From IMG/VR virus record IMGVR_UViG_3300032242_002717, positions 23,402 to 87,401 of that record: a stretch of 64,000 bases of DNA; one strand, 5' to 3'. The translations under genes and the position numbers were made by a program. The notes under the pieces were generated by a model. It worked only from the letters and a program-made list of their open reading frames with translations. It was not told the origin of the DNA and did not search any database. Positions 1 through 64,000 of this stretch are shown piece by piece; the first letter of the stretch is position 1, and every line of letters starts with the position of its first letter. This DNA is from a virus.

Positions 1-1
1 T

Positions 2-1453
2 CGCAGGGAAAGAACTCCGGTCCCAATTTATGTGCAAAGATCTGTTGAGAAGCATCTTAGCCGAATCTATGCGCAGGAAGTCGGAAGAGACGGTCCTGAT
101 AACATAAAACTCTGGTGGAAGAATGTCGATGGATGCGGATCAAACATCGATCATTGGATGGCGAACGAATTCGCTCCAATGTTCCTTGTTTTGGGGCAAC
201 TAGACTTAGTATTCGATCATCCTCAAGCTCCTGCTGGAGTAAAAATCAGAACTAAGGCCGATGAGAAGAAGTACGGGTTAGACAAGTGTGTAGTTTCTTA
301 CTACTTGCCTGAGAACGTGCTTTGGTGGAAGCTTTATCCAAATCGACAATATCAGGAAGTGGTTGTAAGGGAGCTTGTTGATCAAGATGCTACGATTCAG
401 CAGTCGTATGTAAGGCTGCAATTCAAGTGGAATTATCGACATTGGAGAGAAGACGGATGGACTTTGTATTCGGACGAGGGTCTTGAGCTTGATTCCGGCA
501 CATATTCCTATGGAAGACCTCCGATGGTTCGGATCTTCGATAGAAAGAAGCCAAGGTGCAAGAATGTTGGTCAAAGTAGATATGAGTCAATAGCTGAGCG
601 ACAAAGAGAAGTCTATAACTTAAGCTCAGAGTTGATTCTCGCAAATACTACGCAAGCTTTTCCCATGCTCCAGGGACCAGAAAAGTATTTGGCTGGAGAC
701 AATACGATTCCCGTTGGACCAGAACGTATACTTCCAATTTGGTCAAACAAAGATGGTAGCAACCACCACGGTTGGTCGGTTGTGGATTTTCCTAAAACTG
801 GCGTTGATTTCATACAGAAGACAATAGAAGACCAGAGAAGAGAGGCCGACCGCGAAGCGGCACTTTCTGGATCATCTGACAACGCAGTTTCTGCTGCTGC
901 AAAAGCTTTCGACTTTAGAGAAGGAAATGACTTACTGTCCAGCATTGCTGGAGTATTGGGTAAGGCAGAGCAAACAATATCGCAATATGCATTGTGGGTT
1001 CTCTCTAATGGAGAGCAGACCCCAATGGGAGATCAGGGTGAAGACGAAATCAATATCACCTACCCAAGAAAGTTTGATTTGCAGACAGCCGACCAAATTA
1101 TTCAGGTAATGAGCAGGCTTCAGCAAGTTGTCATGGGTGCTGGATGCCTTCCAAAAGCGGAAGCCGATTATCTAAAAACATCTGTAAGGCTTTCTCTTCC
1201 AGGTCGAACAGATGAAGAATACGAAGTGTTTAACAATGAGATAGACGAGTGGATTGACTACAAACACAATGTAATGCCAACAATCATTCTTCCGCCTGGA
1301 TCTCCAGGAGTAATTGGTCCAGGAGGCGGAGGCATTGCAGATAAAGGCGGAACCGATAAGCTTTTGGCACCTTCAGCACCTGCTGCACAAATACCAACAA
1401 GAAGTCTGGACATCGAAGACATTATTGATGGTCCTTCGGGTCCATCGATGTAA
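2..1453 (+). CDS. phage portal protein (5'-truncated by window edge)
   Basis: Frame is open to the window edge (RRERTPVPIYVQRSVEKHL...). Size, position before scaffold and capsid, and portal-like segments (HWREDGWTLY, YGRPPMVRIF, SAAAKAFDF, INITYPRKFD) support the call. Confidence 0.75.
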   Translation, partial: RRERTPVPIYVQRSVEKHLSRIYAQEVGRDGPDNIKLWWKNVDGCGSNIDHWMANEFAPMFLVLGQLDLVFDHPQAPAGVKIRTKADEKKYGLDKCVVSYYLPENVLWWKLYPNRQYQEVVVRELVDQDATIQQSYVRLQFKWNYRHWREDGWTLYSDEGLELDSGTYSYGRPPMVRIFDRKKPRCKNVGQSRYESIAERQREVYNLSSELILANTTQAFPMLQGPEKYLAGDNTIPVGPERILPIWSNKDGSNHHGWSVVDFPKTGVDFIQKTIEDQRREADREAALSGSSDNAVSAAAKAFDFREGNDLLSSIAGVLGKAEQTISQYALWVLSNGEQTPMGDQGEDEINITYPRKFDLQTADQIIQVMSRLQQVVMGAGCLPKAEADYLKTSVRLSLPGRTDEEYEVFNNEIDEWIDYKHNVMPTIILPPGSPGVIGPGGGGIADKGGTDKLLAPSAPAAQIPTRSLDIEDIIDGPSGPSM

Positions 1454-1565
1454 TGTTCCGTTTTGAGTTCACTGTCGATGGCGAGGTTCTGTTACCACGC
1501 CATTCCTTTTTCGTTATGTTTAACATGTGAGGATAGCCTTGACAACCGGCGAAACAAAGCAAAAT

Positions 1566-2354
1566 ATGCCAGAACAACCTTCTCAGACGGCAACCGCAAG
1601 TCAGTCCGCACCGACTTTTGAAACGAATACAAACACTGGAGGAACTCAGCTTAAAGCCGAGTTTGATCCGGTGCAAATTGCGAAGCTTGCTCAAGAAAAC
1701 AAGATGTTGCAGGAGCAAATCGCAAAATTCGAGTCCGAGAAGGCTGTTGCAATTGAGCGAGAACGCAAGTCTGCTCTTGAACAGATCGCTGCAAAAGATG
1801 GTGCCGCCAAGGCAATTGAAGAGCAGTTCCGAGTGTTCAAGGAAGAGCAAGAAAACAACAAAGTTAAGATGGAAGAGATTCTTCGCAAGGCTCAAGAAGA
1901 GTCTACTGCGAAGTGGAAAACCGAAGCTGAGCGTGCCGACAAGATTGAGCAAGTTTACCTTTCTGAAAAGAAGGAAAACGTCATCAATCGAGCGATTGAC
2001 GGGAAAGAGTTTGTTTCCGCTGCTGCCGAACGGCAGGTTCGCAAGCTTCTTGAAGACAGGTTTGATGTATCGCGCGATGATAAGGGTTCTGTGACCGTCA
2101 GAGACAGGGTCAATGGAAAATACGCATCAGACGTAATTCCAGAACTTCTTGCCACGGAAGATTTTGAACATTTCTTGAAGCCATCGACTCGCGGTGGTGC
2201 CGGTGTCTCCAACAATGGGGCCGGTAGAGAGCCTTCCAATTCGGCGTCTTACGCGAAAGATGATCCGCTGGCTTCCTTGTGGGAAGCAGCTAGAGAATCG
2301 ATGAATCGCACTGACAGCGCAATTGGCTTTGGTTTTAGGCCGAAGGCAAATTGA
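1566..2354 (+). CDS. capsid scaffolding protein
   Basis: Charged coiled-coil protein with C-terminal HFLKPSTRGGAG, between portal and MCP. ATG 1566 chosen over the ORF-track start 1527. Confidence 0.65.
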   Translation: MPEQPSQTATASQSAPTFETNTNTGGTQLKAEFDPVQIAKLAQENKMLQEQIAKFESEKAVAIERERKSALEQIAAKDGAAKAIEEQFRVFKEEQENNKVKMEEILRKAQEESTAKWKTEAERADKIEQVYLSEKKENVINRAIDGKEFVSAAAERQVRKLLEDRFDVSRDDKGSVTVRDRVNGKYASDVIPELLATEDFEHFLKPSTRGGAGVSNNGAGREPSNSASYAKDDPLASLWEAARESMNRTDSAIGFGFRPKAN

Positions 2355-2394
2355 TTTGCCTGTAATGTCGGATATTTCAAACAGGAGACTTTAA

Positions 2395-3531
2395 ATGGCT
2401 GTTGCTTATCAGGGTCTATTTGGACCCGTTGGGTTTGGGACTGAAACCCAAACCGTGCTGCACCCCTTCTTGCGTGAAATTTTCATTCAAGAAGCACCAC
2501 TCGTGAATCGCTTGCCTCGGCTACAGTCCGAAGGCGAAGTTTTCCAGATGATCACTTATGACGTTCGCCAGCGAACAGGCATGACGCTGACGACCGCACT
2601 GAGTGACACTACTACCACCACGCTGGTCTTGAACGACGACAGTCGTCTCTTGACTGGCGACGTACTCATGATCGACTCTGAGCGATTTGAGGTCACTAGC
2701 ATCACGGCAAACGGTACCAACGTGACTGTGGTTCGTGGTGCTGAAAGCACCACCGCTGCCACGCACAGTTCCGGTGCCCCAGTTACTCTGCTCTACAATA
2801 GCCGAACTGGTGCTGAAGTTAATCAGGACACCACTCGAAGTCTGAGAAGCGTTACTGAGCAGTACGTCCAGACCTTCCAGTTCCCAGTGCAGATCTCTGG
2901 CAAGGCAAACGCAGTGACGGCAGTGCGTCTTCCTCAAGGCGTGCCAGACATTCTGACTTACGAGCAGAGGACCAAGGCAATCGAGATGCTCCGTGATATG
3001 GAGTATGCTTGCTATTATGCCGGTGGCCAGAAGCCATATAACATTGGCGACCGAGCAAAAATGAAGGGTCTCAAGACCCTGATCGACTCCGGCAATGTGA
3101 CCACAAACACGGTGTCGAGCTACACGAAGTTCAACTTTATCTCTGATACGTTGAACAAAGCTTTCGCTGGTGGTGGCAACCCAGACATTCTCATCGTTTC
3201 TTCGGACTTTATGACCGGAGTTGCGACCTGGGGATATCCAGTTCAGTTGGACATGAATTATACGCCCACTCTCGGAATTGCATTCAATCAGATTGCTGTT
3301 CCTTTCCTTGGTGCGCCGGTCATGATGATTCCCAGTTACCAGCTTAAGTCTGGTACTGCAATCGCTTTGACTTCAAGCGATGTGAAGATTCGATACCTGC
3401 GTCAAGAAACCTGGATTCCACGAGGTCGTCGCGGTGATGCTTACGAAGGCGATTGGGTAGCTGATATCGCCGTTGAAATCGGCCATCCCAAGTGGCACGC
3501 CTGGCGAGAAGGCATCTCTTCTTTTGCCTGA
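2395..3531 (+). CDS. major capsid protein (SU10/DUF5309-like HK97 fold with insertion domain)
   Basis: Strong SD (ACAGGAG), 378 aa, motifs EQYVQTFQFPVQISG, EMLRDMEYA, RAKMKGL, GGNPDILIV; followed by a terminator. Confidence 0.8.
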   Translation: MAVAYQGLFGPVGFGTETQTVLHPFLREIFIQEAPLVNRLPRLQSEGEVFQMITYDVRQRTGMTLTTALSDTTTTTLVLNDDSRLLTGDVLMIDSERFEVTSITANGTNVTVVRGAESTTAATHSSGAPVTLLYNSRTGAEVNQDTTRSLRSVTEQYVQTFQFPVQISGKANAVTAVRLPQGVPDILTYEQRTKAIEMLRDMEYACYYAGGQKPYNIGDRAKMKGLKTLIDSGNVTTNTVSSYTKFNFISDTLNKAFAGGGNPDILIVSSDFMTGVATWGYPVQLDMNYTPTLGIAFNQIAVPFLGAPVMMIPSYQLKSGTAIALTSSDVKIRYLRQETWIPRGRRGDAYEGDWVADIAVEIGHPKWHAWREGISSFA

Positions 3532-3537
3532 TTTACA

Positions 3538-3580
3538 AAGCACGCAGGAGTATTTCTCCTGCGTGCTTATCTTTTACTTT
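3538..3580 (+). terminator. rho-independent terminator after MCP
   Basis: AAGCACGCAGGAG-tattt-CTCCTGCGTGCTT 13-bp stem followed by a T-rich tract. Confidence 0.8.
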
Positions 3581-3589
3581 TGGAATACT

Positions 3590-3982
3590 ATGATCGATCC
3601 AGATAAAGTGTACGACAACGAATTAGTGAATCCTCTCTGGGATTCATTTTTTGTTCCACAAGACTACGATCACAGGCCAGAAGCATTTGCAATGATGCAG
3701 CATCTGGACGTAATCAAAAAAGTTAAAGTTAATCTATCGACTGCAATTGGAAGAATGAATAGCGATATCGTGACCAGTAATCGCATTCATCGTGAGACAG
3801 CAGTCATGACTCAATCGGAGATTGACTCTGCTCTTGCAATCGCAGAAGCCATGAAGATAGCCGAGTATGCAATTCGTGGATGGGTTGACAAAATTGTTTC
3901 TCAACTTGACCAGAAAGATTTGCGAAACAATCAGAACTCAATTCCAGTTAAACCTGCGATTCAGGCTAAGAGAACTTCATGA
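3590..3982 (+). CDS. hypothetical protein (head module)
   Basis: ATG after the terminator; ATGA overlap with the next gene. Confidence 0.6.
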   Translation: MIDPDKVYDNELVNPLWDSFFVPQDYDHRPEAFAMMQHLDVIKKVKVNLSTAIGRMNSDIVTSNRIHRETAVMTQSEIDSALAIAEAMKIAEYAIRGWVDKIVSQLDQKDLRNNQNSIPVKPAIQAKRTS

Positions 3983-4701
3983 GCAGCATGAATTCGGCGG
4001 GAACTACATACTGGGCAAATCCGACCCCACTGGCAGTATACAACTTTTGCCTGGATGAGCATATTGCGCTAAGGGTTATGGACGATTTTGTTAGAGTTAC
4101 CCCAGACTCAAACAAGCTATCGTCTGGGTATGACGGTTTTATGACGGACTCTTCGCCTTGGACCATGACTAGCCAGTCAAATAATTTTCAGTCGCTAGGT
4201 GTTGCTTCTGGTCATGTTATCTGGCTTCAAAAGCCAACAAATATTTTTGGCGCGAATGGCGATCTGTTTGCGATTGACAGCGTATCTGGCAACACGCTTA
4301 CGATGAGGGGTATAGGTAGAAAGCTTTCGGTGGGCAAGCCTCCTTGCCCTCCTGGATCGCTTTCTGCTGTTCAGTTCATTATAAAGACATTGGACCCCCA
4401 AATCGAGGAAGTCAGCTATGAGGTAATGCAAGAATATGGAATGACAATTAACCTTCCTAATCATCAACCTAGTCAGTTGATGGATCAGAGGCAACTAAGA
4501 AAATATTGCATTGAACGTGTTTTGTACTATCGCTATTTAGATATGAGCAAGCAGGCAGATTCCAACGATCTCTGGCTGCATAAGAGTAAGGTTTATGGCG
4601 AGTTTGCGGAAGAGACCGTGCGAAAGATTGAGGTAAGGTGGGGTCCAGAGGGCAACGATGAACCTCCGACCGGAAAGTATATTGGTCGCTTATCCAGGTA
4701 G
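3979..4701 (+). CDS. putative head-tail adaptor/connector protein
   Basis: 240 aa, positioned after MCP, helical C-terminal part typical of adaptors. Confidence 0.45.
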   Translation: MSSMNSAGTTYWANPTPLAVYNFCLDEHIALRVMDDFVRVTPDSNKLSSGYDGFMTDSSPWTMTSQSNNFQSLGVASGHVIWLQKPTNIFGANGDLFAIDSVSGNTLTMRGIGRKLSVGKPPCPPGSLSAVQFIIKTLDPQIEEVSYEVMQEYGMTINLPNHQPSQLMDQRQLRKYCIERVLYYRYLDMSKQADSNDLWLHKSKVYGEFAEETVRKIEVRWGPEGNDEPPTGKYIGRLSR

Positions 4702-5005
4702 AAGGTACAATCCATTGAAAGATAGTGCCAGATTCGATTCTTTGAATAGCAACCTTGATTTCTCTGAATCCTTTCTTGTCGAGTCTAGGCTTTTCCCGTT
4801 CCATAACAAACATGTCGTTGGATTGATTTTTAAGGATATTGAGACTTCAGTCGAGCGAGCTATCCACATTTCAGTAGAAGAAGCTGGACGTGTTGTAGAG
4901 TTGCTATCCGTCCTGACAGGAAACAAGCATTTGTCAAGCACAAAAGACTTGAAAATCAATAAGTCGTGCTGCGGATCTGGCCCTGACTGCAATGAGTGCA
5001 ATTAG
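4658..5005 (+). CDS. hypothetical protein with Cys-rich C-terminus (start uncertain)
   Basis: Fills the gap between flanking genes; ends SCCGSGPDCNECN. Confidence 0.45.
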   Translation: MNLRPESILVAYPGRRYNPLKDSARFDSLNSNLDFSESFLVESRLFPFHNKHVVGLIFKDIETSVERAIHISVEEAGRVVELLSVLTGNKHLSSTKDLKINKSCCGSGPDCNECN

Positions 5006-5070
5006 TCTTTGATTGATTACGCATGTCTTCGCAAAACTTCTCCGCGCGGATACCTTTACGGAGGATTGTC

Positions 5071-5382
5071 ATGTCAGCATCCAAATCGAGCGGTGGCAAC
5101 CCTGTACCTAAAAGCAAAAAACATGCGAACGTAGACGCCAGGTCAAAAACTTCTCCTGCTCCATTCCACAGACGAGTTCCTTACGTTCAGCAAACCGAGC
5201 GATTAGAGGTTCTGTCGAATTTTGTTTCTGCGTTTGCTCCTGCCTTTCTTGAAGACATGCCAGCTTCCCTGGAGTGCCTTGATCCGCTTCTGGTTGTTGA
5301 CGACGATGATGTCACATCGGCCAGAAATCTCGCGTTGATTGAAGCCTTCAAGGCAATTCAAAAGATTTCGGAAGACCGATAA
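5071..5382 (+). CDS. hypothetical protein
   Basis: GGAGG SD before ATG 5071. Confidence 0.65.
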   Translation: MSASKSSGGNPVPKSKKHANVDARSKTSPAPFHRRVPYVQQTERLEVLSNFVSAFAPAFLEDMPASLECLDPLLVVDDDDVTSARNLALIEAFKAIQKISEDR

Positions 5383-5386
5383 TCTT

Positions 5387-6694
5387 ATGAGGCAACAACT
5401 GACTGAGCAGCAGAAAAAGTCGATCATAGAAGCTGTCGAGAAGTTTGACGGAAACAAGACGCATGCCGCAAAGCATCTTGGACTTCACAGGCAGGTAATA
5501 ATAGATGTTTGCAAAGAATTGGGACAGTATTGCGAAAAATGCAACATGAAGTCAGAGTGCGATGTCTCGGAGAATGGCGACAATCGCACCGTTAGTTATG
5601 TTTCGGATAAGATAATAAGGACCGAAAAGGAAGCAATAGAATACGCTGAAGTTGATTTGTCCATATGGCATGTCGAGAAGTGGGAGTGTAGCGGGTGGAC
5701 CGTCCCCATGAAAATAAGCATGGGGTTTGACAAAAATGGAAAGAAAAGACCGGACAAGCCAATAGTAAAACAGCAATGGAAGGTCAAGCTTTATCTCAAA
5801 AGGATTTTTCCTAAAGCTTTCATTGAAGCATCCCAGATTCTTTTTGACAGGCTTTCAAAAAAGTCGCCCAGATATCAAACTCCGGCTTTTTCTATAAGCA
5901 AAAACCACATGATGGTTTTTGATCCTTATGACGTTCATTTCGGCAAGCTTGCCTGGGCACCAGAGACTAGCAGCGAATACAATATTGGGATTGCAAGAGA
6001 ATCCTTGATTAGCTCCGCCAAAACATTTGTGGATAGGTGTAAGGCTTTCCCTCTAGATATGGTTGTAATATTTATAGGACAGGATTTCTTTCACGTTGAC
6101 AACAATTTCAATACGACCACGGCAGGAACTCCGCAAGATGTTGATGGTAGGTACGCTCAAATAATCGTTGCTGGCGAAGAAGCAATGATTGAGTCCGTAG
6201 AAATATTCAGAAAGATATCGCTCGTCAAATTGTATACAATTCCTGGAAACCATGACTGTTTATCGAGTTTCCATTTGACAAGAACCCTGAAGGCTTATTT
6301 CAGAAATTCGGAGAATGTCATAGTAGATGATTCTCCTTGTCCTAGAAAATATGTCAGATATGGAACAAACTTGATTGGCTGCACTCATGGTAATGAAGAA
6401 AAGCATTCAGACCTACCGATCATTATGGCTGTAGAAAGAAATGATTTCGGCTCAGCGACATGTCGAGAATGGCATCTTGGTCATTTGCACAAAAGCAAAA
6501 GAACACAGACTACTAATGTGGATCAATTCAACGGCGTAACAGTAAGGATACTTCAATCCCTCTCTGGTACTGACGCCTGGCATCACAGAAAAGGATATGT
6601 TGGCGGAACCAGAGCGGCGGAAGCTCTCGTGTACAGCAAAGATGGCGGACACGAAGCAACATTTGTGGCAAGAGCAAAAGATTTTAGGTCTTAG
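5387..6694 (+). CDS. Fis-type HTH fused to calcineurin-like metallophosphoesterase
   Basis: N-terminal GNKTHAAKHLGLHR HTH; phosphoesterase motifs DVH, GQDFFH, GNHD, THG, GHLH. Confidence 0.8.
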   Translation: MRQQLTEQQKKSIIEAVEKFDGNKTHAAKHLGLHRQVIIDVCKELGQYCEKCNMKSECDVSENGDNRTVSYVSDKIIRTEKEAIEYAEVDLSIWHVEKWECSGWTVPMKISMGFDKNGKKRPDKPIVKQQWKVKLYLKRIFPKAFIEASQILFDRLSKKSPRYQTPAFSISKNHMMVFDPYDVHFGKLAWAPETSSEYNIGIARESLISSAKTFVDRCKAFPLDMVVIFIGQDFFHVDNNFNTTTAGTPQDVDGRYAQIIVAGEEAMIESVEIFRKISLVKLYTIPGNHDCLSSFHLTRTLKAYFRNSENVIVDDSPCPRKYVRYGTNLIGCTHGNEEKHSDLPIIMAVERNDFGSATCREWHLGHLHKSKRTQTTNVDQFNGVTVRILQSLSGTDAWHHRKGYVGGTRAAEALVYSKDGGHEATFVARAKDFRS

Positions 6695-6712
6695 ATATAA
6701 GGAAAATGATCA

Positions 6713-7129
6713 ATGGCTCTCTTGTCTCCTCAGCAGGGCGAACAGCAGTTGATGAATGACCTGCTTTCGTCTGGCGAGAACTGGATTTTGAAGCTTTACA
6801 CTAGCGGACAAACTCCAAGTTCAACCGATACTCCGGCTACATATACTGAAGTTAATTCCACCACAAACTCATGGTACTCCTCGAAAACCATAACCAGAAC
6901 TGTCACGGCTTCCACTTGGAGCAGCCCGACACTGGCAACGCCATCTGTTTCTTATTACAACTCGGGGTCTGGGGTTGTGTGGAGCGCGACCACTGCTGTG
7001 ACTTTGACTGGGTATTTTGTGGTCGGAAACACAAGCGGAAAGCTGATTTTTGCTGAAAAGTTTGCAAGCAGCATTGGGCTTGTTAATCCTTCAACTTTTA
7101 CTCTCTATCCACAGTTCTCTTTGACTTGA
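6713..7129 (+). CDS. virion structural protein (Ser/Thr-rich beta protein)
   Basis: ILKLYTS...TYTEV...GYFVV...LIFAEKF pattern of small phage structural proteins; AAGGA SD. Confidence 0.55.
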   Translation: MALLSPQQGEQQLMNDLLSSGENWILKLYTSGQTPSSTDTPATYTEVNSTTNSWYSSKTITRTVTASTWSSPTLATPSVSYYNSGSGVVWSATTAVTLTGYFVVGNTSGKLIFAEKFASSIGLVNPSTFTLYPQFSLT

Positions 7130-7137
7130 GGCTTGAC

Positions 7138-7440
7138 ATGCGTCTTAAATCTGGCGACTGGGTTTCTTTTCTTCCTCCCATGGAAGGATCTCACGTTGTT
7201 GACGGAAGGACAGTAGGCATTTACGTCCATGGATACACAGATTCTCTTGGGCAAGAAGTTCAAGAGCATGTCCAGGTGGTTCAGGACGATGGAACAGACC
7301 TTGTTGTTCTTAAAGAAAAACGTGCTGTGTCTGTTGCAGTCAGAGTCGAAGACGCCATCGACCTTCAGATGGTTACTGACATTAAGTTTGTTCCAGAGCC
7401 AAGGCGACCTGCTGCTGATTTTGTTTTTCGTTCAGTCTGA
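7138..7440 (+). CDS. hypothetical protein
   Basis: GAGG SD before ATG 7138. Confidence 0.55.
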   Translation: MRLKSGDWVSFLPPMEGSHVVDGRTVGIYVHGYTDSLGQEVQEHVQVVQDDGTDLVVLKEKRAVSVAVRVEDAIDLQMVTDIKFVPEPRRPAADFVFRSV

Positions 7441-7537
7441 CATTTCACTTTCACACCAAAAGATGTGTTGCGATTTGGTTTGACATCTAGCCGCTGCTGA
7501 CCAAGCCACAGGATGTCGCAAAATTAAGGAGAGCGAA

Positions 7538-7879
7538 GTGGCAGATGCAGTTAATCCGCAACTTGTGACGTGGGCGAACGGCAGGGTCAGAACCCTCGCG
7601 GACGCACTTAAGTCTTTAGAACTGACCATAGCGTCATATCAGGCTGATTACAACTCCCAGGGCCTGGCCGCTGTCATTACGGCAGCAGGGCCAGCCAACA
7701 ACATCGCCGATGGCTACACCGTCGATGGGCGGCAACCTATCACCGGAAATCAAATTTTGAGTTTTAACGCTTGTCTGACTCAAATCCAGACAGCGATTAC
7801 AACGACCGTGGTTTCAGGCGTAGGAAGTCCGCCTTCTCCAATTGTGTCGGCAATTCAGGTTAATGGAAGCAAGAGGTGA
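7538..7879 (+). CDS. hypothetical virion protein
   Basis: AAGGAG SD before GTG; 113 aa. Confidence 0.6.
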   Translation: MADAVNPQLVTWANGRVRTLADALKSLELTIASYQADYNSQGLAAVITAAGPANNIADGYTVDGRQPITGNQILSFNACLTQIQTAITTTVVSGVGSPPSPIVSAIQVNGSKR

Positions 7880-7886
7880 CATCTAG

Positions 7887-9245
7887 ATGGCCTACCTCGA
7901 CCTCTACGTTCGCACCGGTGGCAGCAACCTGAACGCCGGGACCACGGACACAGACAGCCCCAGCATCACGGCCACGTGTACCTACAATGACTCCGGCTCT
8001 GGCCAGGTGACGTTTACGGCCAGCAGTGGTACGCCGTTTAGCGGGGCATCCGTGGGCCAATGGGCGTCGATCCTGAGCGGGGGCGAAACACTCCCAAGCG
8101 GCACCTCGTTTATCAGCCAAATATCCGCAATTGGTGGCAGCGGCGCATCAATTACCGTTTATACCGAAAACGGCCAAAGCGCGGTTAAGACATTTTTCGG
8201 TCAGTTTTCTAACACCAATAACGGAGTCTTCGGGCCATCCGGCACCGTCACAGTGCGAGTGGGCGGGGCGTGGGGTTCAATTGTGCCGCTAACCACAGGA
8301 GCGAGTGGCGGCAGTACAGGCCCCAACACGCTCTCCTACGCCGGATCTATCTACAGCATTCGCGTGAACGTCAAGAGCGGGACGTACAGCAGCTCGACAT
8401 CGCTCACGCTGGCGACACCTCCCACCGCTGGCAAGCCTCTGTTCATTCGTGGCTACGCCACCACAGCGGGCGACCTCGACAACGTCGCCAACCCTGGCAC
8501 GCATCCAGTCCTATCATTCAGCAGCACGGCAAATCTAACCATTCCAAACTACACACGATTAGAAAATATCGATATCACGGCAACTGGCACGGCAAATCCT
8601 TTGATATCTGTGACTTCGTTAGGCGTAATGATGACTCGCTGTCGAGTCACAGCGACCGGTGCGGCACTTACAATATCGGGCACTGCTCCTGGCTTTAATG
8701 CGTGGGCCTGTTATTTTACTACTACATCAACAACAGTGGCTCTAGTCAACTGTAACACCAATAATAATCTTCCGACATTTAATCAGTGTGTGTTCCAAGG
8801 CGGTTTGTATAACGTATCTATGGCTTACAACGGAAGCTTCAATGAATGCTTGTTTAGAAACTCGTCTTCGCATCTGGTGTATTGCACTCAAATTGGAATG
8901 ATATCTCAGTTCTACAGATGTACGTTCTATAACAGCGGAGCATCGTCTGATGCCATCAATTTGGGCGGAACAAATGCTCAGTATCTTACAGTTGCGTATT
9001 GTATATTTGCCAATATTTCACGTTACGCAATAAACGTAACGGACACGGCTTTTGTGGGATGTCGGATCATAGGCCCAGACTATTACAGTATTACAAGCGG
9101 TCAGCTTAATGGAGTCTACGAAAGCTACCAGCACGCTGCCACTACCGAAACCGCAAGCCCGTTTACTTCTGCCAGCGGAAACGACTTTACGCTTGTGACT
9201 AATTCCTCTGCTGCCTCGCAGAGCTTTACGTTCGAGATGCCATAA
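7887..9245 (+). CDS. right-handed beta-helix (pectin-lyase-like) virion protein
   Basis: GAGG SD; repeated Cys/Asn ladders (FNQCVFQG, FNECLFRN, FYRCTFYN, AYCIFAN), INVKSGTY-like segment and GNDFTL near the end. Confidence 0.65.
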   Translation: MAYLDLYVRTGGSNLNAGTTDTDSPSITATCTYNDSGSGQVTFTASSGTPFSGASVGQWASILSGGETLPSGTSFISQISAIGGSGASITVYTENGQSAVKTFFGQFSNTNNGVFGPSGTVTVRVGGAWGSIVPLTTGASGGSTGPNTLSYAGSIYSIRVNVKSGTYSSSTSLTLATPPTAGKPLFIRGYATTAGDLDNVANPGTHPVLSFSSTANLTIPNYTRLENIDITATGTANPLISVTSLGVMMTRCRVTATGAALTISGTAPGFNAWACYFTTTSTTVALVNCNTNNNLPTFNQCVFQGGLYNVSMAYNGSFNECLFRNSSSHLVYCTQIGMISQFYRCTFYNSGASSDAINLGGTNAQYLTVAYCIFANISRYAINVTDTAFVGCRIIGPDYYSITSGQLNGVYESYQHAATTETASPFTSASGNDFTLVTNSSAASQSFTFEMP

Positions 9246-10721
9246 GTGCCAACGCTGACAAGCTATCGATCTTCTGGTTGCTTTCAGCTTGGTTCAAGCT
9301 CAAGGATGCGTGTTTCCTACGCGAGTCCAGGGCCAATACAGCCAGCAATAGTTTTGGCTTTTAGTGCAAACGCGAGCGGTGGCATTTCCGTGTCTGGTTC
9401 CGCGAGTGGACTTCTTGGCCTAAGCGTAGCCGGGACCGGAGGCGTAGTATCTAGTGGCTTGGCTTCGACTTCTTTTGGTTTTATCGTAAGCGCAACTGGC
9501 GGACTGCAAGCATCAGGATTGTCTTCTTATTTGTTCGATGCTAGCGTGTCGAGTGTCGGAGGATTGACGACCGGAGGATCGAGTTCGACGCTATTCGGAA
9601 TTATCGCAAACTCAAGCGGTGGCGTGCAAGTATCCGGTTCTTCTAATGCTATCTTGGGTCTTGCTTACTCGACGACCGGAGGATTAACCACTGGGGGGTC
9701 TTCTTCATATTTTGCGACGTTCATCGCAAACTCAAGCGGTGGCGTGCAAGTATCCGGTTCTAGCACAGGCATTTTTGGAATTGCTTACTCGGGAGTTGGT
9801 GGAGTAACAGCCGGAGGATTATCGGCAGCGATTGCGGTTATTGGGTACACTGGAATCGGCGGATTAAAGGTCTCGGGTTCTTCTGGTTACTCAATCCAGT
9901 TAGCGGCAATCTCATCTGGAGGCGTATCGGCATCAGGAACTGCATCCTACTTGGTAACTTTTTCATTTCTTGCTACTGGAAATTTGACGGTTTCTGGATA
10001 TGGAATACCATTATTGTCGTTTTATCAAAGTTGCGGAGGAGGGGTTTACGTCTCTGGTTCTGCAAACAACTCTATAGGATTTAAAAACTACTCAACGGGA
10101 TCTATTGTAGTATCTGGTACGAGCAAAGCATTTTCCGCAAATCTGTATTTCCAGTATTATTCTTCGTACGCAAAACCTGCTGTCGGAGGCATTCCATTGG
10201 TCCGTAGAAATCAACAGATAACAAACCTGCCAATTGGCAGGTTTATATCGACATCGACTGGACAAGAGGTGACTGCCGGAGTTGTCGCCGCGACATTTTA
10301 TTCTGGAGGCAACTCTGGACCGATCACCGGCCTGGCTTCTTACAATTCAAGCGGTGGGACATGGGTGTGGAACACTATTGATGCGTCAGTTATGAACTCT
10401 GAATTAGTTGGTCTTTCATTTACACTTCAAGGCTGCATCCCAATTTTCCATTTGCTTTCTACAGAAGTAAATACTTATGTTTCGTCACAAGTGTCATCTG
10501 GATTGATAAATACTACCTCATTTGCAGGCGACTCTCTGCTTTCAACGCAGGCGGGCTTCTACGCAGGATCTGTTTTGCTCTTTACGAGCGGGAATCTTTC
10601 AGGAATATCTAGACGAATTACAAATTACGATGGGATAACAAAGACTTTTACCTTTGCAACATCTTGGCCTTCAATTCCCTCATTGCAAGACCAATTTATT
10701 ATAATGGGGCGAATAGAATGA
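9246..10721 (+). CDS. Gly/Ser-rich repeat virion protein (start at 9246 GTG or 9306 ATG, or readthrough from the upstream gene)
   Basis: About 14 repeats of ~20 aa (xxGGxxVSGxS); C-terminal domain paralogous to 11252..11797. Confidence 0.65.
   Translation: MPTLTSYRSSGCFQLGSSSRMRVSYASPGPIQPAIVLAFSANASGGISVSGSASGLLGLSVAGTGGVVSSGLASTSFGFIVSATGGLQASGLSSYLFDASVSSVGGLTTGGSSSTLFGIIANSSGGVQVSGSSNAILGLAYSTTGGLTTGGSSSYFATFIANSSGGVQVSGSSTGIFGIAYSGVGGVTAGGLSAAIAVIGYTGIGGLKVSGSSGYSIQLAAISSGGVSASGTASYLVTFSFLATGNLTVSGYGIPLLSFYQSCGGGVYVSGSANNSIGFKNYSTGSIVVSGTSKAFSANLYFQYYSSYAKPAVGGIPLVRRNQQITNLPIGRFISTSTGQEVTAGVVAATFYSGGNSGPITGLASYNSSGGTWVWNTIDASVMNSELVGLSFTLQGCIPIFHLLSTEVNTYVSSQVSSGLINTTSFAGDSLLSTQAGFYAGSVLLFTSGNLSGISRRITNYDGITKTFTFATSWPSIPSLQDQFIIMGRIE
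9603..9761 (+). repeat. 39-bp exact direct repeat (9603-9641 and 9723-9761) within the Gly/Ser repeat gene
   Basis: ATCGCAAACTCAAGCGGTGGCGTGCAAGTATCCGGTTCT occurs twice, 120 nt apart. Confidence 0.9.
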
Positions 10722-11248
10722 TAAGGCCGACAAACCCAAACTTTTGGAATATTTCCAGGAAATTGAAGGGGCCGTTTAAAGACACCGATGCTTTTTATGG
10801 CACTGACTATGGGTTTGGTTTGGTTGAGTTGTTGAGCCTAACTGGAGAGTTCGATTCTATTGCAGTAGGAAGAAAAGAGCAGCAGTCTTGGCTGTCTTCG
10901 GAGCATCGCATTTCTGCCGTGTTTGAAATCAAAGGTTGTTCTTATCGAAATGACGGTAGTCAAGACACAAGAATACGAGTTGTTCCTTATTCGTTAGCAA
11001 TAGAGTATCACGAGAATTGGCAGGATGCCGCTTACAGGAAACTGGATATGCTGGAAAGTTTGGTAATGAACATACTTATGGACAAATCAAACAGATCTTA
11101 TGGCGGATTCACATTGGAGTGGATGTCAAGAATTGGCAGCGGGAAACAAATAAGATATTCGGTTCCATCGAAAATAAGACAGTTGGATGGCGAGTTTGGC
11201 TATAGAGTACCAAAAACAATTTCGGAAGTGTCGTTGTCATACTCTTGA
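10718..11248 (+). CDS. putative tail completion/terminator-like protein, paralog A
   Basis: ATGA overlap; shares DAFYGTDxGxG..LxLTGxFD and SYGGFT with 11812..12423. Confidence 0.55.
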   Translation: MIRPTNPNFWNISRKLKGPFKDTDAFYGTDYGFGLVELLSLTGEFDSIAVGRKEQQSWLSSEHRISAVFEIKGCSYRNDGSQDTRIRVVPYSLAIEYHENWQDAAYRKLDMLESLVMNILMDKSNRSYGGFTLEWMSRIGSGKQIRYSVPSKIRQLDGEFGYRVPKTISEVSLSYS

Positions 11249-11251
11249 GAG

Positions 11252-11797
11252 GTGAAAATGTCTCTTTACAGGAATGTAGCAGGCCAGATGGCGGTCGTTT
11301 ACGCTTCAGACAGTTCTGGGCCAAAGCTTGGCGACGCTGCAAACATTTCGCTCTATATTAGCAAGGATGCGGGAGTTCCTCAGCTTGCTTCGACTCCATC
11401 TCCGACCGAGATCGGTGGCGGCTACTACGCACTAACTTTTAGTCAAAACGAGAGTAACGCATCTATTGTGGTTTTTTATGGCTCATCAACAACTTCTGGC
11501 GTTAAAGTGCAGGGCGGCAAAGAATACACAGTTGATCCCATATCTCCAATCTCTGGAACCATATCGACATCATCAATAAGCACTTTTAGCTTTTGTGGAA
11601 ACTCTGGACTTCAGCAGATAGATCAATTTTATCAGGGAATGTGCCTTGTGTTTACTTCTGGACTTTTGGCTGGAGTCGCAAGAAGGATTACGGCATACGC
11701 TGGACTCACAAGGACGTTCACGTTCGCAAAGCCTTGGCCAGCAACAGCCTCGCCTGGAGATTCTTTTGCTATTGTCGGACTGATAGACTTGCCATAA
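11252..11797 (+). CDS. virion structural protein
   Basis: ISLYISKDAG...TEIGGGYYALTF N-terminal part; C-terminal FTSG..G..RRIT.Y.G domain shared with 9246..10721. Confidence 0.6.
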   Translation: MKMSLYRNVAGQMAVVYASDSSGPKLGDAANISLYISKDAGVPQLASTPSPTEIGGGYYALTFSQNESNASIVVFYGSSTTSGVKVQGGKEYTVDPISPISGTISTSSISTFSFCGNSGLQQIDQFYQGMCLVFTSGLLAGVARRITAYAGLTRTFTFAKPWPATASPGDSFAIVGLIDLP

Positions 11798-11811
11798 TAA
11801 AGAGCAATTCA

Positions 11812-12423
11812 ATGCTTTACGGAACGAACAAGTCGTTGCTATGGTTCTTAGGAAGGCAGTCGTCTCCATTGCCTTCCAAGGTTGATGCTAGGTGGTTATT
11901 TAAGTCTTGCTGGTACTACGGAAAACACCCGTCTTCTCTTCAATGGAAATACTCAGATAGAGACGCATTCTATGGGACAGACATTGGACTTGGCATTATA
12001 AAGATTCTGGAACTTACTGGCCAATTTGATGAAGTGATTCTTACGCCAAAGCCAGTAGTGTCTCGTTCGACATTGGACAATTATGTTGTCGCAATGGTAA
12101 TACCTATGCCTGTGAAACAAGTACAAGACGGATCTCCTCAAGTTTCTCTAAGATCTGTTTCGTATTCAATTGTAATTGAAGCGATAATTCCTACTCCAGA
12201 AGATTCTGCACAAGAGCTTGATAGACTTGAGAGTGTTGTCCTGAATTCTTTGCTTGGAGGTATTTCTTATGGAGGATTTACTTACTCTTGGAAATCTACA
12301 ATTCAAAGAAACGACTATGCTTCGGGATTAGATCCAGCCAGGCAAAGATGGCTATCTGGTGTTTTTTCTTATACTTATTATTCTAAAGAAGGGCAATCTG
12401 AGAAAATAACATGGCAACGCTAA
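11812..12423 (+). CDS. putative tail completion/terminator-like protein, paralog B
   Basis: Paralog of 10718..11248; ATG 11812 avoids a long overlap. Confidence 0.55.
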   Translation: MLYGTNKSLLWFLGRQSSPLPSKVDARWLFKSCWYYGKHPSSLQWKYSDRDAFYGTDIGLGIIKILELTGQFDEVILTPKPVVSRSTLDNYVVAMVIPMPVKQVQDGSPQVSLRSVSYSIVIEAIIPTPEDSAQELDRLESVVLNSLLGGISYGGFTYSWKSTIQRNDYASGLDPARQRWLSGVFSYTYYSKEGQSEKITWQR

Positions 12424-12917
12424 ACGAACTCCCTGTGGCACCAGAAGAGACTGTATTCAACGGTTTGCTGTCAATCTTAAGAAGCAACCCAGATTTACAG
12501 AAAGCAAACGTAAAGATATTTTCTCTTTCTAATGGAGCAGAGAATACTCCTGCTGTTCAGCCGATCCCGTCTCCAGACCTAATGCCGGTGATTCGAGTTC
12601 GATGCGGCTCTTATCCAATGGCACAATGGACCGAACACCAGCATCGTGGCGTATGGACAATTTACCTTGAAATGTTTGTTGCGGGATTGGATGAAACGGA
12701 CATGCTTAGGCTGTTCAGTGCAGTGAGGCACGCATTAAGGCCAGCCGTAAAGTACGGAACCGATGACGTTAGGCCAAGAATGGACCCAAATTCCAGCATT
12801 GTTCAACATGCTGAATTCGGCGGAGGCAGCAACGATATCGTTGCAGTCGGAGAGGGTGTTTATGCGATCAAATCGATTGCAACCTTCAGGATAAAGATTC
12901 AAGTCAATGCGGCTTGA
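12411..12917 (+). CDS. putative tail terminator protein
   Basis: 168 aa, immediately upstream of the tail tube gene. Confidence 0.45.
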   Translation: MATLNELPVAPEETVFNGLLSILRSNPDLQKANVKIFSLSNGAENTPAVQPIPSPDLMPVIRVRCGSYPMAQWTEHQHRGVWTIYLEMFVAGLDETDMLRLFSAVRHALRPAVKYGTDDVRPRMDPNSSIVQHAEFGGGSNDIVAVGEGVYAIKSIATFRIKIQVNAA

Positions 12918-12926
12918 TTTTAAGCT

Positions 12927-12942
12927 GTCTCCGCGCGGAGAC
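12927..12942. promoter_or_regulatory. 16-bp palindrome GTCTCCGCGCGGAGAC upstream of the tail tube RBS
   Basis: Exact copies at 28943-28958 and 45393-45408; 14/16 copy at 5038-5053. Confidence 0.6.
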
Positions 12943-12959
12943 CTTCAAGGAGATTTAAA

Positions 12960-13883
12960 ATGGCAGTTGTAGGAAGTTGCATTTATGCGAGGTGGTATCT
13001 TGAGGGTGCTTCTTACTGGGGTTCGTATCCAAGCCCAGTGACATCTTCATTCTATACGGTGTTCACTGAAGCCGGTTCAATGACGATGGATACAAACCCA
13101 CAGCCTTTTACAATCAATACGGCAGGCTGTGGCATTTTAACTCACAAGTGGAAAAAGTTTGTCAAGCGAAAGTCCGTTGCAGGTTCGCTAAAAACTCCCA
13201 TTTGGCCGAGCCAGTCTCAATTGATCGCGTTTGCTACTACTCCACAGTTAGTTGGTGGTCGCTATCAGCTTCCTTCCTATACTGTTGACATGTTTGACGG
13301 ATTTGAGATTCGTCGTTTTACTGGCGTTAGAGTAACAAGTGCTACTTTTACGTCTGACGACTCGTCAGACATGCTAATGGGTTCATTTACCTTGATTGGA
13401 AAGCAGGAAGTGACACCTCCTGGAACCTTGACGGCTCCCAACCCAGGCACGGATTTCCCTATTGAGATCCCATACACGCATTATGACTCGTCTGGCTACA
13501 TTACAGTGGGCGGCACTGTGATTAGCGGATACAAGAGCGTAGAACTAAAGGTTGACAACACGCTCCATATGCCCTTTCTTGATGGCGTGTGGATCAATCG
13601 AGCCAATCTAGCGCAGAGGGCAACGTCATGGCAAGTCGTGCTTTCAAAAGAAAACACGACTTATCGTCAAGCGTTTACAAACCAGACTGTCACCGCATCT
13701 TGCCTTCTGAAGTACACTCATCCGAACGGCACAAATAGTGTCACGTTCAACCTTCAGAACGCAGATTACCTCGAAAGTTATTCTGTTGATCGAAACTGGG
13801 ACAGCGACCAGTATGAAACGCTTTCGTTCCAAAGCTTCCTTGACCCGACCTCGGCTACAGATCTTGCCGTTACTATCGTTTGA
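12960..13883 (+). CDS. major tail tube protein
   Basis: AAGGAG SD, 307 aa, PSYTVD...RRFTGVRV and ELKVDNTL patterns of tail tube proteins; followed by a terminator. Confidence 0.7.
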   Translation: MAVVGSCIYARWYLEGASYWGSYPSPVTSSFYTVFTEAGSMTMDTNPQPFTINTAGCGILTHKWKKFVKRKSVAGSLKTPIWPSQSQLIAFATTPQLVGGRYQLPSYTVDMFDGFEIRRFTGVRVTSATFTSDDSSDMLMGSFTLIGKQEVTPPGTLTAPNPGTDFPIEIPYTHYDSSGYITVGGTVISGYKSVELKVDNTLHMPFLDGVWINRANLAQRATSWQVVLSKENTTYRQAFTNQTVTASCLLKYTHPNGTNSVTFNLQNADYLESYSVDRNWDSDQYETLSFQSFLDPTSATDLAVTIV

Positions 13884-13911
13884 CGGTGGATTCTCGCAAT
13901 AGCATTCCTTC

Positions 13912-13963
13912 GCGGGGTTCTTTGGGGTCTTTGGCCAGAACCCAAGGAACCCCGCTTTATTTT
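13912..13963 (+). terminator. rho-independent terminator
   Basis: GCGGGGTTCTTTGGG...CCCAAGGAACCCCGC stem followed by TTTATTTT. Confidence 0.7.
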
Positions 13964-13976
13964 AAGGAGGTGCAAA

Positions 13977-14531
13977 TTGATAAATTTCAGTCTTCATTAC
14001 GACAAGCAATTGTCTGCTCTGTCTGTTGGAATAGCTAGTGCTGACTTTGATCTGTTGTCGCTTGCTAACAAGCTTGCAGTAATCATGATAGAGGAAAACA
14101 AAAACGCAAGACTTGCAAGTATAGACAAAGATGGAAATCCTCTTAGTGAAATTGTTTTATCCACGATTGCCAGAAGAAAAAGAGCCAACAAAGGCAACGG
14201 TCCTCCTTTGATACCTGATTACATGAAGTCTAGGCTAATAGATACTGCCGAACCTGAAATCAATTTAATTTCAGATGACCATATTCAAATAATACTGCAT
14301 TGGCCTGGAGCGGAACCTTGGCTAAAATACCATAAGACCGAATGTAAGACTCGAAATGGTATTCCATTTAAATCTGGCCAGCCAAGACCAGTTAGAGATA
14401 TTGTCGGCATGGACAAAGGGTGGATCGAAAAGATTCGCCAAGAGGCCATCAAAGAAATTCAAAGCAGTGCCGCCAGCGGTTCTCCCGCACACGCCGGACT
14501 TCCTAATGGGCTGATCGAGGAGTTGATTTAA
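13977..14531 (+). CDS. putative virion morphogenesis/tail completion protein
   Basis: AAGGAGG SD with TTG start; STIARRKR...PPL and PRPVRDIVG motifs resemble tail-completion (gpS/gpG-like) proteins. Confidence 0.5.
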   Translation: MINFSLHYDKQLSALSVGIASADFDLLSLANKLAVIMIEENKNARLASIDKDGNPLSEIVLSTIARRKRANKGNGPPLIPDYMKSRLIDTAEPEINLISDDHIQIILHWPGAEPWLKYHKTECKTRNGIPFKSGQPRPVRDIVGMDKGWIEKIRQEAIKEIQSSAASGSPAHAGLPNGLIEELI

Positions 14532-17500
14532 TGTCTATACGCGAAGAGATCGTCCTTGATATTCAAAGGCAAGGCGGGGACATACTCAATGAGATGATTG
14601 CCGAGTTGGCAAAAGCAAAAGACGAGATGAATGTATTGACAGGATCTTTCTCTGGAGGAAAAAAGAATTTAGACGATTGGGTCAAGGCTCTTAACGAAGC
14701 AATCAAAAAAACAAAAGATTATAGCACCGTAGTCGAGGCAGCAAAAAAAATAGAAGACGATGCAAGAAGGAAAAGAGAAAAGGATGCGGCAAAACTTAAA
14801 GCTGATCAAAAAGAAGCCGAAAGAATAAACAACGCATTGATTAAAGATGCGAAAGCTTTGGCAGATGCTGAATCGCAAAAAGCTTCCGCAGTCGTAAAAT
14901 CCGAATCTGATATTGCTAAGGCGAAAAATGCCGCTGCGTCTGGAGATTTAGCGACAACGAAAAAGCTTTTAGATCAAGCAAAGAACGAAAAGCTTAAGAT
15001 CGAAGCTGAAATTAAAGCAAACAAGATAGCATCAAATTCAATTTCTTCGGGGTCTTCTGGAAACCCTTCCAATGCTAGCCAGCAGGCTCAGAATGAATTG
15101 GCCAGGAAGGCGATAGAGCTTCATAACAAACTCTTAGACGCTAAATTGAAGCTGACGGAGATTGAAGACGAACACACTCGTGCGATGGCTGCCAACGCTG
15201 TAACTACCGATCAAGCTATTAAAAAATCCGAAGAGTTGGCAACAAAAGAAGAGAATCTTAAAAAGGCTGTCATAGAACACGAGAAAGCAAAAGCGGAATA
15301 TGCAAAAGACCCTAGTGCTGCAAACAAGTCAGCAGTAGACAGTGCCTACAAGGTCAAGATAGCTGAAGCCAGAGAGTATAAGAAGACACGCGATGAATTA
15401 GAGGAAATCGCAAGGAAGGCGATAGCCACGGACAACGAAGAGGCTCAGGTTGTATTAGAGAATGGTACAAAGCGAAAGAACTCAAACACGGTAGCAAAAG
15501 AAGCGGTAATAGGAAACAACAAGCAAATTGCCGAGAGCGCGAAAGCAAAAGCTAAAGCAGATCAAGAAGCATTGGATGAACAAAAAAGAATCGAGAAAGA
15601 GGCAGCACAGGCAGCTGCCGAATCTGTTCAGCAAAAAAAGAAAGAAGAAGCAGATCTTGAATCTTTAGTCTCAGCAAGGGCCGGAAATGTAAAACGCGCG
15701 CAGAAAGAAATGGATGATGCAAAGCGAAAGTCTGCTTCGATTGAAAAAGAAATAAATTTGATTGATGATGCTCTGTATGAGGAAAGAGCAAAGCTTGGAA
15801 ATGCTGATCTCGAAAAGATTAAAGCACTCCAGGGAGAAAAAAAGAAGCTTGCCACAAGCTATATTGAGCAACAAAAGGAAGTAGCTAGAACAACCGACAA
15901 TGTTGCGACAGCAGAAAAAAATGCAGTCGTTACAACCCGTTCAATAATGGAAGCTGTAAAAGAGCTAAACCTTGCCAGAAAAGAGCAGCAGCAAAAACTA
16001 AAAGATCTCGCTAATGCGCAAGATCAATATAACAAAAACAGCACTCCAGAAAACGAAAAGAAACTCGAAAGTGCGTATAACGCAGTAGCGGCTTCTGTCG
16101 AGAGAATGAAAAATGCAACCAATGGCATGAATGATTTGAACGACAGAGCCGGAGGCTCTTTGTCTGGAGTTGCCGATGCCGCATTTAAAACTGGCGAAGG
16201 ACTTGAAAATGTTTCTTTGCGTTCAGGGCACTTGTCTAGGGCTATATATTATACGGCACAAGCGGCACAAGATTTAAATTATGGGTTTGTCGCAATTATC
16301 AACAATCTTCCACTCATTACTGAGGCTTTCGCAAAAGCGGCTGGAGCGGATCACCAGAAGGCTATGGCGTGGGCGGCTGGAGTTGGGTTTGTTACAGCGG
16401 CCTTTCAAGCACTTATAACACTCGGTCCAAAGGTATACGATTTCTTTAAGGCTATAGACCTGACAACGCTTGAAGGTCAAATGACGAGCGTTAAAAATGA
16501 GCTAACAATTCTCAACGGAATGAGCTATGTGTTTAATGTCGATCAAAGTCAGCTTTTTAAGCTTGAGTCAAAGCTTAAGGATCTTGAGGACAGGGAAAAA
16601 CTTTTAAAGGCTAACCTTGAAAAGAAAAGCGTTGACGAAGTCGCAGCGGAGGAAGCCGCATCCAAAGTGCTTTCTGAGCATGGAGGTGAAAGGACTATCG
16701 TTGATAAAGACGGAAAGAAAGTACAGGTAAAGGGTGGAGAAAACATTAAAAATGTCTTGATGTCTGACGATTCTTTTTTGACTAAAAATGAAAAAGAAGA
16801 AGTAGAACAGCTAAGATTAAAACTTGAGAAAGCAAAGGAAATGCTTGATGAGATGCATGAGAATGGCGATCATTCATACACCCTGGCAAACTTAACAATA
16901 CCCTACATCGAAAGTCAAATCAAAGGGATTGAAGGTAAACGAGCAAAAAGAGTCGATGAAAAACTTGGAAATTTTTCTGGAGCAGTGCCAGGATCGGAAG
17001 CCGAATTTTCTGATATTGTCAAAAGGAACAGAAAGGCACTTGAGGAGTCTGGAGTCGATGTAGACAAAATTCTTAAGTATGCTCCCGAGGTAAATAAGGA
17101 AAAGGCCAAGCAACATAGGTTGGATGGCACTAAACCTCAGTACGAGCAAGACGAGGAGATTGAGCAGGAGGTTAGGAAATCTCTAGACCCAGAAGGCGCA
17201 AGAAAGATTGCCAAAAACTCATTGAATCCACTTCAGGACGTTCAGAAGTTTAACAAGAACCTTAAAGAGAAGGCTGATAAAGAAGAGAAAGCTCCAGAGC
17301 AAGTCGAAAAGGCAATCGAAAACAGATCGGTGTCAAAGACTTTACAGGAAGCCAAAAAAGAGCTTGATAAGTTTTCCGAAGAAATGGTGACTGATGCCAA
17401 AGGAAGCGATCACGCTACCGCATATAAGAAAATGACAGAAAAAGTAAATGCCTTAATAAATAACGCAGTTACAAACAACAAGTCGATACCTGATAATCTT

Positions 17501-18439
17501 AAGTCAAAAGTTGCAGAAGATGTAATCGATAAAGCTATTTCAAGCGTAGAGTCCGACTACGTTGGAGGCGGAGCAGATGAAAGAATAGCCAAAGCAGAGG
17601 CGAAATCTAAGGCTAGGCAGGACAGAGAGAAAAGAATTGAAGATAACAAAGATAAGAGAATCGCGCAGAGTCATGAGAAGGCATTAGCTCCGCAGTTAGA
17701 CATGATGGTGACAGAAAGCCTTCTGAATGGAAAAAGTGAAGAAGACATGGCCAAAGAGATTGGGCCTAAGATTGAGCAATATTTGCAAGGCATTGGAATG
17801 CAAGACCAAGAAGCCATAGAAAAAGAAGTTGCCGCAATTATCGATATTGCTATTCAAGACAATGAAAAAAGAGGCATGGCCAAGCCTGGCGGTCTTCAAG
17901 AACATCTTCAGGATGTATCGAAGATTGCCAACAAAAAGCAAATCGAAGAGCAGAAGGCAGCACAAAGCCAGGCCAATAGCCAGATGAGTCATTATCAAAG
18001 CCAGGTCGAAAAGCATGCCAACGAACTCGACCGTTCCTTTGGTGGACAAATTCACGCAAGCGTAGCCAGAGGAAGAATAAATGGCATGGATGAGGCATCG
18101 ATCATGCAAAATCTAATGCCTCATGTGTATCAATCGGCCAGGCAGTCATTGAACGAAAACTACTCCGATCAAGACGCGATGGCGATTGCGCAGAGGATGA
18201 TTGGCAAGCACCTGGACCAAAACAGGGCCTCCTCTGTTGCGCACGGGGCTAGAAACGATCTGAATCAAGCATTGATTAACAATTCAAACGCACAAGCTAA
18301 TTATGCAGAAAACAACCAGAAGGTCCAGGAAATCAACGGCCAGAGGCTGAACCAGAATACAAAGAATCTTAAGAGAGCTACTAGGGGCCTTCGTAATGGC
18401 GTGACTCAGATGCAGACATTCTATCCGGGAATAAACTGA
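14531..18439 (+). CDS. tape measure protein
   Basis: 1302 aa, Ala/Lys/Glu coiled-coil with a central hydrophobic segment (AQDLNYGFVAIINNLP), downstream of the tail tube gene. Confidence 0.75.
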   Translation: MSIREEIVLDIQRQGGDILNEMIAELAKAKDEMNVLTGSFSGGKKNLDDWVKALNEAIKKTKDYSTVVEAAKKIEDDARRKREKDAAKLKADQKEAERINNALIKDAKALADAESQKASAVVKSESDIAKAKNAAASGDLATTKKLLDQAKNEKLKIEAEIKANKIASNSISSGSSGNPSNASQQAQNELARKAIELHNKLLDAKLKLTEIEDEHTRAMAANAVTTDQAIKKSEELATKEENLKKAVIEHEKAKAEYAKDPSAANKSAVDSAYKVKIAEAREYKKTRDELEEIARKAIATDNEEAQVVLENGTKRKNSNTVAKEAVIGNNKQIAESAKAKAKADQEALDEQKRIEKEAAQAAAESVQQKKKEEADLESLVSARAGNVKRAQKEMDDAKRKSASIEKEINLIDDALYEERAKLGNADLEKIKALQGEKKKLATSYIEQQKEVARTTDNVATAEKNAVVTTRSIMEAVKELNLARKEQQQKLKDLANAQDQYNKNSTPENEKKLESAYNAVAASVERMKNATNGMNDLNDRAGGSLSGVADAAFKTGEGLENVSLRSGHLSRAIYYTAQAAQDLNYGFVAIINNLPLITEAFAKAAGADHQKAMAWAAGVGFVTAAFQALITLGPKVYDFFKAIDLTTLEGQMTSVKNELTILNGMSYVFNVDQSQLFKLESKLKDLEDREKLLKANLEKKSVDEVAAEEAASKVLSEHGGERTIVDKDGKKVQVKGGENIKNVLMSDDSFLTKNEKEEVEQLRLKLEKAKEMLDEMHENGDHSYTLANLTIPYIESQIKGIEGKRAKRVDEKLGNFSGAVPGSEAEFSDIVKRNRKALEESGVDVDKILKYAPEVNKEKAKQHRLDGTKPQYEQDEEIEQEVRKSLDPEGARKIAKNSLNPLQDVQKFNKNLKEKADKEEKAPEQVEKAIENRSVSKTLQEAKKELDKFSEEMVTDAKGSDHATAYKKMTEKVNALINNAVTNNKSIPDNLKSKVAEDVIDKAISSVESDYVGGGADERIAKAEAKSKARQDREKRIEDNKDKRIAQSHEKALAPQLDMMVTESLLNGKSEEDMAKEIGPKIEQYLQGIGMQDQEAIEKEVAAIIDIAIQDNEKRGMAKPGGLQEHLQDVSKIANKKQIEEQKAAQSQANSQMSHYQSQVEKHANELDRSFGGQIHASVARGRINGMDEASIMQNLMPHVYQSARQSLNENYSDQDAMAIAQRMIGKHLDQNRASSVAHGARNDLNQALINNSNAQANYAENNQKVQEINGQRLNQNTKNLKRATRGLRNGVTQMQTFYPGIN

Positions 18440-21405
18440 TGAGATTTTCTATACAGGTGAACGGCCAGGCTATAGACTTATCGTCTGGCTACAGTTCATT
18501 TCTTCCTGCATTTCTTGAATACACAACGGACGAATTTGACACGTTTGTATTCAGCGAGATAAACACTTGCCCTCCCGGATCTTATTCTTTTGGTATGCCA
18601 GTAAAGCTTTTTCTAGATTCAAATCAATACCCATGCTTTGTTGGCAAGATATCTGATATCAGTTACGATTACTCGGAGGACATGCAATGGACTGTGAGCT
18701 ATACGGTTCATGGTCTGAAATATTGGTTAAATTTTATTCCTGTTATCAGCAATTACGATACTGCTGACTACAACTTCAATCTTCCATCTAACGATCCAGG
18801 GTACAATCCTTATTTCTCTGGATTGACAGTCGGCCAAATGTTCAAGATTGTCCTCGACAATCACATGTCAAAACTTGTTGCTGCTGGCATCACAGGCTAT
18901 GTCCAGTCTGATCTTGATGCAATGACGATAGTACCGCCAGCTCCAGTCAATATTGGTGGACCAAAAATACTTGACGCTCTTCAAGGCGTATTGAGTTCGT
19001 GGCAAGCCAGGTACTGCATTCGTGTCAAATATGATACAACGAATGGACTTGCTTATTTGCGATTTGAGAATCCGTTTAATTATTCGTCGAGTACACTTAC
19101 TTTCGGAGTTGACCCAATAGATCCTTCCTCTTTTTCATGCAAGCCCGATAGCAAAGATTGCTATGGAAGAGTTGAGTATAGGGGATATGCCAAGGTCGAG
19201 GCGGCAATTCTTTCGGTAAAAGAAGGTACTTTGCTTCAAAGCTGGACAAGCACTCAGCAGACAAACTGGAACTGGAACCAGTTTGCTAATCCTAGCGGAA
19301 TGATTTCGATTGGTACTGTTTCGAATCTTTCTACGGTTGATTGTTATTGCAAGCCAGATAATCCTTCAGAGACATGGACTGCTAACCAGTGGAACGCAAC
19401 GGGAACGTGGATCTACCTTCAGTATGCAGCTGGAACAAATGCAGGCAACATAACATTTGCCGAGTACAGAAGGCTCAACTCAAATCAAGCACTTACCGCA
19501 GGAGGGACCGCAAACGTCTCCTGGGCGGGTGATATTCCTGTGACTGGAACAAACTACAACAGGTATCGAATTGTTGGATCAAATAGCTCGACTTCTGACG
19601 TTTGGAGAAAATACACGATAGCAAATAGCTATGTGGCAACTCATCTCGTGAATAGCTTTCCTATTCCAGTGCCTTGGGCTGTATCTACAACCGTCTCTCT
19701 TATCAAGTATCCATCGGCACTCGTTTTTTGGGGTAATGCTGGTTCCACATACGGAAACAACACATACAATGTCGCTTGTGGTCCAGTTCTCTTCGAGATT
19801 GACAAGATCAATGGGGTTATTCGATTCAGAGAACCGACCGTCAAGCCATTTAATACTCAGGCGAACTTGAATACTGGCGGGTCCAGTGTGACGCCTCCTT
19901 GGGATGTTCAAATCATTGTGCCATACAGTCTGGGTACGCTTGTCGCTTCCTATCCTCCTGACTCATACGGCAACCAAAATTATTCCGGTACGTTTTATAC
20001 TGCTACGGGAATTCAAAGAACTTTGACGTTCACCGACGATAATTGGATCGACCCTCGGCAGGCAAGCCAATATCAAAACGTATGTCAAATGCTTCAGGAG
20101 TGCTACAAGGACGTGAAGTACGATGGCGAGGTTTCGTACATGGGCCTTTATACGTCCGCACTTTATCCTCAATTCAAATTGAATTTTGCCGTCAATGAAC
20201 TTGTTGGCGTATCTCAAAGTTTGGGTCTTGAAGGGATTAACTGCCCTGTGCGAGTTGCTAGAATAACCTGGAATGCGAACGGAGGTGCGGACGATTTCAC
20301 GACAACGCTTCAGTTCAACAATCGCAAGCAGCCAGTGACCGGCCAGAACTATTTCATTCACCCTGCCTTCGCAAGCGTCGAGAATGCCTTCCACGCGACT
20401 TCTGTCGAGCAAGCCCTGTCTTCTATGTCTGGGTCTTCTCCGTTCAATGAGGGGGCATTTAACGGCACTGGAGTGGGCTTCCTGGGCATGAACACCGGAG
20501 AAGGAATCAATGTCGATCAGGGCGGCAATCTTCCTGTTCCTAAAATGGGATTTGAGTCTGGTCTTGGCATGGGCGTCGATCCATCGCTAGGTGGTGACGC
20601 ACGGGGTTTAGCAGATCAGTTGTTTGCGCCGGATGGCTTTAGCGGAGCAGATAGATTCCAAGGGAATGGCAATCGTGGCAATCTTCCAAAAGCTGAAGAC
20701 ATGGAAGGATTCGTGGGTCCACCAAGGCCCAAGCCAGAAGACATGGAAGCGGCACAGGGACCACAGAACCCTAACGATATTGCAAAGCCTATGGGTATGG
20801 TCGGTCCTCCTCGACCGGCTGTTGGGCCAATGGGAGAATACTTGCCAACCGAACCCAGGAAATCCACGTTTGTTCCAGAGACTCCGGCCTCAAAGTTCGT
20901 TGGGCCACCAGACCCAAGGACCGCATTACAGAGAACTGGGAGGTCTGGCGAAGACTCGTCTTCAAAGCCGTCCTCTCAAGACGTATTGAAAGACAGGAAT
21001 TCTAGACTTGTTGAACAGGGAAAGATTTTCCCAACAACAGAAGCACAAACAAACAGAAAAAGCACTCCTAAGCAAAGCACTGAAGACATTCTTGATAAGC
21101 GAGACGCGAGAATCGCAAGGGACGGAGACAATAAAAAAGAACAGTCTGTGGAGATGGGCAGAGGTCTTGGTGGAAGGGAGTATATGACTACACCATCCAA
21201 AACTAATGCCTATTCGCCTATTCAGTACTCATCTCCCATGGTCGGACCTCCTGACATGAGATCTCAGGATCGCAAGAGGGAAGATCAAAAAGATAGTGAT
21301 CTTGATAGGTTTCCTGGACCAAGTACTGAAGATTATGAGAATGTCAAGAAGCTAAAATCGACGTACAATTACTTGCCGCCTTCGATTGGCCAGTACGGCC
21401 AATAG
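18439..21405 (+). CDS. tail tip/hub protein with long disordered C-terminal extension
   Basis: 988 aa directly after the TMP; beta-rich N-terminal ~650 aa; Pro/Gly/charged C-terminus. Confidence 0.55.
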   Translation: MRFSIQVNGQAIDLSSGYSSFLPAFLEYTTDEFDTFVFSEINTCPPGSYSFGMPVKLFLDSNQYPCFVGKISDISYDYSEDMQWTVSYTVHGLKYWLNFIPVISNYDTADYNFNLPSNDPGYNPYFSGLTVGQMFKIVLDNHMSKLVAAGITGYVQSDLDAMTIVPPAPVNIGGPKILDALQGVLSSWQARYCIRVKYDTTNGLAYLRFENPFNYSSSTLTFGVDPIDPSSFSCKPDSKDCYGRVEYRGYAKVEAAILSVKEGTLLQSWTSTQQTNWNWNQFANPSGMISIGTVSNLSTVDCYCKPDNPSETWTANQWNATGTWIYLQYAAGTNAGNITFAEYRRLNSNQALTAGGTANVSWAGDIPVTGTNYNRYRIVGSNSSTSDVWRKYTIANSYVATHLVNSFPIPVPWAVSTTVSLIKYPSALVFWGNAGSTYGNNTYNVACGPVLFEIDKINGVIRFREPTVKPFNTQANLNTGGSSVTPPWDVQIIVPYSLGTLVASYPPDSYGNQNYSGTFYTATGIQRTLTFTDDNWIDPRQASQYQNVCQMLQECYKDVKYDGEVSYMGLYTSALYPQFKLNFAVNELVGVSQSLGLEGINCPVRVARITWNANGGADDFTTTLQFNNRKQPVTGQNYFIHPAFASVENAFHATSVEQALSSMSGSSPFNEGAFNGTGVGFLGMNTGEGINVDQGGNLPVPKMGFESGLGMGVDPSLGGDARGLADQLFAPDGFSGADRFQGNGNRGNLPKAEDMEGFVGPPRPKPEDMEAAQGPQNPNDIAKPMGMVGPPRPAVGPMGEYLPTEPRKSTFVPETPASKFVGPPDPRTALQRTGRSGEDSSSKPSSQDVLKDRNSRLVEQGKIFPTTEAQTNRKSTPKQSTEDILDKRDARIARDGDNKKEQSVEMGRGLGGREYMTTPSKTNAYSPIQYSSPMVGPPDMRSQDRKREDQKDSDLDRFPGPSTEDYENVKKLKSTYNYLPPSIGQYGQ

Positions 21406-21425
21406 AAAATGAGAGGTTTTGAATC

Positions 21426-21575
21426 ATGGTATCAGACATTGAGGCGAGACTTAGATTCCTTGAGCAAAAGCTTGCCAGGATCGAGAATCTTCTTAAGAGC
21501 CTACAGTCTCAGCACGAGCAGGCTAACACCATGCTTCAAATGACAACTTCGGTCAATCAGAGCAGCGCATCATGA
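21426..21575 (+). CDS. 49-aa coiled-coil mini-protein (absent from ORF track)
   Basis: GAGG SD; MVSDIEARLRFLEQKLARIENLLKSLQSQHEQANTMLQMTTSVNQSSAS; ATGA overlap with the next gene. Confidence 0.7.
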   Translation: MVSDIEARLRFLEQKLARIENLLKSLQSQHEQANTMLQMTTSVNQSSAS

Positions 21576-24319
21576 TTAACGATATTGAAGCCAGGTTAAG
21601 ATTTCTGGAACAGAAGTCGTTTGGGATTCAGAGAAAATCCGACTTGCTAAAAGGGGAAATAGGCAAGTTCGCGCAGGATGTCATGATGACATTAAGTGGA
21701 TTTCAAAACGGAGGAAACGGAAAAGTAGATTTTATTATTTTATTGACAGGTTGCAATGGGTTGCCTTTGGATAACGAATACATTTCCGTTGTTCCAGTTT
21801 TAGATAATCGATATACCTCTGGATGGCCAACAGACGATTATGCGATACTTTACATCGATTCAACTCACGTTCAAAAGACCGATAGGAATGGATACGCTAA
21901 GTTCAGCCTAAGTTGGCCTATGTACTACGATAGGGACGGAAACGGATTTGACATTTCGAGCGGAAATTCCTGTCATTTTATAAAAAATTCTGATGGTTTT
22001 TGGGTAATAGATAAAACTCAGTCTAGCCAAACCACTGGCATTATAAAATACTTTGCATCGGTAGTTATGAATAAAGTATTTTCTTATTACTTAGATACCA
22101 ATGAAATTAGAAACTATTACTGGATTTTTAATGATTTCTTATCTGTAACTCCTAAGGTAAACACAAACTCGGACACAAGTGATCGTCCAGGTTTTTTCGT
22201 TTCTACTACACAATGGTCGAGTGCAATAGCAAATAGCCCCAGGCCAAGGAAATTAAGAAAAGTTATTATTCCTGACGGAAACGGAAATAACGCAATTATT
22301 GATTATGACTATTTGGATAACCCGGAAATATGGGGAGATACTCTTAGGTATGGGCTAGTATACACAGACATTTACAAAGAAACAACCGCCTACGGATTAT
22401 ATGCCATTCAGTGGGTCATTCAATCGGACAGTTATCAGCAAAGGTCGTCTGTTTCGAGATTGACTGCTAGAGTTCCGTCCTACACGTCAAGATCCGGCGG
22501 ATTAACCCTTCCGGTTGCCTATGGAGTTCAAACTACATCGTGTGACAGCGGTGCGGCAACGGCATCATTTTCAGGAAATCCCATTCAGGTTAAATTCGAC
22601 TTTTCATCGACCCGTATTTATTCTTTGACTGGAATAGACCATGTAACAATGGAGGATTGCGGAGATCCTCCGTACGCTTATTTTGCATATCAGTACTATA
22701 ATGCAAACAATTTATCTAATCCATGGATTGACAAAAATGGGTATTACGCATATCTATCGGACAGCAACACCTTATCTTACGGATATGTCAACGTCAGCAG
22801 GCGTCTTGACCTAACTTTTTCTTATGATAGAACGATAGTTTACCCTGGAGCAAGTGATTACATTATTAGCAAGACCAAATTGCAAACAGTTTCATTTAGT
22901 TTTCAGTCAAATCCTGGGTCTTATGTTTTAAATAAAACACCTACTGGAGTTACCTATTGGTATAATTTTTCTTTTGATATTTTTAACCAAAAGCCAACAT
23001 TAACTGTGAACGCAAAAACTGTTAATGGATTCTATATATACGGAGGATATTATAAAACAAGTCAGACTGTTGTAGACGTTCAAGAGTCGGCTGTATCTTA
23101 CATTGGGACAGGGTACGGTCAATCGTTTGAATTTATTTTTAATGGCAACCTTTCTAAAGACCTTGGCGTAGGAAGCGTCTCTATAATTTTTAAGGAATTT
23201 GACGCAGCAAGACTTTTTTCTACCACTGGGAAAAGAGTATTGTCTAGCGTGATGGACCCGATCATAATCACGGACAACAATAATGTTATAAGTTCTTCAC
23301 TTGTGGCATTGAGGTACGATTACTACAAGACCAATACCAACAGAAAGTTTTTTGTTAGCTCAAAGATTCAGCCTTGCATGGCTTATAATCAAAGCAAGGA
23401 TGTTTTTGAAAAAGTAATGGGATACCCTGTTTATTGGTATCAATCATATTATGCTTACGATGAATTTCTTAACTCGCAAAATGCATGTAGCTTGCAAATA
23501 ATCTACAGGACGATATACGGTCTTCCGCAATGCGCATCATCAAATGGTAACACCTTTCCTTGTGGAAACATATATGGAAAAGAAAATAATGGTCAAATCT
23601 TCGATTCCGTGTATGGAAATGATTCTGGGGTAAGGCAAAGCTTAACTTTCGTTTCGCATAATAATTCCACGCACACTGATACTTATTCTGTTCCAACTTC
23701 TGTGTCCGACTTATTGGGAATAACATCGGTAACTATATCGCACGGAGATCGAAAAGATTATTTAATTTTTGATGTGAGTTTCGGGTTCGACAACAACAGC
23801 CAAGGGTGGTATGGATATCCGAGCTACAGTGCGTCCAGAGGTGCATTTTGGGACAATTCGCATGGATCTGCTGTCGGATGCCTTTCGGGGTTTGCAAGCA
23901 CAGGATATGGTGGCGACCTGCCTTTTTCTTTCACTTATTCTGGGACTTGGCAAAGCTTAGGGGTTCCAGCAAATGCCATGGTTCAGTCGATTGGTCTTCA
24001 TTTGAAGGAAAACGGACGAGGCGGAGTTACTTCAAGTACTTTTGGGCCGCATGTTCTCGCCGACGCGAATGGCGCGACTCGTGAAATAATGAGGATGCCT
24101 GAGCAGATCCAGCCTGTATTCCCAGACTCTTGGAGGCAGGTTGTTTGCGAAAATGTCGTGGTTCCTCTTGATATGCAATCGTCATCATCTTCAATCAAAT
24201 TGATCTTGAATGGTGTTGCTGCCGGAGGAGACACCAGCGACACATATGTAAGTTTTGACGATGTAGTTTTTACGATATTCTACAAAGCTCAATCAAATAA
24301 CGGTCCACCGCTTTCATGA
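21572..24319 (+). CDS. putative tail fibre/receptor-binding protein
   Basis: 915 aa, N-terminal coiled coil, Tyr/Ser/Asn-rich beta body, last large gene of the tail module. Confidence 0.55.
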   Translation: MINDIEARLRFLEQKSFGIQRKSDLLKGEIGKFAQDVMMTLSGFQNGGNGKVDFIILLTGCNGLPLDNEYISVVPVLDNRYTSGWPTDDYAILYIDSTHVQKTDRNGYAKFSLSWPMYYDRDGNGFDISSGNSCHFIKNSDGFWVIDKTQSSQTTGIIKYFASVVMNKVFSYYLDTNEIRNYYWIFNDFLSVTPKVNTNSDTSDRPGFFVSTTQWSSAIANSPRPRKLRKVIIPDGNGNNAIIDYDYLDNPEIWGDTLRYGLVYTDIYKETTAYGLYAIQWVIQSDSYQQRSSVSRLTARVPSYTSRSGGLTLPVAYGVQTTSCDSGAATASFSGNPIQVKFDFSSTRIYSLTGIDHVTMEDCGDPPYAYFAYQYYNANNLSNPWIDKNGYYAYLSDSNTLSYGYVNVSRRLDLTFSYDRTIVYPGASDYIISKTKLQTVSFSFQSNPGSYVLNKTPTGVTYWYNFSFDIFNQKPTLTVNAKTVNGFYIYGGYYKTSQTVVDVQESAVSYIGTGYGQSFEFIFNGNLSKDLGVGSVSIIFKEFDAARLFSTTGKRVLSSVMDPIIITDNNNVISSSLVALRYDYYKTNTNRKFFVSSKIQPCMAYNQSKDVFEKVMGYPVYWYQSYYAYDEFLNSQNACSLQIIYRTIYGLPQCASSNGNTFPCGNIYGKENNGQIFDSVYGNDSGVRQSLTFVSHNNSTHTDTYSVPTSVSDLLGITSVTISHGDRKDYLIFDVSFGFDNNSQGWYGYPSYSASRGAFWDNSHGSAVGCLSGFASTGYGGDLPFSFTYSGTWQSLGVPANAMVQSIGLHLKENGRGGVTSSTFGPHVLADANGATREIMRMPEQIQPVFPDSWRQVVCENVVVPLDMQSSSSSIKLILNGVAAGGDTSDTYVSFDDVVFTIFYKAQSNNGPPLS

Positions 24320-24930
24320 TCAATCAATTGCAGGCAAACTCGATAAAAGTTGAATTTGAAGTGCTGCGAAAGCATCATATGGCGGCTTTCGATATGGACG
24401 GAGTTTTGTGTGAAGAGCCAACTCCGGGAACATTTGATCCATCAAATGCCGTTCCTTTCTACATTCCCGACCACCCTATTCATCTGATAATTACAGCCAG
24501 AAATGAAAAATATAGACAGCAAACCCTGGATTGGCTCGCTAAGCACTCCGTCACGGCCTACCGAGTCGCCATGCCGACCTGGGAAGAATATCCAGGATTG
24601 GAAGCGGTCGCCCGATGGAAGGCCGAGGAGTACCGAAAGAGCCGACTTCCGATGTTTGTTGAGTCAAACATCGACATAGCCAGGATCGTCGCCAGGGAGG
24701 CTTGTATGCCTGTCTATTGCCCATCGGCCAGAAAGACTATAGAGCCTGAAAGTCCAGTTCTTGGAAACTCGGACGCCATAGGGAGAAGGGTCAGGGTTTG
24801 CCCTCATCGCCTCGACCTGTGTTGCGGGTCAGCGAGATGTGCAAAAAGGGATCATGTCATTGTCTATCGTGACGATTGCCGTTCTTGCCCGGACTTGCCT
24901 TTGCCTGAATACGCGACTGTACATGGCTAA
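24316..24930 (+). CDS. HAD-superfamily protein with C-terminal Cys cluster
   Basis: AFDMDGVL motif I, IITAR motif II, FVES; tail CPHR..CCG..RC...CRSC. Confidence 0.65.
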   Translation: MINQLQANSIKVEFEVLRKHHMAAFDMDGVLCEEPTPGTFDPSNAVPFYIPDHPIHLIITARNEKYRQQTLDWLAKHSVTAYRVAMPTWEEYPGLEAVARWKAEEYRKSRLPMFVESNIDIARIVAREACMPVYCPSARKTIEPESPVLGNSDAIGRRVRVCPHRLDLCCGSARCAKRDHVIVYRDDCRSCPDLPLPEYATVHG

Positions 24931-24937
24931 TTTTTTT

Positions 24938-24946
24938 TGCTATAAT
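24938..24946 (+). promoter_or_regulatory. extended -10 promoter (TGcTATAAT) upstream of the glycosyltransferase
   Basis: TGCTATAAT in the AT-rich gap, 38 nt before ATG 24984. Confidence 0.45.
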
Positions 24947-24983
24947 AGTGTACATTTGAATATTACTTTTCAAAGGAAGATTT

Positions 24984-26171
24984 ATGGACTCGCATGACCC
25001 AAGAAGCCCAAACAGGATAGCCTGGCTTCAGAGCCTGAACCAATGCGCGGATCGCAGAGATAACCCGGTCCCAGTCGGCGGAATCGTAAGTCGATATCAG
25101 ACGCCAAATAAGAGAATTGTGATCAGAGCTAACCTGTATGGTCACGGCGGCTACGGGCAGCTTGCAGAATGGACTGGCAGGGAACTTGAGTCGCATGGAA
25201 TCCCTGTAGCGTACGACCCGATAGCAGTTATCGAAGAATTTATTCCTTTGCAAGCTTTTGTGCGAGACCGACTTATCGTTTCGCCGGTCGATAATTGGGA
25301 GCTTTTGCTCTCTACGCCATCAACCAAACCTATGCCCAACAAAAATAGCGTGTTTTTTTCAATGTGGGAGACTACTGGCATAAATCGGACATCTGTGTCC
25401 AATTTAAATCAGTCAAAGTTTGTTATTGTGCCATGCAAATTCAACAGAGACACCTTTTTTGATTGTGGAGTGAATGTTCCTATCGATATCGTGCCTTTGG
25501 GAGTCGATGGAGATAAATGGACTTGCACGGACATGCCAAGGTATCCGTCTGGAGACACGGTGTTTGTGACAGCCGCGAGGCATTCCCATGGTGGCGTAAG
25601 AAAAAATACTATTGATATGGCGAGAGCGTTTTGCGAGGCATTCCCTAAAGGTGACGAGCCTGTTCAATTCAGAATCAAGTGCTTTACGGACTGTCAATCG
25701 CATCTTGATAATCTGCCAAGAGATAAAAGAATCAGAGTCTACAAAAACACCATGACCGATGACCAGTTAGTCGATTGGTGCAAAGAATCCACGGTTGGAG
25801 TTTTTTGTTCAAGGGGAGAGGGTTGGGGCATGCACATACACCAATTCCTTTCAATTGGGAGGCCGGTGATTACATGCTTTGGTTCGGCGATGAACGATTA
25901 TTGCAACCGCGATGTTGCTTTCCCTGTTGAGTTCAAGTGGGAAAAAGCGAGAGACTGTTATGAAGACAGTGGATCTTGGATGGTCCCATTGAGGGAAAGC
26001 ATGATAAGCACTTTTCAATATGTATTTAATAATAGATGCGAGGTTCAGAAAATGTCTGGTTTATGCGCGGTGAAAGCGAGGGAGTTTACCTGGAAAACAA
26101 TGGGAAACAAGCTTGTAGAAACACTGAAGATGCGTGGACTACTAAAAGAAATTGGATTTCCAGATGTATAA
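24984..26171 (+). CDS. glycosyltransferase family 4 (GT-B)
   Basis: GGYG, MWETT, VPLGVD, RKN, SRGEGWGM..QFLSIGRPVI, FTW motifs. Confidence 0.85.
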   Translation: MDSHDPRSPNRIAWLQSLNQCADRRDNPVPVGGIVSRYQTPNKRIVIRANLYGHGGYGQLAEWTGRELESHGIPVAYDPIAVIEEFIPLQAFVRDRLIVSPVDNWELLLSTPSTKPMPNKNSVFFSMWETTGINRTSVSNLNQSKFVIVPCKFNRDTFFDCGVNVPIDIVPLGVDGDKWTCTDMPRYPSGDTVFVTAARHSHGGVRKNTIDMARAFCEAFPKGDEPVQFRIKCFTDCQSHLDNLPRDKRIRVYKNTMTDDQLVDWCKESTVGVFCSRGEGWGMHIHQFLSIGRPVITCFGSAMNDYCNRDVAFPVEFKWEKARDCYEDSGSWMVPLRESMISTFQYVFNNRCEVQKMSGLCAVKAREFTWKTMGNKLVETLKMRGLLKEIGFPDV

Positions 26172-26865
26172 TAACGACGAAAAAAACAGAGAAATGATTG
26201 CCGAGATTCAACTTGGCGATAATCAGGCTCTGGAAGAACTTATCAACTTGAACATGCCGATGGTAAAGGCAGTTGTTAGAGACGTTCTGAAAGGGTGGTC
26301 CAAGTCAAGAAGGTCGAATTTCTCAAGCGATCTGCAACAAGAAGGCGTGATAGCCCTTATTGAGTCATCTCGCAAGTTCAACCTTGAGTCAAAGACTATT
26401 TTTTATTCTTATGCAAAGAAAGCGATATATCGACGGGTTGTCAGAAAAACGAGAGACATGCTGATAGTCTCGATTCCAAGCACTGTACTCGATTGCAATA
26501 TGGAAGCATCGAAAGCCGCATTTAGTCTTGAGGCGATAGGCAATAGCAATGGTGGCTTCGAGGGAATGATCGAGAGAGAATGTTGCTTGACGAGCGATGG
26601 TGGAATGAGTCAGATTGAAAACGTAGAAGACATGGAATTTGTGGACTCAATATCAGACATGGTCGATGCTATGCCAGAGATGCTCGCCAGGTGCGTCAAG
26701 CTCAGGCACGGTTACGAGAAAGGCAAATGGTGCTGCGAGAACAGCATGTCTTATCGAGAGATGGGCCATGAGCTAGGAATCTCTCATGTGTGGGCAAGGG
26801 TTGTTTATACTCTCGCCCAACAAGAGTTAAAAATGATGGTTTGCGACATGAGGAACAAAATTTAG
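26164..26865 (+). CDS. sigma-70 family RNA polymerase sigma factor (phage-encoded, 1)
   Basis: ALEELINLNMPMV, DLQQEGVIALIESSRKFN, FYSYA region 2; MSYREMGHELGIS region 4. Confidence 0.8.
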   Translation: MYNNDEKNREMIAEIQLGDNQALEELINLNMPMVKAVVRDVLKGWSKSRRSNFSSDLQQEGVIALIESSRKFNLESKTIFYSYAKKAIYRRVVRKTRDMLIVSIPSTVLDCNMEASKAAFSLEAIGNSNGGFEGMIERECCLTSDGGMSQIENVEDMEFVDSISDMVDAMPEMLARCVKLRHGYEKGKWCCENSMSYREMGHELGISHVWARVVYTLAQQELKMMVCDMRNKI

Positions 26866-27161
26866 GAACAGACAGAAATTCGATAAATGGCGACGTTGTC
26901 CTCAAACTGAATTAGTTCTGCTTCAATGCGAATTACATCCCCATCGCTAGGTGGATGGAATGGGCACACTGAGTACTCGTAAACTAACCCGATCACTTTT
27001 AGTCCGGCGACATCGATATTGACGATGTCATATTCGACCGAATACTTGAGTTTTGAGTGGTTTCTTTCTTTGACCTGATGAGCCACTAAAGAAGTAGCCT
27101 CTATCAGCTTGTCTTTAATTAAATGCGTATCATTTATGATCTCGCTGATTTCTGTTGTCAT
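26862..27161 (-). CDS. hypothetical protein
   Basis: Part of a tightly overlapping minus-strand run. Confidence 0.55.
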   Translation of the reverse strand: MTTEISEIINDTHLIKDKLIEATSLVAHQVKERNHSKLKYSVEYDIVNIDVAGLKVIGLVYEYSVCPFHPPSDGDVIRIEAELIQFEDNVAIYRISVCS

Positions 27162-27358
27162 CTTGCGTTGTGACCTTCTTCGGAAATGATGACAAAAATG
27201 CCTTTTTCTCGAAGAGATTTAAGTTCTTCTAAAGCCTTTGTTCCTTCGTCCATGAACGGTTTCAACGGTTTTTTCTTTTTCCATGATTCGATCATGCCAG
27301 ACAATGAGAGTTCCATCGAAATCATTGCATTCTTGTACCGTTCCATATCAGCTTGCAT
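27158..27358 (-). CDS. hypothetical protein
   Basis: GAGGAG SD; overlaps both neighbours. Confidence 0.55.
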   Translation of the reverse strand: MQADMERYKNAMISMELSLSGMIESWKKKKPLKPFMDEGTKALEELKSLREKGIFVIISEEGHNAR

Positions 27359-27620
27359 AAATTGGCTCCTCGCACTTTAGCACTATTTCTCGGATCTCTT
27401 TGATTGCGTCCGTAAAGTTTTGCAACTCTTCTTCCGTATCAACCCTGCAAACAAGCTTTTTGGCAACATCATACAAATCCACGGCATTTGCTATGATTTG
27501 CGAGTCGAAAGGATCGGGAAGCCTGTCTCCCAATGCCTTGGATTTTTGCAGAAGATCGTAAATCTCGGTTGCACTCACTTTGACTGGCAAAGTATTCTCC
27601 TTCCGTATTCGGCCATGCAC
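27348..27620 (-). CDS. hypothetical protein (start uncertain)
   Basis: Helical 90-aa ORF continuing the operon. Confidence 0.5.
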   Translation of the reverse strand: MHGRIRKENTLPVKVSATEIYDLLQKSKALGDRLPDPFDSQIIANAVDLYDVAKKLVCRVDTEEELQNFTDAIKEIREIVLKCEEPIYAS

Positions 27621-28123
27621 AGAGCGTCTGCAATTCCATCGTGAGACTTTCTTGATCTTTCGGTGGCCTTTAAATCAAATCCCGGCCACCGCCGATTGCA
27701 ATATGCGATAGAGTCGTTCTTGTCCTTATTTGCAAATCCATCAAGCACGACCTTCTTCCATCTTTGCGGTGTCACGAACTGATAGGGAAGGCCAAGCGTT
27801 CCAACGACTCCTTCGATAATTCCAAGAGATCTTCCGAACGAAAACACGGAAGCCACTCCTTGTTTTGGCATACTGTGAACTTGTTCTATGATGACAAGTA
27901 AAACAACATATACTTTTTCATCGCAAACATATCCCCCATCGTATTGAGAGAGCAAAGACGCTAGGCCGTTGGGATCAATCGAGTTCTTTTTTGATTTTGT
28001 TACTGGCATCGGTTTGCCAGATATTGGAATTCCTGTGTCTTTGTCAATTACGCTTATGCCGCCACTGATCCCAGGATCAATTCCAATCACTACGTCTTTT
28101 GCAAATTCATTTCTGTAAAGCAT
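27575..28123 (-). CDS. RuvC-like Holliday junction resolvase
   Basis: VIGIDPG, IIEQV.SMPKQGVASVFSFG, VTPQRWKK, DGIADA. Confidence 0.85.
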   Translation of the reverse strand: MLYRNEFAKDVVIGIDPGISGGISVIDKDTGIPISGKPMPVTKSKKNSIDPNGLASLLSQYDGGYVCDEKVYVVLLVIIEQVHSMPKQGVASVFSFGRSLGIIEGVVGTLGLPYQFVTPQRWKKVVLDGFANKDKNDSIAYCNRRWPGFDLKATERSRKSHDGIADALCMAEYGRRILCQSK

Positions 28124-28923
28124 TAGATTTGCTCATCCTGTTCTTCCCACAAGAAAGCCAAGGCTTCTTCTTTGGTCAAGAAAAAACTGACACCTGGACC
28201 TTCGTCGCTCTTGTCTTCCGAGAACTCTTCGCTCGAAATACAATCTCCCGGCTTGAATTGCTTCCCGTCCGTCAGGCGCTCGTAAACTGCCTCCCCTGGG
28301 TTCGACGGAGACAGAAGGACTTCTGAGGCTCGGCACCATCTAAATGGCCCGTTGGTGCGTTTAGCGTAGTCAGGAACAACGATCAGGCCGACCACTCCGT
28401 TTCTGAACGCCTTGAAGGCAACGAAAGATCCAGATTGAGGGACGATAGACTGAGACGCGATGGCTACCTCAATTCCTCGGCATTCGTCAGCGTGGCTGTT
28501 CGCAGTAGAGCATCCTGACATGATAGCCTTAAAAAAATCAGATCTTACAAAAACAGACTCAGACCACGACGACATGGAGAAGTCGGCAAACCCGAACTGA
28601 GAGTCAAAGACCATGCCGTTTATCTGAGAGTATCCAAAATCTGCACCGTAGAACTTGGTGTTTTTGATGAGTGTATCGGACAGGTCAGCGAAAAGAAAAA
28701 GCGAGTCAGAGAAGTCGCACCCTATGAAGGTCGATCCAGTAAAGTCGGCATGACAAAAGTCTGACCTTTTAAGATCGGCTTTATACAGCTTCGAGCCTCT
28801 CAAGTTTGCGTAGGAAAGGCTAATACCTCTCTCGGTCGCCATCTCCAGGGCTTCACGTCTTGTATTTGCTTCAGGAATCTCGCAGATGCATGTTCCATGC
28901 ACGCTCATAATTGTGATGGCCAT
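28123..28923 (-). CDS. pentapeptide-repeat protein with C-terminal phage domain
   Basis: ANLRG SKLYK ADLKR SDFCH ADFTG repeats; C-terminal AFKA...CRAS...GVSFFLTKEEA. Confidence 0.8.
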   Translation of the reverse strand: MAITIMSVHGTCICEIPEANTRREALEMATERGISLSYANLRGSKLYKADLKRSDFCHADFTGSTFIGCDFSDSLFLFADLSDTLIKNTKFYGADFGYSQINGMVFDSQFGFADFSMSSWSESVFVRSDFFKAIMSGCSTANSHADECRGIEVAIASQSIVPQSGSFVAFKAFRNGVVGLIVVPDYAKRTNGPFRWCRASEVLLSPSNPGEAVYERLTDGKQFKPGDCISSEEFSEDKSDEGPGVSFFLTKEEALAFLWEEQDEQI

Positions 28924-28942
28924 GATTTGACCTTTCTTTTTG

Positions 28943-28958
28943 GTCTCCGCGCGGAGAC
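28943..28958. promoter_or_regulatory. 16-bp palindrome GTCTCCGCGCGGAGAC upstream of the pentapeptide gene
   Basis: Identical to 12927-12942; lies in a divergent intergenic region. Confidence 0.6.
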
Positions 28959-29032
28959 AAGTCTTCTCTTGTGCCGACACATTCTAGGTTTGCTCTCGTT
29001 GCCTGGCAACCTTATGGCAACTAGAATACGGC

Positions 29033-29839
29033 ATGGCAACCACTTGCTTAAAGAAGGTCATCAATTCAGGCAGGCCGGGAGCTTGCCAAGAGGTGATTGT
29101 TGCTGCGCGTCGGTATGGACTAGAGACGGGGGGATGGAGTCGTCCCTTTTTTTGGAATGGGCATTGGGGTGCTGTCTGGCTGAGAGCATACGGACTGAAG
29201 GAACTCCAAAGAGGCCCAGGCAAAATGTTTTTTCGAGTGCCTTTTGCCAACGTAAGGGATTCGGATGGGACCGCATGGTTTGGCAGCGTTAAGAATGATG
29301 GTTGCGTCAGAGTAAGAGAGGCGATACATCGTTTTCGCAGGCCGATTATGTTTGTGACTCAGTCAAAGAAAATTGGAGATGATCCCAAAAGGATGGCCGA
29401 TTGGATAGAAAAAAATGCAATCGAGGTTCTGAACGTCGAGTCTTACGCCGGTACTGACATGGGTCTGGGCATGCCTTACTTCGCAAAAAGGTTTATGGTC
29501 AAGGTTTTTCTGGAGCTTGGGCTGAAGGCGTTGCAGGTAGAACATGATTTTTGGACTCCAACTCACTTCTTGCATAGCGAGTGCTGGTGCAATTACGGCC
29601 CCCAGCGCAATCTTAATAACAATGTTCATCATAAAATTGAATTTTTGACTTTGGACGTTTCGAGTTATGAGAAACTCAAATCCCTAAATCATTTTCAGCG
29701 TTCACACTCTTGTCATTCAAGTGACGAAATCGTTGATTTCAAAGAAGTTCCAGAATATCCCTCAATGCCTTTCGTGAGGCATTGGGGCGTGTACAAAGAA
29801 GGTCGAATGGGCATCCAAGCAATCGAGTGGATCAAATGA
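29033..29839 (+). CDS. SLOG-family (putative molybdenum carrier/YpsA-like) protein, degenerate
   Basis: KKVINSG..GA...AAR..GLETGGW, YGLKE, NVRDSDGT, IEVLNV. Confidence 0.7.
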   Translation: MATTCLKKVINSGRPGACQEVIVAARRYGLETGGWSRPFFWNGHWGAVWLRAYGLKELQRGPGKMFFRVPFANVRDSDGTAWFGSVKNDGCVRVREAIHRFRRPIMFVTQSKKIGDDPKRMADWIEKNAIEVLNVESYAGTDMGLGMPYFAKRFMVKVFLELGLKALQVEHDFWTPTHFLHSECWCNYGPQRNLNNNVHHKIEFLTLDVSSYEKLKSLNHFQRSHSCHSSDEIVDFKEVPEYPSMPFVRHWGVYKEGRMGIQAIEWIK

Positions 29840-30510
29840 AAAATGCTTCTGCGGTCGCTGTTAGTCTTACTGCAAATATCTTCCCGATTGTATCCAGATG
29901 CACGCGCGTCGATTCCGATGACAAGAGCGACGAAAAGACCAAAACGGAAATTGTTGCGGTCAGGCTGTTTGATGGCGAACCTGCGGAAGAAATCGTCCTT
30001 TCAGAAGTTTCTGACGATGTTGCAATGGCGTGCCTTTCCTTGCATCATCAATTTGAACTGAAGTGCCTTCGTGACATCGACCTTAATCTTGGTCGAGCGA
30101 TCCCTAAAGACGGCAATACTTTTTGGGATGTCTTACGCGAAGTTGTCGATGATAACCCTTTAATTGACACTGTGATTTTGCCAGCGACGTTCCTTAGTAT
30201 TTATCCTCGCTCGCTAGTTACTCAAACTGAAAATAAGACTCTTATGGGCGAGGAGGTCTTGTATTTCAGATCTGCCGAATTTCCAGAGCTATTTTTTTCT
30301 ATCGACGCAGCACTTAGCGGACAAGCAATATGTATGGTTTCTAGTGATTTTCGGATCAAGATAATTTGCTGCGAGACACTTCTGGACGATGCTTGTTTTA
30401 TGTCGGCTTGGATCGAAATTGCAAGTGTGCAAAGTGGGATCGTCATAATGATTCCAGAAGATCCGGGCAGCATATGGGGTGAAGAAAAGGAGTCAGCCGA
30501 TGACGAGTGA
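29836..30510 (+). CDS. hypothetical protein
   Basis: ATGA overlap with the upstream gene. Confidence 0.55.
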   Translation: MKNASAVAVSLTANIFPIVSRCTRVDSDDKSDEKTKTEIVAVRLFDGEPAEEIVLSEVSDDVAMACLSLHHQFELKCLRDIDLNLGRAIPKDGNTFWDVLREVVDDNPLIDTVILPATFLSIYPRSLVTQTENKTLMGEEVLYFRSAEFPELFFSIDAALSGQAICMVSSDFRIKIICCETLLDDACFMSAWIEIASVQSGIVIMIPEDPGSIWGEEKESADDE

Positions 30511-30949
30511 TGTCGTTTCTGATCCTCCCTGGGTTGAATATGCGAGATGGCTGATTCTTAACAAGTACGAATCTGCGTACACTCGTTTTTGCGAAAGAGC
30601 ATGGGCTATCTATCTTTCTCAACCCGAGAAGATAAGATCCCTGGAGTACTCGTATACGCAAGCGTGGATCGAGCTTCGTCTTGTCAGTCCCGAATGCAAT
30701 TATCAACCTCAAGGCGTTGCAAGCAACTCACACGAAAACATACGGCCAGGCAAGCCAACTTTTGGATACACGAAATCTGGTCATTTGATAAGTATAGAAG
30801 AAGGGAGGAGCGAGTCAGATCAAGAATCTGATCCGGTTTTGATGGTCAGTGGAGAAGGATGGCTTTTTTGGGATGCGTGCAAGAAACATGACATCCTTGT
30901 GAAAAAATCAGCAAGGTCAAAAGTCAAACAGAAGTCGGTTTATTCTTAA
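30500..30949 (+). CDS. hypothetical protein
   Basis: AAGGAG SD before ATG 30500. Confidence 0.6.
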   Translation: MTSDVVSDPPWVEYARWLILNKYESAYTRFCERAWAIYLSQPEKIRSLEYSYTQAWIELRLVSPECNYQPQGVASNSHENIRPGKPTFGYTKSGHLISIEEGRSESDQESDPVLMVSGEGWLFWDACKKHDILVKKSARSKVKQKSVYS

Positions 30950-30959
30950 GGAGCATGAA

Positions 30960-31121
30960 ATGCCAAGCAAGAGCAAGAAGCAGCACGACATGATGGAAGG
31001 CGCATCTCACGACAAGAAATACGCCAAAGAGATGGGAGTTCCTCAGAAGGTCGCCAAAGACTACACCGATGCCGACAAAAAGTCTGGCAAGTACAAATCA
31101 AAGAAAAACAAGTCCAAGTGA
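30960..31121 (+). CDS. 53-aa Lys-rich small phage protein (absent from ORF track)
   Basis: AAGGAG SD; MPSKSKKQHDMMEGASHDKKYAKEMGVPQKVAKDYTDADKKSGKYKSKKNKSK. Confidence 0.7.
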   Translation: MPSKSKKQHDMMEGASHDKKYAKEMGVPQKVAKDYTDADKKSGKYKSKKNKSK

Positions 31122-31138
31122 AGTCAACAGGAGTTTAA

Positions 31139-31636
31139 ATGCTTAAGCTTTATGAGATTCCTGAAGAATATAGAAAGCTCATGGCTCAGGTGGACGAGGC
31201 CAACGGCGAGCTAACTTCAGAGATGGAAGAATCGCTCAATGCAATTGAGGCGAACATTGAAGCCAAGGTTGACGGTGTCGTCACGCTGATAAAGGAAGCT
31301 GAAGGGGAATCTGCTTCATTCGCTGCCGAAATCAAGAGACTGCAAGAGCGAAAAAAGGCTTGCGACAACAGAGCCAAAAACCTGGCTTCCTATGTGATCA
31401 AAACCATGGATCAGATAGGCATGGACAAGGTCAAGACAACACGCTTCACAGTCGCTCCTCAATTCGCAGGCAGGCCGTCCATTTCTTGGACAGGACTACC
31501 GGAAGAGATTCCAGATGAGTTCAAGCGAACAAAGCACGAACTTGATGGCAATGCCGCTTTTGAAGCGTGGAAACTAGGCGTTCTGAATTCAGAGCGTTTT
31601 GAAGTTCAAAAAAGCCGATTCCTATCAATCCGATAG
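31139..31636 (+). CDS. siphovirus Gp157-family protein
   Basis: MLKLYEI start, IEAKVDGVVTLIK, EIKRLQERKK, IPDEF, SIR end. Confidence 0.85.
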   Translation: MLKLYEIPEEYRKLMAQVDEANGELTSEMEESLNAIEANIEAKVDGVVTLIKEAEGESASFAAEIKRLQERKKACDNRAKNLASYVIKTMDQIGMDKVKTTRFTVAPQFAGRPSISWTGLPEEIPDEFKRTKHELDGNAAFEAWKLGVLNSERFEVQKSRFLSIR

Positions 31637-31644
31637 GATTTATC

Positions 31645-31863
31645 ATGCCAAGCCTAGAATTCAATAAAACGCTGCAAGAAATTGCGTTTTCCTACGATCA
31701 AATCCTCAATGCAATCGATATGCTTGCCGTTCGGCCCGTCTGTCGAGGTTGTGGCACTGACATACTTCCGACAATCGAGGCTGCGAGGTCGGCTATAGAC
31801 AAGTTCTTGTCAACACCAAATCCTTGCGATAGTCCTGGGATGTGTCCAAGAAGACTTTGGTGA
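31645..31863 (+). CDS. hypothetical protein
   Basis: AGGA SD; CRGC motif. Confidence 0.5.
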   Translation: MPSLEFNKTLQEIAFSYDQILNAIDMLAVRPVCRGCGTDILPTIEAARSAIDKFLSTPNPCDSPGMCPRRLW

Positions 31864-31889
31864 GAACTTGGGATTGACAAACAGGTAAA

Positions 31890-31929
31890 CACTAACGGCC
31901 ACTCTGGTTTCCCAGAGTGGCCGTTAGTG
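31890..31929. terminator. perfect 18-bp hairpin between convergent operons
   Basis: CACTAACGGCCACTCTGG-tttc-CCAGAGTGGCCGTTAGTG. Confidence 0.6.
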
Positions 31930-32020
31930 CCACCACAAACAAGAGACTGCTTGCACAATGTATTGCGAGGCGGAATCCGTTCCGCCTTCAACATAATCAT
32001 AGGCAGTAGTGTACGGATGG

Positions 32021-33112
32021 TCAAGACTGTCTATCAATTGCAACTTTGCACGCAAGGTCCAAGTCAGGCTCCGGCTTTGCGTAATTCAAGGTCGTGGTAA
32101 CGTCGGAATGGCCCAACACGGCCCTGGCGGCATCGACGCCATATTTCCTCCTGATCTCTGTCGCGGCCAGGTGACGAAGGGCATGCGGCGACCAGATTGG
32201 GATCTTGTTTTTTTGGCATGCAAACCTGATGACTCCGCGATAATTTTCAGGCGTGTATTTTGTCCTGTACTGGTTCTGAAAGATCTCCTGACTGTCAAGT
32301 CGCATGGGAAGGTATTTGCTTATTATGGCTTTTGCCTTTTCTCCTAGAGCGACTTTCCTGATTTTATTTCGATGGGAAGTTTTGTTGAATTCGGGCGGGA
32401 CAACGTACACCCAGATTTCGTTTGAGCGGTCAATGTCTTGAGGTCGCATCGCGCAAATCTCACACGACCTCATGCCGGTCATGATCTGAAGATCGATCAT
32501 GTCTTTGACTCTTTCGCAGGTATACTCGCGTACAGTCTGAATGTCTTCTGAAGGCGGAGGTTTTCTTTCTGGCCTGTCTGGAGCTTTTGACCTTCCAATT
32601 CTTTGGGTATCAACAATTTTTGATTTCATCCATGCGTCAACCTGGCAATAACCTCTGACTCCGGCCCAACGCAAGAACACCGTAGTTATCCTGTGCCTAT
32701 CATTTACTGAACGCCTGACCAGTCCATCGTTGATCCACTTTTCAATGAGCATCAGAAGACTTTTGGGTTGAAACTGATCCATCGGCAGTGAGCCAAATAG
32801 CTCAACAAGATCCTCAAGTGCCGCCTTGATGTTTTTGACCTGCGAGGTCGGCTTTCCTCTCTTCACATAGTAGATGGAGCAATAGTCCAGGTATTGCTTG
32901 ACAGTCCATTCAATCGTCGACTTTGTGTCCGATGATTCATAGACGGTTGTTCGTCCTTTGGCTTCCCACTGGCCAATCAGTTCCCCGTATTTTTGTTTGG
33001 CCGCTTTGAGATCGTGGCCGAGGTAATGGTCAAATCCCGAAAGCCGAACAACATACTGTCCGCTAGCATGCGTTCTCAACATCGGTATTTTGTTTTTAGT
33101 AAGCCGAGGCAT
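32021..33112 (-). CDS. int: tyrosine integrase
   Basis: TGMRSCEI (R), KT (K), HALRH (HxxR), LGHSD..TT..Y; arm-binding N-terminus HASGQYVVRLSG.DHYLG. Confidence 0.92.
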   Translation of the reverse strand: MPRLTKNKIPMLRTHASGQYVVRLSGFDHYLGHDLKAAKQKYGELIGQWEAKGRTTVYESSDTKSTIEWTVKQYLDYCSIYYVKRGKPTSQVKNIKAALEDLVELFGSLPMDQFQPKSLLMLIEKWINDGLVRRSVNDRHRITTVFLRWAGVRGYCQVDAWMKSKIVDTQRIGRSKAPDRPERKPPPSEDIQTVREYTCERVKDMIDLQIMTGMRSCEICAMRPQDIDRSNEIWVYVVPPEFNKTSHRNKIRKVALGEKAKAIISKYLPMRLDSQEIFQNQYRTKYTPENYRGVIRFACQKNKIPIWSPHALRHLAATEIRRKYGVDAARAVLGHSDVTTTLNYAKPEPDLDLACKVAIDRQS

Positions 33113-33139
33113 GGCGTTCTCCCCAAAAATAGTAAGTAC

Positions 33140-33310
33140 CATTTTCAGGTTCATTGTAAACGCCTTTATTTAAGAGTCAAACACAATATGTTTGGCTCAT
33201 AGTTTCAGATTCATGTAAAAGACGCAAGGCATTGCATTGCAATAACTTGCGTCTTTGCATGTACGAACGAATACTATTTTTATAGTGGTCACAACGTGGT
33301 AATTTACTAT
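33140..33310. other. candidate attP / integrase arm-site region
   Basis: AT-rich noncoding DNA next to int; inverted repeat AAAGACGCAAG (33218-33228) / CTTGCGTCTTT (33246-33256); imperfect direct repeat TTTCAG(G/A)TTCAT(T)GTAAA. Confidence 0.4.
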
Positions 33311-33417
33311 TTTTATTATGGCAACATCTTGATCATTACTTTAAAAGTGGTATTTACTTTTTTGAGCCGACAAACAAAGATTTGACATCGTTCCGAGCCT
33401 GTTTTATTGAGAACAAC

Positions 33418-33666
33418 ATGGAAAACGAACAAAAGCTCAAAGTTCCTGTAAAGCTTGAATCTTTGAGGCAGGTATCCGTGCGAGTTGGGAAAAACTTGGC
33501 TCCTGAAACGGCACGGAGGTCATGGCATCTTCGTCTCAGTGATGGGCAGATTGTTGAACTGAGCATCGTCTTCGCAAGGCGAAGCGTTTGGTTCAATCGA
33601 GTTCTCGATAGAGACTGGACTACCTGGGGCGTTGGGCCTTTTGTGATTGCGTTTCGACTCAGGTAA
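33418..33666 (+). CDS. hypothetical protein convergent on repressor 1
   Basis: 82-aa ORF overlapping the repressor 3' end on the opposite strand. Confidence 0.45.
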   Translation: MENEQKLKVPVKLESLRQVSVRVGKNLAPETARRSWHLRLSDGQIVELSIVFARRSVWFNRVLDRDWTTWGVGPFVIAFRLR

Positions 33667-34044
33667 ATTTTTCTCAAGGTGGGTTTCGTCTCTAGATCGG
33701 ATGACCTTTGCAACCTCGCTTTTCTTGGTTTGCGTTGTCTCGGAATTGAGAAGTATTCTCAAAGATTCTCGTTCGCCGATTCGCTCGATTTCAATATTGA
33801 GTGTTTGCCGAATTGCAGACGCTCCCTCGACCGGCAAAGAGTCGTTCAGAACAAAACCGACATCAAGATCCGCTAGAGAGCATAGTGTCAGAAGCGTGTC
33901 ATAGTCTGGCTGATTAGCTCCACTGAGCCATTTGCTAACCGCGCCATGCGAACACCCCAAATGCTTCGCAATAAATTGCAGCGATATGTTTTTGAGAAGA
34001 ATCGCTCTCTTAATCTTGGCGTGCCAGAGATTGGTTGTTGTCAT
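33520..34044 (-). CDS. XRE/Cro-CI family HTH repressor 1
   Basis: ISLQFIAKHLGCSHGAVSKWLSGANQPD. Confidence 0.8.
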   Translation of the reverse strand: MTTTNLWHAKIKRAILLKNISLQFIAKHLGCSHGAVSKWLSGANQPDYDTLLTLCSLADLDVGFVLNDSLPVEGASAIRQTLNIEIERIGERESLRILLNSETTQTKKSEVAKVIRSRDETHLEKNLPESKRNHKRPNAPGSPVSIENSIEPNASPCEDDAQFNNLPITETKMP

Positions 34045-34171
34045 TTCTCGTTCTATTGACCGTTACTTGGGTCTAAATGTTGATTTCCAAAAAGTACTTG
34101 ATTGTCCTTTAATGGAACGATATTCTTTTTCTCATCAGGATGAGTGCCGACAGGTTCACCGAGGTGGCTCA

Positions 34172-34393
34172 ATGAAAATTGTCAAACCGGATCACACAAA
34201 TAATAGGGAACGAGTCAAAATAAGGATTTCAGAAGACGCATATCTTTTAGCCACAATAAGCGAAACCAGACACCTGGATAAATCTCAAATGTCTGGTTTT
34301 ATAATCTCTGGAAGATTTGCGATAGGCGAGATGGAATTGGTTTCGGCTCAAGAAGAACGTCGAGACACTTTGTCTCTGCGTTTGTTTTCGTAG
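34172..34393 (+). CDS. hypothetical protein convergent on repressor 2
   Basis: GAGGT SD before ATG 34172. Confidence 0.45.
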   Translation: MKIVKPDHTNNRERVKIRISEDAYLLATISETRHLDKSQMSGFIISGRFAIGEMELVSAQEERRDTLSLRLFS

Positions 34394-34809
34394 GGATCAA
34401 TCGGTCCAGGCTGGACTGCCAGACCGACCAGCCGTTTCATCGCAGTAGATAGTTCTGAGGGATCGTCGTCCGAGGAGGACACGGCGCGGGCCACCATCAA
34501 TAGACGCTCCTCGACTTCAGATAACTGAGGCTTCAGCTCTTCGCCTTTGGCTGGCGGCAACAGTCCAGGTCCGTTAATCAGCCAGTCGACGGTCGTGTTC
34601 ATCCCCGCCGCAAGCCTATCGACAACATTTAGACTGACCAGAAATTTTGGATTGGTTCCGACGATTGCAGATATTCGCTCTTTGCCAAGACCGCAGAGTT
34701 GAGCGAAATCGATTTGTTTAATTTTTTTCTGTTTGAGGTATTCTCGGCACACGTCCCTGATTCTGGACCTGTATGCGTCCATGTAAGGATCTTCTGACCG
34801 AAACGTCAT
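34348..34809 (-). CDS. XRE/Cro-CI family HTH repressor 2
   Basis: IKQIDFAQLCGLGKERIS...LAAGMNTTVDWLINGPG. Confidence 0.8.
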   Translation of the reverse strand: MTFRSEDPYMDAYRSRIRDVCREYLKQKKIKQIDFAQLCGLGKERISAIVGTNPKFLVSLNVVDRLAAGMNTTVDWLINGPGLLPPAKGEELKPQLSEVEERLLMVARAVSSSDDDPSELSTAMKRLVGLAVQPGPIDPYENKRRDKVSRRSS

Positions 34810-34825
34810 TTGCTTTTTCCTAAAC

Positions 34826-34854
34826 TTGACCTCTAGTCAAAGTGTTGCCACAAT
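34826..34854 (+). promoter_or_regulatory. rightward sigma70-type promoter with overlapping palindrome
   Basis: TTGACC-17 nt-CACAAT; TTGAC-ctcta-GTCAA inverted repeat over the -35 element. Confidence 0.45.
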
Positions 34855-34886
34855 GTTGCGGACACCTTGCCACGGAGCGAGATGCT

Positions 34887-35081
34887 ATGGACGAGACAAA
34901 GTACACGTTTACCCAGGCTGCCAGCGAAATCGGTGTTGACCGAAGGTTTTTTGGGGCATTGGTCAATGCGGCCAAAATTCCCCACGAAGACCTTGGGACT
35001 CTGAAGTTAATTGGGAAAGCCCAATTGCAGAGAATCCGCACCGTATTGCTTATGTTGTCGGCAGAAGGGAATCACAACTGA
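34887..35081 (+). CDS. Cro/excisionase-like small HTH protein
   Basis: YTFTQAASEIGVDRR; divergent from repressor 2; GGAG SD. Confidence 0.6.
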   Translation: MDETKYTFTQAASEIGVDRRFFGALVNAAKIPHEDLGTLKLIGKAQLQRIRTVLLMLSAEGNHN

Positions 35082-35187
35082 AACGTAGTACACAGGTTGC
35101 ACTTGGCAACTTTGTGCAAATTTATTGCAAACGGCTCTTGGTGTCAAACTGTCCGTTTGTTCATTTCACTCAGATGGAGATGATCTT

Positions 35188-36228
35188 TTGGCCACTAAAT
35201 TTGACAAGGTTTTTCAGGCATTAAGTGAACCTTTCTCTCCAGACCAGATCAAGTATCGTCCCATATTCAGCAAAGGCCAGCGGGCCATGGACGCTGCGTA
35301 TGTCGATGCTAGGAGCTACGAGAACCGGCTGGACCTTGTGTTGGGTCCAGAGAATTGGTGGACCTCGTTTGAGATCCATGAGCGCGGTGTGATCTGCAAG
35401 TTTACGATGCAGCTTGATCAGTCAACCGTAGTGCAAAAAAGTGGATTCGGAGAATACACGGCTGTCGCATCTTGGAAGGGGGCCAGCACTGATGCGTTCA
35501 AACGCGCGGTAAGTCACGCTACCGGCCTTGGTCGGCATCTATACGATCAGGGGATCGTTGATTATGAGGCGGGCGGCATCTGGTATGAAGACGATCAGAA
35601 CCAGCAGCAAGGTCCACCGCCATCGCGTCATGAGTACGCAGAAAATCAAAAATCGAGTCATTCTCCTGCTCCATCCTCGTCAAGTCCCCAGTCGCGTTCT
35701 GCTCAGTCAGGCAACGATAGGCATCCAGACTACGGAAACCTGCCCTCTGCTGGCGGTCCTCTGTTTGGGTGGTGCAAAGACATGAACGCAAAATTCAATT
35801 GCGATCTAACAAAATACATTTCTACTCAAGGCCAGGTGGCTGGCTACCCGCGCAAATGGGGCGAGTGGAATTCCGAGCAAGTCGGAAGTATGGTGAAATT
35901 GGCATGTGCAAAGCTTGATGAGTTGAGGGGTGTCGAGCCAGATTATCAGTCTAAGGTTTCGCCCAACACTCAGTTAAATACTCCATCTACGCAAAAAGCC
36001 GAAGAGTTTGCATTGAAAGCGCAGAAGGATCGTCTGAGGTCAGTCATCAATGAGTGGGCAAGGATGAGAGGGGTCGCTACCAAGGAAGGATGTCTTGCCC
36101 TTATGGACGAGACCGGAAAGGCTTGCGGTCGAATGATTGACAGCCTTGATTCCGAGACAGATTCTGCACTGCTTGCCAAGTACATCGAGTACGCAACACT
36201 TCAAGCAACTGAGGCACCACCCTTCTGA
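35188..36228 (+). CDS. Rad52/Rad22-family single-strand annealing protein
   Basis: ALSEPF, AYVDAR...RLDLVLGPENW, KGASTDAFKRA, GLGRHLY; GGAG before TTG 35188. Confidence 0.85.
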   Translation: MATKFDKVFQALSEPFSPDQIKYRPIFSKGQRAMDAAYVDARSYENRLDLVLGPENWWTSFEIHERGVICKFTMQLDQSTVVQKSGFGEYTAVASWKGASTDAFKRAVSHATGLGRHLYDQGIVDYEAGGIWYEDDQNQQQGPPPSRHEYAENQKSSHSPAPSSSSPQSRSAQSGNDRHPDYGNLPSAGGPLFGWCKDMNAKFNCDLTKYISTQGQVAGYPRKWGEWNSEQVGSMVKLACAKLDELRGVEPDYQSKVSPNTQLNTPSTQKAEEFALKAQKDRLRSVINEWARMRGVATKEGCLALMDETGKACGRMIDSLDSETDSALLAKYIEYATLQATEAPPF

Positions 36229-36240
36229 CGAGGAAGCACG

Positions 36241-37197
36241 ATGCTATCAATTGAAGATTGTGTCAGCAGTGCTGACACAATCAGATCTCTTGGCTACAAC
36301 CCAATCGCCTCTTGTCCGGTACACAATCACCCATGCTACGGCTACAAGCAAGACAAACAAGAGGGGCAACCTAAAAGCAAGTTTGATTCGCTTGCGAAAA
36401 GGGCAATGCCTTGCGGCGAAAAGCAAACCAATATTCAGGTAGCAACAGGGCTAGCATGGAAGCTAGTCGTGCTTGACCTGGATGGACCTTCGTCGCTTGC
36501 TATCTGGAAGTATTGGCTTGCCCTGGATGGTCGAATCGACCTATTGACATGGGTTGTCCAGACTCCAAGGGGAGGCCAGCAGTGGTGGTTTCACTGTGAG
36601 GAGTCAGTCCCTTACTCAATAATCTGGAAAGATGAGGAAGGGGGACATTCCTTGATTGAAGTCTTGGGCGAAGACCGACTGGCAAAAATACCGCCAAGCG
36701 TCAAAGAGGTCAACGGAGAGTTTGTTCCATACAAATGGGTGGTTGGTCCTGAAGACACTCCGAGGCCAGCGCAGATGCCTTCATGGTTAATAAGTAAAGC
36801 TATGTCAAGCTTTGCGGCAAAAAAACCTGAAAAGCCTGCATTGTTAGTTCGGAAAGAAGGGCCAATGAAAACATCGAACTTCAGGTATGAGTGGAGGTCG
36901 GTCCTTGACGCAATACCCAGTTCCGAGCGGCTCTCGTTGGCCATGTCTTGGGGATTAAAAACGGCTACAAGTACTGCAAACAGTAGTGGTTTTGTCAAAT
37001 GCCATTCTTTTTGTAGAGAGGACTCTAATCCGAGTGCATATCTAAACTTGAACACTGGGTACTACTCAGATTTTGGGAGCGAAGGGCATAGACTGACGTT
37101 GTTTGAACTTGGCGCGGCACTTGGAGTGTATGCGTCTTGGATGGATGCGGTGAACGACCTGGGACACGTTTACAATGCCGTTGGAGCAAACGCATGA
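36241..37197 (+). CDS. bifunctional primase-polymerase (Prim-Pol) with C-terminal zinc-binding-like domain
   Basis: NIQVATG, LVVLDLD, TWVVQTPRGG, IPPS, YKW; C-terminal CHSFCREDSNPS. Confidence 0.8.
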   Translation: MLSIEDCVSSADTIRSLGYNPIASCPVHNHPCYGYKQDKQEGQPKSKFDSLAKRAMPCGEKQTNIQVATGLAWKLVVLDLDGPSSLAIWKYWLALDGRIDLLTWVVQTPRGGQQWWFHCEESVPYSIIWKDEEGGHSLIEVLGEDRLAKIPPSVKEVNGEFVPYKWVVGPEDTPRPAQMPSWLISKAMSSFAAKKPEKPALLVRKEGPMKTSNFRYEWRSVLDAIPSSERLSLAMSWGLKTATSTANSSGFVKCHSFCREDSNPSAYLNLNTGYYSDFGSEGHRLTLFELGAALGVYASWMDAVNDLGHVYNAVGANA

Positions 37198-38138
37198 GCA
37201 TTGCAGAAATAAGGGAAACGCAAGAGGTTCTAACTCACGGCGAGATGGTCACGCTGGAGAGCCTTGAGCAATTCATTACTCTTAACATGAGTACGGCACT
37301 TCAGGTTGCCGAAGCTCTAAAGAAGATTCACGACGAAAAACTTTATCGGGGAACGCACTCGTCCTTTAATCAATATGTTAAGGACAGGTTCGGAATCCAG
37401 AAGGCACATGCCTATCGCATGATTTATGCCGGTCGAACAATCGAAGACCTGTCTGGGCATCCCGTTGCTCCAGAAAGCGAATTTCAGATTCGCCCACTCG
37501 CAAACCTAGACCCTGGACTCAAGGTTGAGATCTGGGATCAGGCTGTTGCCGAGGCGGGTGGAGAACAGCCCAAACCGGCAGACATTAAAAAGAAAGTCGA
37601 GGAGATCAAAAACAAGAAGCCTACGGCACTTTCGCCTTCTCATGTAGATGCGGCAATAGCTGGCGACGACGACGAGCGTGCGGCTATTAGTGCCGAAGGT
37701 TCCATGTCCGATCCTGTGGTCACAGATGTTGTCGGCGAAGAAGAAAACGAAGAACTCGATATGCATGCGGTATTAGCTTCAATACCAGTCAGGGAAAAGC
37801 TTTCAAGGCGATGCAGGGAAGGTTTTGATATTGACGTACTTGCATATCTTAAGTTCAACGAGACTTCTTCGTCCTCGATCAGAAAGATCTTTCTTGAATC
37901 TGACAAGTCGAGACCAACAGGAGTCAAGCAGGGAGTGTTTGTTGGCAGGCTCTACTCTATTCATCGATTCCCTCATCCAAGGCCAGGAATCAATTCGGCT
38001 GGAAGGCAAGAGAGTGGCTGGCTTGCATGTCTTGATTGCCTTGATAGGCTTGAGCAGGTAAGCACTGGCTACATGCGTGGGACCACTAATGACTGCTTGA
38101 GTTGCAGAGGTCGCGGATACACGATCCCCGGAGCTTGA
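37194..38138 (+). CDS. DNA-binding protein (DUF3102-like N-terminus, C-terminal Zn ribbon)
   Basis: ALKKIHDEKLYR.THSSFNQYVKDRFG...AYRMI, ESEFQIRPL; CLDC...CLSCRGRG. Confidence 0.55.
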   Translation: MSIAEIRETQEVLTHGEMVTLESLEQFITLNMSTALQVAEALKKIHDEKLYRGTHSSFNQYVKDRFGIQKAHAYRMIYAGRTIEDLSGHPVAPESEFQIRPLANLDPGLKVEIWDQAVAEAGGEQPKPADIKKKVEEIKNKKPTALSPSHVDAAIAGDDDERAAISAEGSMSDPVVTDVVGEEENEELDMHAVLASIPVREKLSRRCREGFDIDVLAYLKFNETSSSSIRKIFLESDKSRPTGVKQGVFVGRLYSIHRFPHPRPGINSAGRQESGWLACLDCLDRLEQVSTGYMRGTTNDCLSCRGRGYTIPGA

Positions 38139-38139
38139 A

Positions 38140-39828
38140 ATGAAAACCAACCCAACAAGAGACGACATTCAAGCCGAGATGGTTCAGTCGGTGATACGAG
38201 AGTGGCAATCTGGCAAGAAGACGATCATTCACGCTGCCACCGGAACAGGAAAGACTATTACGGCTGCAAAGCTAGTCAAGGAGACCAACAGTCTCGGCAA
38301 GTGCCTTTTTATTGCGGACATGAGAAGGCTTGTGGAGCAAACTGAGGACAAATTTCACCGATGGGGTGTTGTCACAGCTGTCGAAATGGGAGATAGGAAC
38401 GCAAAGGACTCCATGGCCCTATTGGGTGGAGTCGATGCGGTCATCGCCACAAGACAAACTCTTTCTAGCCCAACTCGGCTTGCGAAATGGAACCCTCATG
38501 AATTTACTCGTGGGATTATCGATGAATGTCAGATGTCTTCATCTGATAGCATTCGCCTTATCATGTCTTATTTCAAAGGCATCACGAACTGGGTGGGACT
38601 ATCGGCAACTCCATACAGGTCTGATGGCAAAGCCCTTGTTCCCGACATATTTGATTCCATCGCCTACCACTATCCACTCAAAGACTATCCTGACGGCAGG
38701 CCGGGAGCTATCTCGAACGGACATCTCGCGCCCGTGAAAATGGTCGAGTGCAATGTTGGAATCAATTTAAAAGGTCTCAAGAAGACCATGACAAAATACG
38801 GAAAGGACTACAGCCAACAAGAGCTTGAAGACAGAATCTCAAAACATGTCGATAAAATGGCAAATGCCGCAAGAATGGAGATCAAACGCCTGGGAATCAG
38901 GAAGGCACTCCACTTCACCCCAGACGTTAAGACGGCGTTGGCCTTTGAATCGGCTTACACTGCCATCGGGTTGCGTGCAAAGGCTATCTACGGCGACCAC
39001 AAGGAGCCTGAAGAGATATTCAGGCAGTTCGACGAGGACGAACTCGATGTACTGGTGGGATGTCAGATGTTCAACGTGGGAGTGGATTTCCCTTCGTGTG
39101 ACTGCGTAATCATGGGTAGGCCAACCAAAAGTCACGTTCTGGCCTGGCAGCAACTTGGTCGAGTCACAAGGGTGTCGCCCGAGACCGGCAAGCAGGTGGG
39201 ATATTGCATTGGTTTTGGTTGGGACTGTGATGACGAGGGTCCGGTATCCACCCTTGATTTGTTTTTTGAAGATGAGCCAGATCCACGACTTGGAGAGATT
39301 GGACGGCAGATCGCCAGGGGCATGGAAGATTTTGACCCTCTGCAAGTTCTTGAACAGGCAAAAAAGATAAGAGAAAAGGAACTAGAGGACGAGGAGCGAA
39401 AGGCAAAGGCGAGAGAAGCAAAGGAAAAGGCTCAAGAAGAAAACCGCATTAAGCTCAGGATCGCCGCGAGAGAAAGGTCAGTGTCTTACCGCAGAAGGGA
39501 GCTAGACCCTCTTGGTGTCGCACTTTCATCAGCTGTTCAACAACCTGCAAACATGGCACCGAGGGAATCTATCGATGGGTCAGTCAAAAAAGTCTTGGAG
39601 CAGTTTGGCATCCATGACACTCGTTCTCTTTCTCCTAGCCAAGCCATGCACGCGATAGAATTTTGGAGTGATAGAGAATTTCGCAAAATGGCCACCTACG
39701 GTCAGGTCAAGTTCCTGATGAAACAGGGATATAGCGAAAAAGAAGTATTGAAGATGTCTCGTCAAGAAGCCGACCGCGCGGTCGGCATGCGGTTCGCAAA
39801 GTTCAAACAAGATAGGAGCGTTTCGTGA
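38140..39828 (+). CDS. superfamily II (DEAD/H-like) helicase
   Basis: ATGTGKT, IIDECQ, GLSATPYR, GVDFP, QQLGRVTR. Confidence 0.9.
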   Translation: MKTNPTRDDIQAEMVQSVIREWQSGKKTIIHAATGTGKTITAAKLVKETNSLGKCLFIADMRRLVEQTEDKFHRWGVVTAVEMGDRNAKDSMALLGGVDAVIATRQTLSSPTRLAKWNPHEFTRGIIDECQMSSSDSIRLIMSYFKGITNWVGLSATPYRSDGKALVPDIFDSIAYHYPLKDYPDGRPGAISNGHLAPVKMVECNVGINLKGLKKTMTKYGKDYSQQELEDRISKHVDKMANAARMEIKRLGIRKALHFTPDVKTALAFESAYTAIGLRAKAIYGDHKEPEEIFRQFDEDELDVLVGCQMFNVGVDFPSCDCVIMGRPTKSHVLAWQQLGRVTRVSPETGKQVGYCIGFGWDCDDEGPVSTLDLFFEDEPDPRLGEIGRQIARGMEDFDPLQVLEQAKKIREKELEDEERKAKAREAKEKAQEENRIKLRIAARERSVSYRRRELDPLGVALSSAVQQPANMAPRESIDGSVKKVLEQFGIHDTRSLSPSQAMHAIEFWSDREFRKMATYGQVKFLMKQGYSEKEVLKMSRQEADRAVGMRFAKFKQDRSVS

Positions 39829-40934
39829 GGATTTCTGTTGCCAGGAAACTTTTTGAGGAAGCGTTGTCTTCTTCTGGGATGGTAGTCTCTAAGAGTTCGC
39901 CAAGGGTAAGCATTCAGTGTGTCCTGATTGAATGCGAAGATTCATGCATGACGATTACTGGTACAAATTTGAATTACTGGGTAGAAAAAACCATTCCCGC
40001 TGAATGCGAAAATGGGTCATTTCTTGTTCAGCACGATAGGTTACTGGCCGCTGTCAGATCAATAAAGAGTGGGGACGTTGTCACATTAGAATATGACAAC
40101 GATTTACAGTTGCTCAAAGTCAAATGCGGGAAAGCCAAGTGGGAGTTTGCGTGCGTTGACCCTTCCGAGTTTCCCAGGCCAAAACGAATCAACGATGAAG
40201 GGGTTTTTGTTTTAAGCTCGGAGTATCGAAACGCTATCAAGAAAACAGCGTTTGCAGCAGAAATCGAAACGACACAATACGCACTTCAGGCAGTGGCTCA
40301 TTTTGCGGACCATTTTGGAGTCTCTCTTGTCGCCACAGACGGGAGAAGGCTTAGTAAATGCTTTGCAACTTGCGGGTGGAAAACCGAATCACAGGTTCCA
40401 GTTCTTGTCCCGGCTTCAGTAATGAAGACCATAGAAAAGATCTCAGCTTCGATAGACGGATCAGATTTGATATGCGTCTCTTTTGATGCGTCAACAGTAT
40501 GTTTTTCTTTTGCAAGCACCAAGGTAACAAGCAGAACACAGGAAGGAAAGTTTCCGCAAAACTGGAGCCTGATCCTTCCAGGTTCTGATCCGATTGCAAA
40601 GGTTTCCGTGCCTGCCGATGAGCTAAAGGCGAGCCTTGACGCAACCAGAGTCACGACCGACAAGCTCTCCAGTGCCGTAGACTTTACAGTTGGAGAGCAT
40701 ATCGAGATATCATCTAAAGATGAGACAGGGTCTTCCGCAATAGCCCTGACCTGCGATGTCGAATGGCAAGTTGAGAAAACACCATTCGTTATTAGGGTTT
40801 CTCCAAGCTATATGTCCGATATCGCGTCCGTTTTCCCTGGAGAGATGATTGAAATAGCATTCTATGGAAGCGATAAGCAAGTCGTTGTCAACGGAGCAAA
40901 CGGATTTGTCGGCGTTGTGATGCCTCTCGGATAG
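39825..40934 (+). CDS. dnaN: DNA polymerase III beta sliding clamp
   Basis: 369 aa; ITGTNL, EFP, KTAFAA....YAL, LVATDGRRL, EGKFP, VVMP. Confidence 0.9.
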   Translation: MRISVARKLFEEALSSSGMVVSKSSPRVSIQCVLIECEDSCMTITGTNLNYWVEKTIPAECENGSFLVQHDRLLAAVRSIKSGDVVTLEYDNDLQLLKVKCGKAKWEFACVDPSEFPRPKRINDEGVFVLSSEYRNAIKKTAFAAEIETTQYALQAVAHFADHFGVSLVATDGRRLSKCFATCGWKTESQVPVLVPASVMKTIEKISASIDGSDLICVSFDASTVCFSFASTKVTSRTQEGKFPQNWSLILPGSDPIAKVSVPADELKASLDATRVTTDKLSSAVDFTVGEHIEISSKDETGSSAIALTCDVEWQVEKTPFVIRVSPSYMSDIASVFPGEMIEIAFYGSDKQVVVNGANGFVGVVMPLG

Positions 40935-40958
40935 CGTAATATTTCAGTAAATCCTATG

Positions 40959-40998
40959 AAATAAAAAAAGCAAGCGGATTCGCTTGCTTTTTTTATTT
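40959..40998. terminator. bidirectional rho-independent terminator
   Basis: AAATAAAAAAAGCAAGCG-gatt-CGCTTGCTTTTTTTATTT. Confidence 0.85.
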
Positions 40999-41040
40999 GG
41001 TTGCTATTGTGTTGCTGGCAACTTCGTGATAACTTTATTC

Positions 41041-41349
41041 ATGTCGTTTAAATCAAACTCTTCAGCAGGACGCAAAATGGAGACAAGGCATAGACTCAGT
41101 TTTCAGGAGGTTTTTGATCGTTTTGGGTTTGAGTTTGGCAGTTTGGTGGCATCGTGTTGGTTTGTGATCCAAGACATGATTACTCAAGCCCAATCAGACG
41201 GATTAGGCGACGACAAAATTCATGAGCTTATCGAACAAGAGATTGCTTACCATCGATCTGTTTTTCCGAAAGATTCAGAGCGGTCTGCGTCCGCCTTCTC
41301 TTTAATTACAGAAGATGTTTTACCTGATCTTCGCAAAAGAAAAAAATAA
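41041..41349 (+). CDS. hypothetical protein (start 41041 or 41077)
   Basis: ORF after the terminator; TAATG overlap with the next gene. Confidence 0.55.
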   Translation: MSFKSNSSAGRKMETRHRLSFQEVFDRFGFEFGSLVASCWFVIQDMITQAQSDGLGDDKIHELIEQEIAYHRSVFPKDSERSASAFSLITEDVLPDLRKRKK

Positions 41350-41804
41350 TGGGCCGATCAAGAATATCAAGGAAAGAAGCGGATCGACTGATTGCTGGCC
41401 AAGATGTTCCTGCTCAGACCGTGTTTCCAACTGTCGCTGGAATGGACTCGCAGTCGGCACAATACTCTCTGATTTTATCAGCCAGAAAGAAAAGAGGTGA
41501 AATTCAAAGCTTTGAATACGAAACGCACTTGATCTTGCTTTCCTCGAAGTTCAATTGCCATTACAGGCCGGATTTCGTTGTCAGGCTTGCAAATGGAGAA
41601 ATTGAATATCACGAATGCAAATCAAGGCCAAACAGTCACGGCCTTGTCAAGACATTCTGGGCGGCGGAACTCTTCGACGGGCACACATGGGTCATTGCGA
41701 CACCCAAAAAAGGCAAAAAAAAGGGCCAGGTTTCCTTTCTGACCAAAAGGTTCCAGGCAAACCCATCGGGTAGAAAGCATGTTCAAAGAGGAGAGAACAA
41801 ATGA
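41349..41804 (+). CDS. PD-(D/E)xK nuclease (DUF1064-like)
   Basis: GEIQSFEYE...YRPDFVV...EYHECK. Confidence 0.7.
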   Translation: MGRSRISRKEADRLIAGQDVPAQTVFPTVAGMDSQSAQYSLILSARKKRGEIQSFEYETHLILLSSKFNCHYRPDFVVRLANGEIEYHECKSRPNSHGLVKTFWAAELFDGHTWVIATPKKGKKKGQVSFLTKRFQANPSGRKHVQRGENK

Positions 41805-42430
41805 GCCTGACCGGCGAAAGACGCGAAAACAAGAACTTGCAACTCATCAGAGATTTCCAGTCTGGAAATGAAGATGCTCTTGAGGAGTTCATCGAAATTA
41901 ACATGCCCGCAATACTTAGGCGAGTTAAGAACACCTCATGGTTTTACAATAGATCAAGCCATGACAAGCGGGAGATTGTCGAGGGTGCAAAAATCGGTTT
42001 ATGGAAAACCATGCGAGATTTTCGATTCGATGCCGGGGCCAAAGTTTCGACGTTTATGGTTTGGAAGATTCGTGGCGAGATTAGCCATGTCCGACCGGGT
42101 AGGACAATTGTAATCCCCGTCAAGTCCAAGACCAGCATAACCGAGGTCTCAATCGAATCCGCCAAGCACCTTGAGTTCCTGGCGATAGATCAGGACTACC
42201 AAGACATTGAGAGAAAAGAGGCAGTGTCTATGGTTCTTGCAAAACTTCGCTCCAAGGACAGGCACGTCTTGGCTCTTCGGTTTGGCCTTGATGGCAAAGG
42301 CGAGAGGACACTCCTACAGATTGCCAATCACTATGGTGTCAGTAAGGAGAGAGCCAGGCAGATTACAAAAAACGCGCTGTCTAATGCAAGAGATGCGATG
42401 GAACTGATTGGAGGTGTCGCATGCGTTTGA
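41801..42430 (+). CDS. sigma-70 family RNA polymerase sigma factor (phage-encoded, 2)
   Basis: GLWK....F.FDAGAKVSTF..WKIRG region 2; VLALRFGLDG..RTLLQIA...GVSKERARQI region 4. Confidence 0.85.
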   Translation: MSLTGERRENKNLQLIRDFQSGNEDALEEFIEINMPAILRRVKNTSWFYNRSSHDKREIVEGAKIGLWKTMRDFRFDAGAKVSTFMVWKIRGEISHVRPGRTIVIPVKSKTSITEVSIESAKHLEFLAIDQDYQDIERKEAVSMVLAKLRSKDRHVLALRFGLDGKGERTLLQIANHYGVSKERARQITKNALSNARDAMELIGGVACV

Positions 42431-42933
42431 CCAACCTGGATCTCAAGATTTTCTATGCGTTCAAAGACGAGTACGAAGCGAACACTCTCCAGTATCCGAG
42501 AATAGCGGTACTGGAAAATAAAACCAAAATGTCATACGAGGAAATAGAAAAAAGACTTTCTTTTTTCAGGACAAGCGGCGTGATCGACGAATCGTCGCTT
42601 CAGCTTTCCAGGCAAGACAAGGGAGGCTCAATTTCATCTGGAACCATTGGGTTTAACCTTCCCGAGCTTCCGAAGTTTGATGTTCCTTCTAGCGCCACAA
42701 AGGATGAGATCAAGGTTCTGAGGTGCGCTCAGTTGCTGTACCCTTACGGTGGCCCCTGCGATTACTCGAAAATCATGGAAAGAAGTAAGCTTTCTTTTTC
42801 AAGGTTTGAGTCTGCACGCCTTTCGCTTGGAGACAAGCGATTATGGATTTGGTGCAAGCCACGGCAAAAGCATTTTGTGCCAGAGTGGAATTACTCGCCG
42901 ACAGTTCACAAGCGAGTGGTCGAAAAATCATGA
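42421..42933 (+). CDS. hypothetical protein (possibly tandem winged helix)
   Basis: GGAGG SD; two similar helical halves. Confidence 0.5.
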   Translation: MRLTNLDLKIFYAFKDEYEANTLQYPRIAVLENKTKMSYEEIEKRLSFFRTSGVIDESSLQLSRQDKGGSISSGTIGFNLPELPKFDVPSSATKDEIKVLRCAQLLYPYGGPCDYSKIMERSKLSFSRFESARLSLGDKRLWIWCKPRQKHFVPEWNYSPTVHKRVVEKS

Positions 42934-43793
42934 GTAAACACATGCTTGCCCGAGGGGATGCCGTAAGGCTTCCTCTCGGGGATCGGTCGGTTGATCTGGT
43001 GATAGGGTCTCCGCCTTATCTCGCTGCTCGTCTTTACCTTGAAAACGGGAAAGATCTTGGAATTGCCCGCGACTGCGAAAGCTGGATCGCCTGGATGCTG
43101 CAAGTCACAAAAGAGTCTCTTCGGGTCAGCAGGGGAGCAGTAATCTGGGTCGTCGCCTCAAGCACGATCAACAGATGCTATCAACCCGCGCCTGAAGGTC
43201 TTCTTTATAGGTGGTGGCAAGAGTCTGGTTCTCTTTACCGTCCTGTGATTTGGAAGCGAAACGGCATTCCAGGTTCGGGCGGAGATCAGTGGTTTCGAGG
43301 AGACACAGAATACTGCCTCTGCTTTAAACGAGATGGAAAGCTTCCATGGTCGGACAATACATCTTGTGGCAAGCCGCCAAAGCACCGACCTGGCGGCAAG
43401 GTCAGTCACAGGCTCAAAGATGGATCGCGTGCCTATGAGAAAGGCACGGTTTGGAGACAGCCCGCAATTTCCAACCCTGGAAACCTCCTGGACACAGGAG
43501 CTACAGGAGGAGGGCATCTTGGCCATCCTCTGGCCCACGAAAACGAAGCTCCGTATCCAGTTGAAGTTCCTGACTTCTTTATACGATCTCTATGCCCGCC
43601 AGGAGGCGTGGTGCTTGACCCGTTCAGCGGTTCAGCGACAACAGTTGATGCGGCGAACAGGGCTGGCAGGAACGGAATTGGCTTGGATTTGCGGCAAAGC
43701 CAATGTCTTCTAGGAACCAAAAGGATTGAAAACCCGATTCAAGTTAAGTCGTCCAGGCCAAGGACACTGATGGAGATTTTTGAAAATGAGTGA
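42930..43793 (+). CDS. N4/N6 DNA methyltransferase (beta class)
   Basis: DLVIGSPPY motif IV before VVLDPFSGSATT motif I; APYP. Confidence 0.88.
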   Translation: MSKHMLARGDAVRLPLGDRSVDLVIGSPPYLAARLYLENGKDLGIARDCESWIAWMLQVTKESLRVSRGAVIWVVASSTINRCYQPAPEGLLYRWWQESGSLYRPVIWKRNGIPGSGGDQWFRGDTEYCLCFKRDGKLPWSDNTSCGKPPKHRPGGKVSHRLKDGSRAYEKGTVWRQPAISNPGNLLDTGATGGGHLGHPLAHENEAPYPVEVPDFFIRSLCPPGGVVLDPFSGSATTVDAANRAGRNGIGLDLRQSQCLLGTKRIENPIQVKSSRPRTLMEIFENE

Positions 43794-44361
43794 ATGCCTC
43801 AAGGACATATTTATCGAGACCACGTCTGGTCAGACATTTTATCTGTTTGATCCAGACCCTTCCTCCATCGACCTTGAAGACATTGTTACCTCGCTTGAAA
43901 GAATCCCGAGATATTGCGGACACGGAAAAGTGGCATGGTCCGTACTCGCTCATAGCGTCTGTGTGGCAAAAATGGTTCCGCAACAATACAAGATGACCGC
44001 TTTGTTGCATGACGCTACAGAGGCTTACATTCACGATATTTCCAGGCCCCTTAAAAGCACCAAGATGTTCGATAATTACAGAAAACTTGAGCATAAGATC
44101 TGGTTGACCATAGCGAAAAAGTTTGGTTGCCACGAGGTTATTCCCGAGTGTGTGCATGCAGCAGACAACGCAATTACTTGGTACGAGGTTCAGATGCTAA
44201 TGCATCGACCTCTTGGCCCTTGGTGGAACAAATACAAACACTACGCCGACATGTTTGCCAAGCCTGAAGCGATGGAAAGCCTGGCTGGAAACTCGGGATT
44301 AGCAAGAGAGGCTTTTATGATTGAGTTTTCTCGATTACAGGCAATATCGGGGGCCTTATGA
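43780..44361 (+). CDS. HD-domain phosphohydrolase (YfbR-like 5'-deoxynucleotidase)
   Basis: RYCGH, SVLAHS, ALLHDATEAYIHD, ADN. Confidence 0.85.
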   Translation: MKMSECLKDIFIETTSGQTFYLFDPDPSSIDLEDIVTSLERIPRYCGHGKVAWSVLAHSVCVAKMVPQQYKMTALLHDATEAYIHDISRPLKSTKMFDNYRKLEHKIWLTIAKKFGCHEVIPECVHAADNAITWYEVQMLMHRPLGPWWNKYKHYADMFAKPEAMESLAGNSGLAREAFMIEFSRLQAISGAL

Positions 44362-45035
44362 GTGACGACAGATTGATCATAGTCGGAGTCTGCGGAAGCG
44401 TTTATTTGGAAGACGGTCTTAGATTGGGATCTGCTGGAAGCGGAAAGGATGCGTTTGCAGATCAGGCTTGCATTGAATTTGGTTTCATGAAGATCGGACT
44501 TGGTGATGGCGTCAAGTCGTCTTTTGACGATATCGATCAACGCGAAAGAAGTTTGACTAAAGAACTGGGCGAAAATGGCATTTCCACAAGGAACGCCTGG
44601 CAGGTTCTTGGTACGGAATGCAGGCATCGAAGTCAAAACAAGACGCTATGGAGTTCTCTTGCTATCGCCAAGATTTCCTACCTGGCTTTTCAGCACCCCG
44701 TCCGCCGAACTCGATTCATCATTCCAGACATGAGGTTTCTGGAGGAGCAGCAAGAGTTTTTGAGGTGGTGCGCTCTTGAGAACGCAGTTTTTTGCCTAGT
44801 TGAAGTAAGAAGAACTTTGAAGAATGCGTCTCGTTCCTACAATGTCAAGGAAGGGATGCACTCTAGTGAGACCGAAACAAAAAAACTCAAGCCAACGATT
44901 GTCGTTGAAAACATTGGCGGACTTTCGGAATTACACAGGCTTTCCTCTACAGTCATTTCAGGCTTAATTCACGATCCCTCCGAATGCGAAAGGTGGATGC
45001 AGGTTGCTAGTCAAAGTGAAGAAACTAAGTCATGA
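44358..45035 (+). CDS. deoxynucleoside monophosphate kinase
   Basis: GSAGSGKD P-loop, R..WQVLGTE..R, IPDMRF..E, HSSE. Confidence 0.85.
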   Translation: MSDDRLIIVGVCGSVYLEDGLRLGSAGSGKDAFADQACIEFGFMKIGLGDGVKSSFDDIDQRERSLTKELGENGISTRNAWQVLGTECRHRSQNKTLWSSLAIAKISYLAFQHPVRRTRFIIPDMRFLEEQQEFLRWCALENAVFCLVEVRRTLKNASRSYNVKEGMHSSETETKKLKPTIVVENIGGLSELHRLSSTVISGLIHDPSECERWMQVASQSEETKS

Positions 45036-45435
45036 TGCCAAGACTCCAACAAAGGCAAATCATGACGACCTCGGAATTGATTTCTATTCTATTGGCGAGC
45101 ATACGGTCGAGCCTCAACATTCGAGTGTGATCCCAACTGGAATCTGCCTGGAGTTGGTCTCGGGAACAAAAAACGTCTATGGGATAGTCCTTAAGACAAG
45201 AAGCAGTCATGCTTGCAAAGGTCTTATGGTCGGTGGGGGAGTGATCGATCCAGGGTACAGAGGTGAAATCAAGGTAATTTTGACAAACTTTACCAGCCTC
45301 CCGATGGTAATTCCTGGCGGAACAAAGATCGCTCAAGGTGTTATCACAAAAATGATTGATTCGGAGATTGTCGAGTGCGAAGACCTTGCTGAGTCTCCGC
45401 GCGGAGACTCTGGTTTTGGAAGCAGCGGACTATGA
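45004..45435 (+). CDS. dut: trimeric dUTPase
   Basis: GIDF, IPTG, RSS, GVIDPGYRGEI, KIAQ, RGDSGFGSSG. Confidence 0.92.
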   Translation: MLVKVKKLSHDAKTPTKANHDDLGIDFYSIGEHTVEPQHSSVIPTGICLELVSGTKNVYGIVLKTRSSHACKGLMVGGGVIDPGYRGEIKVILTNFTSLPMVIPGGTKIAQGVITKMIDSEIVECEDLAESPRGDSGFGSSGL

Positions 45436-45626
45436 GTTACAAGTCAGTTAATAATACCAATGTGGAGCTTGAGCATATCAGATGCTCAAGTCCATATTTG
45501 TATGTGGCAATTCAAGTTTGTGCGTTTCTTATAGCCGCATTTATTACTTTTGTGGCTATTGCCGGAATCTTATTTTTTGGCACGCTAGATCTCTTTAAAG
45601 GGCTTATTAGAAAATACAATAAGTAG
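45432..45626 (+). CDS. small membrane protein
   Basis: One long hydrophobic helix and a basic C-terminus; ATGA overlap. Confidence 0.5.
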   Translation: MSYKSVNNTNVELEHIRCSSPYLYVAIQVCAFLIAAFITFVAIAGILFFGTLDLFKGLIRKYNK

Positions 45627-45637
45627 CGTACGGCATG

Positions 45638-45666
45638 TTGCCTCAGCATTGACAACTTGTTATGAT
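45638..45666 (+). promoter_or_regulatory. sigma70-type promoter
   Basis: TTGCCT-17 nt-TATGAT with extended TG, intergenic. Confidence 0.5.
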
Positions 45667-45702
45667 ATAGTGTACAAATAATCAGTCGCAGAGATCTTCT
45701 TT

Positions 45703-45972
45703 GTGAAAACCGGAAAAAAAGTAGCACTTGAAGACGGTAATTGGGACATAGAAGATACCGGCTCAAGATCAACTCCTGGGCATAACAGAGAAAGACTCAG
45801 CTGCACTGACAAAAGATTTATACAATCTCAGGCGATAGCCTTGCTGTGGAGGCTCGGCTGGAGTTGCAAGCATGTTTCGATTGCGACCGGCCTCCACCCC
45901 GGAACTATATCCAGGAAATTTGCACTTTTCAGGCGAATAAAAAAAGAGGGCGAAAATGTCGATGCCTTCTGA
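45703..45972 (+). CDS. small HTH protein
   Basis: LGWSCKHVSIATGLHPGTISR. Confidence 0.5.
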   Translation: MKTGKKVALEDGNWDIEDTGSRSTPGHNRERLSCTDKRFIQSQAIALLWRLGWSCKHVSIATGLHPGTISRKFALFRRIKKEGENVDAF

Positions 45973-46357
45973 TTTTGAGAGAGTCCTGAAAACGATGAGA
46001 ACACCAGAAAAATCTTTTGCTTTTTTTGGTTCGAACCCTTCGTGGACACCAGACAGAGAAAAAAACACGAAGGCACCAGTGCCGGGCAGTCAGGCTGGTC
46101 GCACTGAAATCCCAGATTCTTGTAAGGTTTGTGGTGGCCTTCAGGCTGAGGGTAGCAATGATGACCCTCTTTATTCATCAAGTATCCATGTGACCGTATG
46201 TGCTTCTTGCATGCGGACTCCAATTCGTCACAGAGGATCTGAAAAAGGATCTGTTTTTGCAGCCGATCCCAAAAGACTAGGAAGGTTGGTCGCAAAGGCT
46301 TGCCGCAAAGAAGACAAGGCTGTTGCCGCCAAAATCAAAAAAGGTGCGTTAGCTTGA
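45956..46357 (+). CDS. hypothetical Zn-ribbon protein
   Basis: CKVC...CASC; GAGG SD. Confidence 0.5.
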   Translation: MSMPSDFERVLKTMRTPEKSFAFFGSNPSWTPDREKNTKAPVPGSQAGRTEIPDSCKVCGGLQAEGSNDDPLYSSSIHVTVCASCMRTPIRHRGSEKGSVFAADPKRLGRLVAKACRKEDKAVAAKIKKGALA

Positions 46358-46471
46358 TTGATGCTGTTTTTGTGATTGTGGTTTTTTCTCTTGTCGGCAT
46401 TTATGAGTCTATAAAGCTCAGGATTTACAGGCGTCTTAAGTAATTGCTTTGATATTATTGGGGGAGCGCAG

Positions 46472-47230
46472 ATGCGTTTTTCGGCTGTTTCTGCCTTGTG
46501 CTTTTTGCTTTCTTCGCAGTTTGCGCGATCCAATTCGATGGACGCGACAATCGATTGCCCATCGGCAAGCCCACCGTACAGGCTAATCAAGGGTTCTGTG
46601 TCTGGTATCACGGTCGAGGATACGGAATGGGAGATCATCTCGATTAGCAATCCAGCCGTGACCGTTGATGTTCAGGAGCTTGACGCGAAAGGGTCTGCAA
46701 TTGTTTGGACTGCCCCGCCAGGGCAGTACCGAATGACTTCCTGGGTTGTTTCTGATGGAAGGCTTCATCGCGCGATGCGACTTGTGAGTGTTCGAGAAGA
46801 CGCATTCCCGTCCCCTCCATCGCCTCCCCCCGCGCCCAACCCTGCTCCTCCTGGGCCTCCGTCTCCTGCCCCTTTGCCTCCGCCAAGCCCCAATCCGCCA
46901 TCTCCTCCATCTCCATCAAAATATGGATTTACGGAAATTGTTGAGGCTTCTGCTGTGGCCAACAGCCTAACAATCGATCAGAGAATGCAGCTTGCCGCTA
47001 TGATGAAAGACGTTGGTCAATCAGGAATTGATGGAAAGTTCGCATCTGTTGGTGATTTCATGTCTGCTCACGCGACAAAACTCCATGCAATTCCAGGATG
47101 GGATCTGTTTGCCAAAAAGATCATGGACTCAATCCAGCCAAGAATCGTGGAGCTTTGGAAAGTTCCTTCCAATAGAGATCCAAAGATTCTCGGAGAATGG
47201 TGGGTCGAGTGCGCTGGAGGACTTCAGTGA
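46472..47230 (+). CDS. exported protein with Pro-rich linker (putative lysis module)
   Basis: Signal-peptide-like N-terminus, Ig-like segment (WTAPPGQY), ~35-aa poly-Pro linker, helical C-terminal domain. Confidence 0.65.
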   Translation: MRFSAVSALCFLLSSQFARSNSMDATIDCPSASPPYRLIKGSVSGITVEDTEWEIISISNPAVTVDVQELDAKGSAIVWTAPPGQYRMTSWVVSDGRLHRAMRLVSVREDAFPSPPSPPPAPNPAPPGPPSPAPLPPPSPNPPSPPSPSKYGFTEIVEASAVANSLTIDQRMQLAAMMKDVGQSGIDGKFASVGDFMSAHATKLHAIPGWDLFAKKIMDSIQPRIVELWKVPSNRDPKILGEWWVECAGGLQ

Positions 47231-48120
47231 TCGAAAATTTTGGATGGATTGCGATGCCGGGAGAATCCGAACGGATCGCAGCGTCTCAACCGATTCCGAC
47301 GATGTCGGATGTCACATGGCTTAAAGATGCCGGAAAAGGGAAAACAGTTCTTCTTTACCAGTGTCTTGAAAAAGTCACTGGTAAACCTTGGCCGATTCGC
47401 AATCAGGGTTCTGCGGGGACATGCGTAAGCTTTGGTGCGGCCCAGTGCATGGACTGCCTGATTGGCGTTCAGATTGTGATGGGCAACGAAAGCCTTCGAT
47501 TTGACGCAGAGTCGGCAACAGAACCTATCTATGGTGGAAGTCGTGTGGAGATAGGCGGAGGTAAGATCTGGGGCGATGGAAGTGTTGGCGCGTGGGCGGC
47601 ACAATGGCTAAACCAGTATGGGAATATACCTAGATCAAAGTACGGGAAATACGATTTGTCTCAATATTCAATTGAGACATCAAGAAATTGGGGAAGAAAT
47701 GGTGTCCCGGACGATCTTGAGCCTACAATAAGGCAGTTTCCAGTCAAAGCTTTCACGATGATTAAAACCTACGAGGAGGCTCGTGATGCAATTGCCTCTG
47801 GCTATCCAATTACGGTGGCCAGCAATTACGGATTCACGATGAACAGGGACTCTCAAGGGTTTTGTTCACCAAGGGGCAGGTGGGGACATCAGATGTGCGT
47901 TTTGGGCGTCGATGACGACTCAAAGAGACCTGGGGTTCTTTTGTTTAACTCCTGGGGTCCATATCTGGGTTCTTCCCCTAAAGGCAAGTTCCCTATCCCA
48001 GACGGTTCGTTTTGGGTGGAAGCTGAAGTGTTCACGTCGATGGCATCACAGGGAGACACGTTTGCGTTTGCGCATGCGGTTGGACTCCCTGCAACGGACT
48101 TTAATTTTCCGCTTTATTGA
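47227..48120 (+). CDS. papain-like (C1-type) cysteine peptidase
   Basis: NQGSAGTCVSFG (oxyanion Q, catalytic C), GHQMCVLG (H), LFNSWG (N). Confidence 0.85.
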   Translation: MIENFGWIAMPGESERIAASQPIPTMSDVTWLKDAGKGKTVLLYQCLEKVTGKPWPIRNQGSAGTCVSFGAAQCMDCLIGVQIVMGNESLRFDAESATEPIYGGSRVEIGGGKIWGDGSVGAWAAQWLNQYGNIPRSKYGKYDLSQYSIETSRNWGRNGVPDDLEPTIRQFPVKAFTMIKTYEEARDAIASGYPITVASNYGFTMNRDSQGFCSPRGRWGHQMCVLGVDDDSKRPGVLLFNSWGPYLGSSPKGKFPIPDGSFWVEAEVFTSMASQGDTFAFAHAVGLPATDFNFPLY

Positions 48121-48521
48121 GGAGGCAGTCTTTGTCTTACAGAGATCTAAAGTATCCAGAAAATCTGGATTTTTCCGCCTTGAACGACATTATCAAAGGC
48201 GACAATGCCGCAAAGGCAAAAGCCGAGTATCACGTTCAGGGATTTCTGTTTGGCCGAATCCTGGGAGAGCCTAATCCTCCTGCTCCAATGGTCTCTGGCC
48301 AATCTGAAAATGACGATACCACGGTATTTTCGCCCGCGCTGATCCATCCAGCAGAAATTGAATCAGCAAAGCCTTTCTCAACTGAAGAAATTTCAGTTAT
48401 GAAGCCGGTTTCTGCCGGTCCTATTGCCGATGTGATCTTGGTGATTCGCCTAATTGCCACGATCCGCAAATACGCTCCGGCATTTTATGACTTTTTAAAG
48501 CAGTACATCGTATCTCGATGA
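48117..48521 (+). CDS. hypothetical protein (start uncertain)
   Basis: Follows the peptidase; amphipathic C-terminal helix. Confidence 0.55.
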   Translation: MRRQSLSYRDLKYPENLDFSALNDIIKGDNAAKAKAEYHVQGFLFGRILGEPNPPAPMVSGQSENDDTTVFSPALIHPAEIESAKPFSTEEISVMKPVSAGPIADVILVIRLIATIRKYAPAFYDFLKQYIVSR

Positions 48522-48556
48522 TGCTTTGAATTGTCTATGTTTTATTGGAGACACGC

Positions 48557-48778
48557 ATGCATAGTTTGGTTTTTGTTGCTTCGATTGTTTTGGGCCAATG
48601 TCCAGGCGGAACATGCCCAATCCCCCTTGCAAGGCCAGCGGCACAAGTGTTTAGCTCAAGCCCTGTCATTGTAAACAAGTCAGCACCTGTCTATGTGACT
48701 TCCAGCCAGCCTGTCTATGCGGCGCGTAGCCGCAAAGCCAGGAAGTCTGTTTTCGGCATCTTTGGCAAATGCCGATAA
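48557..48778 (+). CDS. small secreted protein with QCPGGTCP motif
   Basis: GGAG SD; short signal-like N-terminus, CPGGTC, basic C-terminus. Confidence 0.6.
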   Translation: MHSLVFVASIVLGQCPGGTCPIPLARPAAQVFSSSPVIVNKSAPVYVTSSQPVYAARSRKARKSVFGIFGKCR

Positions 48779-48790
48779 AAGAGCTTTCTT

Positions 48791-49063
48791 ATGAAGCTCG
48801 ATATTCGGGTCAGTCACTCGATTGACCTTTCACGTTCAGCCAAGGAGTTTATCATGTCGGTACTTAGCGAAAAAGAAGACGCGCTGAAGGTTGCCGTCGA
48901 GACGGCAGTAACCCTGATCAAAACCCTTTCGGAAAAGGTGACTCAGCTTCAGGTTCAGGTGGGCCAGGCCCCAACGGCTGAAGAACTTGCTGTGATCGAT
49001 CAGGTCACTGCAAATCTCAACGCCGCTGTTGCCCCTGCTCCTGTTCCTGCTCCTGCTTCCTGA
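48791..49063 (+). CDS. small coiled-coil protein with Pro-Ala tail
   Basis: Heptad repeat and APAPVPAPAS end; internal AAGGAG-ATG at 48854 gives a possible second start. Confidence 0.6.
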   Translation: MKLDIRVSHSIDLSRSAKEFIMSVLSEKEDALKVAVETAVTLIKTLSEKVTQLQVQVGQAPTAEELAVIDQVTANLNAAVAPAPVPAPAS

Positions 49064-49179
49064 TTTCACTCAGGACTGCTTACGCTAAACTTTTCTCCGT
49101 CGTGTTCAGCGTCAGTTGGGCGCGGCGGAGAATTTTATTTTGCCTGAATCGCTGTTTGTTCGGTTTGTTTGGAGTTGAG

Positions 49180-49794
49180 ATGCTAGGTGAAATCCAAGGC
49201 GACATCGAGTCCGGTTCTGCCACTCTGCCAGATGGTCACACCTTATGCTGGAAGGCCAATGGTGTAGGAGGACGCATCTATTACTCCACGGAAGTTGGTG
49301 GGGGCGTTTTAGCGTGGGATACTAGCTTGGTGTATCCAACAACTCTTATTTCTGCGATTGCCGTAGAGAATCTTTTGCTAAGCCAACGGATCAATATGAG
49401 ATCCCTTGAAGCTCAGGGCGAAATCGAGGACAGCTACGAAGAAGAGCTTGAAGACGACACTTTGCCTTCCGAACCCGAAGTCACTCAAGATGAATACGAT
49501 ACAATCGTTCAGCAAGAAGCACGAAAAATAATCGAGCAGGCCAGAAATACCATAGAGAATGCCACTCAGAAACTCAATTTTCGTCAAATGGTAATCGGAT
49601 GCAACTGGGTTGACGCTCAAAAAACTTTGTCTGAAATCGGCGTTCGTCCTATGTTCTTTACGCAAGACAAAGAATTTCTCCCCACTCCAGGATCGCAAAA
49701 AAGCGAATACCTTGAGCCTAACGACATGGTTTTATTTTTAGACAAAAGCCTAACCGTTGTCGACGTTGAATTTCCTGATAATTTTCGAGATTGA
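49180..49794 (+). CDS. acidic hypothetical protein
   Basis: GGAG SD before ATG 49180. Confidence 0.6.
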   Translation: MLGEIQGDIESGSATLPDGHTLCWKANGVGGRIYYSTEVGGGVLAWDTSLVYPTTLISAIAVENLLLSQRINMRSLEAQGEIEDSYEEELEDDTLPSEPEVTQDEYDTIVQQEARKIIEQARNTIENATQKLNFRQMVIGCNWVDAQKTLSEIGVRPMFFTQDKEFLPTPGSQKSEYLEPNDMVLFLDKSLTVVDVEFPDNFRD

Positions 49795-49828
49795 CTGCTC
49801 AGAAAAAGCTGATAGCATCTATTCCGAT

Positions 49829-50028
49829 CACATCTCTCCTCTCGGTTTCAGGCGTGTACGCCTGGAGGTGTGGTTTCCGCCCGGCAGGTGGTCAGACCTG
49901 CCGGGCACTTTCGTTTCCCGCCAAAGGGAATTGAAAGCCTAGCCCGACAGGCAATATTGACCTACGGCGCGTCTGTGCTGTCAGACGGTAGATAGTTCGA
50001 GATTTCCGACAGAGGTCGATCCTTGCCT
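49829..50028 (+). ncRNA. candidate structured RNA / multi-hairpin element between convergent operons
   Basis: At least six stems visible; G-U pairs favour the + strand; no family recognised. Confidence 0.3.
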
Positions 50029-50040
50029 CGTTTGCGCTCG

Positions 50041-50286
50041 CTATAGCGAAAGCTTAGACTCGGGCGACTGAACCGAATCTACATGGCTCTGTTTTTCGGT
50101 CTTAGCTTGGTCTTGCTGGCAAGGCTTTGCGTGCGACTGGAATGAAATTTCGGCGTTAACTTTATCGGATGAGTCTGGATGCCCTTCGTATCTTAATGAT
50201 ACGGTCGTGTCCCACTGTCTCGTGTACTGGTCTGGCCTGCACCCTGAAGCGCAAAGAGAAACACAGATAATAGCCAGGCTTCGCAT
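50041..50286 (-). CDS. small lipoprotein
   Basis: MRSLAIICVSLCASGC lipobox-like N-terminus; GAGGA SD. Confidence 0.6.
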   Translation of the reverse strand: MRSLAIICVSLCASGCRPDQYTRQWDTTVSLRYEGHPDSSDKVNAEISFQSHAKPCQQDQAKTEKQSHVDSVQSPESKLSL

Positions 50287-50338
50287 CGTGCTATCCTCTC
50301 GGTTTTGCCGTGGTCAGCGGCGTTAGGAAGTTCCTGTA

Positions 50339-50872
50339 TTATATTTGGCAGTCACGGTTGTTTTTCTTTAGACTTCTTTTTTTCCTTTTGCGTTTTTCGA
50401 CTTTGAATTCTGCCAGTTTCACCCACGTCTCGCTGCTTTTGTCCCAGGCAAAAGCCTTTGATATTTGCCGAGTGTGGCGAATGTGATACTTCTGATTGTC
50501 TGACGACCAAGGAAAATCAGAAATATCACGAAATGATTTTTTGTCAAAAATACTGAATTCCGATTTTATCTTGGACGGGTTTATCACACGACCTTCCCGA
50601 GAAAAAGCGGGTCTATCGTAGACGTAACCTGTTTTTATGGAGGTCTTGATTGTTTTTGATCCGTCTTTGACTCGGCAGTTGTAGTACTTGTTTCCGTCAT
50701 ATGAAAAAATGTTTACATGACGTATTTTGCGTGGCTTTGTGAGGTATTTTAGCCAAAACACGCATTTGAGGGTTTTCTTGCTTTGCAAGCGAAAACGAAA
50801 TACGCCTAGCGCTCTATTGCGGACATAGTGGTCTCCAAACTCTATGATCGGGTAATCGGTCCATCCGTTCAT
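50339..50872 (-). CDS. basic hypothetical protein
   Basis: WTDYPIIEFGD...YDGNKY...IKTGYVY phage-type motif; GGAG SD. Confidence 0.6.
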   Translation of the reverse strand: MNGWTDYPIIEFGDHYVRNRALGVFRFRLQSKKTLKCVFWLKYLTKPRKIRHVNIFSYDGNKYYNCRVKDGSKTIKTSIKTGYVYDRPAFSREGRVINPSKIKSEFSIFDKKSFRDISDFPWSSDNQKYHIRHTRQISKAFAWDKSSETWVKLAEFKVEKRKRKKRSLKKNNRDCQI

Positions 50873-50892
50873 CGTTCATGTCTCCCGTTTAT

Positions 50893-51180
50893 TTAATTGA
50901 AGCTTTTCCAGCTTCGGATTACTCTCCGGCCAGAAGGGACGTTGACGTAAATTCCAAGGTCTTCTAATGGGACAGGGCATCCTCTTCTTTTTTCGTAAGG
51001 CACTATTTCCACCCCTGTGGAATCGATCTCGCTTTCGTAGCGATCCATTGCCCACGCAACAGCGTGAGCAAGAGCTTCGTCGGAAGTGTCAAACTTGACG
51101 GACAGCCCCCATGGTTTCCATGACCATTTTTTGCTGCTTGTCTGGAAGACTTTCACCCAGTTCCTGAGTCGAAACGGCAT
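50893..51180 (-). CDS. hypothetical protein
   Basis: AGGA SD; part of the operon. Confidence 0.55.
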   Translation of the reverse strand: MPFRLRNWVKVFQTSSKKWSWKPWGLSVKFDTSDEALAHAVAWAMDRYESEIDSTGVEIVPYEKRRGCPVPLEDLGIYVNVPSGRRVIRSWKSFN

Positions 51181-51189
51181 GGAATGTTC

Positions 51190-51480
51190 CTACCTTGTCG
51201 CTTGTGTTTTGTGTTCGGCACTGACAATCAGCCCGCCGATGCCCGTAGGTTCAGTTCCTGATGGACCAAGATAATTAGACATCGCGTCTTCTATATTCTT
51301 GTCCAACAGTTGCTCGGCGATGGATTGAGCTTCGTCCAAATTGCTTGCCGCGATTGTCGATCCATCAAGTTTTGATATGATTTCTCTGCAAATTTCAAGA
51401 TGCCCATGTCCATCCGTGGACTCACAGGACACTAGAAATGAATTAGATTCTTCTGGCGAAGCTTTTTTGTCATTCGTCAT
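51190..51480 (-). CDS. acidic hypothetical protein
   Basis: AGGAG SD; overlaps the upstream gene. Confidence 0.5.
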   Translation of the reverse strand: MTNDKKASPEESNSFLVSCESTDGHGHLEICREIISKLDGSTIAASNLDEAQSIAEQLLDKNIEDAMSNYLGPSGTEPTGIGGLIVSAEHKTQATR

Positions 51481-51697
51481 TACTGGCAATCTCCTGTCCT
51501 TTTTCAGTCACTTCAAGAGTCCAGTACTGTTGGTCGTATTGAATTCCTGTTGGCTCGTGAACAGGACGATTTATCTTAATCCACCCGGACGACTCCATCG
51601 CCTCAAGATCTTCCGAACTGTACAGGCTTGTGAAATGAACGCCGGACTCAGTGCGTGTTGTTATCCTTTTCAAAATATCTTCGAGGGCTTTATTCAT
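51470..51697 (-). CDS. hypothetical protein
   Basis: AGGAG SD, ATGA overlap. Confidence 0.6.
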   Translation of the reverse strand: MNKALEDILKRITTRTESGVHFTSLYSSEDLEAMESSGWIKINRPVHEPTGIQYDQQYWTLEVTEKGQEIASNDE

Positions 51698-52209
51698 TTC
51701 TGTTCTCCTGCATGTGGATGCAAAACGGACTCAATCAGTTCTCTGACTACCGGCTCAAAGCTGCGATCTTTTATTTCCCATCGGAAATCACCTGACTTTG
51801 TGGGATCGAAAGCATGAAAATGCTTCCATTCTGACTCAGTGTTTGCAAAAAACGAAATAAAGTCTCCATAGTATGTTGCTACCGCCCGAATCCTGGCAAT
51901 AGGCGTTCCCGACTTGATTGTCTTTCCGTTGTTGTGCGGCTTCGACTCTCCAATTTCCATAAGCTCCAGATCAACCGGAAGCGTCACGATTTCCGCTTGC
52001 TCAATGCCTTTCCCTGTGTAAATAGCCTCTCTTTCGTTAAGGTGGCGGCAAGCCTTTGCTGCCTCTTCAATCGTGTCGAGGCATTCATGCATGTTGCCTC
52101 GGTCGTCCTGAATATAGTATCCGTCAGATTTCTTGGAGATCGTGAATTTTGCCACGGCTACAAGTCCTACTTGGGTTTGATTGAGGGACATAATTAAAGA
52201 GTGCGGCAT
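51694..52209 (-). CDS. hypothetical protein (downstream of motif copy 1)
   Basis: ORF starts just after the repeat motif. Confidence 0.6.
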   Translation of the reverse strand: MPHSLIMSLNQTQVGLVAVAKFTISKKSDGYYIQDDRGNMHECLDTIEEAAKACRHLNEREAIYTGKGIEQAEIVTLPVDLELMEIGESKPHNNGKTIKSGTPIARIRAVATYYGDFISFFANTESEWKHFHAFDPTKSGDFRWEIKDRSFEPVVRELIESVLHPHAGEQK

Positions 52210-52308
52210 CGGTCGGTTAAGGTTCAAAAAATTTTTTAGGGGGGGCGTTTGGTTTTTAGGTTTAATGCTATTAGGCTGACGGAACGACCGGCAGCCAGCT
52301 AATGTTGA

Positions 52309-52998
52309 CTAACTGGCAGCACACTCGATTTCGCTGCCTTTCAGCTTCGCGCCAGCCTGGAAAACCTGAATCGGCCTTCCCGCATCTGTGACAATCTGAG
52401 TTCTGGGGGTTTCATCTTCTGGGTAAGCCGCCCATCCGAACGTGCGTTCGCTTTCACCATGGCCAAGTTCCGCCTCTTCCCAAGACCTGTATTCGGAGAC
52501 CCGGAACCCCACATGACCTTTGGCGTTCACTGTCCATTCGGCATGAACACACTCTCGGTCCACCCCAAGCGGAGAGATGCCTCCGCCTGGGGTCATGGTG
52601 GCAGTCTTGTCTAACCACATTTTTTTAACCATCGAATCATAGTCGAGATAATGACATGACCCCTTTGGTGCCACAAATCGGCATAGGTCTTTCGCCATGT
52701 CGATGCAGGTAAATGCGTGCTTCTGAGGAACTACTATGTATACTCCACCCTTCTCGTCAACGCAAATCCCATCGAAAGACTCGGCGGCTTCCCTAGCGAA
52801 TCGCCGGTAATTCTGCCTGTGCCTCCATGTTTGGTGTTCGTCCTCAGGAATCAGGGGAATCATGGCCATTTGACCGATTAACACGACCGATTGATTCTCT
52901 AGGACAACCTTCCAGATTGGCGTCTCGTCTCTTGCGAAGTCCCCAAAGATTGGGGACTTGCCAGACTTTGGAGTGTAGATAAAGAGCTTGGTGATCAC
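52309..52998 (-). CDS. hypothetical protein
   Basis: AAAGGA SD before GTG 52998. Confidence 0.6.
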   Translation of the reverse strand: MITKLFIYTPKSGKSPIFGDFARDETPIWKVVLENQSVVLIGQMAMIPLIPEDEHQTWRHRQNYRRFAREAAESFDGICVDEKGGVYIVVPQKHAFTCIDMAKDLCRFVAPKGSCHYLDYDSMVKKMWLDKTATMTPGGGISPLGVDRECVHAEWTVNAKGHVGFRVSEYRSWEEAELGHGESERTFGWAAYPEDETPRTQIVTDAGRPIQVFQAGAKLKGSEIECAAS

Positions 52999-53137
52999 AG
53001 GAGTGTCCTTTGTGAAAACAGTTCTGATTGTGACGTAATAAGTTCGCAGGCAGTACCGCAGCAATGACATCGATTTCAAAAAATCGTTCAGGGGGGGGCG
53101 GGATAGGAAGATAGTTATTTAGCCAAGGGGCATGCGA

Positions 53138-53562
53138 GGGGTTGCACTCGCAGCCCCTATGGCAGCGATCACAGACTTGGGGATGTAATGCGTCCCCGGT
53201 CGAAATCCTCGGGTGAACCCGACCGATAGTTGTACACGAAGGTCACACCATCTGGTGTGACGTAAATCTTGCGACCGTCACGGTCCTTTGCCCCGGTGGC
53301 GCGGCAATTAATCGTCAGCGTACCCTTAAACGCATTGCCGTTTCTTACCGTGTTATACGCAAACTCCGAGTGTGCGTAGAGGGGAACAATTCCCGGCACT
53401 TGTACTCGCACGGGGCCGCCTGAGTTCGTGCTAAAGGTTATTGCGGACATTCCTTCACCAGCGGCATTGATTTCGAGGATTTTGCGAGCCTCATCCTTCA
53501 GTTCTTCCAGAGTCATCGTCTTGCTCCTGCGTTCGGGGTTATGGGGCTGCACTCGCAGCCCC
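53138..53562. repeat. two 20-bp hairpin direct repeats GGGG(C/T)TGC-ACTC-GCAGCCCC flanking one gene
   Basis: Copies at 53138-53157 and 53543-53562, one mismatch. Confidence 0.8.
53169..53516 (-). CDS. hypothetical protein
   Basis: AGGAG SD before ATG 53516. Confidence 0.65.
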   Translation of the reverse strand: MTLEELKDEARKILEINAAGEGMSAITFSTNSGGPVRVQVPGIVPLYAHSEFAYNTVRNGNAFKGTLTINCRATGAKDRDGRKIYVTPDGVTFVYNYRSGSPEDFDRGRITSPSL

Positions 53563-53576
53563 AAGAGGGTGGTCAA

Positions 53577-54308
53577 TTAGTCTGTTTGCTCACCATTGTC
53601 TTCCGGCTCTTGATCCAACAAATCTTTTTGGCAAGGCTCGCAATAGCAAGGGGAGTCAATGCTTACTCCGCACCCTTCGCACTCGCAATCTGATCCCGTC
53701 TCGGAGTCTTTTGACTCGTCAAGCTCGTCCAGAGCCGAGCTTGCGCGATCCATGTCTTCGCAACGAACAAAAAACATATGTAGCAAGAATTCTCCGTCAT
53801 AGTCCATTTCCTGGTACTCTCTGTATGGAACACCATGCGATTGCAAAATTTCCTGAATGCTCTCGATGTCATCATACTCGTGAGTGTCTCCAGCTTGACC
53901 GCAAGTATCGCTGGAGATTGCGGCGATGTTCTGCCACCCCGGCTTGGATTCGGGCCAAGGCATGTCGTCATCCTCGTCACGATGACAGAATTCCAGATCC
54001 ACCTTGCGTGCCAAGGCGTGAAGCTCCCGAGGCAGGGCTTTTCTTCGTAGACACCCGACATAGACTTTGTGGTCGTCGATGTCGAACAAGTCGATTGAGA
54101 GGTAGTCGCTGTCGCAATCGTCAACCTCCCAATCTCCGACGACAATGTCAGACTCCACGAATCCAAGAGATTTAAGGAGAGATTTAAGGATTAGTGTAGC
54201 TTGGTCGAGAGCGTCATTGTCGCTTTCGGCCTCAAATTCTTGGTCGCGGTCCAACGACATGTCTCTGGGTTTGATGGACGATGTGGCGGACAGGTGATAT
54301 TCACTCAT
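53577..54308 (-). CDS. highly acidic protein with C-terminal Zn finger
   Basis: Very D/E-rich; CEGC...CEPC; AAGGA SD fused to motif copy 3. Confidence 0.65.
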   Translation of the reverse strand: MSEYHLSATSSIKPRDMSLDRDQEFEAESDNDALDQATLILKSLLKSLGFVESDIVVGDWEVDDCDSDYLSIDLFDIDDHKVYVGCLRRKALPRELHALARKVDLEFCHRDEDDDMPWPESKPGWQNIAAISSDTCGQAGDTHEYDDIESIQEILQSHGVPYREYQEMDYDGEFLLHMFFVRCEDMDRASSALDELDESKDSETGSDCECEGCGVSIDSPCYCEPCQKDLLDQEPEDNGEQTD

Positions 54309-54382
54309 GGCTGCGTTCCTTCTCAAAAAATCGTTCAGGGGGGGGACTGAGGTATTCTATCTCTACCTCGTGCGAGTGATGA

Positions 54383-54784
54383 TTAGTTGGTGGGCTTGAA
54401 AAGATCGGCTGCGTAAGCCGCAACCCAATCCGCTTCATAAGCCTTTCGCTCGTCAGGACTCATAGCCACGATTCTCTCACATTCCGCTCGGCTGGCTCGC
54501 AATTTAGCGGCCTGATCGTGCGTCAAGACGTAGTTGTTGACGTGACCAACGCCCAGATGCGAGTCGAGCAGATCGGACAGCACCCAACCCAGTCGATCTC
54601 GATCATCTTGAGTTATTCTTGCATCGCACTGACTGATCGCAGTCCAGTCTGACGCCGCGCCCACGCCACCTGGCCAGGTTTGGTCATCCGAGTACAAGGC
54701 GAATCCCGCCTGGCCATCGTGCGGCCCTTGAACCAAAATCTCGCCATTGACGGTCACAACATAGCCAACGTGAAAATATGACAT
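54383..54784 (-). CDS. hypothetical protein
   Basis: GGAG SD. Confidence 0.6.
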   Translation of the reverse strand: MSYFHVGYVVTVNGEILVQGPHDGQAGFALYSDDQTWPGGVGAASDWTAISQCDARITQDDRDRLGWVLSDLLDSHLGVGHVNNYVLTHDQAAKLRASRAECERIVAMSPDERKAYEADWVAAYAADLFKPTN

Positions 54785-54852
54785 TTGAGCGACTCCAGCA
54801 ATTTGAGGTAAAGCGAGGCCAGAACGAGTGGCCTCGCGTGAAGCCAGGGGAA

Positions 54853-55266
54853 TCAGGATACTAACGTCAATTTGATATTGCGGTTCGCTGCCGGATCGAT
54901 TCGAAATAGGTGGCCGTCGATGTTGATCTGATCGCCCAAGTCGGCCTTGACTAGCAGTCCCTGGCGTTCGGACTCAAGCAGGCACGCCTGAGTGCCTGCG
55001 CCGTCAGATGCGAGGATAATTGGGTTTGGCGTCACCCAAGCCCATGGGCCTGGCACAAGCTCGCCACCGCATACCTTGCGGTGAGCAAATCCTGGCGGAA
55101 CGTATCCGAAAGAGAACCCGGAGATGCATCGTTCGCCAACCATCAGCACAACCTGCTTGACTGGATCTTGCACGTCCCAGTAGTTGCGAGCGATGTAGTT
55201 TCCATCCAGGTCAAAAGACTTGGTGATTGAGATCTTATCAAGGTCTATGTCGATTGGTGCGTTCAT
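54853..55266 (-). CDS. hypothetical protein
   Basis: AGGAG SD before ATG 55266; the longer 330-aa ORF call is judged spurious. Confidence 0.6.
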   Translation of the reverse strand: MNAPIDIDLDKISITKSFDLDGNYIARNYWDVQDPVKQVVLMVGERCISGFSFGYVPPGFAHRKVCGGELVPGPWAWVTPNPIILASDGAGTQACLLESERQGLLVKADLGDQINIDGHLFRIDPAANRNIKLTLVS

Positions 55267-55391
55267 TACGAACTCCTGACGTGAGGTCTCAAAAAATCGT
55301 CCAGGGGGGGCGATGCATAATATTGGGTTATAGATGGTCTCCACATGGAGACCATCTGATCGTGGGTTAGCAAGAGCTTCCTGTGGAGAAA

Positions 55392-56186
55392 TCAGACGGT
55401 CACTCGACCGCCGATGCCTTCCTCGCAAGCTCGGTCGTAGAGCTGCTTGACTCTGGCGGGTTTCATTGGCCCACCGTCTCGGCAAGAGACACCAAGGGTT
55501 TCTTGCAGGATCTCGGCAATCTCGCGGTAGGACGATCCCTCCGCACGCTTCTCTCGGATGACAAGCATCACGTCCCGGTTCTTGGCCAGAGCCTTGGCGG
55601 TGCGGGCCTTGGATGCCGCCTCGCGGCCCTCCAGCATCTCTTCCTGAGTAAACCTCTTCGATCCCGGACGAGACGCGCCAAGCCTGCGTCCCTTGCTCTT
55701 GGCGACACGCAGGGCATTTCTCGTGCGCTCGGAAATCAATTTTCCCTCGAACTCGGCACACAGGGCGAGCATATGCAAGCAAAACTCGCCAGACGGGCCA
55801 ACCGGGACTTCGGGGAAATCCAGGAAGAGAACATTGACGTTCCACTCACGGACCTGATCCCGGATCTCACGGAACAGGCCAGCGTTACGCGCCAATCGGT
55901 CGAGTTTGGCTACCACCACGGTAGCACCAGTTCGCCTGGCATAGCTCAACGCTTGGCGGAGTTGTTCGCGGTCTTGTTTGCCGGTCTCATAGTCCACAAA
56001 CTCGTCACGGATGATCTCGCCACCGTCGATTCGGCCAATGTACTCCTGAATCAGCCTCCGTTGTGCCTCAAGACCCAAGCCGGACCTGGCTTGGCGCAGG
56101 GTCGAGACGCGAACGTAGGGGACGTACCGCTTTGCTGGCGGAACGTGAGCAAAAGAAGATCGGGAAGGGGAGGTCAGTGCAGACAT
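55392..56186 (-). CDS. serine recombinase (resolvase/invertase family)
   Basis: YVRVST catalytic motif, SGLGLEAQ, AKLDRLARN, AEFE...ISERT, C-terminal HTH GSSYREIAEIL. Confidence 0.92.
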   Translation of the reverse strand: MSALTSPSRSSFAHVPPAKRYVPYVRVSTLRQARSGLGLEAQRRLIQEYIGRIDGGEIIRDEFVDYETGKQDREQLRQALSYARRTGATVVVAKLDRLARNAGLFREIRDQVREWNVNVLFLDFPEVPVGPSGEFCLHMLALCAEFEGKLISERTRNALRVAKSKGRRLGASRPGSKRFTQEEMLEGREAASKARTAKALAKNRDVMLVIREKRAEGSSYREIAEILQETLGVSCRDGGPMKPARVKQLYDRACEEGIGGRVTV

Positions 56187-56248
56187 TTGAAAATCCTCTC
56201 GGTTTTGAAAAAGCTTAGTCTTGGTCAGAAGAACTTAGCCTTATTGGT

Positions 56249-56293
56249 TTCGACTTATATAATGTAACACAGTACATACCGAATGTCAATAGT
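56249..56293 (-). promoter_or_regulatory. sigma70-type promoter P1 (45-bp exact repeat of 61437-61481)
   Basis: Minus strand TTGACA-ttcggtatgtactgtgt-TACATT; upstream of the serine recombinase. Confidence 0.75.
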
Positions 56294-56648
56294 CTATCTT
56301 GGGTTTTTTTGTGTGGTCCAGGGAACCAGCGATCATGCTATTGACAGCGTACCTGACCATTTCGCTAACCGACTTAAAATTAAGCGGCTGAAACGCTTCG
56401 TACCATGCTGTAAGCTCGGATTCGTCGATTTTCATATTGAACCTTGCCTTTGGAACAATATTGGCGGTCCTGGCTATTTTTTGCCGTTCCTGACCAGACT
56501 TGACCTGATTGACTTCGCTCGTAATCACGAGACGCTCGTATTCTGCTTTGGCTTTCCTTAATTCGACCTCATCTATTCTCTTGCCGAGTTCGATTTTAGT
56601 CAAAACATTAGGAACGAATGAGGGGCCTTGTTTTTTATGGCTTTTCAT
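56286..56648 (-). CDS. ribbon-helix-helix (CopG/Arc-like) DNA-binding protein
   Basis: RFNMKID (ribbon) ESELTAWYEAF...SVSEMVRYAV (two helices). Confidence 0.65.
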   Translation of the reverse strand: MKSHKKQGPSFVPNVLTKIELGKRIDEVELRKAKAEYERLVITSEVNQVKSGQERQKIARTANIVPKARFNMKIDESELTAWYEAFQPLNFKSVSEMVRYAVNSMIAGSLDHTKKPKIDY

Positions 56649-56688
56649 TGGAATCTTCCTTGCAAACAGGGTTGAGTAAGTACTATGA

Positions 56689-56717
56689 AGCATACCGATA
56701 AAGTCGCAAACAGTCAA
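56689..56717 (-). promoter_or_regulatory. sigma70-type promoter of the RHH gene, directly behind motif copy 5
   Basis: TTGACT-17 nt-TATGCT on the minus strand. Confidence 0.55.
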
Positions 56718-56762
56718 TTCAAAAAATCGTCTAGGGGGGGGTCTTACAATAAAAATTGATGG

Positions 56763-57056
56763 TTACAGTCCAAGCGATTCCCGGAGACTTCTCTGCTCTC
56801 GCCACTGGGTTGCAAGCTTGCTCCTGGATTCTTCAAGCGCGGTGAGACATACGATCAAAGCATTGTGAACGGCAAGAATTTCCGAAGTCGGTTGCTTCGT
56901 ACGCATTTTGCTTACGTTCACTGTCATCAGGTATATCTTGACGCACATATCATCGACCTGACCTTCTTGATACTCTATCTCTGTCAACAACTTGTATGGA
57001 ATCAGGCTTGAACCGCTTGCTTTTTTTGCCGCAATCATCATCTTTTCTGTGATCAT
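56763..57056 (-). CDS. hypothetical helical protein
   Basis: Single ORF between motif copies 5 and 6. Confidence 0.6.
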   Translation of the reverse strand: MITEKMMIAAKKASGSSLIPYKLLTEIEYQEGQVDDMCVKIYLMTVNVSKMRTKQPTSEILAVHNALIVCLTALEESRSKLATQWREQRSLRESLGL

Positions 57057-57117
57057 TTGATCGTCCCTTGCAGATCTGGTAAGTGTGGGTCAATTCAAAA
57101 AATCGTTTCGGGGGAGG

Positions 57118-57381
57118 TCATTGGTTGATCGTGGCTATGTATATTTCTGAAAGCGAGATGTGACCTTGCTTCCAAAGTGCTTCGATATGCTTGCACGGAT
57201 CTGACTTGAGTTCTTCCCTGCGAAACGCGAAGTCTTCACAGTCGCATATCCAACCACAGAACTGAGAATCATCCTTGTCGATTCGGTGAGACCTTGAAGA
57301 GTAAGACAAGACATATCTTCCAGATATAAAATCAAGTCGATATAGCTTGCCCTTGATTTTCATAGTGACTGGATATTTCAT
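57118..57381 (-). CDS. SWIM zinc-finger protein
   Basis: WICDCEDFAFR...CKHI (CxC...CxH). Confidence 0.75.
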   Translation of the reverse strand: MKYPVTMKIKGKLYRLDFISGRYVLSYSSRSHRIDKDDSQFCGWICDCEDFAFRREELKSDPCKHIEALWKQGHISLSEIYIATINQ

Positions 57382-57638
57382 TTCTCAATCCAAGAACTTG
57401 GGATACAGTTCGAATCATAGTCTTTTGGAAGCAAACTCTTTACCTGCTCAAGAGCGCAGCCGAAATCGACTCCGGTTGCCATCATTGCCGAAACTGCTCC
57501 TACTATGATTCCCTTGCCGTACGCAGTGTTAATTTCCCAGTCTTCTTGTTTTGTGTTCTTGGTTGACAATGAATACAGGGCATCTTTCAAGATTATCGGC
57601 CTGGATATCTTGCTTTTTTTGACAGGGGATTTCTTCAT
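57378..57638 (-). CDS. hypothetical protein
   Basis: GAGGA SD before ATG 57638. Confidence 0.6.
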   Translation of the reverse strand: MKKSPVKKSKISRPIILKDALYSLSTKNTKQEDWEINTAYGKGIIVGAVSAMMATGVDFGCALEQVKSLLPKDYDSNCIPSSWIEK

Positions 57639-57739
57639 GGTTTCCTCTTTGTCAATGAAATGGATTTCAGCGAACCGCAACAAGACTCAAAAAATCGTTC
57701 AGGGGGGATAGATAGTTCAGTTCGACTTGATTCAACCGA

Positions 57740-58363
57740 TCAATCGGCAAACCTGTCTAGGCTTTCCGAGATCGAACCAATTCGCATGAGTGCGATTCGG
57801 CAAGATTCTTTGCAAGCCTTGACCAAGGCCCTATCGGACGCGCTTTCAGGAAATCCTGATGACGACGATCTTCTCAAGTCACAGAAACAAATCGGAGGCA
57901 GATAGCCAAGAAGCATGTAGGAGAGGCAGATTTCATGGCTACAATCCATCCCTACGCAAGTAAGGGCTAAAGCGTAGGTCTGATCTTTCAGGACCACCAG
58001 AGTGCAATTTGGAAGCTCTAGGACTCTCTTGCCTTTCGGGTCAAAATCACTGGGCAGCGGATAGAGGCAGTTTACGATAGGTTCAATCGAGTCCATATTT
58101 TCTTGGATTGTGTCTACGCAAACATTCCTTGCCGACTCAAGGTATTCATCGTCGTCAATGTCGATGAGGCAGTCTACCCTGCCGTCAAGAGAGACTCCAT
58201 ATTCTTGCAAGAACTCTTTCATTTCCTCGATGGAGTAGTCGGCAAAATCGGGAATAACGATATCCCAAGATTCTCCATACCCTTTCGAGAAGTCAAAACC
58301 AATCGGGTTGAAATAGATTGTATCGGCGCACAGTTGGTCGATCTTGCGAACGTCAATCGGCAT
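57740..58363 (-). CDS. acidic hypothetical protein
   Basis: GAGGA SD; LALT..GMD.S.EIC..Y..LGYLPP motif. Confidence 0.65.
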   Translation of the reverse strand: MPIDVRKIDQLCADTIYFNPIGFDFSKGYGESWDIVIPDFADYSIEEMKEFLQEYGVSLDGRVDCLIDIDDDEYLESARNVCVDTIQENMDSIEPIVNCLYPLPSDFDPKGKRVLELPNCTLVVLKDQTYALALTCVGMDCSHEICLSYMLLGYLPPICFCDLRRSSSSGFPESASDRALVKACKESCRIALMRIGSISESLDRFAD

Positions 58364-58439
58364 CTTTGTATCCTCTTGTTTGCTTCTCAAAAAATCGTTC
58401 AGGGGGGATAATCGGCAGTTTTTGCCACAGGATAAAAGC

Positions 58440-58700
58440 TCAAACTAAATCGCTACCTTTGAGGTAGAGTTTTTGCTTATTGACTATGACGTAGTGGCTT
58501 GCCGCATTGCTAAAACATACCGCATACACTCGATAGGCGACATTTCTTCCGGGGAGCCTTACCATTCTATCGGTAGCGATTTTGCTACCGTATCCGCTGG
58601 CAGACTGCCCCGGCAAGAGTTGAAGCATACCGAATCTTTTGACTGGGCTTGAGATCACCTCGAATGGTTGCTCAAGGTATTTGATTTCAGACAATTTCAT
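58440..58700 (-). CDS. hypothetical phage protein (SGYGSKI motif)
   Basis: GGAG SD, ATGA overlap. Confidence 0.6.
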   Translation of the reverse strand: MKLSEIKYLEQPFEVISSPVKRFGMLQLLPGQSASGYGSKIATDRMVRLPGRNVAYRVYAVCFSNAASHYVIVNKQKLYLKGSDLV

Positions 58701-59161
58701 GCTCCCTTGTTGATGACGAACTTCGGGTCCATTAAGTGGCATACTGTATCCACGTTAAGCGGGTTGACTCCGGTTCTGGGGAATTTCCTATCGACTCCAA
58801 AGTACCGGCATTTCCAGGGTTGCTCCCTACGGAAACCAGTAGATTCGTCGCCGTGTACACGCAGATTGTCGCAATCAGAGGGCACTCCATTGTTTCCGGT
58901 GAAATCGCAAGTCGGGTTATCGGAATCGATATCGTAGTCGCCTAAGTCTGACTCTGGAATATGGATGAAGTGACCGTATTCGGAGTCGCTAAATTCGTCG
59001 ATTGCATCGGACGGAGAACCGGCTTCAACCGCATAGAAGTTGGACTCGAAACCCATTGAAATCTCAATCAGCCAAGTCTTACCATGCCAACCAGAAGGAT
59101 TGACGACATCGGCTTCAATTGGCTTTCCGTAGAACTCGCCTCTTGCAATGACCTTGCTCAT
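58697..59161 (-). CDS. acidic hypothetical protein
   Basis: GAGG SD formed by the end of motif copy 9. Confidence 0.65.
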   Translation of the reverse strand: MSKVIARGEFYGKPIEADVVNPSGWHGKTWLIEISMGFESNFYAVEAGSPSDAIDEFSDSEYGHFIHIPESDLGDYDIDSDNPTCDFTGNNGVPSDCDNLRVHGDESTGFRREQPWKCRYFGVDRKFPRTGVNPLNVDTVCHLMDPKFVINKGA

Positions 59162-59228
59162 TTTTGCCTCAAAAAAACTTTCAGGGGAGGGTGGAAGGAT
59201 TTCTTCGAAACATTCAATGTCCGCGCCA

Positions 59229-60056
59229 TCAGAATGGTATAAGACCTTGCGCGTCGAGTTCTTCGTGAATCAACTCTGCAATGGTGTAAGGGTGATCGGA
59301 ACAAAGTTTTGATATCTCGACTAGCGAATGTTCAGATAGGTCTTGAAACCCGACAATACCTAAGCTTGAAGGGGACTGGTATTCAACTTCAGAGTCGATA
59401 TCTACATCCTCTACTTCGTCATAATACTTGTCACGATACCTTGCCCAGCTGCCACTGGTGAAAGATCGGTATTCGGTCAAGCTTGAGGATTTCTTTGGAC
59501 TCACTACCGGCTTGCTAGGCAAGCAAGAAGTGTTAGATAGCCACAATTCTTCGTGATTGACTCCAAGCGACTTGTTTGCCGTCAAGATCTTGCCGTCCGA
59601 AGCGCGGACGATTACTACCTTGCTATGGCCAATCATCGATTCTAGGTACTCTTCCAGCGTTCCATCGTCAAACCATTCTGGATGCATGGCAAGCATCGGC
59701 TCTACGATACCCACGGCAAGGTGATAGGTATCGCTCTTGCCCTTCCAGCGAACCGGCATAGAGTCAATAATCCCGTTATGGATAACGCAATACTCGCCAT
59801 CCATGATAACGAACGGATGACAATTCTCGATGCTTGTTTCGCCGTGAGTTGTGATTCTCGCATGAAATACCCAAGCGTCACTACCGGCCTTCTTGACCGC
59901 GCCTAGAGCCTTCTTATTGTCCATGCTCTTTTCTACGCGAAGCCCGTTCTTGCCGAGTACCACAAGTCCCCAACCGTGAGGATTACGCGCTACCGCTTCA
60001 GAGATCATATTGTCAGAGTAGGAAGCTTTCGCGGGCCTATTTACGATAACACACAT
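59229..60056 (-). CDS. class II (Ntn) glutamine amidotransferase
   Basis: N-terminal MC, NPHGWG, FHARITTHG, NCHPF, HNGII, SDT. Confidence 0.85.
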   Translation of the reverse strand: MCVIVNRPAKASYSDNMISEAVARNPHGWGLVVLGKNGLRVEKSMDNKKALGAVKKAGSDAWVFHARITTHGETSIENCHPFVIMDGEYCVIHNGIIDSMPVRWKGKSDTYHLAVGIVEPMLAMHPEWFDDGTLEEYLESMIGHSKVVIVRASDGKILTANKSLGVNHEELWLSNTSCLPSKPVVSPKKSSSLTEYRSFTSGSWARYRDKYYDEVEDVDIDSEVEYQSPSSLGIVGFQDLSEHSLVEISKLCSDHPYTIAELIHEELDAQGLIPF

Positions 60057-60152
60057 TGGCAATCTCGATTCTTTGGTGAGTATCGCTGGCAATGCAAAAT
60101 GGTTGCCAGCGTAATTGAAAGCAAAAGTCTAACAGAACCGCAATCCTAGAAA

Positions 60153-60575
60153 TCAACCGCCCGGCATGGATATGTCTTCATAGCACGATACTTTCCCACC
60201 CTCAAAAACATCTACAAAGATAGACGGCATGCAAGAGACACCGTAAATGTAAAGTTGAAATGGGAATTGAGACTCTCCGTTCTTGTTGGCAATCATCTCG
60301 CGTACTTGTTGCTTTCCGGTAGTACACACATGGCCACGATATCCTATTTCAATGGTGGTGAAGCTAAGGTCAAAAACATCCTCGATAGTGGCGAATCGAC
60401 TCAAGAACCGACATTGTTCGACCGTACCAAAAACATCGTGGCGAAACTCAGAAACCGTAGAGCTAATGTCACGAATTTTCTCGACCATTGAACTTGCCTC
60501 TTGTCTAGTGTGAAAAGAAAAGAACCGAACTAATCTCGACTTAGATACTGTACCATAATACATACCGTAAGTCAA
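60153..60575 (-). CDS. hypothetical protein
   Basis: Fills the operon gap; start uncertain. Confidence 0.45.
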   Translation of the reverse strand: MTYGMYYGTVSKSRLVRFFSFHTRQEASSMVEKIRDISSTVSEFRHDVFGTVEQCRFLSRFATIEDVFDLSFTTIEIGYRGHVCTTGKQQVREMIANKNGESQFPFQLYIYGVSCMPSIFVDVFEGGKVSCYEDISMPGG

Positions 60576-60591
60576 GATATTTCTTTGTTTT

Positions 60592-60969
60592 TTAGCAACC
60601 GTGAATCATTCCATCGTCGCCGATATAGAGATTAAATTCGCCGAACTTCTTACTTTCAATCGTTAACTCTTTGCCAACCATGGTTGGCCAATCGCCATCC
60701 CAGAATCCCGCGCCGTGTCCGTTCCTTGTTAGCCAGAAATCGTGTCCGATCATTCCTTCAACTGAACCCTCGAAGCGGAATGGATCTACCGATTCAATCA
60801 CGATCTTGTTTTTATCAAGAAAAGACTTGCAATCTCTTGTCATATTTTCGAGCGTGCCTTTGTGAATCGACTCTTTGGTGTATTTTTCGTCAAGAGGATT
60901 GCCGTAATCATCGGTTGATGACCAAAGCGCGGTTCGAACGTAAGACTCAAAAACAGATTCTAAATTCAT
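60592..60969 (-). CDS. conserved phage early protein (GHDFWLTRNGHGAGFWD motif)
   Basis: GGAG SD; ALWSS and GHDFWLTRNGHGAGFWD, a motif I recognise from phage early regions; function unknown. Confidence 0.7.
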   Translation of the reverse strand: MNLESVFESYVRTALWSSTDDYGNPLDEKYTKESIHKGTLENMTRDCKSFLDKNKIVIESVDPFRFEGSVEGMIGHDFWLTRNGHGAGFWDGDWPTMVGKELTIESKKFGEFNLYIGDDGMIHGC

Positions 60970-61017
60970 GGCTATCTCCGATTCTTGAAACTAAAGGTGA
61001 ATGGCTATCGGGCTAGA

Positions 61018-61416
61018 TTATTTAATCTGGCCCGGCAACCCGGAAATGATTCTTTCGAGATTGATTGCTTGTTCGTGATCGGAAGGGTATCCAAAAGAAA
61101 CAAGATCGAACTCAGATTCGATTTTGTTGTACTGTCTGCTTTCCCAAGTACTGAACATACCTGCCTTGATATCGGCCTTGAGAAGCTCTACGTCACCATT
61201 GTAAAGCTCTTGAAGAAGGCCCATATCCCGTATCGCCGAAACGAACAAGATCGGAACCATTACCACTTGGCCATGAAGCCTCATATGATCCAATTCGTCT
61301 TCAGTAAGGGTATCAAGATAGGGGGTCAAAGCACGGTAAATTTCTCGCTTGGGATGCTCGCTATCCCCACGGTAAAGAAAAGTCGAGCATGGAACATGAA
61401 TCATTGGAATCTCCAT
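61018..61416 (-). CDS. hypothetical protein (start 61416 or 61404)
   Basis: Directly downstream of promoter P2. Confidence 0.55.
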   Translation of the reverse strand: MEIPMIHVPCSTFLYRGDSEHPKREIYRALTPYLDTLTEDELDHMRLHGQVVMVPILFVSAIRDMGLLQELYNGDVELLKADIKAGMFSTWESRQYNKIESEFDLVSFGYPSDHEQAINLERIISGLPGQIK

Positions 61417-61436
61417 TGTTTGGGCCGGTTGCTTCG

Positions 61437-61481
61437 TTCGACTTATATAATGTAACACAGTACATACCGAATGTCAATAGT
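61437..61481 (-). promoter_or_regulatory. sigma70-type promoter P2 (identical to P1)
   Basis: 45/45 identity with 56249-56293. Confidence 0.75.
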
Positions 61482-61494
61482 TTTTTGACTGTTT

Positions 61495-61803
61495 TTATTC
61501 GATTTCCTTTCCGGTTTCCGGGTCCACTTCATAAAAGTCTTTAATCCACTCCATGGCGGACTCAATATCCTCAAAATGACACCAATCGGTTGCATCAAGA
61601 TATCCAGGTGCGCTCATGCGTGCAATGATTCCGGCATGAACCTTTATTTCCTGATCTTCGTCAGGCTTTCCGCACACAAATTGACGAAGATCTTCGAGGG
61701 TAGCTTCTGGCCCTACGCAATCGACGGGAACCACTTCCGTTCCGTCAGAAGTCTCTACTAGGTAGCAACCCTTGTCACAATATTCTGGAATCATGAATGG
61801 CAT
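61495..61803 (-). CDS. acidic phage protein (ARMSAPGYLDATDW motif)
   Basis: 102 aa, D/E-rich. Confidence 0.65.
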   Translation of the reverse strand: MPFMIPEYCDKGCYLVETSDGTEVVPVDCVGPEATLEDLRQFVCGKPDEDQEIKVHAGIIARMSAPGYLDATDWCHFEDIESAMEWIKDFYEVDPETGKEIE

Positions 61804-61861
61804 TTAAGGAAATCCCCTTGAAAATGGGCAGCAAAGTAAGTCGGTTGGAAATGAACTAGGT

Positions 61862-62125
61862 TCAGTCTTGATAGAACACTTCATAAGAATCATCACGATA
61901 GTCCAAACTATCGTGGTAGACCGCATAGAACTGTTTGGGCTTGTATAGCTTGACGAACTCACTCCAAGCCATAACTCCCGACTTGCGCTTCTGGCTAACA
62001 TAAGTCTTTTTTGCGGACTCTTTGAATTCTTTGAGTTTTGGCCAGAACTCAATTTGTCTTCCGAATGGAAGGGTATTCCAATTGCTTGGAATACCGTCGA
62101 TCTTAATTCTTGTCTTGCTCTTCAT
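61862..62125 (-). CDS. hypothetical protein
   Basis: AAGGGG SD. Confidence 0.6.
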   Translation of the reverse strand: MKSKTRIKIDGIPSNWNTLPFGRQIEFWPKLKEFKESAKKTYVSQKRKSGVMAWSEFVKLYKPKQFYAVYHDSLDYRDDSYEVFYQD

Positions 62126-62136
62126 CGGATTTCCCC

Positions 62137-62544
62137 TTAGTTGTGATCGTCTTGATCTTTGGTCAAGGACTCAATTTTCGGATAATAATTTCCGTTTGAT
62201 GAATAGTAATCAACCCAGAACTGAGTGACTTCATTAGGATTGTCGGTATGCTGTTCGGCAATCCATTCTTCGCCGTACTCCGTGAGGCCGTTCATTAGAA
62301 ACGAACCGATCTTTCGACCGCTTGGAAGCGTTTCCGCCTCAAGGCAATACTCGTGGTTGCCACAATGGCAAGGCGAGTCAGATTCCCCACAATCAATCAT
62401 GAACTTCGGGAAATCTTCGGAATCGTAAGTCGATTGGTCGTACTGATTTTCAGGTACCATACGGGGTTCTTTTTTGCAGATATCGGCGATGATCGCTTCA
62501 CCACACTTGTTGCAATAGAGATCGGCTTGATAGATATAGGGCAT
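62137..62544 (-). CDS. acidic Cys-containing phage protein
   Basis: YIYQADLYC..C, ESDSPCHC; first gene after promoter P3. Confidence 0.65.
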   Translation of the reverse strand: MPYIYQADLYCNKCGEAIIADICKKEPRMVPENQYDQSTYDSEDFPKFMIDCGESDSPCHCGNHEYCLEAETLPSGRKIGSFLMNGLTEYGEEWIAEQHTDNPNEVTQFWVDYYSSNGNYYPKIESLTKDQDDHN

Positions 62545-62589
62545 GAAAATCTCAGGGTTATTGTTTGGTTGCCGCATCGCTGCCACAGG

Positions 62590-62624
62590 ATATAATGTAT
62601 CACGGTACTTACCGATAGTCAATA
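62590..62624 (-). promoter_or_regulatory. sigma70-type promoter P3 (diverged copy of P1/P2)
   Basis: TTGACT-atcggtaagtaccgtga-TACATT; 30/35 identical to the P1 core. Confidence 0.7.
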
Positions 62625-62708
62625 ACTTATTGAAAAGATTTTGGCAACAAGATCGGGTTTCGGTATGATTAGTATGTACTAAACATCTATTTTTGAGGAA
62701 TACAAGCA

Positions 62709-63395
62709 ATGTCCGCGCCGAAAAAAATCGGTCTGACCAATACCGCGAAAAACATTCTAAGGTCACTTCCAGAGAAGGAAGTTGACTTTGTTCTTTGCTA
62801 CGCTTGCAACCCCGGCCCTTCCGGCGCAATCAAGGCAGCTGCCGAGATATCGCCAGAGGGCTTGACTAAGAGCGAATTGCGTCAAGTGGCGGCGGAAATG
62901 CTATCCAACCCGGAAGTCAAGAAGGCGATAGATAAGCTTGCCAAGTGTTTCACGACCAATCCAGGAGAAGTGCTATCGGCAATTTCCGATCAAGCTTTCC
63001 CTGATCTTGAAGCGGTTCAAGCTTGCTATATTGACCACGGAAACGGCCTGAGAACTTGGGACTGGAAGAAGGCTTTCGAGAATGGTGCAGCTGCATTCGT
63101 GAGAAAAGTGACACCCACAAAAAATGGTGATGCAGTAGAATTCCATGATCGCATACGCGCGCTGGAAACGCTTGGGAAATACCACGGATTATGGGATGAT
63201 AAACCGAACGTACAGGTCAATAATTTTGACTTGTCTAAACTTAGTGAGGACCAATTAAGGGCAATGGCAGCTGGAAAGCCTGTAAGCGACTCTTCAGCTG
63301 CCACTGAACAACAAACGATTGATGTTAGCTACCGTACTTTGTGGGAACCTGAAATCAATCATGATCCATCAGAATCTTCTTCAGATTCAGAATGA
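62709..63395 (+). CDS. terS: terminase small subunit
   Basis: FVLCY....AIKAA, MLSNPEVKKAI, VEFHDRIRALETLGKYHGLW, DLSKLSEDQL; GAGG SD. Confidence 0.8.
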   Translation: MSAPKKIGLTNTAKNILRSLPEKEVDFVLCYACNPGPSGAIKAAAEISPEGLTKSELRQVAAEMLSNPEVKKAIDKLAKCFTTNPGEVLSAISDQAFPDLEAVQACYIDHGNGLRTWDWKKAFENGAAAFVRKVTPTKNGDAVEFHDRIRALETLGKYHGLWDDKPNVQVNNFDLSKLSEDQLRAMAAGKPVSDSSAATEQQTIDVSYRTLWEPEINHDPSESSSDSE

Positions 63396-63705
63396 TAGGC
63401 TTCAAAATTGAGGCGGGAACCGCGCCTGAATCTCTCATTCCCTCAATGAAATCTTTAGCTTCGGACTCTGAGTTAAAGTGATATGCCTTCTTTGTTTCCC
63501 CACTCTTGACCCAAAAAACTAGGGTATTGTCAAGCTTGCGAAACATCACGCAAAAGTGTGGCGTTTCGGGAATTTCATAATCGTTGATTACTGGACTTCT
63601 TTTGAACGATTGCCCCATAAATCGATAGTCCGGCAAGTCCGTTTGCTCAAGAATCACAACCGGCAAGCCAGAATCGGAAATCTTCTCAATCACGGTATCC
63701 TCCAT
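63355..63705 (-). CDS. hypothetical protein
   Basis: Convergent on terS; extended -10 (TGcTATAAT, 63740-63732) and motif copy 10 lie upstream. Confidence 0.55.
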   Translation of the reverse strand: MEDTVIEKISDSGLPVVILEQTDLPDYRFMGQSFKRSPVINDYEIPETPHFCVMFRKLDNTLVFWVKSGETKKAYHFNSESEAKDFIEGMRDSGAVPASILKPIILNLKKILMDHD

Positions 63706-63918
63706 TCCAAAACTATGTTTTTCCTAATTTGATTATAGCAAGTAAATCTCCATGAAGTTGTTGAATACTTCTCAAAAAATCTTTGGGGGGGGTGTTACCC
63801 ATATCTAGCTTAACACTGGCGAAACCGCCACGGTTTGCAATTTGCCTATCTTGAAAAAATCGAAAAAGCGAAAAAAGTGTACTTTTGAACAGTAAAAAGT
63901 GTATGTCTGTTCACCAGA

Positions 63919-64000
63919 GGACCGGACGTCCGGAGGACCGTCTAGGACCGGACGTCCGGAGGACCGTCTAGGACCGGACGTCCGGAGGACCGTCTAGGAC
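63919..64000. repeat. 26-bp perfect tandem repeat GGACCGGACGTCCGGAGGACCGTCTA (3 full copies plus a partial one, running off the window)
   Basis: Units at 63919-63944, 63945-63970, 63971-63996; each contains the palindrome CCGGACGTCCGG. Confidence 0.95.

Follow-up and report, generated by a model that had tools for sequence, protein, structure and literature searches.

The phage genome and its gene array

The window analysed here is a stretch of 64,000 bases (bases 23402-87401 of an 87,401-base virus record) from an uncultured temperate tailed phage, whose host is probably Firmicute-like. The genome closes on itself via one tandem repeat. It carries 12 kb of accessory genes of unknown function arranged in one array. 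An integrase is present, with two HTH proteins encoded near it, as well as two sigma factors resembling group 1-3 sigmas. No Pfam or PHROG match to an RNA polymerase was obtained among the approximately 80 ORFs scanned, a set that does not hold every small ORF. The DFDGD motif was absent from all frames, and no DxDxD common to the orthologs was found among ORFs of at least 60 aa. The phage thus appears to have no RNA polymerase of its own, an absence that is short of absolute, since an unrecognisable enzyme is conceivable.

The repeated C-run/T-run word

The array contains ten co-oriented copies of a 21-base word, CCCCCC(CC)TGAACGATTTTTTGA, all of them intergenic (Table 1). The search with TCAAAAAATCGTTCAGGGGGG and up to three mismatches gave exactly ten matches, from 52224 to 63772, all on the + strand, equal to the coding (-) strand of the local genes. 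The chance expectation is 0 (0 matches in 100 shuffles). In four of the copies all 21 nt are the same. Nine copies follow each other at 376-1430 nt, and copy 10 lies 4.6 kb further. The remaining 75 kb of the virus record hold no further copy. The sequence-only reading had described ten copies in one orientation, each before a minus-strand gene, none in the first 52 kb and nine of them 0.4-1.4 kb apart, with a C-run of 6-8 bases or interrupted in copies 6 and 9. All of this was borne out, as was its remark that copy 6 directly follows the upstream stop codon. In another assembly, maybe from the same sample, the C-run of copy 3 is longer by one base.

Table 1. Copies of the C-run/T-run word in the window
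Copy	Position	Strand	Sequence	Downstream gene	Surroundings
10	63772..63792	(-)	CCCCCCCCAAAGATTTTTTGA	first array gene, 63693-63355	first element past the terminal tandem repeat; about 30 nt upstream of extended -10 promoter TGcTATAAT
9	59169..59189	(-)	CTCCCCTGAAAGTTTTTTTGA	59161-58697	most degenerate copy; follows GATase-like gene; 3' GAGG 5 nt before ATG
8	58387..58407	(-)	exact consensus	58363-57740, after 23 nt	
7	57687..57707	(-)	exact consensus	57638-57378, after 48 nt	
6	57095..57115	(-)	TCCCCCGAAACGATTTTTTGA	57056-56763, after 38 nt	2 nt past upstream stop
5	56719..56739	(-)	CCCCCCTAGACGATTTTTTGA	56648-56286	sigma-70-like promoter TTGACT-N17-TATGCT directly 3'
4	55289..55309	(-)	CCCCCCTGGACGATTTTTTGA	55266-54853, after 22 nt	downstream of resolvase gene and two hairpins
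3	54323..54343	(-)	exact consensus	54308-53577, after 14 nt	terminator-like hairpin upstream
2	53076..53096	(-)	exact consensus	52998-52309, after 77 nt	
1	52224..52244	(-)	CCCCCCTAAAAAATTTTTTGA	six-gene unit 52155-50041	last copy; unit ends at strong terminator near 49.9 kb

The word begins 2-82 nt after the upstream stop codon and ends 7-79 nt before the best start codon. Four copies, not five as previously stated, end within 23 nt of it (7, 14, 22 and 23 nt). Direct reading of the 21-mer revealed no dyad symmetry. No hairpin involves the word, and the C-block is predicted to be mostly unpaired (fraction of 0.74 vs 0.54 in the flanks), which agrees with the earlier statement that it is not a hairpin terminator.

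Comparison with the relative

The comparison comprises two genomes, those of this phage and of its sole detectable relative (L015), with approximately 40-60% protein identity within the gene array. The relative has 12 co-oriented copies, which are more degenerate and show the same geometry: C-block, seven variable bases, GATTTTT(T)G and then purines. The middle of the word is free in the relative, with the C-block and the spacing to GATTTTT(T)G-purine retained. The functional core is thus bipartite with fixed geometry and consists of a C-block (3-4 invariant C), seven bases, GATTTTT(T), and G with one or two purines. A profile scan of the full contig and the relative, suggested as a check by the sequence-only reading, was run with a profile from all 22 copies (10 of this phage and 12 of the relative) over 173 kb on both strands at E<=10. 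It recovered those 22 only, without any inverted or antisense copy. In each phage the copies belong to a single array, where they lie between genes and on the coding strand.

The word is found upstream of the same orthologs in both phages, namely of genes 58363-57740 (ortholog at 5220-5936 of the relative, preceded by copy L015:5164), 57638-57378 (copy L015:7370), 56648-56286 (copy L015:7713) and the first array gene. At the position orthologous to copy 10, the array of the relative opens with 3-4 tandem copies. The junction of copy 9 has no word in the relative. At the shared orthologs the upstream neighbours differ and the remaining intergenic DNA is unalignable. The retention of the word with the downstream gene despite these differing neighbours argues against a 3' element of the upstream gene. 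The distance from word to start in this phage and the relative is 23 vs about 46 nt for gene 58363-57740, 48 vs about 32 nt for 57638-57378, and 70 vs about 51 nt for 56648-56286. This lack of conservation argues against an element acting at the level of translation.

The same distances bear on an RNA-level element, as had been proposed in second place by the sequence-only reading. The word would here be a single-stranded element, CCCCCC...GAUUUUUUGA, in the 5' leader of a polycistronic transcript, either a processing site that cuts the transcript into units of 1-2 genes or a pyrimidine-rich stretch on which a stability or translation factor lands. The word is always on the sense strand, its C-block is predicted mostly unpaired, and in three copies the 3' purines are positioned as a ribosome-binding site; the 3' end of the word is therefore probably transcribed there. 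However, the distance to the start codon is variable and differs between orthologs, and 3-4 tandem copies in one leader are hard to explain. No structure, pairing partner or antisense copy in the genome was found, and the terminator directly upstream of copy L015:10107 would leave no transcript to process. The proposal keeps some standing and is quite improbable.

Gene gain and loss in the array

Junction sites of a cassette acquisition or shuffling system were the first preference of the sequence-only reading, which expected gene changes to break exactly at the motif. The copies would be crossover sites, possibly served by the serine resolvase encoded in mid-array. The resolvase gene is indeed conserved inside both arrays, and the two phages differ in which word-delimited units they have and in how these are ordered. 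Nevertheless, the sites of serine and tyrosine recombinases are dyad-symmetric or hairpin-forming, the word being neither, and inverted copies are absent. As is usual for a phage gene, the resolvase gene is preceded by an operator-controlled promoter of its own. Furthermore, gene gain and loss is seen in word-free DNA as well. The relative lacks counterparts of genes 62125-61862 and 60488-60153 and has gene 60969-60592 at another place in its array. Right at its start codon, gene 57381-57118 (weak SWIM zinc-finger match) is joined to differing upstream genes.

The one deletion joint observed likewise lies away from the word. In a related strain, a natural deletion corresponding to window positions 57401-57671 removed the gene after copy 7 and kept the word, breaking 15 nt after that copy and 19 nt before the next start codon, and is therefore not motif-to-motif. 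Neither the alignment with the relative nor this deletion supports junctions at the word, and we consider such crossover sites to be extremely unlikely. The narrower proposal that the word is a non-palindromic crossover site of the conserved small serine resolvase, making the array a phage-borne integron-like cassette platform, is barely credible.

Promoters, operators and terminators in the arrays

Both arrays possess a second class of signals, canonical sigma-70-type promoters of the sequence TTGACA-N17-TGTGtTACATT with an operator in the spacer. This palindromic operator, CGGTAnGTACCG, is unlike the C/T word. In the window, four sigma-70-type promoters with an operator-like spacer palindrome lie in word-free gaps, and the only canonical promoter that follows a copy is that at 56717, after copy 5. 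The relative has four high-scoring canonical promoters, all of them in its word-free stretch at 1.5-4.4 kb. Copies 5 and 10 stand just upstream of sigma-70-like elements, as noted before. Hairpins are located upstream of copies 3, 4 and 8. In the relative, a 7-bp GC hairpin with a T-run ends 2-3 nt before copy 10107, after which no sigma-70 promoter follows.

The word was also considered as a -35 element through its 3' TTGAnn. The score for a -10 located 16-18 nt downstream was 2.45 against a background of 2.44, and 0 of 22 copies scored at least 5. A conserved -35 block 17 bp upstream of GATTTT was not found.

The copies could instead be asymmetric docking sites for a phage regulator, similar to the stoperators of L5-type phages, that silence or time the accessory array. 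The C-block and the T-run would be contacted by a two-domain protein acting as a monomer, which would block elongating polymerase or neighbouring promoters in an orientation-dependent manner. In favour of this proposal, repressors are documented that act as monomers and recognise asymmetric sites through two domains (PMC9283540). The word consists of two parts around a free middle and, as with L5-type sites, is asymmetric, intergenic and strictly transcription-oriented. Copies 5, 10, L015:6868 and the tandem set adjoin or precede sigma-70-like promoters, and this temperate phage encodes an integrase and two HTH proteins. On the other hand, stoperators occur genome-wide with the same sequence as the early-promoter operator, whereas all copies of the word fall within 12 kb and a different, palindromic operator accompanies the canonical promoters. 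Most units would be left promoterless, among them the ones preceded by terminator-like hairpins. No phage protein could be linked to the word, and no candidate binder was found. Such docking sites are rather unlikely. Of the third proposal of the sequence-only reading, sites for a packaging or regulatory protein, the regulatory half is thus retained at this strength, and the packaging half is unlikely because the copies are spread across 11.5 kb.

A hairpin-less, factor-dependent terminator or attenuator was weighed as well, in which the T-run would cause transcript release once a factor has bound the C-rich RNA immediately behind it, with downstream units reached only by antitermination. The T-run of 5-7 with a C-block 8 bases upstream resembles the 3' arm of a terminator with its U-tract. 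Sigma-70 promoters are few in the word-bearing half of the array, and transcription reading across the terminal repeat could be kept out of the array by the tandem copies. Yet the GC-rich hairpin that precedes the T-run of an intrinsic terminator is absent, and conservation extends to the G and purines after the T-run, where a terminator does not require it. It is the downstream gene, and not the upstream one, that the word accompanies, and a canonical terminator already precedes one copy. This function is very unlikely.

A proposed phage-specific promoter class

As judged from the sequences, the word is most likely a transcription start or control signal specific to the phage, rather than a gene-cassette recombination site, and punctuation of gene expression accounts better for the cassette-looking array of co-oriented repeats. 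A signal for transcription at the 5' end agrees best with the comparative evidence because the word stays with its downstream gene, the canonical promoters of this phage lie mostly in word-free gaps, a terminator stands just upstream of one copy, and tandem copies open the array of the relative. With moderate confidence, the word may be assigned to a second, phage-specific promoter class used by the host polymerase together with a phage factor. It would mark the 5' end of ten short transcription units of 1-6 genes. Since the closed genome appears to lack an RNA polymerase, the host enzyme would have to read the signal, guided by a phage-encoded specificity factor, which might be one of the two phage sigmas or an unrecognised early protein. 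GATTTT could serve as a -10-like element, with A at -11 and T at -7, and the start site would be the G after the T-run or lie a few bases beyond it.

Expression of the array would then fall into two classes, driven by operator-controlled sigma-70-type promoters and by C/T-motif promoters, the latter switching on once the factor is made. As a possible by-product, and by analogy with the PeSLs of T4-type phages, repetition of the word may promote the gain, loss and reshuffling, through ordinary recombination, of units in which a copy goes with the gene after it.

The sequence-only reading had rejected a promoter for the short distances to start codons. These do exclude a -35 element, but not a compact promoter starting at or after the T-run. 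Against the promoter reading, the word matches no known sigma geometry, and the C-block would fall at about -23 to -18. GATTTT as a -10 element would leave leaders of approximately 2-8 nt for copy 9 and L015:5970, and such short leaders would drop GAGG and GGGAG, the apparent ribosome-binding sites of these copies. If transcription began at the G after the T-run, a single-subunit polymerase would be a suitable reader, but none was recognised among the ORFs scanned.

If the promoter reading is true, this lineage drives part of its accessory array from a compact promoter without -35/-10 geometry. It does so without its own polymerase, which would point to an unrecognised phage factor redirecting the host RNA polymerase. 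The word would also provide a sequence tag for variable, probably host-interaction, phage genes in metagenomes.

Comparison with known systems

Integron attC sites are imperfect palindromes that form hairpins, and gene gain, loss and order changes break at them. The C-block of the word is 74% predicted unpaired, and the breakpoints lie elsewhere. Serine recombinase sites (res/hix/gix) have two inverted half-sites around a central dinucleotide, which the word does not show. With promoters of single-subunit or two-barrel polymerases the word shares its contiguous form, its length of about 20 bp and its many co-oriented, nearly identical copies, with a start site that is itself putative; the cognate polymerase gene was not found.

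Start-associated sequences (SAS) lie at a constant, very short distance from the start codon and contain the ribosome-binding site. The word differs in its distance of 7-79 nt, which changes between orthologs. It resembles the SAS of cluster K mycobacteriophages (PMC3203893) as a short conserved sense-strand word before a subset of genes. Sigma-I promoters of Bacilli and Clostridia (ACCCCC--AA-N15-CGAA; PMC4711584, PMC10575876) likewise have a C-run as the upstream promoter element in Firmicutes, but their A-tract after the C-run and CGWA 13-15 nt further are not at that spacing in the 22 copies read directly.

The stoperators of cluster A mycobacteriophages, bound by the L5 gp71-type repressor (PMC9283540, PMC6550527), are similarly asymmetric, transcription-oriented, intergenic and present in many copies in temperate phages. 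Unlike the word, which is limited to one 12-kb array, they are 13-14 bp long, occur in both genome arms and equal the early-promoter operator. The promoter-early stem-loops (PeSLs) of T4-type phages (PMC2839356, PMC4122927) are also repeated regulatory words flanking ORFan genes in a hyperplastic region, and their word-plus-gene units are gained, lost and moved between relatives. PeSLs combine a sigma-70 early promoter with a stem-loop, whereas the word has neither a sigma-70 consensus nor a consistent stem-loop, and no motif-to-motif recombination was observed between its copies.

Bacillus phage 0305phi8-36 of B. thuringiensis has 14 copies of a 21-bp phage-specific promoter candidate among other promoters (PMC2147016). 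The host-takeover module of SPO1 and the 23-bp promoters of T7-type phages are further early or host-takeover promoter motifs for comparison. The word shares with such motifs a length of about 20 bp, a number of 10-14 near-identical co-oriented copies absent from the rest of the genome, and a place in short non-coding gaps before small genes, mixed with another promoter class. The 3-4 tandem copies opening the relative's array recall the tandem promoters of phage early regions. Unlike 0305phi8-36 and T7, which have their own candidate or proven polymerase, this phage appears to have none and encodes two sigma factors instead. The C-run/T-run word is unrelated in sequence to the promoter words of 0305phi8-36 and T7-type phages.

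The Word and Its Copies

The word, a 21-base motif joining a C-run to a T-run, reads CCCCCC(CC)TGAACGATTTTTTGA on the coding (minus) strand of the array, the leftward block of small genes in which its copies sit. Searching the window for the 21-mer with at most three mismatches gave ten copies, and 100 shuffles gave none; the window makes up the final 64 kb of the 87,401-base IMG/VR record, whose remaining 23 kb holds no copy. The sequence-only reading described this array accurately: the ten copies run one way, all ten are intergenic, and the C-run has six to eight bases, being interrupted in copies 6 and 9. Four of the ten are identical in sequence. The distance from the previous stop to the word is 2-82 nt, and that from the word to the next gene is 7-79 nt when starts are picked by the ribosome-binding site.

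Exact matches in the collection scans numbered zero in viral, one in genome and three in metagenome sequences, each single, within unrelated coding DNA and with no similarity to the studied phage around it. A looser scan of viral contigs returned just single chance matches and one unrelated repeat spaced at 160 nt.

The Phage, Its Relative and the Record Ends

The record belongs to a temperate tailed phage encoding a tyrosine integrase, two Cro/CI-type HTH proteins, a Rad52-like protein, PrimPol, a helicase, a DnaN clamp, a methylase, a dUTPase, ThyX, a portal and a large terminase carrying inteins. Two sigma factors are also encoded, one at window 41801-42430 and one at record bases 13170-13862; both resemble group 1-3 sigmas, and one has regions 2 and 4. 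The array comprises about 28 small genes, and Pfam and PHROGs gave hardly any of their proteins a function, the exceptions being a GATase-like gene, a small serine resolvase and a TerS-like gene. The gene previously labeled RHH found no family match.

With the GATase, TerS and capsid proteins as queries, the sole related record found was IMGVR_UViG_3300032236_001100 (84.8 kb; the relative), which is collinear with the studied phage over its whole length at 25-87% protein identity. The public phage collection yielded no DNA match and nothing beyond a Rhizobium phage portal with 25% identity. Array layout is equal in the two phages with respect to the first gene, TerS on the opposite strand, GATase and the mid-array resolvase. 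Roughly 64 kb separate the TerS-like gene (Terminase_2) from that of the large terminase with inteins, and TerS is placed alike in the relative. The resolvase/invertase, 50% identical between the phages, is encoded alongside the tyrosine integrase, and no inverted repeats were seen. A distance of about 4 kb, spanning the presumed circle junction, separates the gene resembling a class-II glutamine amidotransferase from an amidoligase-like one on the same strand; pairing of these two enzymes occurs in other phages.

At both ends of the record stands one and the same tandem repeat, oriented alike. The right end carries a 26-nt unit running off the contig and the left end a 24-nt unit from base 1, with the core GGACCGGACGTCCGGAGGACCG in common. 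Probably the assembly was interrupted within a single repeat array and the genome closes on itself; it would thus be essentially complete, its 72% completeness estimate notwithstanding. The relative's array begins at a contig end with a different tandem repeat (19 nt, five copies). Since the repeats of the two phages share a map position beside TerS, the terminal repeat is a candidate pac site or origin.

Conservation of the Word

Twelve degenerate copies of the word occur in the relative, all on the array coding strand, and none was found elsewhere or on the other strand of that record. Three to four of them open the array in tandem, 34 nt apart. Alignment of the 22 copies, a comparison of two genomes, shows one invariant C in the C-run half (the C-block), with its two neighbors conserved above 90%. 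Seven middle bases follow, which are TGAAC-like in the studied phage and free in the relative, and then GATTTTT(T), a G and purines. The profile built from these copies recovers just the same 22 in both records (173 kb, both strands, E<=10). The word is real, non-random and conserved.

In both phages the word is kept upstream of four orthologues whose upstream neighbors differ and whose remaining intergenic DNA is unalignable. This comparison assigns the word to the gene that it precedes, on its 5' side, and shows it to be under selection. The distance from word to start differs within orthologue pairs (23 nt against about 46, 48 against about 32, and 70 against about 51), which argues against a role tied to the ribosome-binding site.

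Canonical Promoters and Hairpins

Both arrays contain a second, canonical promoter class, in which an A-rich stretch lies upstream of TTGACA and the 17-nt spacer includes the palindrome CGGTA(A/C)GTACCG; a TGTG -16 motif, TACATT and ATAAGTCGA complete it, in this order. The four full-form promoters of the window stand in gaps without the word, and all four canonical promoters of the relative fall within its motif-free 1.5-4.4 kb. One promoter of this class drives the resolvase gene. These are probably repressor-controlled early promoters. The TGTG motif together with strong ribosome-binding sites suggests a Firmicute-like host. A fifth sigma-70-like site, right behind copy 5, has no palindrome.

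The relative's word copy at 10107 begins 2-3 nt after the end of a 7-bp GC hairpin with its T-run and is followed by no sigma-70 promoter; weaker hairpins precede copies 3, 4 and 8 in the studied phage. Scattered through both phages is a separate 16-bp palindrome, GTCTCC-N4-GGAGAC (mostly GTCTCCGCGCGGAGAC), which is identical in them despite their 25-87% protein identity. It often lies just upstream of a ribosome-binding site, and at some places a T-run behind it gives a terminator-like appearance.

Table. Positions of the word and of associated features in the studied phage and its relative
Feature	Window	Record bases	Relative (L015)	Strand
Word copies 1-10, co-oriented	52224, 53076, 54323, 55289, 56719, 57095, 57687, 58387, 59169, 63772			-
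Canonical promoters, full form	62622-62594, 61477-61449, 60575-60547, 56289-56261			-
Canonical promoters, full form			2461-2489, 4353-4381	
Canonical promoters, variant			1533, 2865	
Fifth sigma-70-like site	56717			
GTCTCC-N4-GGAGAC	55337, 45393, 28943, 12927	5005, 15276, 15820	eight copies	
Orthologues with the word upstream in both phages	58363-57740, 57638-57378, 56648-56286, first array gene			
GATase-like gene	59229-60056			-
Serine resolvase gene	55392-56186		9317-10051	-
TerS-like gene	62709-63395			+
Amidoligase-like gene		260-1573		-
Motif-free part, genes without counterpart	62125-61862, 60488-60153		none	
Motif-free part, moved gene	60969-60592		elsewhere in array	
Gene with weak SWIM zinc-finger match	57381-57118			
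Segment missing in related strain	57401-57671			
Gene with about 90%-identical version	54308-53577 (compared over 53528-54309)			
Terminal tandem repeat	63918-64000	1-62 (L009:1-62)		

Gene Turnover in the Array

The sequence-only reading preferred to see the copies as junctions of an integron-like cassette system. The word has neither dyad symmetry nor a hairpin, and the profile found no inverted copy on either strand of the two records (173 kb). Furthermore, genes were gained, lost or moved between the phages in the motif-free part of the array as well, and we consider the integron-like explanation very improbable. The gene with a weak SWIM zinc-finger match overlaps the stop of differing upstream genes in the two phages, which places the breakpoint at its start codon.

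Variation was also seen in assembled contigs. In a related strain from another run of the same study, a missing segment removes one 86-aa gene and keeps copy 7, now directly before the SWIM-like gene. Motif-to-motif deletions and C-run polymorphism had been among the things proposed for checking; this deletion joins a point 15 nt past the word to one 19 nt short of the next ATG, so it is not motif-to-motif. In another assembly, maybe of the same sample, copy 3 has a C-run longer by one base, which is weak evidence that the run varies in length. Contigs in two runs carry an approximately 90%-identical version of a further array gene between flanks unlike the window, with similarity stopping exactly at the start codon on one side. 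These sequences indicate gene-sized mosaicism at gene boundaries. A site-specific system would not be needed for the gene turnover between the phages, the deletion or the C-run variant, since promoter-plus-gene units (morons) and recombination at short repeated regulatory words suffice; such recombination has been proposed for PeSLs (PMC2839356, PMC4122927).

The Word as a Transcription Signal

Most likely, the word serves the accessory-gene array as a phage-specific signal for transcription start or control. Several features make it look like a promoter class, to which we would give about an even chance: it goes with the downstream gene at a variable distance from the start, the full-form canonical promoters stand where it is absent, a terminator or hairpin precedes some copies, and copies occur in tandem. 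The main alternative, a stoperator-like docking site for a protein (PMC9283540, PMC6550527), would suit an asymmetric, bipartite, polar and intergenic word in a temperate phage, several copies of which abut sigma-70-like promoters. It is unlikely, however, as the word is limited to 12 kb, the canonical promoters have another operator, and most units would be left without a promoter.

An RNA-level leader element is possible: three copies probably have the word's 3' end within the transcript, and prediction leaves the C-block unpaired, but the distance to the start codon varies and copies occur in tandem. A terminator lacking a hairpin is disfavored, as the word goes with the downstream gene and the bases after the T-run are conserved. 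A role of the copies as TerS/pac sites was dropped, since they are spread over 11.5 kb.

Within the promoter reading, several known types were tried and rejected. The 3' TTGAnn would be a fair sigma-70 -35 hexamer, but no -10 lies 16-18 nt after it (mean score 2.45 vs a background of 2.44). No conserved -35 was found upstream of GATTTT. Were GATTTT a -10-like element, the C-block would fall at about -23 to -18, an arrangement that no described sigma geometry has; messages from copy 9 and from the relative's copy at 5970 would be nearly leaderless and lose GAGG/GGGAG, their seeming ribosome-binding site. Initiation at the G that follows the T-run would remove this problem. It is, however, characteristic of single-subunit polymerases, and none was found in the phage. 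The word can only be supposed to be read by a phage factor acting on the host polymerase. The ORFs scanned gave no RNA polymerase family match, and DFDGD is absent from every frame. The cryptic tape-measure-fused polymerase of Thermus phage P23-45 (PMC10770324) prompted a check for DxDxD; no such motif is common to orthologous proteins of both phages, and a tape-measure-fused or free two-barrel polymerase was rejected.

The likeness of the word to IHF sites and hix/gix half-sites was dropped, as there are mismatches at key positions. An ECF-type TGAAC -35 with a CGT -10 was abandoned on direct reading of the copy flanks, a sigma-32-like CCCCAT -10 because the relative does not conserve what follows the C-block, and a boxA-like antitermination site for its weak likeness and the implausibility of ten copies. 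The word does not fit the sigma-I consensus, ACCCCC--AA-N15-CGAA (PMC4711584). A comparable promoter-like array whose reader was not identifiable is already in print (PMC2147016).
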